Shown piece after piece: positions 1 to 64,000 of a DNA stretch of 64,000 nucleotides. The DNA comes from Eutreptiella sp. 'Long Island Sound 2002' (Eukaryota; Protista; Euglenida), in NCBI GenBank assembly GCA_964036045.1, contig OZ038379.1, positions 13,144,001 to 13,208,000 of the forward strand, written 5' to 3'. The translations under genes were made by a program, and so were the position numbers. How positions within the stretch are numbered: position 1 is the first letter of the stretch; each line of letters opens with the position of its first letter. The notes below the pieces were generated by a model. That model ran no database searches and was not told where the DNA came from. It saw only the letters and a list, made by a program, of their open reading frames with translations.

Positions 1-416
1 ATGGCGGGAAGGACTCAAGAGGGGAGCGATGGGGAGTTTTATGAGGCTCCATGAGGTACCAGAAGGACACCGCAGTGGGCATACGGGTCTGGCAAAGCAT
101 GTCCAGACACGGATTGGCGGACCTGCATTGGGATTGGCAGTAGGCCGGGACATGCATGGACATGCACTGGCATACACGATTTTTACTCTTGACATGCCTG
201 GAAAAAATGGATTTGTGAGCACATGGTTGTCACTCTTGGATAGCTTGATGCTGACCCATAATTGTTCACTTGCGTGTGCCTTAGGGTGATCTAGCAGTGG
301 CATTGTGTCTAGTAAGTCAGTTCTAAGCATGTCTCCCAAGTAGGGTGCTGGAGAAACTCCCTGCTTGAACAGAGCCCTGTTGAGCACTTTGAAAGCTCTT
401 GTCATGATGTGCTCAG

Positions 417-1941
417 ATGCAATACAAAGATGCTCAGATGCAAAGCATGCAAGTGAAGATCAATGGGTTGGAAAAGCAGATTACCGAGTTGAAGCGAAAA
501 TCAGCAAAATCATCAGATTCCGAGGTATGTACTAGAAGGACAAATCTTTGGGTTGCTGGAATGTGCACTGCATGGTGGGTGTGGACAACCGTAAGGAAAA
601 GGAGGAAGAGCAACAGAGAAGTTTACACAGCTCCATGAGGTACCAGAACGACACCAAAGTGTGTATGGGGGGCGGTGTCTGCCTGGGCCTTTGGATAATG
701 AAATGACGATTATGAAATTCCTTTTTGTCTCTTTTGATAAGGGGCAAATTCGAGTGCCACATGCGAGCGCCAAAGGGGTACAAAATGTCCAAAAATGCAG
801 TCAATTTTTTCCTCAAAAGCCTCCGTTGCTTACTTTCCCACTCCCTCTCCCCGCCCCCTGCCGCTGGTCCACTCTCTCTTTGCCGTGCTAGATGCCTCTC
901 GACTTTGAAATGCGTTAGGACCAACAAAAATTTTGACCCCAACCATATACATCTCCTTGTTTGTTGTATTCTGGTGCTTGATTTGGCGGGTCTCTTGGCG
1001 GGGAGTAGTTTGTAAGGAATGGGCTATGCAGAGTCCTGTGAAAGCGCTTGTGGGAAAGACGCCCTGTCAATGCATGCTAGGGCGCCATCTTATGTTGAGG
1101 GCATCCATTCGACCATTTTGGTTGTTATGAAATCAAATCAAATCAAATCAAAAAATCTTGCATCTCATCTTTCGAAATGTTGACACTTCTTGACAGACTT
1201 TAAAATCAGGTTACCTCAAATTATTGCACTTCCTCAGCTCCTTGCACGGTTTCCGGATGGGATTGAGTTGTCATTGGGGAACGAGGATTCTTTGCCATGA
1301 TATCCCTTGCAACCTAATTTGCCAACCTAATTTGCACTCTGTGTTTTCTGTCTCAGGTTCCTTCGCAACGGCAAAAAGCTCGTAAGACACCGGAGGGTTT
1401 CAGATGGACATGTGTGTTGGTGCCTAAGGATTTTGACAACACTCAAGGCAATAATGGAGAAAATAGTAGCGAGGGTTGTAGCGGTGGCACTAGTGCTGGC
1501 AGTGGCAGTGGCAGTGGCAGTGGGGGTGCAGACAATAGTGCTAGTTGTGGCACCGGCGTCAGTGATAGTGGCCGTGCAAACAACAGTAGCAATACTGGGG
1601 GTAATCGCCAAGACAACAACAGTGGCTGTGATATTGGCAACAACATTGGCAATGCGGATCGTCACAATGTTCCCCACGCCCATGATGTATGGGCACCGAG
1701 TATTGATATTAACAGTTTGTATTCTCTCCCCGAGGCATCTAGTGAACCCCAGGTTGGTAAAACGATGCCAAGGAGTTACACGGCACCAAGAATGGAGCCA
1801 TTTTCCCGTCATCAGCCGGCATTTTTCAATGAGTCAACACCGGTTTACATGGACACAGATAGGTGGGATCCAAATGCATCTTCGTGCAAGCAGCCGGCAT
1901 TTTTCTTCAGCAGCGTAGGTAGCTACCAACCGCGCATGTAG
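417..1941 (+). CDS. Orphan coiled-coil + Gly/Ser/Asn-rich protein, paralog 1; predicted join(417..524,1357..1941), 230 aa
   Basis: Phase-0 GT-AG intron: donor gag|gtatgt at 524/525, acceptor ttttctgtctcag| at 1356, with CCTAAT branch-like sites upstream. Spliced product reads ...KSSDSE|VPSQRQKARKTPEGFRW.... Motifs are conserved in the divergent paralog at 18.7-20.3 kb. The true 5' end is uncertain. Confidence 0.55.
1130..1152. repeat. (AAATC)n pentanucleotide tract, possibly the tail of a minus-strand retroelement fragment in the intron
   Basis: aaatcaaatcaaatcaaatcaaaaaa; a shorter copy lies at ~10112-10130. Confidence 0.6.
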
Positions 1942-3299
1942 TGGTTGTGCTAGTCCTAATCCAGCATAGCAGGTGTTTGAGTTTCCAAGCTTTGACGACA
2001 GATTCAGCTCAATAGTTGCATATTTGATGAAGGTTGCTGGAGATAAGCTCAACAGTTGTAGCTTTGTTTCATTAGGGGGAATTTCAGAGTGATTTTTTTG
2101 TGAAGGGGCAGGGTAGGAGTTACATTGGCAGGCATGCTGTGGAATTCTGATGCAGGCATTCCCAAGGTGGAAAGATGGAAGTCCAAAAAGGGGGGGAGAG
2201 GGGGGCATAAGGGAGATGGTTGTTTTGGATATTGCAATGTATCAGCTGTTGTGAAGTTTTTGGCTTTATGGATCTCAAATGCGATGCTTTGGGGTCCCCC
2301 GCATCCGCCTCCCTCGGTGGACCCCTCCACCTCCCTATGCCCTCTCCCCTGACCTAATTTCTGTTTGTCTTTCTATCAATCATTCAATCTGTCAATCTGA
2401 TGAAGTCTCACCCCCTCCCCTGACCCCGAGGGCTCGGTTTGGACCCCCTTGGCAAACCACCTACGTTGTTAGCGTCAAGCATTTCAACGGCTCCGTCCCC
2501 TTCCGCCCCCTGCATTTTTCACTCCACATGTGGACATCTAAGTTTCTGTTTCTTCTCAGTCTCATCGTTCTTATGAATTTCACGGTTTTCTGGGCATTGC
2601 ATTGCGAGCTTGGATCCTCCTCTTTCTTTTCTATTCTCAGTTCAGTCGGCATTTACATTTTGGGTTTGACTATTGCTGGTGTTGTATTTGATCCTCAGTG
2701 TGCAATCATATTGATGACAACAGAGACATTGCAGCATTGAAAGTTCGACGACCATTTATTATCTATGTTTTAGAGAATTTAGTGCATGTGCACAAGCTAT
2801 TTTGTGCACCGCTCGAGTGCGGTGGACAGCCGCTGCTGAGGACCCCCCCAATGGGTGACACGAGCAACAAACACGCCAGGCTACCCCGCAAAGGGTCTGT
2901 GGCCCGAGGCCAGCACTAGTAGAGTCCTGGGCAAACCCCACTTCAGTAAGCTCAAGTGGGGCAAAACCGCCCGCCAGAGCAAGAGATCCTCACTCATTGC
3001 AGGAGGGCCAAAGCACAGGTTGAAGTGGAGGCACTTTACTATCCGGCATTTTTTTTTGTAGGGGATTGTGGATTGAATGCCCGTTGCAAGTTGTAGGTCT
3101 CGGGTATCATCATGCATCCTGGCAAAATTTATACATTGTAAGGAGCACACTGACAACACCGCACAAGGAAATAGATGTGCAGTCTTGGGTGGGCCATAGG
3201 AGTGTGTAATAGTCTTGGGCAGTCAATGGGGGATGGCATCAGTGCAGGGCACAACGGGGGAGTTTGGCAGCAGTCTTAGACATGCGAAAGGGCTGGGGG

Positions 3300-4400
3300 C
3301 TGGGTTGCTTAGGTGCACATACTTATCCCGTCTCACAACAGAAAGATGCCTTTGGAAAATGTACCATTGGCAGTCTTTCTTGTGCAAACGCCTGCTGCCG
3401 TCACTCCTTTAAGTGCGTTAGTCGCTGTGCAGCAATCCCACGGGAGCTTTTTGGGCAAGCTTGAGGTTTGTGATGGTCGATTTTCCACAGAAGAATTTTC
3501 TCCTTGCAAAGAAGTACCATGTTGGGGACCATGGCGTGCAGATACACTGTAAAGTGTGGTGTACCGCTTGATGGAAATCACACACCTAGATTTTGTACCA
3601 GAGAATCAGCTACATTGGTGCAACCCCTGCGAAGAAAAAGGCGCCGATTGGTCTGCTCCGGTGGTGTTGTGGTGCCTCCAGGAAGCATCCAAATCCTGCG
3701 AATTCATATTAGGAAACGGTGTGAAATGTTCTTATCTTAGACAGCAAGATGTGGGCTATAGGACAAGTGCAAATCCACCAAGACTTTTCAAATGGCGATT
3801 AGACTGTGGAGTGCAAACACAACGGAGATGGTCTACTGGATCTGAAGTAAATTGCGGCAGCACAGTGTGGTGTCTTTCGTCTAAACTAGTGATCATGTGC
3901 TACCAGGCCTGTTTCAGTCTCGTGATCTACAACAGAAATTCGGAATCAAAGAACACAGGCAAAAACTGATGGCAAACTTTGACGAAGAGCACAAGTGAGA
4001 TGCCCAGCTGGCAGATGGCGCGCGTGTCAATCAGTGCAGCACAAAACTCAGTGAGGACATTGCATTTGCATGGGAATGCACCAAATTGAATGAGGCTAAT
4101 TGGTGATTCTTTCAGGAAAACTGGTCATTTTGTTTTGTTGCAGCTGAGGGTATCCTTTCACGCATGCTTTGTTGGCTCAGTGATCTGCCACGTGAGCCAC
4201 CCTTGTGCACCCCCACAAGCGCCTGTTCTGGGTTTAACTCATCCCTGATGACTTTCCTAAGGCCTTGGGGTTGCATATTGCAATGCAGTTTGCACGGGCA
4301 ACAAGATAATGCGAAGGCGGTGTCCAATTTTCAAACCAGGTCTATGTTTTGGCAAATGAGGCTGAGATTGCTCCACCTTGACAGTCACAGTCACACGAGC
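3300..4400 (-). mobile_element. Highly decayed non-LTR (LINE) reverse transcriptase relic
   Basis: Minus-strand translation across frameshifts gives ...ENW(T)P / ALSCCPCKL...LRKVIRDELNPEQA (resembles NWRPIxL...K...L.PEQxG) at ~4330-4220, and VQNLGV (resembles xKYLG) at ~3590. Many stops are present and no clean YADD motif is seen. Confidence 0.35.
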
Positions 4401-4961
4401 CGGCACAGCACACTACACAAGAGCTGGAGGGGCTCAGAGATGTCAGAGGCAGACGGAGACACACACGGAGAGGCTGCCGAATGGCATACACTAGTGGCAG
4501 ATTGTACCCGGAGAAAAGAACTGCTCTGTGAATGCATGTCGTGAAAGCAATCATGATAGAAGGCTATCTAGAATCGACGATGCGCTGTTGTATCCAGTTT
4601 TCGTTGCGAATACTCTTCCCAGTAGAAAAGGGCTTGAGGTCATAGACCACTGGACAATGCGCATCCTGAAGCATCAGCGGGCTTGCTACATGGAATAGTC
4701 GGAGAGAACGTTGGTTGCAAGGGGTTTTTGGGATGGATGGGGCATGGGGTTGATTTTCGGGAAGGTTGCGAAAAGCTGTGCTGGCTACGCCCATGCCGTG
4801 GACGTTGTGTGGGGATCACTAGACGCTGTTCGCTAGTGCCATTGGACGTGACCTCACTTGTCTCAATATCCTCAGGACCGGGCCATCCCTACCTCCGAAA
4901 CAGAAACGCGTACGAAGAGTCCTCGTCCAAGCAGGCCTCCCCCCGACCAGATTTTTCAAAC

Positions 4962-5822
4962 CACGGGGGGCGGCCGGGCCCGGTCCTTGTATGCAACCCC
5001 CCCCAGCCCCTCCCCCCCCCATCCCCCTCCCCCAGGTTTTGAAAGATAGTGGTGCCGGCTCAGCCACCAACAAGTGTCTCTAGAGAAAGCTGTCCGGCGC
5101 CGAAGGCACCAAAGTTTTTTTTCTTACTATGTGTTTATATTCAAAATACTGAAAATCTTTTAGAGAATTCATATTTGTGTTAAAACAACAAGAAGGAGGG
5201 CTACGGGAGGGCTGCAGGCCCTAACAGCAACCACAACCCTAGCCCCATTTGGGCACACGCCTGTTTGGGCTTGAGCTTGCAGCTTGCGGCCGCCTAGTGG
5301 GCCTAGGTATTGGGGTCTAGGCGTCAGTTTGGGCAATTCTGAGGGGTGAAAACCACAAAAAGTGGGGGGTTGCGGGTGGAGTAGGTGCCCTTGGAATCGC
5401 ATTTTGAGCCATGTAGCCAAAGGTATGGCCTATTCTTGGTTTGTGGCTGTCGGCATTTGAGCTTCTGGGGGCCTTTTTGGGCTGTTTCCGGGACATATCA
5501 TTCAGTTAGAGGGCCGCAAAGAGCTCGTTGACACGGGGAAGTCAAGCCGCACGTGGAGTGTACCAACCGTTTCCCTTCGTTTGGCCGTTTCGAATGTGTT
5601 CCAGGGCTTTTTTGGCCCAAAAAGGGCTGTTTTTGGCCCTAAACTGCAGTTTTTGAAACTGAGGTCCGCCACTTGCGAATCCCATTCCCGGCCGCCACCG
5701 TTGAGTTTCTTGCTCAAACTTTGTGTGATTGTACTTCACACCCATAGGTATCATCCACCAAAATTTCATCCGAATCTGAAGCACCAAGACGGATTTCTGA
5801 TTTTTCCCCATTTCGCGCGTGC

Positions 5823-5865
<43 letters not shown>

Positions 5866-6030
5866 GCTAAACCTGGTAGGTCCACCCTAGACACTAAAAA
5901 GGGTTATAAAACCAAGACTGGTTCCACCAGCTCGGTGACCCGAGCCCTAACCCTAACCCCTCCCCCCTCGACCCTGGCTGGATGCCCCCATGACCCCCGG
6001 CTAGACCCCCCCCCCCACCCCCTGCCAGAC

Positions 6031-6085
<55 letters not shown>

Positions 6086-6218
6086 ACCCCCGGCCAGACC
6101 CCCCCCACCCCCGGGAGGAACCCCCCTCCCCCCCAACTGCCCCTCCCCCCCCCGAGGTTTTGAAATTAGTTGGGGGGTGGGTCGCATCAGGACCGGTTGT
6201 AGTCGCCCCCCCCCCGTG
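4962..6218. mobile_element. 1257-bp non-autonomous TIR DNA transposon with 8-bp TSD
   Basis: TTTCAAAC at 4954-4961 and 6219-6226. Imperfect TIRs: CACGGGGGG...CCGGTCCT vs the reverse complement of the right end. Duplicate copy 2 has a single TTTCAAAC (13694-13701) and no element. Confidence 0.92.
5821..5865. repeat. (GCTT)n microsatellite inside the TIR element
   Basis: gctgcttgcttgcttgcttgctgcttgcttgcttgcttgcttgctgc. Confidence 0.9.
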
Positions 6219-8818
6219 TTTCAAACATCCCCCATTTCCGGCAATTGGGTTACTGTTTTTGGTGGTCAACGAAGAGGGAAAATGGGAGGAATTCGCACTG
6301 TGTGTTGCATTCGCTACCACCGTGTCCTATCGGACAATCGTAGCAGTGGACAGCTTGAAGTTTGATTCCCAGAGTTGCGTATAGGGGTCCACAGAGCGGG
6401 AAAGAGGCAATTTGGCGACATAACCCCTACCATATCCGGGACGTGCAGATGTTATGAGACCATTTCCTTGTTCTACCTTTTGACTCTCCCAGGCATGCCC
6501 CAACTTGTACCCGAGCATCGGGGGGTGCATCAGTTCCCTTGCGTTGGAATATTGAAGTATCATCTCTGTGCCGGCGACAGGTGCAACAAGCACCCAGAAT
6601 GCAACAAATCCAATCACACGTGTTTTGCAAACTTTTGTGCAGCGGCAACCACTGCCCTAGCCTCATGCCTTTTGTGCAGTTGGAACCACAGCCCCAACCA
6701 AACCCCTTTTGTACAGCGACAACTGCGTTCCTCAGCACCTCCTTTTGTGCAACTACAGCCGTAGCAGGGTTTGATGATGGCCCGGTTGGTGTGGATGCAG
6801 TGATATGGCCATAGAATGCACTGCCATATATTTCTGAATGCAACCGTGTGTTCGCATGGGGTTTTGCGTGGAGGCCCTCAAATCCGGCATAATTCATTGC
6901 CATGGAATCAGGTCTTTGTCCCCTGCTCTCTTAATATGGCAGACACTAGTGCTCCTCACGCGGTTGTTGATAATGTTGTTGCTGATGGACCTGACACCAT
7001 GCATCTTCTAGCCATGAATGCGGGTTACCAGGCTCAAGTATGTTCATTTTGCTTGGTTTGCATGCCCCTTGCCCACTTTTGGGCACATTCTGGCTTTCAA
7101 CTTCCAGCTCTACATTCAGCCCAAGTTTGAATTCTGCCCCAAATCTAATTGTGAGCCCTAGAATTCTGATTTTAGCCCTCAACATACCAACACTTTGAAA
7201 TCCTGAACAACCCTAAACAGCCGTGAATAGCCCTCCTCAAACCCGATGGACGTCCAAATACTACTCCACAAGCCTCAACAATACTAAATAAGCCTCCACA
7301 ACCCTCAGCGATTAGACCAGCACCGATCTTCTGCCCAGATACCACCTTCGTTCGCTGAGATACAACCAAGATGGATCCAACCAAGGTGATAAGGATCCGC
7401 GGGCCCAACGTGTGCAATATTTCAAGTCCAAGTCTCGTGGATCAGCCAGCAAGTGGGCGAGGCCCGCTCCCGTTCCCAAGCCCAATCTCAGTCCCATTGC
7501 CAGTCCAAGTCTCGTCGAGGCCTAACAAACAAAAGCATTTGGGGCATGCTTACGGCGGCAAAAGTGCTTCCCATAACCTTGAGAGGTGAACGTACGCTCA
7601 AGGTCCACACAACGCAAACAGCCGCCGATGCCAAGAGACAGGTTGGCAACCGAGCGCCGCTCGACCAGATGTGTAATGAACAGGCTTGGGGGCTGTTGCC
7701 GTTCTTGTCATGCTGGAGCTATCTCTTTTGCACAGGTTTGCTCCCTTTGCCAGGCCAAGGATGGTGTTTGTGAATATTGATTTTGCATGTGTGAGGCATC
7801 ATGTAGGGCAAAAATTTGTGATAATGATTTTGACGGGAGAAAAGTACATGACACAATTTGTAGTGTAACCACCCCCCCCCCCTCTGCAAGTGAGAATCTT
7901 GGATGGATAGCGGGGCTGTTGCATGTTTGATGAGGGGAAAACGTTCACAAGGGACTGTGGCACGCTGAATCCCCTCTTTGCCAAATGTGGTTGGCTTTAT
8001 CCAGAACCTTTTCTTGTTTTGTTGTGCCAACGAGGTTCAGGTGGATTGGCATTGTAGGGGGGCGAAGTCGAAAGTGCAAGTTACGAAGCACAACAGGACT
8101 CAGAAACCGAAATGGAGCACTGCTACGTAAGAGTCCTCATGCCACCGGATGCCCTCAGTCCCCACTCCCTTCACTTTCCAGGGCACTAAATTTTCCCTTG
8201 TCTTTATTCACCCACAACATACCATGTTTGCATATGGCCCTTTTTCAGGCCTTGCTACTCCAAATAGTAGCCCAAAGCTCGTGCCAACAGCCCCACCAGG
8301 TGTCCGAATTCACACCTGCATCTCGGTCCTCTCCTCCCTCACACGGCACGTTGCTCAGAAGTTTGATGTCAAGAGGCATTCTGTACAGCAAGGAGAGCGT
8401 GGATGGCGGGAAGGACTCAAGAGGGGAGCGATGGGGAGTTTTATGAGGCTCCATGAGGTACCAGAAGGACACCGCAGTGTGCATACGGGTCTGGCAAAGC
8501 ATGTCCAGACACGGATTGGCGGACCTGCATTGGGATTGGCAGTAGGCCGGGACATGCATGGACATGCACTGGCATGCACGATTTTTACTCTTGACATGCC
8601 TGGAAAAAATGGATTTGTGAGCACATGGTTGTCACTCTTGGATAGCTTGATGCTGACCCATAATTGTTCACTTGCGTGTGCCTTAGGGTGATCTAGCAGT
8701 GGCATCGTGTCTAGTAAGTCAGTTCTAAGCATGTCTCCCAAGTAGGGTGCTGGGGAAACTCCCCGCTTGAACAGAGCCCTATTGAGCACTTTGAAAGCTC
8801 TTGTCATGATGCGCTCAG

Positions 8819-10939
8819 ATGCAAGTCAAGGATGCTCAGATGCAAAGCATGCAAGTGAAGATCAATGGGTTGGAAAAGCAGATTACCGAGTTGAAGCGAA
8901 AATCAGCAGCATCATCAGATTCCGAGGTATGTACTAGAAGGACAAATCTTTGGGTTGCTGGAATGTGGAATGTTGTGGTAGGAGTGTGCACTGCATGGTG
9001 TGTGTAGCAGGGATGGATTTGGCAGCTACTGTTCTTATGGGTGGGCCTCGTGTTCATCAGGGGGCGAGAGGGTAATAGAAATGGACCGCGAATAGATTTG
9101 GGAAGCATTGCGAATTCTTGCAAGGGCCGATGGCTGGAGTATTGGGGCAGACTAATGGCCGTGGTAGGAGCAGCCGGGGCCAACAAGGACTGTATGCAAG
9201 CATGGCATGAAATGTGTGAATAAACACATGTGCAAGTACAACCACGTGGGAAGTGAAGGGAGTGGGGGCCCCAGTTGGTATGAGGACACAGCACGCCGCC
9301 CGGCACAGGTGTTGTGTTGAGAGGCATCCAGCATGCAAAGTGGGTGTGGACAACGGTAAGGAAAAGGAGGAAGAGCAACAGAGAAGTTTACACAGCTCCA
9401 TGAGGTACCAGAACGACACCAAAGTGTGTATGGGGGGCGGTGTCTGCCTGGGCCTTTGGATAATGAAATGACGATTATGAAATTCCTTTTTGTCTCTTTT
9501 GATAAGGGGCGAATTCGAGTGCCACATACGAGCGCCAAAGGGGTACAAAATGGCCAAAAATGCAGTCAATTCTTTCCTCAAAAGGCTCCGTTGCTTTCTT
9601 TCCCACTCCCTCTCCCCGCCCCCTGCCGCTGGTCCACTCTCTCTTTGCCGTGCTAGATGCCTCTCGACTTTGAAATGTGTTAGGACCAACAAAATTTTGG
9701 ACCCCGACCATATACATCTCCTTGTTTGTTGTATTCTGGTGCTTGATTTGGTGGGTCTCTTGGTGGGGGGTAGTTTGTACGGAATGGGCTATGCAGAGTC
9801 CTGTGAAAGGGCTTGTGGGAAAGACGCCTTGTCAATGCATGCTAGGGTGCCATATCGTACCAGGGTCCATGAAATAAGGATACGGAGCGCAAAGGGTACC
9901 ATTAGGGCATCCTGCAAATCCAAGGGTGAGGGCTAGGCGGGCCTTGAGCCCCCGTTTGGACCTCTTGCTCCCCCCCCCCTTTCTTAGGGAGCCCCAAAGC
10001 CCTAGGCCCCCCCAAACCCCTTTTGGCAATTGAATTTGCCAGTGCCTCAGCCCTCAGAAGACGGCAATGTCTTATGTTGAGGGCATCCATTGGACCATTT
10101 TGGTTGGTATGAAATCAAATCAAATCAAAAAATCTTGCATCTCATCTTTCGAAATGTTGACACTTCTTGACAGACTTTAAAATCAGGTTACCTCAAATTA
10201 TTGCACTTCCTAAGCTCCTTGCACGGTTTCCGGATGGGATTGAGTTGTCATCCGGGAACGAGGACTCTTTGCCATGATATCCCTTGCAACCTACTTTGCC
10301 AACCTAATTTGCACTCTGTGTTTTCTGTCTCAGGTTCCTTCGCAACGGCAAAAAGCTCGTAAGACACCGGAGGGTTTCAGATGGACGTGTGTGTTGGTGC
10401 CTGAGGATTTTGACAACGCTGAAGGCAATAATGGAGAAAATAGCAGCGAGGGTTGTAGCGGTGGCACTAGTGCTGGCAGTGGCAGTGGCAGTGCTGGTGG
10501 CAGTGGCGGTGGCAGTGGCGGTGGGGGTGCAGACAAAAGTGCTAGTTGTGGCATTGGCGTCAGTGATAGTGGCCGTGCAACCAACAGTAGCAATACTGGG
10601 GGTAATCGCCAAGACAACAACAGTGGCTGTGATATTGGCAACAATGGTAGTTATATTGGTCGCGACATTGGCAATGCGGATCGTCACAATGTTCCCCACG
10701 CCCATGGGGTATCGGCACCGAGTATTGATATTAACAGTACGTATTCTCTCCCCGTGGCATCTAGTGAACCCCAGGTTGGTAAAACGATGCCAAGGAGTTA
10801 CACGGCACCAAGAATGGAGCCATTTTCCCGTCATCAGCCGGCATTTTCCAATGAGTCAACACCGGTTTACATGGACACAGATAGGTGGGATCCAAATGCA
10901 TCTTCGTGCAAGCAGCTGGCATTTTTCTTCAGCAAGTAG
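8819..10939 (+). CDS. Orphan coiled-coil + Gly/Ser-rich protein, paralog 2; predicted join(8819..8926,10334..10939)
   Basis: Same splice sites as paralog 1 (donor 8926/8927, acceptor 10333). Exon 2 has in-frame Gly/Ser expansions. A 1-bp deletion near the 3' end gives an earlier stop (FFFSK*). Confidence 0.55.
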
Positions 10940-12059
10940 GTAGCTACCAACCGCGCATGTAGTGGTTGTGCTAGTCCTAATCCAGCATAGCAGGTGTTTG
11001 AGTTTCCAAGCTTTGACGATAGATTGAGCTCAATGGTTGCATATTTGATGAAGGTTGCTGGAGATAAGCTCAACAGTTGTAGCTTTGTTTCATTAGGGAG
11101 AATTCCAGAGTGATTTTTTTGTGAAGGGGCAGGGTAGGAGTTACATTGGCAGGCATGCTGTGGAATTCTGATGCAGGCATTCCCAAGGTGGAAAGATAGA
11201 AGTCCAAAAAGGGGGGGAGAGGGGGGCATAAGGGAGATGGTTGTTTTGGATATTGCAATGTATCAGCTGCTGTGAAGTTTTTGGCTTTATGGATCTCAAA
11301 TGCGATGCTTTGGGGTCCCCCGCATCCGCCTCCCCCGGTGGACCCCTCCACCTCCCTATGCCCTCTCCCCTGACCTAATTTCTGTTTGTCTTTCTATAAA
11401 TCATTCAATCTGTCAATCTGATGAAGTCTCACCCCCTCCCCTGACCCCGAGGGCTCAGTTTGGACCCCCTTGGCAAACCACCTACGTTGTTAGCGTCAAG
11501 CATTTCAACGGCTCCGTCCCCTTCCGCCCCCTGCATTTTTCACTCCACATGTGGACATCTAAGTTTCTGTTTCTTCTCAGTCTCATCGTTCTTATGAATT
11601 TCACGGTTTTCTTGGCATTGCATTGCGAGCTTGGATCCTCCTCTTTCTTTTCTATTCTCAGTGAAGTCGGCATTTACATTTTGGGTTTGACTATTGGTGG
11701 TGTTGTATTTGATCCTCAGTGTGCAATCATATTGATGACAACAGAGACATTGCAGCATTGAAAGTTCGACGACCATTTATCATCTATGTTTCAGAGAATT
11801 CAGTGCATGTGCGCAAACTATATTGTGCACCGCTCGAGTGCGGTGGACAGCCGCTGCTGAGGACCCCCCCAATGGGCGACACGAGCAACAAACACGCCAG
11901 GCTACCCCGCAAAGGGTCTGTGGCCCGAGGCCAGCACTAGTAGAGTCCTGGGCAAACCCCACTTCAGTAAGCTCAAGTGGGGAAAAACCGCCCGCCCAAG
12001 CAAGAGATCCTCGCTCATTGCAGGGGGGCCAAAGCACACTTTCTTTACGTGTGTACTTA

Positions 12060-13140
12060 TCCCGTCTCGCAACAGAAAGATGCCTTTGGAACATGTACCA
12101 TTGGCAGTCTTTCTTCTGCAAACGCTTCCTGCCGTCACTCCTTTAAGTGCGTTAGTCGCTGTGCAGCAATCCCACGGGAGCTTTTTGGGCAAGCTTGAGG
12201 TTCGTGATGGTTGATTTTCCATAGAAGAATTTTCTCCTTGCAAAGAAGTACCATGTTGGGGACCATGGCGTGCAGATACACTGTAAAGTGTGGTGTACCG
12301 CTTGATGGAAATCACACACCTAGATTTTGTACCAGAGAAACAGCTACATTGGTGCAACCCCTGCGAAGAAAAAGGCGCCGATTGGTCTGCTCCGGTGGTG
12401 TTGTGGTGCCTCCAGGAAGCATCCAAATCCTGCGAATTCATATTAGGAAACGGTGTGAAATGTTCTTATCTTAGACAGCAAGATGTGGGCTATAGGACAA
12501 GTGCAAATCCACCAAGACTTTTCAAATGGCGATTAGACTGTGGAGTGCAAACACAACGGAGATGGTCTACTGGATCTGAAGTAAATTGCGGCAGCACAGT
12601 GTGGTGTCTTTCGTCTAAACTAGTGATCATGTGCTGCCAGGCCTGTTTCAGTCTCGTGATCTACAACAGAAATTCGGAATCAAAGAACACAGGCAAAAAC
12701 TGATGGCAAACTTTGACGAAGAGCAGAAGTGAGATGCCCAGCTGGCAGATGGCGCGCGTGTCAATCAGTGCAGCACAAAACTCAGTGAGGACATTGCATT
12801 TGCATGGGAATGCACCAAATTGAATGAGGCTAATTGGTGATTCTTTCAAGAAAACTGGTCATTTCGTTTTGTTGCAGCTGAGGGTATCCTTTCACGCATG
12901 CTTTGTTGGCTCAGTGATCTGCCACGTGAGCCACCCTTGTGCACCCCCACAAGCGCCTGTTCTGGGTTTAACTCATCCCTGATGACTTTCCTAAGGCCTT
13001 GGGGTTGCATATTGCAATGCAGTTTGCACGGGCAACAAGATAATGCGAAGGCGGTGTCCAATTTTCAAACCAGGTCTATGTTTTGGCAAATGAGGCTGAG
13101 ATTGCTCCACCTTGACAGTCACAGTCACACGAGCCGGCAC
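12060..13140 (-). mobile_element. Second copy of the decayed LINE RT relic
   Basis: Duplicate of ~3300-4400, with the same DELNPEQA and VQNLGV motifs. Confidence 0.35.
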
Positions 13141-15379
13141 AGCACACTACACAAGAGCTGGAGGGGCTCAGAGATGTCAGAGGCAGACGGAGTCACACAA
13201 GGAGAGGCTGCCGAATGGCATACACTAGTGGCAGATTGTACCCGGAGAAAAGAACTGCTCTGTGAATGCATGTCGTGAAGGCGGCTCATGATAGAAGGCT
13301 ATCTAGAATCGACGATGCGCTGTTGTATCCAGTTTTCGTTGCGAATACTCTTCCCAGTAGAAAAGGGCTTGAGGTCATAGAACACTGGACAATGCGCATC
13401 CTGAAGCATCAGCGGGCTTGCTACATGGAATAGTCGGAGGGAACGTTGGTTGCAAAGGGTTTTTGGGATGGATGGGGCATGGGGTTGATTTTCGGGAAGG
13501 TTGCGAAAAGCTGTGCTGGCTACGCCCATGCCGTGGAGGCTGTGTGGGGATCACTGGATCACTCGCTGTTCGCTAATGCCATTGGACGTGACCTCACTTG
13601 TCTCAACATCCTCGGGACCGGGCCATCCCTACCTCCGAAACACAAACGCGTACGCAGAGTCCTCGTCCAAGCGGGCCTCCCCCCGACCAGATTTTTCAAA
13701 CATCCCCCATTTCCGGCAATTGGGTTACTTTTTTTGGTGGTCAACGAAGAGGAAAAATGGGAGGAATCCGCACTGTGTGTTGCATTCGCTACCACCGTGT
13801 CCTATCGGACAATCGTAGCAGTGGACAGCTTGAAGTTTGATTCCCAGAGTTGCGTATAGGGGTCCACAGAGCGGGAAGGAGGCAATTTGGCGACATAACC
13901 CCTACCATATCTGGGACGAGCAGAGGTTGTTTATGTTGAGGATGACCTTCTTGCTGTAGCTGTTGCTGTTGTTCTTGTTGTGCTGTATCCCCCCCCCCTC
14001 GTGCCCAAGAACTGCCGTGCAGAAGAACCATCCCCTGTTCCACGGCGCTTCTCATGACACGACATTTTTTTTTTGCACAGAATGGGGTTAAAGGGGGCGC
14101 CCTTAGCGCAGTGCGCGCACAGTCTGGGCGCAGTGCAACTATTTGGGCGTGTAGCTGTACAAAAGACCCATACTTTGTGATACTAGGGGCATCATTGTTG
14201 CCCCTAGCATAGGTTTTTATGCTTCTGGATATGGCATTTTTGGATTTTCTCCCATTTTCACCCCATTCCACCCCTTTTCACACTTTTTTTTCGCTCATCT
14301 TCACAATGGACTCCCACACTTTGGTGTGGGCCCTTGAATTGGGGTGATGGACTCCACGCTTTGGCGTGGCCCCTTGAGTGGACATGACAGACTCCCCGGT
14401 TTTGCCTGCCCACAGTCGAATCCCCTATCCCTGCTAATGAGGATGGGTGGTTCTACCACAAGTCGAAAATAGAGGTTGAACTCGATTCCCTCATGCAAGC
14501 CACTTTGCCCCCCGTTCCGGTTGAGGATGAGGTGGGCACATACGCTGCTTTGGGACTAGCTGGTAGGGTGAGTGAGCTTTCAATTGAACAAAAAAGAGGA
14601 TATGTGTGTGGCTTTCCGCATTTTGCATGATGTCTTATATAAAGGGAAGGTAGCTTGCATTTGTCTTGAGCTAGGGTAGTTTCGGTGACCTAAATCCAGG
14701 GCCGTTTGGGTAGTTGGGGTGGCCTAATTTTGAGGGTGTTTGGAAGGAGTCGGTATGGGGGTTCTTCATAGGGGAATCTAGTCTAAAAGTAGTGCGCAGT
14801 GCGTGCGCAGTGCAAGGATGCCCCCATAGTGGCTGTGGTGGGTGTGGGGCAACAATTCACGCATGACTTTCATGTGTGTTACATGACTATGCATGCATGT
14901 GTGTATTTCGGTGTTCATTTGTCCATGTATGTCACTGTGAGCAAGGAAAGGGACACATCCCCCAGTGCAACGCGCCGGAAAATTATTTTTCTGTGGTAGG
15001 GGCTGCTCATGGTCGCGTGCAAGAACCAACCCCTGGTTCCACGTCACTTTTTGGCTTGTCCAAGACACCATGTTCATGACCCCCTCGGTACACTGGTTCT
15101 GACACAACTATCACTCAAATTGCTTTGATGACTCGCAACCGCTCATAAATTGTCCAATCACAATTCCCTTCCCCACATGTCCGCTCTCCTTCGTCCTTTT
15201 CTCCGCCACTAGATTATGCAGCCACTCTAATGCCTACATTTGGCATGGCAATGTGAATGAATACCATCGGTTAGTGCCCAAGTTATTGATCTTTGCACAA
15301 TTTTGCATTCGGAGGCAGGTCTGTTGCCCCCCCTTGGAGTGTGCTCTAGACGGTGGTATGGGGTGTCAGCCCGTTTTCT

Positions 15380-16400
15380 ATGTTTTCTCCAACCGTTGGC
15401 AGGTTGGCCCACCTGTGGCTTTCTCCCCATTTTCAGCACCCCTACCACAAGTGCAGACGCCACCCCTATCGTGCCATGTTCCCCTCTACTATCCTCACTT
15501 GGGGACCACCACAGTTTGTGTGTTGGCCCCTGCCACTAGTCCACCACTGGCCCGGTTGTATGAGTTTTTCGATTCTGCACTTGGGGCTCATGATTCTTCC
15601 GAGGGGTTTTCTGCATATCATTTGTCCCCTACATTATGGTGTTGCTCTTCTTCCTCATCCCACGGCAGGTTGCAGTCTTGGAGAACCGGGGGGAGGGGGG
15701 GGTTGGGGGGGGAAGAAGGGGAAAGTGCTTTTAGTCGACGCGGCGGAGGATGTCAACTGTTGCTGGGTGGGGGTGGTGGGGGGCACTGGTTCTCCAGGAT
15801 CTTGGTGTGCCCAAAATGGATGTCGTTGCTGCAACAGGCGGAGGTTTTGCCATATATGTGGCCGCAAAAATTGCGGCATATAAACAGTGAGGGAGGTCAC
15901 GGTTGGTGCGGACAGCAACATTGTCGCTGTAGCCACTGGCAAATCAACAAACTGAAGGCAGCATTAATGGGGATGCGCAGCCGTGCATCCTTCAGTGCTC
16001 TTTCTGACTCCAAACATGGAGCAGTTTAAAAATCAGCTTCTTTAAGGTCTGCTCTGCCAACAACCCAGCGGACCCTTTAAGCAGGGTGAGAAGCTTCCCC
16101 ACACGCTGGCTGGCCCAGCAAGAAGCAAAAAAGCGGATGGTGCAATGGGGACAAGCTGCTGACTAGCCGACGTTGCGGCAGGCAGACAGGGCGGGGACAG
16201 GCATGGGGCCATGGAGAATAAACCAATGAAGGCTTCGACTCCTTACATGTCCAAGTGATGGTCAGGGGTCTAGAAAACATGGTGGTGGGGATGAGGAAAT
16301 AATTGTCCTGAATGTATTGGCCCACACACCTCTCGGGATAAATTTGTTTCGGAAGCACAAAATATCACATTGGTTGTGCAATTTGAAGTAGCAGGGATGG
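15380..16400 (-). mobile_element. Decayed Penelope-like retroelement (RT + GIY-YIG) relic
   Basis: Motifs occur in the expected order on the minus strand: CTTNVxF-FRNKF...RGV (~16400-16330), cgc aac gtc ggc resembling RYVD (~16165-16176), LQFVDL (~15945), TVY (~15880), HP (~15825), and CTCG...VGQ (~15455-15404). All are broken by stops or frameshifts. Confidence 0.35.
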
Positions 16401-18720
16401 TTTTGGAGTTGATTTGGTTGGAAGGGTGGCAATGTTCTGGTGTGCTTTGGGGAGGGGGGCTTGGGGCTTGGGGCTAAGGAGTAGGACAGTTGCCCAAAAG
16501 TGGCGCTCCGGGCAAACCCTTCCCCCTAGCTGCGGCCGGGGATGAAAGCAGTGCCTTTGTGTCATGTAAACAGGGCAGCACTGCTCCACTCCTTGCAAAC
16601 GAGACATTAGGGGGGAGCGTCACTGCAGCACCATGAATCCACCGATTTTTTAGCTAGATCGAATTTTTTTCTGTAGAGACCATGTGGTCTAGCAGAGTAC
16701 TGCGTCTGTTTTCCTCTGGCTGACCTGCTTACCTCCATGTGGCTGCCATTCGCTTTCCTTTGAGCTGTGGCCTCCTCCGTGGCTCCCTCTTAGCGCAACA
16801 TCGAGCATTGTTGCCACACGCAGATGCGCTGTGTCTAAGATACCATGGCACACAGGATGTATCAGGCCGGGTGCTGGCGATGCAACTATGTGGTGTGAAT
16901 TACAGCTTTCGGATCTGATTCATTTTGCGGTCAAACCATAGGCACATCTCTTGTGTGACAGCTGTGCATCAACACGAATCATGCACCTGCAACTGTGGCA
17001 TGTGGTGAGGCGGCGTGCTCTTGGCTGCAAGGAACAAATCCGTTGCATTCTTTGCAGTCGACACTGGACAACGTTGCTGCATGCCTCTCTCGTCTGCTGG
17101 TCATCAAGCCAATCTAAAACACGATTTTGGTCCAAGAACCAGTCCATGAGTAGCAGTTTATGACATGGTGAAAGCACCAGTGCATCCAAGGATTCGCATG
17201 TTGTGGCACGACCAAGCTGGATAATCAAGATGGACACATTCAAGTTAATCGAGGCCATCAATGCACAACGCATCGTGGCTAACGACTTGAAGCCCACCTA
17301 TTGAGAGTGCGATTGCAACCAACCCGCAACATACGAGGTGAATGGTGTTGCAACGCGGCTTTGGCAGCAGTACAACCTGATTCCCGTTGAGTCGCGACTG
17401 GCCATCAAAAAAAAGGCAATTCCTCCGGCGAAAATGATGCATGCTTCTCCTCTGCCCTGTCCTGTTTGGAGAGGCATATGCCTCAATGCTGCGCCACGTC
17501 TGGGTATGTTGGGCTGTACCCAAACGACCTACCTTTGTCCACTTGTGATGTTGTTGACCCTGCCTATCAAAAGGACATCTCTGCAGGGCTACATTACCGA
17601 TTAGGCTAGTAGGGTCTGTTGCCGCTCAGATGCACTGCTTTTGCATCAGTGGCTGCGTGCGTTCTTACGTGATTTGATGCCGCCGATCTCTGCGGCCTTT
17701 TTGGAATCCGGCATTTTAGCAAATGTGCAATGGTTGCAAGTCTGCTCCATGCTGGTGACCCTTAGAGAGGAGAAGAGAACGCCTTTGGAAGGGAAGACTG
17801 TTGCCATGAACAAAGCTCGCAGGCAATCTCCTGGAGCAAAGTTTTAAGGCTGGTAGCCTGGTTGGTGTGTCACTACACTATGAATGCCTAGCCACCAGCA
17901 ACACTCAGCAACCGAGTTTAGGGTTAGTTTCTTGGTGTGATGCAAAACGTGGATGGCATCTGCACTCACTAGCATCAGCATCTCTCTGTCCGTCTGTCTG
18001 GGTCACAAGGACCTTGTTTGTTGCTGCAGTAGGGGTCCTTGCGAGATAGATACTTGCAAGCAAGCGCAGCCGGAAACCGTGTAGGCTGCATGTGCCGGGC
18101 ATCGGACCATCGGATGCAGAGCATACACATGGTGTCTGCAGAGGTGAGCGCGATGATGCGCGCAAATCCGAAACTACGTGTGCTGGCGGTTGGCACCCGG
18201 GTCTTGCAGCTGCACTCCGAACGCAATTACGGCTGGACACAGGTCTGTGACTGATGCGCGGCAAAGGGATCGCTGGGGGCACACGGAGAGTGCATACTGG
18301 GCGCATGGTGATGTGTCTCATGTGTCAATCTCCACTTGGGTGTCCCTATCTTGGTTTGCGGCCTGTAGCTGTGCAGAAAATGACAAGTCTAACCTACGTG
18401 CTGGGCTTTAGTTTCTTAACACCAACGTGCAGACAGCGGGCAAGTCGGGCCACAATCCATTAACACCGCTGATATGAGGTGAAAAAGAGAAACACAAATG
18501 TATTACCTAAAAAGTGCCGGTAATGCATGCACCACTCTATTTCCCCTATTCTAAGACAATTGCCCATTTTGGCCACTGCGCATGCCACACATGCGTAGAT
18601 GGATAGGCACCAAAACTGCGTGAGGGGACCAAGAGAACTAATGCACACACCCATAGAGAGAGATAGAGACAAACAGATAGACATACAGACAGACCGACAA
18701 GTAGACAGACACATGAACAG

Positions 18721-20312
18721 ATGAGTAGGCGGGTAGAGAGAGAACGTGGACAGGAATATGCGAATCCGAATCAAGAAAAGGTTGCCATCCAAGCTGAGCT
18801 GCAAAGTACACAAGAGAAGCTTGAGGCCTCAGAGAAGGAGTGTGCACAGCTAAGGGCAGCGCATTATTAGACCATTAGACCATTAGAAGAGGTATGGAGG
18901 GAAAGGTTGGTAGCCTGTCGGCAGTAGGGGAAGGTTGTGCCCTCACAGCCCAGATTGCCTTGGAAGGGCGTAAAGTCTGAATTGGCTTGCAGGGGCATGT
19001 GTGCAGAGGCATCTGGTACCGTCAGTGCGAAGCTGGCGGTCTAGTCATCAAAACAGCGGTCAGGTCATCTCCACTTTGGCTTTCAAAGCGTTTGAGAATG
19101 CCGTCCAGTTGGGGTTGTCATTCCCTCAGTAGCTTCGACAACAGGTCCACCGTCTAGTTTAAGTCTGACGGTCCTTCGTAGCAGGGGGTGGCCACAGGCA
19201 CCAACACGTGTCGGGTTCCCTACTTCATACTAGCTCGGGAAGGCATGGTTGCACGGGATTTCCGGCCCTCTCCCAGTTGACTGGGACTGTAGTTGAGGGT
19301 ACTCCCGCCCCGCAGCTGCCACCACTCACTTTGCAATCCCGCTTGCTTGGTAGTCCCCAACACTGATGATAAGGTAGTGCTAGCCCAGGTCCATAAGCCA
19401 CGTGTCAGGGGGCCAGGTTTAATGGCGGAGGCAATACATGTGCATTGGTGATCTGAGGGTGTATTCGCTGTATGTAGTGTAGGAGGACGCATGGCATGGC
19501 GAAGGGCCTACTTCTCTCCCTACCAAAGTGTGTTGCCTTGCCGGGGGGGGGGGGGGCGGAAGGTGCCTAGTAATCATTCCTTCTTGCACGCCTAGCTTTA
19601 CTGACATTTATTTCTTGTGTCACAGGCTCCTTCACAAGGCCTCAAAGCCCGCAAGACAAGGGAGGGCTACATCTGGGTGGAGGTACCCATGCAAGACGTC
19701 ATTGCTGCACTACCTGATGCCACGAGGAACACCACTAACAGTGGCAGCGACGATGTTGGTGGTGGTTGCAGCACCGGCGATGTAGCCGGCAGTGCGGGTG
19801 GGGGTTGCAGTGTGAGCGAAACCGGTGGGGTTATGGCTGGTACGGCAGATGGTACTGCAGGTGGTACAGGAGGTGAGAGTGGCAGTGTGATGGGTAGCAA
19901 TGGTAGTGCAAGTGGCAATGGCAGTGTAAGCGGCAGCAGTGGCGATGTGGCTCGTATTGTAAGGGGCAATGGCAGTGCACGGGGCAGCACTGGCGACGTG
20001 GCTGGTAGCACGAGTGGGAGCGGTTACGGTAGCAGTAAAGGCAGTGTGAGCAGCATGAGCACCGATATGAAGGATATCATCACGACAGGCAAAAGTGGCG
20101 GTATTGTCGGCCCAAGTGTTGACATAAACAATACATATGCTATCCCGACAGTGAACAGCGTTCCGTATTGTGGCAAGTCTCCTGCCCGGCGGTATTCTGT
20201 AAGAAGGCCAAATGATCCCTACAATCCGTCTCGGCCGGCCTTTTACAATGACTGGTCAACACCAACCCTCATGGACGTGGATCAGTGTGACCCGAATGCT
20301 ATGGCACTCTAG
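18721..20312 (+). pseudogene. Divergent paralog 3 of the coiled-coil + Gly/Ser family; join(18721..18891,19626..20312) with an in-frame TAG at 18868-18870
   Basis: Exon 1 QAELQSTQEKLEASEKECAQLR aligns with DAQMQSMQVKINGLEKQITELK. Donor gag|gtatgg at 18891/18892, TACTGAC branch site and tttcttgtgtcacag| acceptor at 19625. Exon 2 reads APSQGLKARKTREGYIW...PSVDINNTY...PAFYN...MDVDQCDPNA. Confidence 0.6.
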
Positions 20313-23300
20313 GGCATTGGTCAAGCATGTGGCCAAGAAGGTATTGCAAACGCAACATTGAAGTGAAGGGTGCGTGGGGGGTAACGTGATTGGGGAGCAG
20401 CTCGTCCACCATTTGGCCATGTGAGCTTTGTGATGATCCATGCCATCCTACATCCCACCGACAGAGCAACACACATCCATGCCATCAGACATCCGTTGGG
20501 TTGGCTGTTCAATAGGGGCACCAACGCACCATTTCAAAATTGTGTGGGCAGTGTCTCATTTGTGGACCGCGAGGTCAAAGGCCCTGCAGGACGATAGAAA
20601 ATCCAAAATTTTCACTGCGCGATGCCTGCCCGAGATTCTGGAAGTGGTCACCAGCCACCAAGATACCAGGGATTGAGTCGAAATGCAATGCAGGTGCGGG
20701 CAAAATACCATTGAAACGGCTGTTATGGACAGCCACTGGCTGGTTTATGGGGAGCCCGGTTCGAATCTGCGGATCGAACGCGCCCCCATCCGATTTTCCA
20801 TTTTTGGGCGCAGGTATTTTTTCAGAGCATAGAGATTGTGGATGGATGACAGGGTGGGTCGCACCTCCCCTCACGGCCTGCCCCACATCAAGACAATCGT
20901 GCTGCCCCCAACGGCGTACCCAGGCACACGGAAAGGCCCCTCCACATTTAATGGCCCCACATCCCCGTCCTGATACCCGACTCTGTTGGGCCTGTGTGAT
21001 GCCCTCTCTGTCGCACCACAGCCCACCTGCTCTGAGGGCGTAGGGCGGGGGTGAACTGCACAGTGCACAGACAACCCCCGATGGGCACCCTCCAGAGGCA
21101 GAGGCACAGGAATGAAAACCAACTAATCGCTGCCTCATCAGTTTCCCATGGGTGACCTGCGGCAGTGATGTTTGGCCTTGGGGGGGCAGAACGGCTGGGG
21201 GCATACGATGGCAGCAGCCCGGAGCCTGGGTGCAGAGCCATGGAATGGCGGGGTGAGGCGGCATGGTTGTCCGATGCCCTGGCTGACTCATGTCTGCATT
21301 GCAAGGTGCGCTAAGACTGCACGGATCCAGTTAGGACGGAACTCTTGGGCCTACTCGGCAGCTTGCCGGACCCAAACCTCCATAGCCACCAGAGTCCCAT
21401 CCGGACATGTACAGGGAGCGGGCACGGCAAAACCAGCCCCCTGTGGTGGGTGGTCGGGAACTTGGGCTTTCGCAAGGGGGGTGATTAGGTGCATGGGTGG
21501 GGGTTACGCGGTGCAGCCTTGGCAAACTCGGCGTCCGTTTTCTGGGTGACGTTCCTGCTACGCTAATGACTTGCTTCAGATTTGATGTTTGGCCTGACGC
21601 GAAATTTTCATTCAGCTGAGCATCTATCCCGCTCGGGTTTCTTGGGACGCGTGCGCGAGCGTGTGAGTGCAGCAGCACATGACCACGGCCGCCAGGCAGA
21701 CTTAGGGCAGACAAAAAAAGAGCAGATGCTTCAGCTGAGCAGTGGGGATTTAGGAGTTGAACGTCGCAGTAAGAGCATGGTTAAACTTGTCTTGGGCGTC
21801 ACGTCCACATACACACGCGTATGGCGACTTGAGTGACTCAAAAGACAATCAATCGTCCTTTTCTTGGACAAGGCCCCTGTCACCGCACGGTCAAGCATGA
21901 ACGAAACTATTTTTGCACTGCGCGCTCTTTGTGAGAAACCTCCCAAATTGGAGGTGCAGGAAGAATTTTGTTTGTGCGATTGACAGTGCTGCCGTGGTCA
22001 TGATACCGGCAGGGCGGAGTCCGTTCAATTGCCCCTGCCACTTGAGTTGTCCCCTGTGATATCACGGCCCTCCCGTGGGGACTGCAGGTCCCTTCGGCCC
22101 CAACCGCTTTTGTCCTCCAACCGTTCTGTGAAGATTTGAGACCAGCAGTCCACAAACCTCAATCGTGGTTTCTGGTGCGCGCAGGGCAGAAGGGCGTTCA
22201 CTAAGCCTATCACGACCATGGAGCCCCAGTCGAAGTAAATAAGTATCTGCAACCTCGGGGTCGCATGAGCAGTTGTACAGATGTGCAATGTGGGGACCAG
22301 TTCTATGGCATTGATCTGTGCAGATTGGAGCCTCCCTTCGGCTTACCTTCGCGTAACGATGCGCTTTTATGGCCTCGCACCAAAATGTAACATAACCGTG
22401 TTGAGATCTCACCTTCGCAGCAGTCAGACTATGTTCACTGAAAGCAAAACGACAAATCGTCCGCCGCCACTCAATTCGTCCCAAGTGTTGCTCACCGCTT
22501 CCATGCCTCCCAGCTGCAGGGATGAGCGTGGGAACCGTGAATCGGGATCGTGATCAGGATGATCGCTACGACCAACCGCGGCAAGGGCAATGGCAAGGGT
22601 GGCAAGGGTGCGGCAAAGGGGGTTCCAGCCGAAGGCAAGGGGAAGGGGAAGGGCGGGAAGGCCTATCAGTCTGCCCCCAATGGAATGTGGGTCCGAGTCT
22701 GAAATTCGGAAAGATGGAGGGGGGTTGCACAGAAAGCCAAAATGGGGGGAGGGGCGTGAGAGTCGAGGGTACAGTTAGATACAAAGCGTAATCCGAGTGC
22801 TTTGCGCTGCTTCCATTGCCATGGTATCCCTTTGTAGTTTGTATGTCTGTGCTGGTCGCCCCGGTTTATTTGATCGTGGGTGATGGAAATCTATCGAATT
22901 CTGCACAAATTGCGTCAAAAGGTGTGATGCCGAGTTTCAGAACTGAAGTGAAACACTCCATAATTCTTTAACAACCTTCCTCTGCTTATCCGACTGACCT
23001 TTGGAGAGTGGGTCCTGGACAAGGCGCCTACTGGCTGTCCTTTACTGTGATCTACCCCCCCCCCCCCCCCAAGCGCATAAGCCACAGGAATAGTGGGCCA
23101 TTTTGCAGAGTTGTGCTCCCTTACCTGGCGAGCTCCGTCTATTTTTGGTTCCAGACACCGCTGCGCGAGGCACGGCCAAATACAATGGAACTGTGCTATC
23201 CAGGCAAATTGTATGAGCGTCTCTATATGGACAGGCCATGGCAAAACACACTGCCTACCAGCTTTGCATTTGCTCTTGTAGATAGTGCAGTTTCTCTTGG

Positions 23301-24413
23301 TTGGACTTCGGCTCGCCACGAACGCTCCTTTGCCAGTGGCTACACCGCTTTTGGGTTATGCTTGCCGGGGGTGCACCCCTAGGGCATCAAACAACAAGCC
23401 ATGGCATGCACAGCCTCAGTGCCATAATACCACAGCTGGCACTTGCCCAGATCATTGGGTTTTCTTGAAATTTGCCGTTTGAGGACGTTTCAAAGTTGTG
23501 TACAGAGTGGGTGGTCAGTCTATCAGCAACAACCGTTATCCATTGCTGCCATTCACCCATCAGTCGGCACCCTTGGCCTTCTTTGCATTTCCAGCCAGGT
23601 TGTTGCATGTATGCGCTTGCGCACGTGTGCGCGGGAGAATTAGCTGTTTTTTTTTTGTAATTAAACCGCTTGGAACAAATGTATTGGAACAGGGTCCCTC
23701 CCCATGCAACAAGAGAATGACCTACAGACAGAGGAGGGGAGATGGCTCGTTGCATCTGATCATCCGTTTTTCTATTTTGTCCGAATAAGCAGTGCTCATG
23801 GCGCATTTGTGCATACAAGGTACGGTACAAATATTCTGTATGTGTAGGGTGCAAAGGGTGCACCAGCTGACACACAGGAAGCCTTCGACCACTTTTCTTG
23901 CTAAATACTTTTTCTTTAGGTATACCTTTGGAGCAAGTTCAAAAGGTAACATCCCTTGAACAATTTGAGCACCCAAAAAGCTCCTTTGTTTGAATGAGCA
24001 TCTTTGTGTGCAAGCATAGTTAGAGGTGGATAGTTTGAGCAGCTAAACCAGGCTTCTATGAACTCAAAATGCAAAAAATCTCAGAGATAGCGATTTGGGT
24101 TGCCGCGATCACAACAGAGATCATTGGTGACCGGTAGACTGCAAACGAGAGTTTCAGATCCACTAATGCTTGAACACCTATCTTCAAGGAAATCAAGTTC
24201 AACAACATTCTAAAATTCTGGACTGAAACCTGAAGACTCTGTCTACAGCAGATACACAATACTCAGTGTCAATACACTGAGCACGTCGAGCATCTTTTAG
24301 GGCCTATTCCACACCCATGACCATTTCCACCACCTCTTTTTCTTTGATTCATCCTTTGAATTCATAATTTACAGATTTGAGTGGCCCTTTGAGTTGAGCC
24401 CAACTTGAGATAA

Positions 24414-24507
24414 TGCTATAGTTTCGAGCAGCAGCAGAGCAACGAGCGCGCGAATTTGTTAACAAGTTCACGCGCTCGCTGCTCTGCTGCTGCTCGAAGC
24501 CATAGCA
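24414..24507. other. 94-bp near-perfect palindrome with no loop
   Basis: Centred at 24460/24461 (ttgtt|aacaa). The inner 38-bp arms have 3 mismatches, and pairing extends to tgctat/atagca. Confidence 0.9.
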
Positions 24508-26949
24508 CTTAGAGGGCTTAAACATTGCTCGCTTTGATTTTTCGGAAATTTTACCCGAAACCCCGCTCATCGACCCCTCTGACTCGGGTTCACCGAGAGT
24601 GTTTCTGAAAGGCAACGGAGCCTTGGCACAACCGGGTAAATCAGTGACACCATAATGTTGCCTAGCATGAAGAACTTCTCAAATTTAACTTTTGAGCATG
24701 AAATTCAACTTTTTTTTACTAGCAAAATAGCGGTGCGATTTCAGCACCTTCAGAGGGCTTGCATGCCTGTTCTTCTGGTGGTGCATGTTCTTGGTGGGGG
24801 CTGTCACCCAGAAGGACGTGTAGGGAATCCACTCAGCACAACTACAGAGGCTGGTGTATTCACTACCTCCTCTTGCAAGAGCAACACCACAATCTCAAAT
24901 TTTGATAGAAACAACATCTACCGTTGCTGTGACAAAGGTGGATATTCACAAAGGGTAAAGTGGGACATGGTTCCGAAACACCTACTGGTGCACTGACAAG
25001 TGCTTGGGGGGGGGGGGGGTGTTACAAGCACCATGATCAGTTTAGCCATTCACGGCTGTGTTTGTTGTTATTTTAAGGGGGGTAGGGGTTGCAGCAACCA
25101 ATGCAGGTTTGACAACAGTGTACTAGGCTGCAGGGCTGTCCTAAAAAGGCAAGAAAGGGGGGGCGGGGGGGGGGGGGGCATGGCATGGGCTGTTAGTGCA
25201 GAGTCCCACACACAATGCTCTTCCTCATTTCTTGCACACCAATGGCAGACCTGATCAAGGAAAAATTGCTAATGCACGGTTTCGTTTGCAGATCATGTGC
25301 AGCTACCTTGTAATCCGCAGGGGGTACTTATGTTTGTGAAAGCCCAAAGGTACACATACGGACACCAAGACTCATCAGACCAAGATGAAGACCAGACTGT
25401 GAAAGGAGACTCAGTGTTTCATCTTAATTGGTGTCCAATGCATGCAAATTCCCTAATGGCGGTGTGATTATGGCTTAGAGTGATGCGAATAAGAAATTCT
25501 GCATAATTCAAGTTTTTAAATCCGAAATACGCTTGCCGGTGGGTGATGAATATCTGGGGCACGGCACCTGTGTGCAGCTGCCATTGCAAGACAGAAAATC
25601 CAGACCAAAGCCCCAATCCCCCGAACCACTCACAACAAAGACATGCCAATTAGAGTAGACCAATGGATGCGTCTACCAAAAGACTTCTTCCTGTTGGTAC
25701 TCTTTAAACCGCGCATGAGTATTCCTACCAGTGCCTCACCGCCTCATCTGGTGTGCCTCTCCAGTTTGAATAATTAGGTGAATGCCTTTCAGATGGTATT
25801 ATTGTATCCCAGAAAAGAGCTGTTGGTGACAACCAAGTGTATGTACATTGACCTTCATTGGTGAACGCTTGTGCAGAGATCGCCTGACGGCAGGTGACCA
25901 AATATCTTGGAAAGACATTACAAATTCACTGACATTACTCCACCAATGGCTGAATTGAGTTGCGGTGCAAATAGGTGCTGAAATGATTTGGCCCTTGTAT
26001 TAAATTTTGCACACACCGGGCATGACCCATGACCCTCGGCGGAAAACAGGTTGGCCTCAGTTGCACAAGTAAAGCCCAAATATGCTGCCCATATTCACAA
26101 GGCCATTATTGATGCTGACATGTTGGGTAAGATTGCGTGGATTTATCACTTGGTAATCTGAGATGGGGATAGATCATCACACAATATGAGGGATTGTTTT
26201 ACTTTTGAAGTTGTGGCCTATGATAGGGCATACAAGGACCAAGTGCATGACCATCCATATGTTTTGTATTGGAGATCCATTGCGAGGTGAAGTGGCACAA
26301 CACAATATGATTGCACAATGTACACCTTTGCTGGTGAAATATCCCTCTCCATCCAACTTTTGCACCCTGCCTTTTCATCATTTAGGGCTGAGTAGTGGCA
26401 AATAATTCTGGGCAATACGTCATGACAAGAAAGCATAAGTATGAAAGCATCCTCGTGTTTATGTTTATGGATAGTCTTGTGATCGTTGAGCCAAACACAG
26501 AGTCCCAAGCTCAGGGAATGCCGTACACGCAATGTGCACACAGTGCAAATTTTATTTGTCGGCAACTACTCGAACCATTATTTGACCCTTCCCACAAGTT
26601 ATCGCGTCTTTTAGGGTATGAAATAATTTGGGATTTTGCTACATTGCTACATAGTTGCATGGCCATGTGCGGGTTTGCTACACCCATGTCAGTTTTGTAT
26701 CTGTAGGCAAACTAGCCATCAGCCGTATGACCTTGAACTCATCTACCTGAGTGCGTATGGGCAGAGGAGGGATGCCTCCGCAAAAGAAGAAGAAAACGAT
26801 GGCGGTGTTTGTTGCTGATTGTGTGTGCACCGTTCAAGTGATATATCTGAGTGTGGCATCTGCCACTTGAACATGTGTACATCTTGTATGCCATTGGATA
26901 GTTGTATTTTAAGTGCCTAATTTAATTGTTCATATGTCCATTGAAGTAC

Positions 26950-27850
26950 AAGGTTGGATATCCAAAATATTTCATCTGTTGCTGTAGTTGTTTTGCCTTA
27001 TTGTACACGGGAGGGTGGATGATTTGCATGGGATTCTGTTTTGGTGGGGTTTGCTACATATGTACGCATTGTGCACGCAGTGCACAAACGTTCCCCGAGG
27101 GTGACAACAGTGTTGTTACTAGCGTCTCTAATTTGGACACGGCTAACTCTCCCATGTTTGCGACATCTAACCAACATCTTGACGCTGTCATTCTGATTTT
27201 GGTTGGGATTTGGATGATTTCTGTTAGAGTTCTTGAACATGTTTTCGCATGTACGTTATTACAGCCTTTTGAAAATGTGTTCCGTTGACAAGATCTGCGG
27301 CCTGATTGAGAAAGTGAGAGTGCACAAGCGAGAACAAGTACCTGCAGGTATGCCTTCACCCTGCTATTTAACTCATCTGAATCACTCGTTTGCTCTTGCC
27401 CATGAAGTCTGTTCAACAGTTGAGGACAACAGGGGTGAACACCACCCCTACACAGACACACCGCACTCCCATCCCATAGACATGTGCATACCCAGCCATG
27501 CTGAATTCAGTCCCGCTCTGGCCAATAGGTGCAGATGTTGCAAATGTTTGCACAAGGGAGGACAGGGGGTGGGTGGGTATCTATGCAGTGTCCTCTGGCA
27601 TGTACAAAAAGACAAGGGAAATATAGTTTGTGTTGTTACTGGCAACCGGAGTAACACTTGTGTACATTGGAAGGTACAGATATGGGGCTTGTGCAGGTAC
27701 TGGTATCCGCAGCTACAACCCTGAGTTGGCAGCACTACATAGCAACCAGTATGATGTGGTGCATTGCCAAAGAGCAATCTTCAAGCGAAGTACCATGAAG
27801 GATATGAAGGAAAGCAATGGAGGATTCATACTGCTTTCGCAGATAATCAT
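26950..27850 (+). mobile_element. Possible decayed KDZ (Zisupton/HMGXB3-like) transposase relic
   Basis: Fragments across frames: KYFxC...VDDLH (~26965-27029), MFAQGRTGGGWVSMQCP (27544-27594), LSWQH (27721-27735), YD (~27750) and NL...EG. These resemble recalled KDZ motifs (VIMDLH; GGW.xxCP; LLSWKH; IYD). The CP-to-LSW spacing is longer than I recall. Confidence 0.3.
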
Positions 27851-28750
27851 TACGAACTCATGTTAGCAAGCAAACTACAGTGTAGGGCAGGTCAAGATAT
27901 TCCTCAAGATGTCAGTCAGGTCAAGATGTCAATCTACATTTCCTTTGAGTGTCTTTTGACTTTGTTTGCTCCTAGTCTTAACGCCCTGGCCACCTTTCCC
28001 ACGCAGAAGGACTGTTTGTGCTGATAGCAGTTTTTTGAGCTACATTGTTGCACTATCATTGTCTCAAAATTGGTTTCAGCATACAGGTATGGATAGAGCA
28101 TTGCTTTTTGCCCCCCATCCCCCCACCCCACCCCACCCCGCCCATCCACCCATGTGTACTGCATTGATCGATGTGCACATTCTCCAATTGGAACCCATTG
28201 AAACAACGGCTGAAAGTGTCTAAGGCGGGGACATTCGTTCAATCAGTACTGACCATTGAGCCCCCCTCCCGCCCACACACCCACTGCATACCTGGGGTTG
28301 CCAACGGTTGTGTACAGTAATAGCGCCGTCTACACGGTGTCGCAGCTCTTGCACAATCTGCACTCTGTAACATTCATGCCCACGCCACCATCTCCTGAAT
28401 GAACCTTTTTTTGATCATGTTCTCGCTACATCCGCTGCACTAATACCACCACTTTATTGCACCCATGTTTGCCTTTCTCCCTTATCAAATACGTTACTAA
28501 GGGATGTCACAAAGCGGTAGCTGCTAAAATGTGCCTGCTTGTTGTGTAGACGCCAGACGGAGTGAGTCAAACGGGGTTGTCTATCACACACCTATCCACC
28601 TCTTGTTCCCTTGGGGCTTCCCCCTAACCCAGCTACCTCGCCCTCGCACCTCTTGCCATGCCTCATGCTCATCCATGCCACACCCTTTCACGTGAATACT
28701 GGACTTGCTTCACTGCAAACACCGGCAAGTATGATCGGTCGAAAGGCACA

Positions 28751-29288
28751 AATTTTGCCCCATCTTGTGGGCCACTTCTGATTTTGCCCCCCGCTCTGAG
28801 GCGGTGGGGCTCCCCGATACGGCAGGGGTGAGGTAGCCAATTTGCCCACTTGTGGGCCACTTCTGATTTTGCCCCCCGCTCTGAGGCGGTGGGGCTCCCC
28901 GATACGGCAGGGGTGAGGTAGCCAATTTGCCCACTTGTGGGCCACTTCTGATTTTGCCCCCCGCTCTGAGGCGGTGGGGCTCCCCGATACGGCAGGGGTG
29001 AGGTAGCCAATTTGCCCACTTGTGGGTCACTTCTGATTTTGCCCCCCGCTCTGAGGCGGTGGGGCTCCCCGATACGGCAGGGGTGAGGTAGCCAATTTGC
29101 CCACTTGTGGGCCACTTCTGATTTTGCCCCCCGCTCTGAAGCGGTGGGGCTCCCCGATACGGCAGGGGTGAGGTAGCCAATTTGCCCACTTGTGGGCCAC
29201 TTCTGATTTTGCCCCCCGCTCTGAGGCGGTGGGGCTCCCCGATACGGCAGGGGTGAGGTAGCCAATTTGCCCACTTGTGGGCCACTTT
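28751..29288. repeat. 85-bp minisatellite, 6 full units plus partial flanks
   Basis: Unit gccacttctgattttgccccccgctctgaggcggtggggctccccgatacggcaggggtgaggtagccaatttgcccacttgtgg starts at 28771, 28856, 28941, 29026, 29111 and 29196, with only isolated substitutions. Confidence 0.97.
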
Positions 29289-29999
29289 GCAGCAGTCACA
29301 TGCGCGCTCAAGGCGCTTAGCGCGTGCACGTAGATCTGAATGTAGAGATACTCAGATTGTTGATTGATCCATGAATGTTTTGTATGTTTAATGCTTCAAA
29401 ATACATTTCATTTTGTCTGTAGGCACTATGAAGGGTCCTACAGCGAAATCAGTGTGATTCGCTTTGTAGTGCCCGTTTGCTTCGCCAGTGGCCTGCTACA
29501 ATTTCGCTGTTTTTGGGCATTGTGGATTTCGTCGCCAAGGGTGGTCAGGAGAATCAACGACAACAAGAACAATTTTTGCGGAGCTTACGGGCAGCGTTTC
29601 AGCTGCATTTCAATGCAGGTTTGGGTATTTTTGCCCCCCTTCAACTGCTTCCGCCGTCAGGGTATATTACCAGCTAAAGGTGATGGATGCGCCGCACCGA
29701 CAGCAGCTACAAGTGTTTCTGAAGGAGTTGGATACTGCAGACGCCTGTTTTTAAATTGCAGCACAGGAACGAAGCTACACCGAGCAGGCATTTGTAAGAC
29801 TTCTACGACAAGTCGACGAGGACGCAAAATACGAGCCTGCGGCGGATGCAAGACTGCCGCCATGTTTGGGCGGGCCTGCTTCCACAAAACAGTACCGAGC
29901 ACGGCAGGGACAACAAAGAGTTGACGCTGTGCGTGTTGCCGCGCTCAATGCGCTGTGCGTCAGTGGTCAGCGACACGAGGGCAGTGAAAGCGAAAAGGT

Positions 30000-30518
30000 C
30001 GGGGTGGCGCTGCCAAAGAGAACTGCTGCCGAAGCGACAGTGGAGAACGCTGTGAGATCAGGTTCGAGCTGCAGGCCAATGCCAACGCTCATGTTGGCTT
30101 GTTCACGTCGGGGCATGACCTGTCCTGCATGTATGAGATCGTAATTGGTGGCTGGAACAATACGCAGTCGGCTATACGGAGATCAAGTCAAGGCAGCGTG
30201 CTTTGTAGTGTTCCTGGCCCTCGGCTTGATGGCACATTGTCGACAAAGATGTGGATGACGCTCCGGGATGGGAGGCTGCGCATTGCGACCAGCGACATCG
30301 TGGGTGAAAATGAGTGGATGTGTGGGATTGACCCCAACCCACTTGAGATTGTGGAGGTGGTGCCCATGACAGGCTGGGGCGCTTCTGGTATGTGGAAGCT
30401 CCGTGTTGGCAGCAGCAACGGTAGCCCATCCCTCCCTTCCTTGCTCCCTTGTGGAGGGCATTTCAATTTCCTACTCCTGTCTGCGTGGTTTCTGATGTGG
30501 GTGGGTGGTCTGCTATAG
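30000..30518 (+). pseudogene. Farnesoic acid O-methyltransferase (FAMeT/Methyltransf_FA)-like domain, probably the C-terminus of a disrupted gene
   Basis: Reads EIRFELQANANAHVGLF...MYEIVIGGWNNTQSAIRR...MW...DPNP...TGWGASGMW. The frame is blocked upstream by TGA at 29985-29987. Upstream protein-like sequence is in another frame with a TAA at 29752-29754. Confidence 0.75.
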
Positions 30519-30809
30519 TAATGGCATACTTCGTCCCCCCCGCCCCCGGCATCTGGGTCCACTGAGCAATGGTGCGCGGATATGAACTTGTGTTCGGCCG
30601 GATTATGTAGGATGAGGGACGGAGAGCCGGTGAAATGAAGAGACTTTTGTTAAAATTTCAAATCCCTAGGCTCAATCGACAGGCACCTTTGTTTGGGTCC
30701 TACTTTGGGATTCAGTTGCCTGATGCCCTCCCCCCCCCCCCTAGGGGGCCTCCGGCCAACGGTTAGTGGGGGGGGGGGGGGGGGTTGTATGTGGCGGGTT
30801 TTGTTTTCA

Positions 30810-32030
30810 GGTGCATCTACCGCCCTCTTGTTGCCTTTCCACGTTGTGTTTGGGCTTTTGTGGTGAGGCAGTCCCCCTCTCTTCCCATGTTGCATTGCCA
30901 TGGCGTTATTTGGTGGTAATGTGACCTCCCTCACTCCTTATTTGTGTGGAGGGCTTTGTTTTAAGGTGCAGTAAAGCGCCCTTGCCCTCCCTTTCGACAT
31001 CGTGTTTTGGCTTTTTTGACAAGACAATCCCCCCTTTTGCCTTGTGGCATTGCCACGGCTTTATTTTGTGGTGATGCAACCCCCCTCCATTTCCTTGGTA
31101 TGTGGAGCTCTTGTGGTGCATCAACCACTCTCTCTGTGGATCTCCACGTGCTACCCTTGCTTACCCTTTGTGCATTGCCACTGCTTTATTTGTGGTGATG
31201 TGCCCTCCACCATCCCCTTTGTGTGCAGAAGGCGTTTTTTCGCGCCCTCATTTTGTCCTTCCACGTGGTGCCTGGGCTTGTGTGGTGAGGCAGTCCCCCT
31301 CTCTTCCCATGTTGCATTGCCACGGCGTTATTTGGTGGTAATGTGACCTCCCTCACTCTTTTTTTGTGTGGAGGGCTTTGTTTTAAGGTGCAGTAAAGCG
31401 CCCCTGCCCTCCCTTTCGACGTCGTGTTTTGGCTTTTTTGACAAGACAATCCCCCCTTTTGCCTTATGGCATTGCCACGGCTTTATTTGTGGTGATGCAA
31501 CCCCCCTCCATTTCCTTGGTATGTGGAGCGCTTGTGGTGCACCAACCACTCTCTCTGTGGATCTCCACGTGCTACCCTTGCTTACCCTTTGTGCATTGCC
31601 ACTGCTTTATTTGTGGTGATGTGCCCTCCAACATCCCCTTTGCGTGCGGAAGGCGTTTTTTAGTGCCCTCATTTTGTCCTTCCACGTGGTGCCTGGGCTT
31701 ATGTGGTGCCTGGGCTTGTGTGGTGAGGCAGTCCCCCGTTTTGTCGTTTTGCATTGCCACAGCTTTATTTTGTGGTGATGCGAGCTCCCTCATTCTCTCT
31801 TTTGTCATTTAAGGTGCATCAATTGCAATCTCTTTACTTTTCCACGTAATTTGGTGAGACGTCCCTTGCTTTCTTTTGCGGTGGTGTGACCTCCCCATTC
31901 TTTTTGTGTGTGGAGCGCTTTGTTTTTAAGGTGCATCTACCGCTCACTCCTTACTTTCCATGAAGTGGTTGGGCTTTGGTTAGTGGTGAGGCGGTCTTGG
32001 TAACGTTCCCCCATTCCCTTTGTTTGTTGA
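30810..32030. repeat. Degenerate tandem repeat with a 422-bp higher-order period built from ~125-155-bp gcattgcca/ttgtggtgatg modules
   Basis: ggtgaggcagtccccctctcttcccatgttgcattgcca occurs at 30862 and 31284, and more diverged modules continue to ~32030. Confidence 0.85.
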
Positions 32031-34405
32031 GGGCATTGTATATTGTGCATCAATTGCTCTCTCTGGTGGCAGGGGTTGGGCAAAATTTACGCACCGTAGG
32101 GTAATACATTGGAGGTGTCAGCTACCTTTGTGATGAATGGCAACAAATGGGGGGCCAGGAACCATGAACACATGCCAAACTCAGGAGCCCCGGCCGGACT
32201 GCAAATGCACGATTTGGAATTGAGCAAACGTTATGTTGCAGTTCATGTGCTAGTGTTCAATGCCTCTGCTTCAAGTGAGGCACGGAGGGAGCGTTCGTGT
32301 GCAGCGCGCAGGGCAACATTTTGGGCTACTTCTGATTCCTACCCAAGCTTTTGGGGTGGATTCTACCCCTCATGGACTTGCCCCTTTCCAGTTGGGGATA
32401 TGGACCGGCCCCCTCCCCTCGACCATCGTCCCCCAGTTCACCTAGTTTGATGTGGCTACAAGGTGCATCTATGTGTATTGTCAAACAGGCAGTTGAGCTG
32501 GGTACATGGTGATACATGCAGCATGTCCGTTGTGGAGCATCAGTTTTTGCCCCTAATGTCCTCAGTCAGAATAAAAGTAGCGCGCACCCCCACAGGTTGT
32601 AGCAGCAAATCAATTTTGTGTAGGCTTTGCTGCAATCCGCTTTTTACAACAGATAGGAACAAAGTGAATGCTGCCAGTAGGCAGTGCAGGAGACTGAAGG
32701 GGACAGGGCGAAGAGCCAAGGAATGTTATGCTGCAGCAATGCTGCAACAATAGTAGTCGAATGCTGGAATTGTGCATCATCCACATGGCTTTGTTGCGCC
32801 AATAGGCAGCTGATGAACCATAATTGGGAGGGAGGTGGCTCACCAGGCGTCACACCAGGTAGACCACATGCATCAGGAGCAGTATATCACGTATGGCAGT
32901 GCTTGTTGAAATCTTGTGTTTCTTAACACCAGAATAGGTGTCCTAAGGTGGCTCAGCAACCATGAAGAACATTGCAAATGTTTGTTCATGTGTTTCTGGT
33001 TGGGATGTTCAGCAACTGTGACGTTTTGGCCAAAAACGCGGAAAAACCTCAGATTTGTCAACTTTCAAAATGTTGGCTTTGCATACCACTTTGGCATCAT
33101 CTATGGAAGAAAATAATTTTTGTCCTGCACCAACAAGGTGAAAAAAGGATATGATGCCATAGAGGGCACAACAAGACCCCTGCAGCACATGCCCCCCCCC
33201 CCAAGCACAAGCAGAGAGGCAGCCGGCAGATGCCGACACCCTTCACAACGGTGACCCATGCCACCAACGCGTCACCCACCACGACGATCTTCTCCACAAC
33301 CCAAGTGACGCAGCCGCGCCCGTCTTCATGTGGTCGAATGGACGCCGAGACCACCTTGAGGCTTAAAGCGACAGCCTGCTGTAATCCTAACTCTTTCGCC
33401 AACGTCTGCGGGGCTACCAGTGGTGGTGAAAGAACCTTCGGCAAGGTGGAAGAGCTGGAAGTTTGCAAGTCCGAGGTGGAAGACGTGGAAGTTTGCAAGT
33501 CCCAGGGGGAAGAGGTGGAAGTTTGCTCTCCAACTGGATTGAGGTGTCCCCCTTGATTCATTGCATGTTCTGCATCACTCAGTGATCGTGTGGTTGGCAC
33601 TAAGACCAGCGACAAAAGCTCATGGACCCAAACAGCCGATGTGTCACTCATGGCAAGTTTGTCAGCCTTGGACCACCTTCTGTGCTTCGATTCCCACCTG
33701 CTGCATTGCCGTTTTGGGCCCACCCGCGCCAGTCGCCCGGGCTAGGGCGTTGCTGGCGTCAGTGAAAGGAAGCTTGATAACACACATGCAACTACGCAAG
33801 ACAAACTCTTGTGATCCTATTACCCTGGAACATTGCTGCATATCCATACCAGGAGGTGCAGAGTGAGCGGCAATAGCCGCGGGAGTAGGAGGAGAAGTAG
33901 GAGGAGCGGGGGCGCCTATGGAAAGAAGGCAAGGAACAACAGGAGGAGCTATGACAAACTAGGTGTTGATCCGTTGTGTGAGGTGACTGATGACAGTGGA
34001 CTAAAGACTGCCCTCTACAGTCTGCATGGAGGCACCTTGAACGGCGTCCCTGTGTATAGCTGGTATGCAGCCAGCAAATTCCACAACTCCCTTACATCAT
34101 GCACCGTAGGCACCCCCTTTTGAACCGCATGTTGGATCCGAGCCACCCAACCGTGACTCTGATTGATCCTTTTCCACTCCAAATGGGCCAGGTCTAGCAC
34201 CTGCTTTTTGCCTACATTTTTTGACCACTTCTCCTAGTGATCTGTGGAGAATTGGATCAGTGCGTCTAATCCATGCGGCGCACCCTCCATTTCGATTACG
34301 AAAATCGACTAAGCGCGGAAATGGAACATATAGATGCTGCATAAACACACTATCGACGGCAGCTCCGGGAACGAATTAAACTTCAGGTTCTACGGAAACT
34401 AAAGA

Positions 34406-37400
34406 TCTCCAAAGTGGGGAGCAACAAACGTGGCCTTGCAATCTCGGAGTCCCTAAAATGGGACACAGTCAATGAAGCCACCTAAGACGTGATGTCTAAG
34501 GATCAAAAAAGTGGGGCCCCATGAATACGGGCACGTAGTCTCTTTGTTGTTGGGGTCCGAAACGGGGGGAGCAATGAATTTGCCGAAGTTAGCTCGCCCT
34601 TCCACTTGGACGGCCCAAGTTGCTCACCCGCCCAAAAAACAAACCCCCCCCTCGCAATGCCCCCAACAAGTGTTCATGAAAACGGGGCCTGACAACAATG
34701 GAATTTAAATTTTTTGAACACGGGTCACAAACAGCATTGTTTTTCGGTACTCAAAGTACGCAATGAATGTGGCCACATGACTGCCGCCTTCTGGGGTCCC
34801 CAACATGGTGAGGAATCAATGTTGCTACATAACCCTTGCCTTCTTCTGGTCCCCAAAACCGGGGGCACTCAATCTGGCTACATAACCATTGGCTTCTCGC
34901 GGGCGCCAATGTGAGAGCAAAAAATGTGGCTAAAGAACTGCTGCCTGCTTGAGGTCCCGAATGATGTAGGATTCAATACGGCTACAACACCATGGTCTAG
35001 GTGCGGCTTGAATGTGAGCAATCACTGTGGCTATATCACGTGTCCGTTTGCGGTGTACCAAACATGATGAGCAATGAATGTGGCTGTGTAACGACTGCTT
35101 GCTCTGTACCCCCAAAGGGTGGAGCACTTATTGTGGCTTTTTAACCCAGGCCTTCTCGGAGTGCCCAAAACAAGATACAACCAATGTGGCTAACTGACCG
35201 TTGACTTCTTAGCATCCCAAAAGTATGGGGCAAGCAATGCGGCTAGGGAGTCCCTTTCTTCGTGGTGTCCTGCAAGTTGGGAGGATTCATGGTGGCTACG
35301 TGAGCTCGCTCCTGGGGCCCAAAAGTGGGGAGCAATCAATATGGCTACATAACCCCTTCCTTGTCGGAGCAATGTGGCCACATCACCCAGCCCTCCGAGG
35401 ATAGCTGAAATGGGGAGCAACTACGACGTTCTCCAGGTCACCAAAGTGGGGACGATCAATGTGGCTACATCACTTGTGCCTTCCCGGAATCGCCGAAGTG
35501 GGGTGAAATTAATGTGGCCACATAACCTCTGTGGCCGAAGAGTTTACAAAGTGGGGAGAAATCAAAGTGGCTACATAATGCCTGCTGTAGGGGAGTCCTA
35601 GATATTGGGAGCACTCGATGCGGCTACACAACCGCTGCCTTCTCGAGGTCCCCAAAGAAGGAGTAAATGATACTACGAGAAAATCATGGCCTTTTGGGGG
35701 GCCCAAATGTGAGAGCAAGCAATGTGGCTACATAACCCCTGCCTTCTCCGGGTCCACAACGTAGTGAGCAATCAATGTGGCGACATAAACGCCGCCTGTG
35801 TAGAGTGCCTAAGGTGGAGAGCAGTCAATGTGGCCACATGACCAATGCTTTTCGGGGTGCCCCCAAAGGGGCAAGCAATCAAAACAACTTCAAAACTAAT
35901 ACCTTCTCGGCGGCCGCAATGTGACAGCAACCAATGTGGTTACGTCACCCCTACACTCTGCCGGGCCCCAACATGGTGAGCAATCAATGTGGCTGCATAA
36001 CCATGTGTTCTCGAGGTCAACCATGTGGTGACCAATCAATGTGCCTAAAACCACCGCCTTGGTACAGCCCCAAAGGGGAGCACAATCAATGTGTGCACAT
36101 AACCCATGCCTTCTCGAGGTGCCCAAAAAGAGAGCAATCAAAACGGCTACAAAACCACGACCTTCTCGCGTGCCCCAGTTTGAGAGCAATCAATGTGGCC
36201 AAATCAACATTGCCTTCGCATTGTCCCCAACATGGTGAGCAATGAATTTGGCTACATAACCCCCCGCCTTCGCAGAGCGCCCAAAGGGATCAAAGGGATG
36301 GGCAATCAATGTGGCAACGGAAAGATTGCCTAGTGGAGATCCCGAATGATGGAGGAATCAAGACGGCTGCAAAACCATGGCCTCATTCCGGGCCCGAATG
36401 TGACGGTAATGAATGTGGCTACATCACCCTTGCGTACTCGGTGTACCAAACATGGTGGGCAATCAATGTGGCAACGTAACGGCTGCTTGATCGGTATCCC
36501 CAAAGAATGAAGCAATCGACGTGGCTATTTCACCCCAGCCTTCTCGGAATCCCCAAAATAAAACACAATCAATGTGGCTACCTAACCGTTGATTTCTAAG
36601 CATCCCAAAATAGGGGGCCAGCGGTGTGGCTACGTAGTTCATTCCTTCTTGGGGTCCTCCAAGTTGCAAGCAATCATGGTGGCCAAGTCAGCTTGCCGTT
36701 CCCGGGGCCGCTAAAAAGGGGAGCAATCAACATGGCTACATAACCCCTTCCCTCTCGGAGCAATGTGGCTACATCACCTATGCCTTCTGGGGATCGTTGA
36801 AATGGGAAGCAATCAATGTGGCGACATAATGTCTGTGTTCTCGGGGTGGCCAAAGTGGTGAGCAATCAAGGTGCCTGCATAAGCCTTTCCTTGCGGAGAC
36901 CCCAAAGTGGTGAAAATCAATGTGGCTACATGTCCCTTGCCTTCGCGGGGTCCCCAAAATTGGGAGCAATCAATGTGCCTACATAAGCCCAAACCTACTC
37001 ATGATCTGAAAAAAGGCCATTAACCAAAATTGCCAAATCAACTCCGCCTTCTCATGGTCATGAAAATGTTGATCAACCAAGACGGCTATCTACCCTTGCC
37101 TTCTCAAATTCCCCAACGCCAAGAGCAATCAACATGGCTACATACCAACCACTTTCTCGGCATCCCTAAAGCAAGGAGTAGTGAATGTGGCTATAGGCCC
37201 ACTGCCTCCATGTGGGCCCCAATGTGAGAGGAATCAATGTGGCTCTGTGGCTACATAACCCCTAAATTCATAGAGTGCCCAACGTAGTGAGCAATGAATG
37301 TGGCTACATAATCCCCGCTTGCGCAAGATGCACGAAGTTGGCGTCAAAAACGTGGATACATAACCCATGCCTTGATGGATAGCCTTGATGGTCTCCAAAG

Positions 37401-37918
37401 TGGGGAGCAACAAACGTGGCCTTGCAATCTCGGAGTCCCTAAAATGGGACATAGTCAATGAAGCCACCTAAGACGTGATGTCTAAGGATCAAGAAAGTGG
37501 GGCCCCAGGATTACGGGCACGTAGTCTCTTTGTTGTTGGGGTCCCAAACGGGGGGAGCAATGAATTTGTCGAAGTTAGCTCGCCCTTCCACTTGGACGGC
37601 CCAAGTTGCTCACCCGTCCAAAAACAAAACCTCCCTCGAAATCTCCCCAACAAGTGTTCATGAAAACGGGGCCTAACAGCAATGGAGTTTAAATTTTTTG
37701 AACACGGGTCACAAACAGCATTGTTTTTCAGTACTCAAAGTACGCAATGAATGTGGCCACATGACTGCCGCCTTCTGGGGTCCCCCACGTGGTGAGGAAT
37801 CAATGTTGCTACATAACTGTTGCCTTGCGGTGGTCCCCAGAACGGGGGGCACTCAATCTGGCTACATAACCATTGGCTTCTAGCGGGCGCCAATGTGAGA
37901 GCATGCAATTCGGCTACA
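34406..37918. repeat. Degenerate ~53-bp satellite array, left part
   Basis: Consensus is approximately ccccaaagtggggagcaatcaatgtggctacataacccctgccttctcggggt, with ggctaca at ~53-bp spacing (35461, 35514, 35568, 35620). The 34406-34925 block recurs at 37392 (period 2986). Confidence 0.95.
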
Positions 37919-40900
37919 CCCTTGGTACACGCTAGAACACCCAATCTTGTTCTAGCCTAGAACACTCTAGCTAGAACGTTCTAGCCTAGATTAGATCAAC
38001 TCTAGAACGATATAATAGCCTAGGTAGAACACAAAAAACAAATTATCACACACGCACACACACGAACACACCCACACACACATGCATGCACACATTTTGT
38101 CGTAGGCACGGGCACTGTGGGGCTACCCTCCCTTCAAGCGTTGGTTGGGGGGGGGGGGGTGTCGTTGCTTTTGTCACACATTTTTCAGGGGGGGGCTTGA
38201 GAACTACCTTGGGCGGGGGGGGGGGGGGTTGAACTCAGGGGTCTGGGAGGGTGTTCTTCTCTTTGTTTCATAGGTGTTTTTTTTATTGGATTTTGTGGGT
38301 TGGACCTGCCAAACTGCAATTTCAAGTTGCAGGTGTGCCATGCAATGCTGTGCAGTGTTGTGGTGTGTTGTGGTCTCGTTAGGTGTAAAGTGGTGTGTTG
38401 TGCTGTATTTTAGTCCGTTGTGGTGTGTGATCCACTATGGTGTTCTGTGCTGTGTAATGGCGTGGTGTGTTGTGTTGTGGTCACATGAGGTGCGTTGTGG
38501 TGTGTGGCGGTGTCATGTGGTGTGGTCTGGTGTCATGTGCTGTGGCCTCATGTCATGTGGTGTGGTGTGTTGTGGTGTGCCGTGCTGCGCTGCGGTCTGC
38601 TGTAGTGTGTGATTGGCTCTGGTGTGTTGTATTGTGTGGGGGGGTAGTGTGTTGTGGTCACATGATGTGCGCTGTGGTGTGTTGTGCTTTCATGTGGTGT
38701 GGTTGGTGTGGTTCGTTGAATGGTGTGTTGGTTGCCTGGCAGGTTGGGTTGTTTGGCCGCTTGGGTTATTTGTTGGGTGTTTGGCCGGTTGGGGCATGCT
38801 ATGTGGTGTCTGCACCCTGTGGTGTGTGCCGTGGTATGCTGTTGTATGCTCTATGATGTCATGTGTGTGGGTACACATGTATTTGCTGCCATCCCAAGGG
38901 GGGGGGGGGGCTGGTAAGCAGTTACTTTTTTTGTTCTAGCGCCGTTCTAGGGAAGTGTTCTAGCGGCGTTCTAGCAGCGCTCTAGCGGGCCGCTAGAGCG
39001 CCGCTAGAACACTTCCCGCGAACGCCCCTAGAACAAAAAAAGTAACTGCTTACCAGCCCCCCCCCCCTTGGGATGGCAGCAAATACATGTGTACCCACAC
39101 ACATGACATCACAGAGCATACAACAGCATACCACGGCACACACCACAGGGTGCAGACACCCCACAACATGCCCCAAAGGGCTATACACCCATCAAATAAC
39201 CCAAGCTGCCAAACAACTCAACATAGCTACAAACCAAAGCATATCACACACCACAACAGACTACAACACAGTGTCATGTGGTGTGGTGTGGTGTGATGCA
39301 GTGGGGTATCGTGTGATAGGGTTGCCTGTCTGGTTTGTTGAATGGTGTGTTGGTTGCTTGGCAGGTTGGGTTGTTTGGCAGCTTGGGTTATTCCTTGGGT
39401 GTCTGGCTGGTTGGGGCATGCTGTGTGGTGTCTGTACCCTGTGGTGTGTGGTGCTGTATGCTGTTGTATGCTGTGTGATGTCATGTGTGTGGGTACCCAT
39501 GTAATTACTGCCAGTCCAAGGGAGGGGCCATGAGGCAACGGAAACTGGGCTCGCATACGCCCCCGTGTCACAGGCGCATGGTCATAACCACATTGTTCAG
39601 TGTTTTGCTTGCTGCACTGCAGCGTAGACCAGTTCTGTACCACACCACACCAGGTGGCTGCTGGCTGTGCATGGGCACTGTTCCTCTGGACATTGAGGTC
39701 AGCTCGCACCCACCACCCACCCACAGTGCCGGTTAGTCTCTAACCCTTGCCCTGCAGGTCGTGACCTTGTCATGCACTTGTTCTATGGCTCGTGAGGTCG
39801 TGTCAAACTCCATCCTTAGGGGCGCAATGGCGCCTTGGTTGGCGCAAAGGCGTCTCAGCATTTCAGCATGTGCTCCGTCTGTCAGGCTACTCAACAAATC
39901 ACTGCTGTATTGCATGTGGCGCATACCACTTCTGCTCCCCACCATGCATGCGCATGCCGCCCACATATTCATGCCTACTTGCTTTCGTCATCCTCACATG
40001 GGCCGCACTCTCGCCGCCCCAGTCTTGCTTTGGCTGCTCAACACGTGACAACATGTTGAGCCTATGGCTCAGGGGCGCTACGGCGCCCTGCTTTTTCATT
40101 TCTTGACTGTTCCATGTCTCCGTGGCGTCCCTTTCACCTTGCTCAGCTCGAACCCACCCTGATCAGCTCGAACCCTGGTCAGCTCGAACCCACCACCTCC
40201 CTTTGCGCCGGTTAGCCGCGGTCTCTCGCTCCAAGGGAGGGGGGGGGGGGCTGATATGCAGTTACTTTTTTTGTTCTAGCGGCGTTCGCCGGAACTGTTC
40301 TAGCGGCGTTCTAGCGGCGCTCTAGAACGCCGCTAGAACGCCGCTAGAACAGTTCCCTAGAACGCCGCTAGAACAAAAAAAGTAACTGCTTACCAGCCCC
40401 CCCCCCCCTCCCTTGGATTGGCAGTAATTACATGGGTACCCACACACATGACATCACACAGCATACAGCACCACACACCACAGGGTGCAGACACCACACA
40501 GCATGCCCCAACCAGCCAGACACCCAACAAATAACCCAAGCTGCCAAACAACCCAACCTGCCAAGCAACCAACACACCATTCAACAAACCAGACAGGCAA
40601 CCCTATCACACGATACCCCACCGCACCACACCACACCACACCACATGACACCAGACCACAGCACATGACACCCGACCGCACCACATGACAACACAGCACA
40701 CCACAGGGCACGTCATGTGACCACAACACACTACCCCCCCCCCCCCTGCACAGTACAGCACACCACAGCAGATCACACACTACAGCAGACCGCAGCACAC
40801 CACAGCACACCACACTCTATGACACCACATTACACCTAACGAGACCACAACACACCACAACACTGCACAGCATTGCATGGCACACCTGCAACTTGAAATT

Positions 40901-41129
40901 GCAGTTTGGCAGGTCCAACCCACAAAATCCAATAAAAAAACACCTATGAAACAAAGAGAAGAACACCCTCCCAGACCCATGAGTTCAACCCCCCCCCCCC
41001 CCCGCCCAAGGTAGTTCTCAAGCCCCCCCCTGAAAAATGTGTGACAAAAGCAACGACACCCCCCCCCAACCAACGCTTGAAGGGAGGGCAGCCCCACAGT
41101 GCCCGTGCCTACGACAAAATGTGTGCGTG

Positions 41130-41165
<36 letters not shown>

Positions 41166-41609
41166 TATGTGTGTGTGTGTGTGTGCGCGCAAATATGACT
41201 AGACATGTACCAAATGTGATGGTTTCTATGTGTCTATGTGTCATGGAACCCCCCCCTTCCCACATTGGTGTCTTTTACTTGCCAAATGTGTGCATGTTTT
41301 TGTTCTAGCATCGTTCTAGCTAAGCGTTCTAGGAACGTTCTAGCGCCGTTCTAGCGGGGCGGCGCTAGAGCGCCGCTCGAACGTTCCCAGAACGGTTTTT
41401 TGTACTTGTTGAATTTCAGGTCAAAAATGTGGTTTTCTGAAAAACAAGGTATGGACCCCCTAGTATGGTAATAGGGGTCCAATTTGCACCCTTCATACCC
41501 CCGCCCCCCTATACCCATGGGTCGGGGCAACCACTACTTTTTTTCGTTCTAGCCGCTCTAGCCGGTTCTAGGCTAGAACGAGATTGGGTATTCTAGCATG
41601 TACCAAGGG
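37919..41609. mobile_element. 3.7-kb non-autonomous foldback DNA transposon inserted in the satellite (CCC termini, 2-bp CA TSD; CMC-like)
   Basis: TIR CCCTTGGTACACGCTAGAACACCCAATCTTGTTCTAGCCTAGAAC vs the reverse complement ending at 41609. Flanks ggctaCA|...|CAtaacc restore the satellite consensus ggctacataacc. Arms ~38050-38990 and ~40325-41170 are inverted copies. Confidence 0.85.
39526..40232 (-). mobile_element. ~700-bp dispersed repeat (SINE-like), copy A, nested in the foldback element
   Basis: Colinear with 53163-53830 (ggccatgaggcaacggaaactgggctcgcatacgcccc...). The minus strand carries GGGTTCGAGCT B-box-like motifs and a CGGCTAACCGG A-box-like motif. Confidence 0.75.
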
Positions 41610-44413
41610 CATAACCTTTGCCTTCGCAGCGGTTCCAACGTCGTGAGCAATCAATGTGGCTACATAACCGCTGTCTTCTGGAGGTCGCCAAATTGGGGAG
41701 CAACCAATACAGCTACATAACCATTTCCTTGTCGCGGCAACCGATGTGAGTGGAGTCAATTTGGGTAAATGACCCGTGCCGCCAAAGAGTCCCCAATGTG
41801 CCGAGCAATCGTTGTGGCAGCATGGCACCTGCCTTCTCAGGTTCCCTAACGTGGTGAGCAATCAATGTGGGTAAATCACCTTGCCATGTCAGAAACCCCA
41901 AAGCGGGGAAGAACCATTATGGCCACATAATCAACCGTGTTCACCATCGCGGCAATGTGGGCACAATACGAAGGGCCTATATGACCCTGCCTTCTCGGAG
42001 CCCAGAAAATCTGCAGTAATGCATGAGGCTACACAATTTTTGCCTATGCAAGATCCCCAAAGTGCGGAGACATATAAGTGCCTACATAATAAATACCTTT
42101 TGAGGATCCCCAAAATGTGGAGCAATGAATGAGGGTGCATGACCACTGCATTCTCACAATCACAACAATGCGAATGAATCAACTTGACCCCCTAACTGTT
42201 GAGATGTGAGGATCCCAAAAGAGGGGAGAAAGTAACATGCCTGCATAGTTCCTTTCTTCTTGGGGTCCCCGAATTGGAGAGCCGTCAATTTGGCAAAGTC
42301 AACTCACACTTCCCGGGTGCTCAACGTGGGGATCAATGTGGCCACCTGACTCCAACGTTCTCGAGGTCACCAATGTGGGGACGATCAACGTGGCTACATC
42401 ACCTCTGCCTTGCTGGCATCCTCGAAGTGGGGTGAAATTAATGTGGCCACATAACCTCTATGGCGTCAGGGTTTAGAAACCGGGTAGCAATCTAAGTGGC
42501 TGCAGCACAGGTGCTGCAGGGGAGTCCCAAAAGTGGGGAGCAATAAAAGTGGCTACATAACGCCTACTGCGGGGTAGTCCCATAAGTGGGGAGCATTCGA
42601 TGTCGCTACACAACCGTTGCCTTCTCAAGGTCTCCAAAAAAAGAGCAATCAAAACGGCTACAAAACCACGGCCTTCTCGCGGGCCCTAATGTGCGGCAAT
42701 CAATGTGGCAACATCATCCTTGCCTTCTCACTGTCCCCATTCAGTTCATTCATTGCAACGTGGTGAGCTACGTATTTGGCTACATAACACCCGTGTTCGT
42801 GGGGCACCCAAAGGGGTGAGCAATCAATGTGGCTACAGAAACGCTGCCTGCTCGAGGGTACAAATGATGGAGGAATCAAGACGGCTGCAAAACCATGGCC
42901 TGATTGGGGGCCCAAATGTGAGAGCAATCAATGTAGCTATATCACCCCTGCCTTCTTGCTGTCCAGAACATGGTGGGCAATGTCCCCAACAGGGTCAGCT
43001 CTCAATGTGGCTACATGAACCATGTCTTTGCGGGGTCCCCAACATGGTGAGCAATCATTGTGGCTCCATAAACGTTGTTCTCCGGGTCCCGAACTTGGTG
43101 CGCAATCCATGTGGCGACATAGCCGCTGCCTTTTCGAGGTCCCTGAAGGTGGCAGCAATCAATGCCGCTACAAACCACCGCCTTTTCAGGGGCTCAAATG
43201 TGGGAGCAATCAAGTTGGCTACATACCCTCTACCTTCGCAAAGTTACCTAACACAATGAGCAATCGATGTGGCTACATAACCCCCGCTTTCGTGGAGTCC
43301 CCATCGGGGAGCAACAAATATAGCTACATCACCCTCGCCTTCCTGAGGTGCCCAGACCGGGGAGCAACCAATATGTCCCCATTGCGGCGAGCGATCAATA
43401 CACCTACATAAACGCTGACTTCTCACAAGGCCCAATGTGAGAGCAATCAATTTGGCTACAAAACCCATGCCTTTTCGGGGTCCCCAACATGGTGGGCAAC
43501 CAATGTGGCTACAAAACCCATACCTTATAGAAGCCCCAACGTAGGGAGCAATAAGCGGGGCTCTACGGCTCCTAGCCTGGCGGGAACCCCAAAGTGCGGG
43601 GCAATCGGTGTGGAAACATTATGACTACCTTCTTGCGATCCGCAAATGTGTAGCAATTAAATTGGCTAGATAACAAACGCCTTCTTGGAGTCCGCACAAT
43701 GGGACACAATGAATGGACCTACCTAGCGGTTGCTTTCCCACGATCCCCATAGTGGGGAGTAAGCAACGTGGCTAGATAGTCTTTTCCTTGTTGGGCCCCC
43801 TATAGTGGGGACCAATGGACGTGCCTAAGTCAGCTCACCCTTCTCGGGGTCTCCAAAGGGGGGAGCACTAAATGTGGCTACATAACTCCTGTCTTTGCAA
43901 GGGCCCCAAAGAGTGGACAAATCAAACTCATGACGTAATGACCGCCTTCTTGCTATCCGCAAAGAGTAGAGCAATCAACATGGCAACACAATCAATGCCT
44001 CCTCGGGGTCACCAAAGCTAAAAGTAATGTATCTAGTCCCTTCTCGGTGTCACCAAAGTGTTGAGCAACCAATGCGGCTCCGAAATGATAGCTTTGCAAC
44101 TTCCCTAGAAGTGAGAGCTATCAATGTGCATTCCTAAATGTTGCCTTGTCGAGGTCCCCAAAGCAGGGAGCCATCAATGCGGCTACAGAAAAGCTGCCTT
44201 CTCGCGGCCCCAAATGTGAGAGCAATGACTATGGCTACATAACCCTTGGCTTCTCCGTGTTCCCAAGATGGTCAGCAATCAATGTCGCTACATTACCCAT
44301 GCCTTATTAGTGTCTCCTGAGCAATCGATGGGCCTACGTAAATCCCTTCTTTGTAGAGTCCTCAAACGGGTGTGCAATTAATGTGGCTAATAACCACTGC
44401 CGTCTCGGGGTCC
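41610..44413. repeat. Degenerate ~53-bp satellite array, right part
   Basis: The same gagcaatcaatgtggctacataac monomer continues and ends abruptly at 44413. Confidence 0.95.
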
Positions 44414-45292
44414 GAGTGTAACACAGCCAACACCAGTTCTACGCAATGCCACAAATCCCAATCTCCAATGAGGTGATTCAGCAGTGGTTGAGGACGTGTG
44501 GAACATCAGCAATCAGCAAATACACAAACTCATCACAACCTCAGTACGTGCAATGGCCATTGATGAAATGCTTAGGCAGTGGTTCAGGATTGTCTTGACA
44601 TCATGAACACAAACTGTCGATATCAGACTGACGTATGAAGCAACAACACATTCTAACCTCACATGTACAAACACGAAAAAATGCAAACACTGGACAAACC
44701 AAAAGAGCTGGCTAACCTAAATGGCACACGGAGTCAATTGTGCGTCTTTTACGCAACATAGCTAAGATTTGATTGCACCAACCTTTCACAAGAGAGAAAC
44801 AAACTCCTAGACAGCTACCATGCATCTGAAAGCCTTCACCACTCTTGGATGTCTTTTGTTTTGTCAGTGTGCCAGTCTGCTCTGTTAAAGCGAGATGTAT
44901 CAATGATGAAAACCAAAACAGACATGGTGTCACCCATGCAGCAGTGGTGCATGGCTGTGCAACTACACCATCAGGTTAGTCTGTCCTGCTTGGCTGGACC
45001 CTAGCACAGCAAACGTACTGAACCACAGTGAATGGGGGCTTGGAAGTATGGAATTGTGGCAGGAATGGTTTAACATCAAGCTTCAGCCACAAATTAAAAT
45101 CCCCATTGCACAATATTAGATCCAAATGTACAAATCAACAACCAAGTGTAACTCCTAACATCATGCCCCAAAAATACAAGCAAGAAAGACACTTGGATAC
45201 CCTGTTTTTGGATAAGAAGGTGCAATGTCTCAGTCCAACAGGGAACATAAGTAAAATCAATGGCACGTCATAGAGCTGGGTAAAATGTCATC
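44414..45292. repeat. Block A, duplicated at 48169-49557
   Basis: gagtgtaacacagccaacaccagttctacg...gagctgggtaaaatgtcatc. The second copy has extra segments at ~48365-48560 and ~48995-49310. Confidence 0.93.
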
Positions 45293-45294
45293 AT

Positions 45295-45516
45295 GTGCCT
45301 CAAACCGGGGCCGACAAGGAGAAAGCAAGGGTGGGCGGTGTATCGCCTCTCTTCGTCGCCAGCCAGAACGGCCATGCCGAAGTCGTGAAGTTTCTGGTGG
45401 ATGCGGGGGCCGACAAGGAGCAAGCGACGGAGGCGGGCTCATCCCCTTTGTTCATCGCCTGCCAGAATGGTCGCCTGGATGTCGTGATGTGTTTGGTGGA
45501 GAGTGGAGCCGGGTGA
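45295..45516 (+). pseudogene. Ankyrin-repeat fragment (two repeats)
   Basis: GADKEKARVGGVSPLFVASQNGHAEVVKFLVDAGADKEQATEAGSSPLFIACQNGRLDVVMCLVESGA. It starts abruptly after block A and is followed by a frameshift/stop. Confidence 0.85.
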
Positions 45517-46406
45517 TAAGGCCCACAGCACAATGGTACGGCTTTATGAGCGACAGGTGCTCAACTCGCCACCACGTATGTTAGCACTGGCTCTGGAAGG
45601 GAAGCCAGGAGCACTGACACTGGACAAGGACAACATGCAGGATGGGAATGTGCTGTCGCGTGCGAGCACTGCAGTCCTCATGCTGATATCCAGTACTTTA
45701 GCATCGATATGGAGATCACGAGGAGAAAATAAAATGTCTATGTACAGAGGCACATCAGCTGAGGTGATCCTATCAAAGATAAGAAAACCCCCGGAGCCAG
45801 AGTCTGTCCCCAACCCATGAGAAAGTGGCACTGGGGGGTCGGGCATTGTGACGCTCATGTGTGCAACTACCGCCATAGAAGTGGCGCTCGGATCTACAGC
45901 TTTGCATGTGGGTGGCCATGGACTGCTGGCTATCTGACGCACTCCGCGGCCCTTCCGTGGGCAATTTTCGCTGGACATCTGTGCAGCATGACCCCGGACC
46001 AGTCGCGGCTGAACTTCACCAAACGGCCAACAGAAGGGCAAAAGCGGGGAGGAAGCAGGGCAAAGAGGGGCACGAGGATAAGCGGGACAAGTGATGTCAC
46101 AGTTGGGACCACAGAAGAGCAAGAGGGATACAACTGGGGGGGCTGCAGTCCTGGTTTCTGGCCTGTGCCGTCCGGTTCATGAATGAGAACGACCCCAACG
46201 CACCGAAACCGTGGGTTTCATCACTTTGGGGTGCGTTTTGATGCGCAGAAAACGAGCCAAAAACGCTCCAATCGACCCTTTCGAAGGGATCATCAACACC
46301 GTGCGATATTTCAAACTCCACTCGTTCTGCCCCGTCTTTGTCGCTGTCAGAAGTCTGAAAATTGCAGGTTTTGGGGGGGCGGCTGGACACCATGCTCAAA
46401 GAGCGG

Positions 46407-47414
46407 TTAACACAGCCTTCGCCGTTTTGCTGGGGGCAGGGGCCGGGGGGGTGGGTGCCCGCACGGGCGTGTGGGCGGTTCACGAGGCAGAAAGCCAAGG
46501 GCCAGCAGCAGCACTTCTTTGGGGAGGGTGGCGATCAACCCACAGCGCCCGCAGCCTTCGCAGCCCCCGCACCGCGCGTAGAGGAGCATGGCCGTGCGCA
46601 CCACGTCCTGCACGGCCGGGGGGAAGAGCGTGTTCCCTTCGGGGTTCCAGACCACCGCATCCGCGACGAACCGCCGAGTGGCGGCAGACCCGAGCATGAC
46701 CGGCGTCACACTGCCGGCCTCCGTCAAAGGGGAGGCCCCGGAGCGCAGCAGTCGCTGGATCACCGGCCGGCAATCAGCCTCGCATGCGAAATGCAGCGGC
46801 CCCCAGCCCGCCACGGAGTGCAGCCACGCCGCTACGTCCGCGGCGGCTTCACTGCAAAGGTCTGGCAATAGAGCGGGCGACGGAGGGGGGCAGCGGCCGG
46901 CCTCGCCCACCAAATACTTCACGACGTCCAAATGGCCGTGCCTGCTCGCCATGGCCAGGGGGGCCGCCCCGTCCGCGTCCGCGGTCTCCTTGTTGGCCCC
47001 GCACGCCAGCAGGTACTTCACGACCCCCAGGCGGCCGTGGCAGCTCGCGATGTACAGCGGCGACGCCCCGTACTCGTCGGCGCCGTCTTTGTCGGCCCCG
47101 GACTCCACCAAATACTCGACGACGTTCAGGTGGCCGTTCTCGCTGGCGTAGAACAGGGGCGACACGCCCCCGCGCATGGCCTTCTCCTTGTCCGCCTCGG
47201 CCTCCACCAGGTATTTCACGACGTCAAGGTGGCCAAACGCGCTGGCGATGATCAAAGGCGACGCCCCATGGCAATCCGTGGCCTCCATATCTGCCCCGGA
47301 CCGCATTAAATACTTCACCACTTCCAGATGCCCAAACACGCTTGCGGTGACCAAAGGCGACGCACCGAACACCGTTGCTTTCTCTATATCCGCGCCACTC
47401 CTCCCATCGAACAT
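46407..47414 (-). CDS. Ankyrin-repeat protein (5 canonical + 1 divergent repeat) with a C-terminal F-box-like motif; probably a terminal exon or 5'-truncated gene
   Basis: Five G.SPL..AS..GHL.VV.YL repeats, then WNPEGNTLFPPAVQDVVRTAMLL...LPKEVLLLALGFL. The sequence is GC-rich and coding-like. The ATG at 47414 lies in block B, and the ankyrin sequence begins at ~47400. Confidence 0.9.
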   Translation of the reverse strand: MFDGRSGADIEKATVFGASPLVTASVFGHLEVVKYLMRSGADMEATDCHGASPLIIASAFGHLDVVKYLVEAEADKEKAMRGGVSPLFYASENGHLNVVEYLVESGADKDGADEYGASPLYIASCHGRLGVVKYLLACGANKETADADGAAPLAMASRHGHLDVVKYLVGEAGRCPPPSPALLPDLCSEAAADVAAWLHSVAGWGPLHFACEADCRPVIQRLLRSGASPLTEAGSVTPVMLGSAATRRFVADAVVWNPEGNTLFPPAVQDVVRTAMLLYARCGGCEGCGRCGLIATLPKEVLLLALGFLPREPPTRPCGHPPPRPLPPAKRRRLC

Positions 47415-47960
47415 AAATTTGCAACACCGGAACTAGAAATATGCAAAAAAGAAAAGGGGATGCACACTTAAATCGTCAAGATCAATCCACTGATCTCCAT
47501 ATCCACTGTACCACTGTTGTTGTTCTGTTCACATTGTCTCTCAAATGAACACAATGCCCTGTGAATCTCACGCTCAATGGGTCTACCAAAGTGAGTCACT
47601 CACGTTGGTAACATTATTGTTAGATAGACATGTCATCACAGCTCAGCTACCGAGGCCTTGCGGATCACAGCAGCGTAAAGCCATGGCATGATATCCACGT
47701 TGCTTATTGGGCAGATAGATTTACTAGCGTTGCATTTGTTCTTCAACCTGGATATGTCCATCACCACCCACATTCTATCTGCACATCTACCATATTGTAT
47801 CATTGAAATATAATCGCAGCCACCAGCTGTGCAGATACTTCAGCCAACCCTTTCACAGCCACATGCAGATCCATCTTCCATTCGCCTTTCAGTCCAACAG
47901 GGAACACAATTGAAATAATAGTTGGTCATGGAGCTGGGTAAGGTCTCATCATGGCGCTTA
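47401..47960. repeat. Block B, duplicated at 49558-50115
   Basis: ctcccatcgaacataaatttgcaacaccgg...gagctgggtaaggtctcatcatggcg, near-identical in both copies. Confidence 0.93.
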
Positions 47961-48168
47961 CATAACACAAACACCTGCATCTGAACACAAAAAGTGTCAC
48001 CAACAGCAAAGACGTATCAGATTGAGGACTGGAAGAATGGGTCACATCATTGCTCAGCAACACTACTCATTATTCGCCACCAAGAAATAGCACCTGCAAC
48101 ATCCCAAACATTGATCTTTCGGAACATGCCTCCGGGAGGGCACATCCACACCTTGTGGCTCAATGAAA

Positions 48169-50115
48169 GAGTGTAACACAGCCAACACCAGTTCTACGCA
48201 ATGCCACAAATCCCAATCTCCAATGAGGTGATTCAGCAGTGGTTGAGGACGTGTGGAACATCAGCAATCAGCAAATACACAAACTCATCACAACCTCAGT
48301 ACGTGCAATGGCCATTGATGAAATGCTTAGGCAGTGGTTCAGGATTGTCTTGACATCACGAACACAAATAGCATAAGTCCCCCTGACAGAAGCTACTTGG
48401 TGGCCAGTGGCCTTAGCCAAGGGCTTGTGGCATTCTCGAGAGTATCTCCACATTCCTTGTGTGGCCACCTAGAGATCCGTACACTTGACCCACCATTGGG
48501 GGCCAAGCTCACAGACAGAGACTCTGTGTTGGCAAATACAAAACATAAATGCACTGTACAAATCAGACTGACGTATGAAGCAACAACACATTCTAACCTC
48601 ACATGTACAAACACGAAAAAATGCAAACACTGGACAAACCAAAAGAGCTGGCTAACCTAAATGGCACACGGAGTCAATTGTGCGTCTTTTACGCAACATA
48701 GCTAAGATTGGATTGTACCAACCTTTCACAAGAGAGAGAAACAAACTGCTAGCCAGCTACCATGCATTGTGCATCTGAAAGCCTTCACCACTCTTGGATG
48801 TTTTTTGTTTTGTCAGTGTGCCAGTCTGCTCTGTTAAAGCGAGATGTATCAATGATGAAAACGAAAACAGACATGGTGTCACCCATGCAGCAGTGGTACA
48901 TGGCTGTCCAACTACATCATCAGGTCAGTCTGTCCTGCTTGGCTGGACCCTAGCACAGCAAACGTACTGAACCACAGTGAATGGGGGCTTGGAAGCATTC
49001 CCCTCACCAAACCAAGCAAGTCTATGGGGTGTTTATGAGTTACATTGCAACCATTGTGTGCATGTGCACAATGCAACAACACTATCTGCAATATACACAG
49101 ACAACATTGCATCCCATCAGTCAATATTCGTTTAAGCATGTATCGATCAGACAAATGCCTCAAAGCATCACATTTTCTTGGAACCCTTGGCCCACTGGTT
49201 TTTCTACACCCTACAGTGCACACTCAAAATCATCATCTATCCTCTACAGCAACACATACCCCCATCTGATGACACCCAAGCAACGACAACAAAGCAACAC
49301 ATGGCCATGATGCAGGAATTGTGGCAGGAATGGTTTAACATCAAGCTTCAGCCACAAATTAAAATCCCCATTGCACAATATTACATCCAAATGTACAAAT
49401 CAACAACCAAGTGTAACTCCTAACATCATGCCCTAAAAATACAAGCAAGAAAGACACTTGGATACCCTGTTTTTGGATAAGAAAGTGCAATGTCTCAGTC
49501 CAACAGGGAACATAAGTAAAATCAATGGCACGTCATAGAGCTGGGTAAAATGTCATCCTCCCATCGAACATAAATTTGCAACACCGGAACTAGAAATATG
49601 CAAAAAAGAAAAGGGGATGCACACTTAAATCGTCAAGATCAATCCACTAATCTCCATATCCACTGCACCACCGTTGTTGTTCTGTTCACATTGTCTCTCA
49701 AATGAACACAATGCCCTGTGAATCTCACGCTCAATGGGTCTACCAAAGTGAGTCACTCACGTTGGTAACATTATTGTTAGATAGACATGTCATCACAGCT
49801 CAGCTACCGAGGCCTTGCGGATCACAGCAGCGTAAAGCCATGGCATGATATCCACGTTGCTTATTGGGCAGATAGATTTACTAGTGTTGCATTTGTTCTT
49901 CAACCTGGATATGTCCATCACCACCCACATTCTATCTGCACATCTACCATATTGTATCATTGAAATATAATCGCAGCCACCAGCTGTGCAGATACTTTAG
50001 CCAACCCTTTCACAGCCACATGCAGATCCATCTTCCATTCGCCTTTCAGTCCAACAGGGAACACAATTGAAATCATAGTTGGTCATCGAGCTGGGTAAGG
50101 TCTCATCATGGCGAT
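48169..50115. repeat. Second copy of blocks A and B, joined directly (A' 48169-49557, B' 49558-50115)
   Basis: Junction tgtcatc|ctcccatcg lacks the 45293-47400 ankyrin-bearing interval and shows 2-bp TC microhomology. Confidence 0.93.
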
Positions 50116-51659
50116 TAGCGTTTGTTGAGGTCTTTTGCCCTGTGCTTGTGGTCTTTATTACAAGAGAATTTACGAAAACTTCTCTAGCAGAAATTGGAAC
50201 TCAAATCGTTTTTCAAACACTGTGCATACAAAATGGTTTTCGCTGCAAACAAAATTGAATATGTATCTAAACGCAATGAGCACCACATCTTTCTTTACCG
50301 TTGTCTCCGCTTTGTGCCAACTTTGTGCGTTTTGACACTTTTTGGGGGTTTTTTTACAACTCGTGCCCCAATGTGCAAAGATGTCACCACGTATGGGGGG
50401 GGGGGGGGACCAGAGCATGCTCTTTTGCGCACCAAAGGCTTTTGTGGTGCATCGGGGAAAGCAACAGCACGTGGCGTGAATTTGTATGAAGACATGGTAG
50501 CCGCCTGTTACAAAAAAAGGCAGCAAGCAACACAGGCAGTGTCCAAAACAGACGAAGATCTCAAACATGTTGTCAGTACAGCGTGTAGACCCAGGGTGTT
50601 CCAAATAGCCCTTTTCAAGGGCTTTCCGAATATATCCCATATAGAGAGAGCAATGGTCGGTTCCAATAGTCTGAATGCCCCTGCCATAGGCACTTTCAGC
50701 CATTAGTCCAATAGTGAGTGTCCTCTGCAAAGAGCTTCAATCCACCATCTGCTATGTACAGTGCATGTTCAATGTTGCACTCCATTTTATGGACCAAAGA
50801 CGGCACATGCCTATGTAGGACAGTGTCGCGTGGACCTGGTAGCAACACTAGGCTTTGAGGTCATCCTCGGCATCTCCCATATACCCACCCTCCCTCCGGG
50901 ACACTCACGCGGCACAAATGAGGCAACAAGGGCTGCAACCCCCTAAAACACACAAATTGGCACAATTCTGAACGAGGCCAAGAGAGATGCAATCAGCTTC
51001 AAAGGGCAACACTATGGCACCAACACATGCCCTTGAAAAGGAAAACAGCTTCAGCTTCACTGTAAGGCTAGGAAGTGGTTTTCAAGTACTACCAATTACA
51101 GATACCTTTCCAGCGTCCTTGATTGAAAATCAGAACCTGTTTGGTTGGCGATGAAAAATCATCAATCGCTTTTATATTATCGCATAAAGTCAGGTATTGG
51201 CAATCAAACTTGAAAATACATGGAACCTTTACTATTGCAAAGCTTGCAAAGGTGGAAGTTCGGAGTTGTGAATATCAATAATAGAAACCTGTTTATGCAA
51301 CTGGAGCCCTAAGGTCGCCCGGGCACTCCATCCCTGTCTCTACGCCACGATCGATGTCTCCGACCAGAGGGGGAGGGTGCAACTCACAGACGCCCACGGC
51401 GAGGGGCTCCAGGCGAGACGCCCACGAGCAGGGGCGTCTGACTCACACCCAGCGTGCCACTGGCGTCCACCGGGTCAGACGCCATCGAAGGAGCTGGACA
51501 CATTGAGTCGAACACAGCACGCGATCGGTTCTTACTTCGTGGTGGGTGTGCCAGGGCCGGACACTACTGAGTGGCACACTGGTCCGGGGCTGATTATCAG
51601 CGGAAACACAGCTCCCCCGCCTGCGCACACTCGCGTCCTGGTACACACACGTCAACATA

Positions 51660-52026
51660 CCCGTGGTTAGAAGCGTGCATGTATGTTTGTGCACGCTTAC
51701 TTTCCATGGCTTTGCACGCTTACGCACCCTTACACCCCAACACTCCGCACGCTTGTGTACGCTTGGGCTCGGGGACACAGAGGTGGACCTCTTGTATAGT
51801 CATGCACAGGCCCTCTGCAGAAAAAATATTGGTGCTGGTGGAATTTTTGTTTAAGAGCACTGTGTGCCGAAAAGGCACTTAAGGGGCTTTCAGGTCAAAA
51901 AAAAAAGTGCACGCTTGCGCACGCTTGGACGGGGAGATGGCGCACACTTACGCACACTTACCACCCAACACTGCGCACGCTTGTGCACGCTTAACGCTGG
52001 TCTGTGCGCTCGCTTCTAACCACGGG
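51660..52026. mobile_element. ~370-bp MITE with perfect 16-17-bp TIRs and internal GCACGCTT repeats
   Basis: (A)CCCGTGGTTAGAAGCG at 51659/51660 and CGCTTCTAACCACGGG(T) ending at 52026/52027. Flanks are TA and TC, so the TSD is ambiguous. Confidence 0.8.
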
Positions 52027-52174
52027 TCTGCACATCACTCGCCTACTCGCGGCCGTCCTCTTCCATACGTCAGTGCAGTCCGTCACGGTACACCCGACGG
52101 CCCAGTGGCATCGCTGCGATCGTGAGCCCAGGCGCCCCCGGCCCGTCCCCCGTCCTCTTTGGGCCTCCGGGGCC

Positions 52175-53092
52175 TCATAACTTCGCAGACGGCCGCTGCG
52201 CCACGAGGACACTCGTCATGGCTGGCAGCCCAGGGCAGCGCCGCACGCCCACGAACCCCGCGGCCTCCAGCATCGCCTGCAGGTCCTCTGCGTACAGCAT
52301 CTGCACCTCCGCGTTGACGCTCACGTGCATGAACGTCCACAGGGCTGTGTACGTGCCCGCGCCCCCGGCGGCATCGGGGCCCGCGCTGATGAAATCGTGG
52401 AGGACCAGCTGCCCGCCGGGGCCCAGCACGCGGAACGCCTCCCTGAAGAGCGCCGGAAGCGCGCCGAAGGGCACGCTGACGCAGAGGTACGACATCAGCA
52501 CCACGTCGAAGCGGCCGTGCGGGACAGCCCACGGGCAGTCCAGGGCAGAGCCTGGTATGAAGTGCAGGCGACGCGCCACATCCGGCCGCGTCTGGGCCAG
52601 CTCCGCGCGCAGCTCCTCCCCCGTCGCGACCACCGTCGGAAAGTCGAGCACCGTGCAGTCCAAGTGCGGGGCGCGCGCGCACAGCTCAGCGGACACGGGG
52701 CCGCTGCCGCCCCCGACATCCAGCACGCGGCGCGCCCGCACCACGTCGAAGTGGGCGGCGAGCATGCGCCCCACGCCCTTGGAGCCGTTGTGCTGTGCCC
52801 GGGAGTAGAGCCGAGCCTCCGAGGCGTCCTGGAACCACTGCGTGTAGTCGGCGGTCGCGCCCGCGCCCTCCCGCATCACCGCCGCTACCCGCTGCATGCG
52901 CAGGTACAGCTGCTTGTCGAGCTGGTACTTGTAGTAGTCCCCATAGTACGCCCGCGCCGTCGACACCATGAGCTGCTCCACCGATGGGGCGTTCTGGTAC
53001 GTTGTGTCTTTGGCAGTGGGTCCCCTAACGGCCCTCAGTACGTGCAGTGACTCCAGGGATTTGATAAGCACCATGAGACGGGTGGGCGGGAC
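52175..53092 (-). CDS. DSYB: DSYB-like methylthiohydroxybutyrate (MTHB) S-methyltransferase, exon 2 (catalytic class I SAM domain)
   Basis: Acceptor cctgcacag| at 53093 after a poly-C tract. Translation contains YYGDYYKYQLDKQLY, YTQWFQDASEARLYSRAQHNGS, LDVGGGSG, DFPTV, FDVVLMSY, HDF, ALWTFMHVSVNAE and PAMT, each matching DsyB/DSYB motifs as I recall them. The O-methyltransferase fold is certain; the DSYB orthology is from recall. Confidence 0.8.
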   Translation of the reverse strand, partial: VPPTRLMVLIKSLESLHVLRAVRGPTAKDTTYQNAPSVEQLMVSTARAYYGDYYKYQLDKQLYLRMQRVAAVMREGAGATADYTQWFQDASEARLYSRAQHNGSKGVGRMLAAHFDVVRARRVLDVGGGSGPVSAELCARAPHLDCTVLDFPTVVATGEELRAELAQTRPDVARRLHFIPGSALDCPWAVPHGRFDVVLMSYLCVSVPFGALPALFREAFRVLGPGGQLVLHDFISAGPDAAGGAGTYTALWTFMHVSVNAEVQMLYAEDLQAMLEAAGFVGVRRCPGLPAMTSVLVAQRPSAKL

Positions 53093-53162
53093 CTGTGCAG
53101 GTTGGGGTGGGGGAGGGGGGGGGGGGGGAGCACAGACGGGGCACACAAGGGGCGCACGAATG

Positions 53163-53830
53163 GGCCATGAGGCAACGGAAACTGGGCTCGCATACGCCCC
53201 CGTGTCACAGGCGCATGGTCATAACCACATTGTTCAGTGTTTTTCTCGCTGCACTGCAGCGCAGACCAGTTCTGTACCACACCAGGTGGGTGCTGACTGT
53301 GCTTTGGCTTTGGTCCTCTGGACACTGAGGTCAGCTCGCACCCACCACCCTCCCACAGTGCCGGTTAGTCTCTAACCCTTGCCCTGCAGGTCGTGCCCCT
53401 GTCATGCACTTGCTCTCTGGCACGTGAGGACGTGTCGTACCCGAACTTCGGGGGCGCTAAGGCGCCTTTGGTGGCGCAAAGGCGTCTCAACATTTCAACA
53501 AAAGTTCTGGCTGCCGGACACTTCAACTGGTCATTGCTGTACTGTGTGTACTGTGTGTGGCGCATACCTTTTCAGCACCACACCATGCGTGCACAGGCCG
53601 CCCACATTTTCATGTTTACTCGCTTCCAATACGCTCACATGGGCTGCATTCTCGCAGCCCTTGTCATGCTTCGGCTGTTCAACACGACGTGTTGCGCCTG
53701 TGCTCCAGGGGCGCAATGGCACCCCGTTGTTTCACCATTAAACTGCTCTGTGCTGCCATGGCGTCCCATACACCCTGGTCAGCTCGAACCCACCACCCTC
53801 CCTTTGCGCTGGTTAGCCCCCGACTCTTGC
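53163..53830 (-). mobile_element. ~700-bp dispersed SINE-like repeat, copy B, in the DSYB intron
   Basis: Colinear with 39526-40232. The motif ggtcagctcg(c/a)acccaccacc...ggttag occurs twice internally (~53330 and ~53780). Confidence 0.75.
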
Positions 53831-53974
53831 TCTGTGGGTCTCTCTCCCACTCTCTCCCTCTCTCTCTCTCCTACCCTCTCTCCTGCCCTCTCTCTCGCTC
53901 TCCTTCTCTCCGTTCCTTTTCCATTGCGCCCCACTCTCTCTCTCTCTCTCCTCTCCGTTCCTCTCCCACTGCGT

Positions 53975-54067
<93 letters not shown>
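53830..54067. repeat. (CT)n microsatellite: pure tract ~53980-54067, degenerate CT-rich sequence to its left
   Basis: Direct reading of the sequence. Confidence 0.97.
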
Positions 54068-54071
<4 letters not shown>

Positions 54072-54175
54072 AAAAGGGGTTTTCGGGACGTTCAGTGGAT
54101 CTCTATCCCCCCCGGGGTTCGAACCCTCCTCTACAGGACAGAAGAGGTGCGGTATATCCACTGGGCTATGACGAG
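54068..54175 (-). mobile_element. tRNA-derived SINE-like / Pol III unit with a (GA)n tail
   Basis: Minus strand: A-box TAGCCCAGTGG (54168-54158), B-box GGTTCGAACCC (54125-54115), CCTCT/AGAGG stem between them, TTTT at 54075-54072, then (GA)n. The acceptor and D stems do not pair, so it is not an intact tRNA. Confidence 0.7.
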
Positions 54176-55456
54176 TTGTTATCTGCATCACTTGCTCCAT
54201 TCTGTCCTACTCCCCCCTGCGTGTCATCCCCTGTCATGCATATCTCCTTTCGCATGGGGGTGTGCTCAGCAGCGTGTAGAGGAAATGCACAAATGGGGGG
54301 GGCGGGGCTCCGAAGTAAACTTTGCACCGACACTCCCGCCCTCTTCTGTGACCCCCGTCCGGTCGAGGGGGTTGTTGGCCGCAACTCATATCTTGCGAAC
54401 CTACCATACCTTTGCGAGGGTTCGAGGGGTTCGTTGGGCAGGCGGTGACTCAATCACGGGTCCAAAAGCGGGCATTCTTACTGATTTAGACGGTGCGGAA
54501 AATGTCTGTTTTAGTGGCATAAAATGCGGGTCCCGAAGGTGAAGAAATTTCCGCAATCGTCCCCGGGCGAACCGCGTCCGCCGCTGTAGTGGGGAGGAGG
54601 GGCTTGGGTCGTGCCTGTGAAGAGCTGTTGCTTCTGCTCCCATTTTCTGTTTGTTTTTTTGGTTCTGATTGGGCTCTCGGTCCCAATTGAGCTCTCAAGC
54701 GACCGCCCGGGTCAAAGAGTGGCGCGTGTCATACAAACGAGGGTCCCACACGGGTGAGTGTGGTCTGGACTACCGCCCAAATCCATCCCGACCGCATCAG
54801 CGTTGTCATTTCTGATGAGGGAAGCACGGTGGTCGCTGCTACAAAGCATGTGTTGCAACATGTATGGAGGAACGCCTGGCGGTTCTTATGTTGGAGTCAC
54901 AAGCTAGTTAGCATTGGTGACATCCTCCCGAAGCACAACGTGTTCTCGATGATCAATCTTCTTTACCGGTCATTGTCTCTGGTTCGAGTACCGATGCAGG
55001 AGGGTGCTCTGCACCACCGAAGAGGGGTGATGGTACGATTTGCACGCAGGGGGCAACAAGTGCACAGGGAGCCAAGGGGCATTCAGGGGGTACATAGGAA
55101 TACGGTGTGGGGGGGAGGAGGGCAACAGCACCTGCGGCGGGGATTGATGGCATGGGCCTGGGAGAGACGCAGTTGGCACACGCCCCCCCCCCCCCGTGCG
55201 GCGCAGACATGGCCGAAGGCAGGGGAATGGACGGTCCTGCGGGAATCCTGTGCTTGCGTGTGACCCACAGGCAGGTGGTCCTTGAGGGGGGTGCAGCACC
55301 ATTCGGCGAACATCGTATCAAAACAGACAGAAAACGGGAGCAGCAGTGAACAGAAGGTATCCGTCGGTTCAAATTTCACGGTCTGGGAGTCATTGGACGG
55401 GAAACCTGTCACGAGGAGGGGGGGGGGGGGGCATGAGGGTCCATCAGGGGGCACAC

Positions 55457-55639
55457 TTGCGTCTCCTGGGCCAGCGCCGTCACAGTCGCGCCGGCGCCGA
55501 GTCGCGAGATGGCGTCAAACAGGCCAATGTCCAGTGCGCAGAACAGAGCCTTGGATGCCGCAAAGCCATACGCCATGGAGTTGACGTCCACGTCATCAGG
55601 GACGGGGGCAGTCGAGTGGTCAGCGGATGCGGTCTGCAT
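55457..55639 (-). CDS. DSYB: DSYB-like methyltransferase, exon 1 (N-terminal dimerisation region, 61 aa from ATG 55639)
   Basis: MQTASADHSTAPVPDDVDVNSMAYGFAASKALFCALDIGLFDAISRLGAG...LAQETQ|, donor caa|gtgtgc at 55456. A phase-0 join to VPPTRL gives a continuous 366-aa protein. Confidence 0.8.
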
Positions 55640-55686
55640 GGCCTTTCTCAGCAGCACAGTTTGGTTTAGGCAAAACCCAGAGGGCT

Positions 55687-55710
55687 CTGCGCAGCGCCAA
55701 AAAAAAAAAC
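55687..55710 (-). promoter_or_regulatory. Candidate 3' splice acceptor (cis-intron or spliced-leader trans-splice site) upstream of the DSYB ATG
   Basis: Minus strand ttttttttttggcgctgcgcAG, with AG at 55688-55687, 47 nt before the ATG. Confidence 0.45.
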
Positions 55711-58700
55711 AACTAAATATGCGGGGTCAAGCAGGGACGTCCCCACCATTTGCACTTAATGAGGCTCAACACAATGCCTTATTCAACAGTCGACGCAGAC
55801 TCCAACACTATAGACTCGGCCTATAGCCACTGACACTATAGACACTATAGACACGGCCTCCACAGTCAGCACGAGCGATTCAGAGGAATAATCATGGCCC
55901 CGGTGTCCAGCCCCCCCACACACTTTTGTTGTTCCAATGCAGTTTTTAGCTAGATTTGCCTGGTTGGCAAGAGCACCCAAAAGAAGAGGGTGCCAAACGC
56001 ATTGGACACATCATGGGGCTCAATGGAAGCCCCCCCCCCCCCCGTTTTACTCCAATACATATGTCTCAAGACAGTGCTCAGCGCGACGTGGCGATCATTT
56101 GGAGGTACATTGAGGCACATAAACCGGGGTGTTTGGCTCTGTCAGTTTGATGTTGCAGGTGCCATTGCCACAAGTGGAAGGCATATGAAAAACGATGGTT
56201 TCAAAACCAGCACTGGGAATAGAGGGCATTAAGGGTCATACAGGGGTCACAGGAGTAGCACAAACCGCACTAGAAAAAATTTTAAGGCAGGGGTATTCCC
56301 TCCCCTCCCTGCATCCCCTCCCTCTTTGCAAATCAGGTGAATTGCAGAATTGGTTGACCCGAAAATTTTGCAGGGGTGTGCATGTCTTGGCGCAGGTGTG
56401 CGTTTTCTGCTGTGATCCAGCACAATACAGTGCAACATGATGCTACGGAACACAGCGAAGGTGTCGTTACTGGGGATTCAGTGTGAACGGAGAGGGAATG
56501 CCTTTTTTCCGAAATAGATCCTGCAGCCCTGCAGCCGGGTGCTGACGAAGCCACCAGTGCACCCCTACCAAGAGTCAGCAGATCCGGAGGCCAACAAAGC
56601 CGTGAGCGAGTCGGCGGACAGTTTTCAAGGTTTTTCAAGGTCTTCTAGAAAGTCCCGTACCGCACCATGGGATACGCTGAAGCTTCGAAGTGTAGCAGAA
56701 AAAACCTGCTCTTTTTCCTTTGACTTGTACCAATTCCCTACAATGTAGTGTTGATCCTTCACGTTGAGTTCCACTCAAAAATGCGCGGCTTTCCAAGTGG
56801 AGCAGTACCCTGCCCCAAATTCTTGGCCTTTTCCGACTTTGCCGACTCAGTGCCGACTGGTTGGCCCCCCGACTCAGGGGGAGGGAGACCAACTAGCCTC
56901 AAAATACCTTTGGGAGTTCCAACCGCCATCCGTTAAGCCCCAACCGCATGGGGCCCGAGGCTGCTGCTAACAAAAAACAGCCAAAAATCATAGCGTTCTC
57001 AACAACCACCACTGCTGATGTCCAACTTTCATTCAGGTATTCAGCAGCGCCAGTCCCTCGAACCAAAATTCTTGAACAAAGGTTGTTTCCCTGTCCCATG
57101 ACAATGACATTGGTATCTCCCTCTGTGGGCTCCCGCCATTGGAACCCTGGGGCAAAGGTACATGTGCTTGCTTCCATTCTTATCCAGCCCTGTTTACCAC
57201 GGGAGGAATAATCTGAGGGGGGGTTTTGGGGAGGGCCAAAATTAGGGGGGCGGGAATTTGGTACTGCTGCTTAGAAATGAAGGAAAAGTTAGTGTAAGGC
57301 CCCTTGCTGTTGCTTCTTGGTGGATGATTTACCGACTTGCACCATCTTGAGGACCAGGGAACACAGTGTCATTTGACACCGCGTCTCACCTCCATGTAGC
57401 GCATCCACACTGCATGTAGCACGCAGAAACCCCCCCCTGCAGCCCATGTCCAGTGCACACATTGTGGCGCGTGGCATCCTGAAACTTGAAGGAAATATTT
57501 GGTACGAGGCAGGGCTTTCAAATTTGTCCACATCAGTTTTGTCCCTATCTAAAGTTGCCTCCCGTGGTACCCCCTGTGTCTCGTGCGGTTGTAGAGTCGC
57601 CTACATGCCGCGAACAGCCTCATATGGTGCCCGTTCCATTTCCTGGTATTAACGTTGTGTCAGGCGCCCTTTCCCTATCTGTTTTCTGCAAACGGCCGCC
57701 CTCATCGCAAGCTACAAATCTGCCGACCCTGCGAAGCCATGTGATCCGTCGTCAGGCTTTTTCTTCAAGGGAGAGTAACCCAAAGGCCGATTTCAGCAGT
57801 TCCACAGGTGCGGATATCCAAGTGTGACAGGGAGGCCACGGCCCCCTGACCCTATGCTTTAAGGGCCTTCAGAGAAACTAATACACCCATGCACAAGCAT
57901 GTCGTAGACGAGGTGGGGGTGGGGTCCGGAACCCAAAAAATTGTTCGCCAAAAGTGCCCCATCAAAAAATGTTCACCAAAAATGGCTGCATTAAAATCTG
58001 GGCCCAGGTGGGCTCAGGGGAAGGGGTCCCCCCGTACACCACCAACTCCACGCAGCATCCCAAATGCAACCGCGGCACAGCAACAACACAGTAATTGGCA
58101 ACCCATTGACACACATCCTGGCGCCGCGTCCAATGCATACAACGCCCCTTGTCCACCAGGCCTGGCCATTGTAAGCTACACGCGGGGCTCAGGATCCCCG
58201 ACCGGGTCAGGACACGCCGTCAGGCCGTGTGCTGTGGCCTGCAATATAATGCCCTTCCGCCCCGGGGTCATGCATCCAACACGCGGCCGGGCAGTTGGCG
58301 GACCGACCCGCAGTGCCAGTGTCGCAGGGACCCATCGTGGCTTCGACGGGCTCTAATGTGGGGTAGACCGGTGGTCTGCAAGTTCTCTCAAATTGTGCAA
58401 AAAATAAGCCGAGTGTCGATGCGCGATCGCACCCCCCGAGGAAAATGCAGGCCGCCGGCCCGCACCTCCCGCGACTCGGATGCCTCTTGGGAGGGTGCTC
58501 GATATGCGAATAACCTATCACGAAAATCGCCCAACTCGCGAAAATCGCTAAACATCCGCGAAAAAATCGCTAATGATCGCTGCGTTGCGCAGGTGCTGGA
58601 CTGGGCCCGGATCCGGGCCCCAGCAGCTGGACGGCGCTCGCCCCTCAAGGGGGGTCCACCGGCGGCGCACGGCCATGGCCACGGGGGCTAACTGGAGGCA

Positions 58701-58929
58701 GTCGCGCCGGTGGACAGAGCAGCGGGCGCGCGCTCGCGCGATCGCCCGACCAGACCTCCGCTCATCGTGGGATCGCCGGGCGAGGCGGCGATCCTGTGCC
58801 CCCGGGGGTCGGGAGGGGCTTTACGGGCGGTGTACGGGAGCCCCTGTGCCGGGCCCCCGACCCTCCCGCGCGCGGCCCTCTTCCCCCGCCCGCCATCACG
58901 ACAGCCTCAGGGGCTACTGCCGAAGGCGC

Positions 58930-59157
58930 CTACAGATATGCGATGGTCCGCGAGGGCTGCTCGACGAGGAACGTGTTGGTGGCGGGGGCGGCGTAGGTCT
59001 CGGGGGCGGTCACGCGGTGGTACCCGGGGTAGGCGGGGGAGCTGTGCACGATGGGCTCATGGTGGGTGGGCCCGTGGTGGGCGGCGGGGGGGCCAGGCAG
59101 GCGGTGCCCGCTGCTCTTGTCGATGTACTCCACCGAGACGACGGTGCCCTTTCCGAC
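58930..59157 (-). CDS. Pro/His/Tyr-rich repeat protein, last exon
   Basis: Acceptor poly-C...catcgcag| at 59158. Reads VGKGTVVSVEYIDKSSGHRLPGPP...IAYL*, repeating the VVSVEYID.S.G.R..GPP motif of the previous exon. Confidence 0.8.
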   Translation of the reverse strand, partial: VGKGTVVSVEYIDKSSGHRLPGPPAAHHGPTHHEPIVHSSPAYPGYHRVTAPETYAAPATNTFLVEQPSRTIAYL

Positions 59158-60488
59158 CTGCGATGGTGCGGGGGGGGGGGGGGGGTCTCCCCTGACAGGG
59201 CACAGCAGGGGGGTGGGGGGGGGGGGGGGGGTGACGCGGTCATGAAGTTTGAGCGATGCATCACAGTGGGAGGGGGAGTTTTGCCAACAGTCCCTCACCC
59301 GCCCATCGTTGGAACCGGTCCCATCTGTGGAACCCTTGGGGGGGGGGGGGGGGGGTGCTACCCATAGGCGGGGGGTTGCCATAAAGGCGGAGTAAGTGTG
59401 CCAGTTGGCACTTTCGGGTGGACACACTGGTTGGGGTTTTTGTAGGGGAGAGGGGGGGGGGGGGAAGGGGGTTCAGGGGGTTGCCAGGCAGGCGAAAGAA
59501 GTACGCCGGTTGGTGTTTCCAGATGAGCTCAGTTGGTCAAGTTCTGGGGAGGGACATGTGCACATTCTTTGTCCCCAGACAGTGAGGAACCGTATTTTCC
59601 CGCCCGGTATGCCCCCCCAACACCCGTGGTTTCAGCCACTATGCGGCATGGTTCTCAGGCCGGCACGGAGGTCTCAATAGCATGTGGGGTGAGCCCCCCC
59701 CCCCCCCCCCGGACCGCCTTCGCTGGGCCGCGAGTCCCCCCTCCCCCTGGGTGGGTCCCTTGCTGGGCCAATCAGGTGAGCATGCATACTCAACTCGCCC
59801 CCTTTCCGGTCTCTTCGCAACTGCTCAAAGTCTATTGGGCACCCACCGGCTCCAAGGTCTGGCAGGGGAGGCGTTCCAAAGGACATGTCATGGGCTGAGA
59901 ATTTTGTCACCACATTTTCTCCATCACCTTGGCACTCTACCCCTTTCCAACCCCCGGTGTCCAGTGCCACGTCTCGGGTACGACCTGTTGTACACCCTCG
60001 CCAACAAAACAGCACAGCCCCTCCCCCGAACGCCTGCCATAGACCCACACCGCTGACTTCAAGTCCCACTGCTCACGGTGCTGCTTGTTTCCTGTGGCCT
60101 CTGCCTTCCACATGCGGCCTGCTGTTATCACGCGGTGCCCCACCAGCCGTTGCGGAACCCCAACCTGCGGGGAAGCGCAGTGCGTGCGCAGTGCAAACCT
60201 GGGGCTTGCGGGGCAATCCCGGGCACCCATGTGTTTGGGGAGGCCTGATCCAAGAGAAGTGCTACCAATCCGTCACCGCTTGGCCCTTTGCACGCCCACG
60301 CTCTGACGCCACACCGTTTGTTTGCCCGTGCTCCGAAATACCAACAACTGAGTGGCACGCAACGTGCATCAGCCCGGCCTTAGCCTGATTCAAGGTACAC
60401 TGCCTTGCCTAGCTTCAGCCCAACCCCTGGACTAAAATCTCAAGTGGGCACCCTGTCCGGAACCGCTCCCTGATCCCTCGCCGCCGAC

Positions 60489-61109
60489 CTGCTGGCCAAC
60501 ATGTGGGTCAGGGCCCCCTGACCCGGGAGGGCCTGCCATCCGCATCCCGGTCGATGAGTCAATGTACTCCACGCTGACCACCTCCTTGCCGTGGTAGTGG
60601 GAGGGCTCTCCGTGGGGCACAGAGGGGCCGCTGGTGTAGTGGCCGGGGCCATGGTATGGGCGGCCGCTGTAGGTGGTGACGGGGGCGGGGGCGGGGGCGT
60701 GATGGGCGTAGGTGGTGACGGGGGCGGGGGCGGGGGCGTGATGGGCGTAGGTGGTGATGGGCGCGGGCGCGGCATAGGAGCGGGGGCGGGCCACCCCGAC
60801 GAGCTGCCCGAAGTGCTGCCCGTCGATCACGCCGTCCGCCGCGTCCAACGCGTAGGCCTCTTCCTGGGACCGGGCGAGGGCGGGACCGGCCCCGTAGTGT
60901 GGGGCAGGCGTGTGGTAGACGGCGTGTGGGGCAGGGGGGGCGTAGACGGCGTGTGGGGCAGGGGCAGGGGCGGCGTAGACGGTGTGTGGGGGGGGAGGGG
61001 CAGTCGTGGCAGTGCGCTGGCCGGCCAACTCAGGGGCCACCAGGATGGGCTTGCCCATGTAGGTCCCCTTCGGGCCGGCGTCCATCGCGTCCAGCTTCTT
61101 TGCGTCCGC
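60489..61109 (-). CDS. Pro/His/Tyr-rich 'LDAADGVIDG' repeat protein, internal exon (upstream exons not located)
   Basis: Acceptor ...cccacgcgcag| at 61110 and donor cag|gtcggc at 60488; 621 nt, phase 0. Contains KLDAMDAGPKGTYMG and ALDAADGVIDGQHFG, 39-nt APAPAPVTTYAHH repeats, and EVVSVEYIDSSTGMRMAGPP. Confidence 0.8.
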
Positions 61110-61953
61110 CTGCGCGTGGGCACGGGGCGTAGGCCAGGGGTGCACGGAAAAGGGGGAGACAGTGGCTGTCGGCCGTTGGAAGAGCCCCCGGGAGGCAAAT
61201 CCTACGCCCCAGCAGTTACAAACCGGTTGGACGCACCCCGTATACCATTGCAAAGTTGTGATGGTCTGAGGTAACCATCAAGACAACGGCATTGCGCTTA
61301 GGCTTTCAAAGGCATGACTCGGGGTGTGGAGGGTTCCATGAAGGCTGGTTAGTTGGTTGCCATCTGGTACAACCGGTGCCCAGTTTCATCGGGCTCAGGC
61401 CAGGATTAGGGCTACGGCTGGAGCTGGGGCTGGGCTTGGGCTTGCGCTAGGGCATATCAGAACCATCAAGGTGGGTCTGTGCCAACAGGCATAGCGACGA
61501 CTTGAGTGCATGCAGATGGACCTACACTGGGCCTGCGCTTGAAAAGGGGGAGGGTGGCCTTTGTGGTAGCGGTCAGCTCTGCCAACCCCTTCTTCCGCTT
61601 GCAACGGCCCCGGTGTGCAAGAACGCTGGTGGAGTTTCAACACAATTTGCGGCCACCCCCCGATCAATCACACACACCCTGCAGGTACACATCTATAAAA
61701 CACAAACAAGTGTGTTAAACTGGAATTACCGGCAAATCTACCCCACCTTTTACCGTTTGTTTTATCCCCCCCTCAGCCTCAGCTCTCAGCCTTTAACCCC
61801 CAATGGTGTAGGGAATGCATGTGGGCGCCGTATGGGTTAGAGCTATGAGTTTGTGTGACCTGCTTGTTGGTCGTGGTCGGTTTGGAGGGAGTAGGGGTTG
61901 GGGGGGGTAACAAAGGCTAGGAGGGGCCAGATATAATATCGGGGCAGCATATC

Positions 61954-62626
61954 CACTACTGTCGAAATAGGGATTTTACGACGCGTCGGGCCCCGACACC
62001 TCCCGACGCGTCGTACATCCCCGACGCGTCGGGCCCCGACACCTTGTACGACACTGTACGACGCGTCGTACATCCCCGACGCGTCGGGCCCCGACGCCTT
62101 GTACGACACTGTACGACGCGTCGTACAGTGTCTTAAGCAACACTCTGCCCCCCCCCCTCTCTTAAGCAACACTCTGCCCCCCCCCCCCCCTCTCTTAAGC
62201 AACACTCTGCCCCCCCCCTTCTATTAAGCAACACTCTGCACAGGGGGAGGGCGGTCTGGGGTCTGTAGACACTGTGCACCACAGGTAGACGCGGCCTGCT
62301 AATTGTAGACACTGTCGGCATGTTGTAGACGCGAAGTGCCAATATTTGGGAAGGGGGCCGAAGGCCCCCTTCCCCCAAGACGGTCCGCTGCCATCGTTTA
62401 CCCGCCTAGAGGGGGAGGGCGGTCGTACTATGTCGTACTGTGTCGTACGGTGTTGGTGCTGTACGACACCTTGTACGACACTGTACGACGCGTCGTACAT
62501 CCCCGACGCGTCGGGCCCCGACGCCTTGTACGACACTGTACGACGCGTCGTACGCTCCCGACGCGTCGGGCCCCGACGCCTTGTACGACGCCCCGACGCG
62601 TCGTACAATGCATTTCCGACAGCACT
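61954..62626. mobile_element. 673-bp MITE-like element with 9-bp TSD (Mutator-like), filled with 55-bp palindromic repeats
   Basis: CAGCATATC at 61945-61953 and 62627-62635. Imperfect ~35-bp TIRs (ctgtcg-aaat...tacgacgcgtcggg). The 55-bp unit starts at 62046/62101 and 62473/62528. A perfect 28-bp palindrome lies at 62105-62132, and ttaagcaacactctg occurs 4 times. Confidence 0.75.
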
Positions 62627-64000
62627 CAGCATATCATACTAAACTCCAACAGCGTTCTTGCGAGACCTTACCTTACCATTGCAAGGGCGTTGCGTAAAAA
62701 GCCGGGTGGGGGGGGGGGGGGAGATTGGCACAAGGCCTTGGTGTTGGGTGGGGGGGGGGGGGACAGGATGGGAACCATGTTCCTGTGTGCTGCCCGCAGT
62801 GCTGCTGCACAGCGGTTTGTGACAGGTTGAGCGTGGTTTGTGACACCGATTGATGCGGTTCATGGCACAGCGACCAATCCAATAGATCAATTGCAACAAC
62901 GCGGCATTGCACGGTACGCCTGGTGCCCTTCGTTTGCACAGACGCCTGACGCCAGGGTGGGTATTGAGGGCCTGCGCTTGGTCCGGTTGTTGTGCAGGCG
63001 CCGACTTGGGAACCATAGGGACAGCCTCGTCCTGCACTGCGACTTCATTTGTTGGGCGGACCTGCTGACCACACCCGGGGGACGTTCTCGCTTGTCTGGG
63101 GGGGCTGACTCCCTGCGGGCCTGTCGGCGCTCTCGATGGAACCTTGCCTGTTGCGCAAGAGAGCACGCTCTGGGGGCGCAGAGTGGGTGCGTGTTTCCTG
63201 GCGCACATCTGCCAGCCCAGCAAAAAAGCCTCGTGCAGGTGGTTCGCAGCAACCTGCGTGCGACCACACTGAACACCAGGTTCTATCCGCTTCGGAGGCC
63301 GCTGCTTTTGCAGTGCAGTTTTGGGATAAGAAGACTCACCCCACCAAGGCTTCTCAGCATGAATTTCTGGCAACCTGCATCAATGTTGATTTGGAGTGAA
63401 ATGTGAAACATGCGGGTCGCCAGAGGTACACTCGAAAGAGGGGGCATCAAACAACATATTCGGAATAAGCGAGTGTGAAATGTTCAGTTCATGTTTGCGT
63501 GCCGACTTTGCAGCTCTAGTGCTTGAAAATGTGACCACCTACCCACCCCCCAACCCATGCATTTCTGAAATGCCCTTTTCTCACAGATTTCAAAAAGTAC
63601 ACACATACCCTCCCCCCCTACGGAACGAAATTTTGGTGCATTGGACAAAAAATTGAGAAAGCCCTGAAAAAGTGCAAATTTGCTCCGTGTTGGCAGGTTA
63701 TGAATGTCCCCGAGAGATATAGGAGTCACAATAATACCACCAAAAGCGCTGATCAGCTTGCGGTATGAACCATGGGGGAAACTTTTCTCAATTTTTCGTA
63801 AGCAGAGGATCCCTTGGGCAGGTGAACAACAATTTTACTAGAGGAGGGGGGGGGGGGGGCAGGCCCCCGAAAATAACGGGGAGGTTCAGAGCATTGTTTT
63901 CCCAACAACATGTTTTGTGGTCAAGAATGTAAGAGGGTATGGCATGTCTGTGGTAGTGGGACAGAGGGGCGGGTCATGCCTGTGAAGAATTGTTGCTGTT

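Follow-up and report, generated by a model that had tools for sequence, protein, structure and literature searches.

Results

Gene structure and transcription

The window, i.e. the entire 64,000-nt stretch of DNA that was analysed, carries on its minus strand a two-exon gene for a methyltransferase of the DSYB type. The parts of this gene and two repeats in its intron are, in the direction of transcription:

55640..55713, minus strand: 5' UTR, at least 70-74 nt; RNA contigs extend to 55709 (runs X1, X2) or 55713 (run X4)
55639-55457, minus strand: exon 1 CDS, 61 codons; predicted N-terminal dimerisation helices with DVDVNSMAYGF
55456-53093, minus strand: conventional GT..AG intron, phase 0, 2364 nt; seen as an RNA junction in three runs and in the sequence
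53839..54067, no strand: (TC)n microsatellite in the intron (Tandem Repeats Finder, period 2, 115 copies)
53170..53460, no strand: dispersed very high-copy repeat in the intron; summed k-mer depth about 70,000-200,000 in run X10, where the exons reach 5-9
53092-52175, minus strand: exon 2 CDS, 305 codons and stop; rest of the N-domain and Rossmann SAM-methyltransferase domain
51954..52174, minus strand: 3' UTR, at least 221 nt; a 1393-nt RNA contig continues to 51954

The coding sequence starts with the ATG at 55639. After splicing it comprises 1101 nt, which encode 366 aa and end in the only stop codon. The splice sites read CAA/GTGTGC (donor) and CCTGCACAG/GTC (acceptor), and joining the two exons restores an unbroken alignment to the homologues. 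The 5' UTR contains no ATG; an in-frame stop lies further upstream, and no in-frame ATG was found before that stop.

An exact skip of 2364 nt, with CT..AC as its ends on the plus strand (GT..AG on the minus strand), was present in contigs of the RNA runs X1, X2 and X4, one of which is an estuary metatranscriptome. The 1393-nt contig corresponds to 51954-53090 joined to 55455-55709 with zero mismatches. The spliced junction was absent from the DNA run X10, in which unique intron sequence was covered about 8x, while its depth in X1, X2 and X4 was 0. Exon depth in X10 was 5-9, similar to the unique flanks. We concluded that the gene is single-copy, expressed, nuclear and correctly spliced. The 5' ends of the RNA contigs extend 1-3 letters beyond the genomic match, and the AG at 55714-55713 could be a candidate trans-splice acceptor of the mRNA.

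The initial annotation had proposed a phase-0 GT-AG join giving 366 aa, and had suggested RNA-seq across 53092/55457 as a check; the translation and the exact junction in the three RNA runs bore the model out. In the span it had given, 52175-55686, the exons were right, but the end at 55686 falls in the 5' UTR, outside the coding sequence. All motifs it had quoted occur in the translation (DVDVNSMAYGF, YGDYYKYQ, QHNGS, FDVVLMSYLCVSVP, ALWTFMHVSVNA and GGGSGPVS), and the GC-rich coding it had described as typical of the exons here is reflected in a GC3 of 0.85, compared to 0.81 in the adjacent ankyrin gene.

The intron and its surroundings

Host repeats abound in the intron. Neither the window as a whole nor the intron gave an RNA gene in searches with Rfam and ARAGORN; a tRNA-like piece is present in the intron. 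Besides the methyltransferase gene, the window holds just two recognisable genes, one an ankyrin-repeat ORF, the other a proline-rich repeat gene, neither of which serves as a taxonomic marker. The DNA has a GC content of 70%, and overlapping ORFs occur on both strands at the locus.

Introns are absent from the homologues of Diplonema and Polarella, and the Prymnesium parvum DSYB has four, all at other positions. An ancient shared intron was rejected for these homologues. As none of the homologues inspected has the intron in common with the window gene, its presence fits a lineage-specific gain, consistent with the intron gain that had been suggested beforehand.

Sequence, fold and active site

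When exon 2 alone was searched with phmmer against the PDB, DsyB of Nisaea denitrificans (7WDQ/7WDW) was found with 156 bits (E 1e-44); the next methyltransferase in the same search was DnrK with 43 bits (E 5e-10). Exon 2 matched the Pfam families Methyltransf_2 (PF00891) and Methyltransf_23. Exon 1 alone matched Dimerisation (PF08100, E 2.5e-7) and aligned with the N-termini of DsyB/DSYB homologues. The AlphaFold model, made of exon 2 only, had a pLDDT of 93.4, and its top fold match in the PDB was 7WDQ with a TM score of 0.85 and an rmsd of 2.5 Å (about 33% identity over about 300 columns of the Foldseek alignment); RedM and ASMT ranked lower. Identity to any protein found was at most 42%. 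The best named match in a word-indexed search was Diplonema papillatum KAJ9468405.1, which is 40% identical and annotated as a naphthoate O-methyltransferase.

The functional residues of DsyB have been defined by mutagenesis (Li et al. 2022, PMC10989797). All six residues that bind 4-methylthio-2-hydroxybutyrate (MTHB), namely Tyr97, Gln101, Tyr129, Tyr142, Gln146 and His291, are kept as Tyr114, Gln118, Tyr144, Tyr157, Gln161 and His317 in the numbering of the spliced protein. The SAM-binding residues are kept at five of six positions (Ser150, Gly173, Asp196, Ala224 and Ser239), the sixth, Asp223, being replaced by Ser243. The Tyr, Gln, Ser and His residues that the initial annotation had given as substrate- and SAM-binding were thereby accounted for. 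This position has no diagnostic value: serine replaces Asp223 in the fusion group, in both diplonemid rows and in 5 of 17 rows of the algal DSYB clade as well. Gln146, His291, Ser150 and Ala224 are missing from the far outgroup, and Tyr142 and His291 from a bacterial side clade ("bact_B"). Of the positions earlier regarded as divergent, GGGSG turned out to be normal in eukaryotic DSYBs; the Asp223 to Ser exchange does touch a listed SAM residue, the only one, and is common in the family.

The window protein thus resembles Nisaea DsyB (7WDQ/7WDW; PMC10989797) in its two-domain architecture and in 11 of the listed functional residues. It differs from it in the serine at Asp223 and in small insertions near residues 25-30 and 230-240 of exon 2, and its gene is eukaryotic, nuclear and intron-containing and falls in a eukaryotic clade. 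Judged from sequence, active-site residues, predicted fold and the phylogeny below, the protein belongs to the DsyB/DSYB family, as had been proposed: the family is known, the lineage is new. By their descriptions the alternative methyltransferases of MTHB or methionine, DSYE, DsyGD, TpMMT and MmtN, which act at the same or an analogous step of DMSP synthesis, are distinct from DsyB/DSYB (PMC11306096).

Phylogenetic placement

In the maximum-likelihood tree the DsyB/DSYB-like ingroup was separated from the far rows at 100/99, and the window protein was placed inside the eukaryotic DSYB clade (100/95), not with the more distant methyltransferases, in agreement with the assignment. Its sister group, at 100/98, consists of sequences labelled as foraminiferal, and without these rows the placement in the eukaryotic DSYB clade held (SH-aLRT 99). 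The window protein forms a long, early branch, with an end branch of 1.0-1.5 changes per site. The part of the clade that holds species with ratified DSYB (Prymnesium, dinoflagellates) forms the sister of the subclade made up of the window protein and the foraminifer-labelled rows, which contains no ratified enzyme; the tree was built without the ratified DSYB sequences and the inactive homologue of Streptomyces varsoviensis, and with no specific sampling of green algae. On this tree the window gene lies outside the algal DSYBs, having diverged early within the eukaryotic DSYB clade on a long branch.

The algal enzymes, "Eukaryote Clade I", come from haptophytes, dinoflagellates and some diatoms (Curson et al. 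2018, as cited in PMC12614181). The window protein shares with them the clade and the motifs D-V/I-D..S/N.AYGF, YGDY, QHNGS and DVVLMSY..SVP, but it is only 35-39% identical to them and branches off before the split between diplonemids and algae. The sister group comprises the EukProt rows Bolivina argentea P192582 and Nonionella stella P081116 and the metagenomic P0089. These keep 6 of 6 MTHB residues, as the window protein does, but identity is only 30-35%, and they have Asn-Val at positions 223-224 where the window protein has Ser-Ala.

The diplonemid homologues (Diplonema papillatum KAJ9468405.1 and Sulcionema specki) also belong to Euglenozoa and share with the window protein the serine at Asp223 and a short N-terminus. 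They did not, however, form a clade with it: the AU test rejected a clade of the window protein and the diplonemids (p 0.007), and with it vertical inheritance within Euglenozoa, for a group that was named post hoc and involves long branches. A DSYB of heterotrophs, "Eukaryote Clade II", has been described from the MAST-3 Incisomonas, Picozoa and choanoflagellates (PMC12614181), and is, like the present gene, a recently recognised extension of DSYB beyond phytoplankton. This clade is sister to bacterial DsyB, and the window protein does not fall in it. The choanoflagellate Diaphanoeca P0082, and P0085, grouped with the bacterial DsyB of Alloyangia and Sneathiellaceae, whereas the window protein lies in the other eukaryotic clade.

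As to the origin of the gene, either acquisition from another eukaryote or patchy retention is probable. The endosymbiotic transfer considered in the initial annotation found no support, since nothing ties the gene to the donor lineage of the euglenid plastid in this tree, in which green algae were not specifically sampled.

N-terminus

Only 22 residues, acidic in character, precede the AYGF motif of the window protein, so a presequence is absent and a cytosolic location of the enzyme is probable. Algal DSYBs differ in carrying an Arg-rich organelle presequence of 45-67 residues. The Bolivina and Nonionella rows are short like the window protein, while P0089 has a presequence-like N-terminus of 48 residues.

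The host

The locus is also present in a second assembly, on contig ctg9357, with 99.98% identity to the window. On this contig, 14.86 kb before the window start, a 22-nt relic of the Euglena spliced leader, CTTTCTGAGTGTCTATTTTTTT, was found, for which 0.00 matches are expected by chance; the E. gracilis sequence it matches is given in PMC6242988. The relic supports the euglenid host that had been presumed. Within the window no spliced leader with up to 3 mismatches was detected, and the 532-aa ORF that follows the relic has no Pfam match that would mark it as a LINE.

The protein collections searched contained neither orthologues from other euglenids nor a transcriptome-derived copy of the window protein. 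In the literature searched, no paper linked DSYB or DMSP synthesis to euglenids, in line with the earlier view that the finding is new. In Supplementary Table 3 of PMC11306096, the two Eutreptiella transcriptomes are listed only as "Undetermined".

Discussion

Proposed function and alternatives

In the transamination route that leads from methionine to DMSP, the methylation of MTHB is the committed step. We propose that this expressed nuclear gene of a euglenid, with two exons and in single copy, encodes a SAM-dependent methyltransferase of the DSYB family, most likely with a DsyB-like mechanism, a reading to which we assign a probability of about 0.65. The enzyme would probably form a homodimer through N-terminal helices, encoded in part by exon 1, as in Nisaea DsyB. 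SAM would be held in the Rossmann domain, and MTHB in a pocket formed by Tyr114, Gln118, Tyr144, Tyr157, Gln161 and His317. The methyl group would then pass to the sulfur of the thioether through proximity and desolvation, producing DMSHB. Substrate, product, dimerisation, localisation and accumulation of DMSP in the host are what we infer for this protein.

The most serious alternative, which we consider unlikely but worth weighing, is an enzyme of the DSYB family with a shifted substrate or role, acting on another thioether or hydroxy acid or forming another sulfonium compound, in a host that does not make DMSP. The long early branch, with all ratified enzymes outside the subclade, would agree with such a shift, as would several differing positions near conserved motifs, and euglenids are not known as DMSP producers in the literature searched. 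The neighbouring "bact_B" clade, having lost Tyr142 and His291, demonstrates that the DsyB/DSYB family does diversify. The window protein, however, has all six mutagenesis-defined MTHB residues intact, and its Asp223 to Ser exchange, which could also be read as a sign of altered function, recurs in the algal-clade and diplonemid rows.

The sister relationship to the Bolivina and Nonionella rows, which presumably stem from transcriptomes of field-collected cells, could alternatively mean that the host is a rhizarian and the gene descended vertically alongside the foraminiferal ones, or that the "foraminiferal" sequences are euglenozoan contaminants. We regard this as improbable; against a rhizarian host stands the spliced-leader match on the same contig. 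An artefact, whether through contamination from bacteria or algae, through faulty assembly or through decay to a pseudogene, is effectively refuted: long ORFs arise easily at 70% GC and do overlap on both strands here, but the frame is open across a splice junction seen in RNA, exon depth equals that of the unique genome, the intron holds the host's own high-copy repeats, two assemblies agree, and the homology to DsyB reaches E 1e-44.

Returning to the DSYB-family methyltransferase with a DsyB-like mechanism, the gene hints at a capacity of euglenids to make DMSP. In Diplonema, which carries a DSYB homologue, gonyol and a methylsulfoniopropionate have been reported (PMC8611851). Going further, we tentatively suggest, at somewhat less than even odds, that DMSP is made in the cytosol of a euglenid, which may be a Euglena of fresh or brackish water, with a third deep-branching eukaryotic DSYB lineage that this alga has in common with benthic foraminifera.

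Significance

DMSP ranks among the major organosulfur compounds of the sea, and the climate-active gas dimethyl sulfide is formed from it. Which organisms are counted as its producers depends largely on surveys of the DSYB/DsyB genes. Corals are also among the DSYB carriers. An expressed DSYB with an intact predicted active site in a euglenid would widen the set of candidate DMSP producers, and its spliced mRNA was also found in an estuary metatranscriptome. A cultivable model for a cytosolic DSYB would follow. Together with the diplonemid and foraminiferal homologues, the gene suggests that deep-branching DSYB lineages escape current gene surveys. If the lineage of euglenids and foraminifera does make DMSP, two unrecognised protist groups would be added to the producers, and this would point to a eukaryote-to-eukaryote transfer of the key gene of the DMSP pathway.

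Gene structure and splicing

The initial annotation placed a two-exon, phase-0 GT-AG gene with a 366-aa product at 52175-55686. This structure was confirmed by the sequence and by RNA contigs skipping exactly the 2364-nt intron. The gene itself stood; its proposed end coordinate, 55686, falls in the 5' UTR. No in-frame ATG was found upstream of the one at 55639, searched back to the in-frame stop. The spliced CDS of 1101 nt encodes the 366-aa protein, and each motif initially recognised was found in the translation.

55639-55457, minus strand: exon 1 CDS, ATG at 55639, 61 codons, followed by GTGTGC
between 55457 and 53092, minus strand: intron of 2364 nt, phase 0, GT..AG ends
53092-52175, minus strand: exon 2 CDS, 305 codons, stop at 52177-52175; preceded by CCTGCACAG
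minus strand: 5' UTR of at least 70 nt, from RNA contigs
minus strand: 3' UTR of at least 221 nt, from RNA contigs

To follow transcription, contigs from four public sequencing runs were aligned over 51700-56100; two runs of one organism (coded 'organism A') were presumed RNA, one was an estuary metatranscriptome (X4) and one was DNA-like (X10). One contig in each of the first three runs crossed the 53092/55457 join, the longest (1393 nt) covering 51954-53090 and 55455-55709 with 0 mismatches. In these three runs the depth over the unique intron sequence 54346-55374 was zero. The junction was absent from X10, in which the same sequence was covered approx. 8x and the exon depth was 5-9, similar to that of the unique flanks. 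We concluded that a single copy of the gene is present and that it is transcribed, with the splicing initially proposed. The four estuary metatranscriptomes X4-X7 all contained window sequence, and the spliced DSYB mRNA in X4 was 100% identical to the window; the host species thus occurs in an estuary and transcribes the gene there.

The intron contains a (TC)115 array and, at 53170-53460, an extremely high-copy dispersed repeat, with a summed k-mer depth of approx. 70,000-200,000 in the DNA run vs 5-9 for unique sequence. Copies of this repeat were also seen in the RNA runs. Beside the (TC)n array, at 54090-54185 on the minus strand, lies a tRNA-like piece (…TAGCCCAGTGGATA…GGTTCGAACCC…), a possible tRNA-derived SINE that ARAGORN and Rfam both leave uncalled. 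Among the inspected homologues the intron is lineage-specific, because the Diplonema and Polarella genes have no introns and none of the four introns of the Prymnesium parvum gene is at its position.

Family membership, active site and predicted fold

In Pfam searches exon 1 alone matched the O-methyltransferase dimerisation domain, and exon 2 matched Methyltransf_2 and Methyltransf_23; the protein passed no NCBIfam model. Compared with all PDB sequences, exon 2 was closest to Nisaea denitrificans DsyB (7WDQ/7WDW, E 1e-44), the next enzyme being DnrK (5e-10).

Mutation of Tyr97, Gln101, Tyr129, Tyr142, Gln146 or His291, which bind 4-methylthio-2-hydroxybutyrate (MTHB), or of the SAM residues Ser150, Gly173, Asp196, Asp223, Ala224 or Ser239, cripples DsyB (Li et al. 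2022, PMC10989797). When 69 rows were aligned, all six MTHB residues and five of the six SAM residues proved to be retained in the window protein. The position of Asp223 is occupied by Ser, as it is in both diplonemids, 5 of 17 algal-clade rows and the entire fusion-protein group. The distant outgroup lacked Gln146, His291, Ser150 and Ala224.

An AlphaFold model of exon 2 only (pLDDT 93.4, pTM 0.90) had DsyB 7WDQ as its top solved-structure match (TM 0.85, rmsd 2.5 Å), and was closer to it than to RedM, ASMT and plant O-methyltransferases. The sequence match, active-site residues, predicted fold and phylogenetic position together upheld the assignment to the DSYB family.

Only 22 residues, mostly acidic, precede the conserved AYGF motif, unlike the Arg/Ala-rich N-terminal extensions of 45-67 residues in algal DSYBs. 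Because of this short, acidic N-terminus a cytosolic location is most likely.

Phylogenetic position

When 1.84 billion cluster representatives were searched exhaustively with HMMER, no match exceeded 42% identity except the window's own product, and a word-indexed search agreed. The named anchors were the diplonemids Diplonema papillatum and Sulcionema specki, the foraminifer-labelled Bolivina argentea and Nonionella stella, the dinoflagellates Prorocentrum, Polarella, Alexandrium and Togula, the haptophyte Prymnesium parvum, the choanoflagellate Diaphanoeca grandis, and the bacteria Alloyangia pacifica and a Sneathiellaceae MAG.

In the main tree (IQ-TREE, LG+C20+F+G4 PMSF, 69 rows) the window protein fell inside the eukaryotic DSYB clade (100/95), with the foraminifer-labelled rows and the metagenomic homologue P0089 as its sister (100/98). 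The other eukaryotes, namely the fusion-protein group, diplonemids and algae, were sister to this lineage (98/89). When the foraminiferal rows were removed, the window protein became the earliest branch of the eukaryotic clade (SH-aLRT 99, quick tree only). Because the branch of the window protein is long (1.0-1.5), its clade membership is more secure than the identity of its immediate sister. An endosymbiotic origin of the gene, one of the routes initially suggested, has no support on present evidence.

Two other placements were rejected. Constraining the window protein to a clade with the diplonemids cost 35 log-likelihood units (AU p 0.007). Diaphanoeca grouped with bacterial DsyB, the pattern of 'Eukaryote Clade II' (PMC12614181), and the window protein, in the other eukaryotic clade, is therefore outside it.

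A separate eukaryotic DSYB subgroup (P0063, P0074, P0330 and P0331; 619-725 aa) carries a long fused extension at the N-terminus. An MMETSP transcriptome is the source of one member.

Host and neighbouring sequence

No rRNA, tRNA, spliced-leader copy or conserved marker gene was found in the 64-kb window. Contig ctg9357 of a second assembly (ENA ERZ25074135) was 99.98% identical to the window across the 33.6 kb compared. It carries, 14.86 kb before the window start, a 22-nt spliced-leader relic that reads CTTTCTGAGTGTCTATTTTTTT on the minus strand (chance expectation 0.00). The 532-aa ORF behind it drew no Pfam hit. The relic matches the Euglena gracilis spliced leader, ACTTTCTGAGTGTCTATTTTTTTTCG (PMC6242988), and so supports the euglenid host that had been suggested. 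L003 and L004 below are stretches with coordinates of their own.

L004 95-1800 (approx. 14.9-16.6 kb before the window start): spliced-leader relic with the 532-aa ORF directly 3'
L003 8800-20460 and window 1-13900: tandem repeat, unit approx. 9 kb, 95-98% identity, with a 153-aa ORF called three times within
44400-50120: segmental repeats by the ankyrin gene, 47399-47960 matching 49556-50117 (98.6%) and 44613-45046 matching 48553-48995 (95%)
46410-47414, minus strand: single-exon ankyrin-repeat ORF, 335 aa, GC3 0.81, the nearest recognisable neighbour and on the same strand as the DSYB gene
58933-59472 and 60435-61277, minus strand: two GC-rich, proline-rich ORFs with a common 'VVSVEYID.S.G.R..GPP' block and APAPVTTYAHH-type repeats

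Neither proline-rich ORF matched Pfam; they may represent a single repeat protein, either as its exons or as paralogues.

Function and meaning

Residues, predicted fold and clade point to S-methylation of MTHB, leading to DMSP, as the probable function; with the subclade being long-branched, we put this at roughly 0.65. Recent work has added heterotrophic stramenopiles, Picozoa and choanoflagellates to the groups with DSYB (PMC12614181). Our literature search found nothing joining DSYB to euglenids or diplonemids, and nothing relevant on DMSP in Eutreptiella or euglenophytes. Gonyol and a methylsulfoniopropionate were reported in the Diplonema metabolome (PMC8611851), which is consistent with DSYB being active in another euglenozoan. 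The window DSYB is directly testable and of interest to DMSP researchers. It belongs to a known family and is no new kind of system; what is new is its presence in a lineage where the family has not been described.
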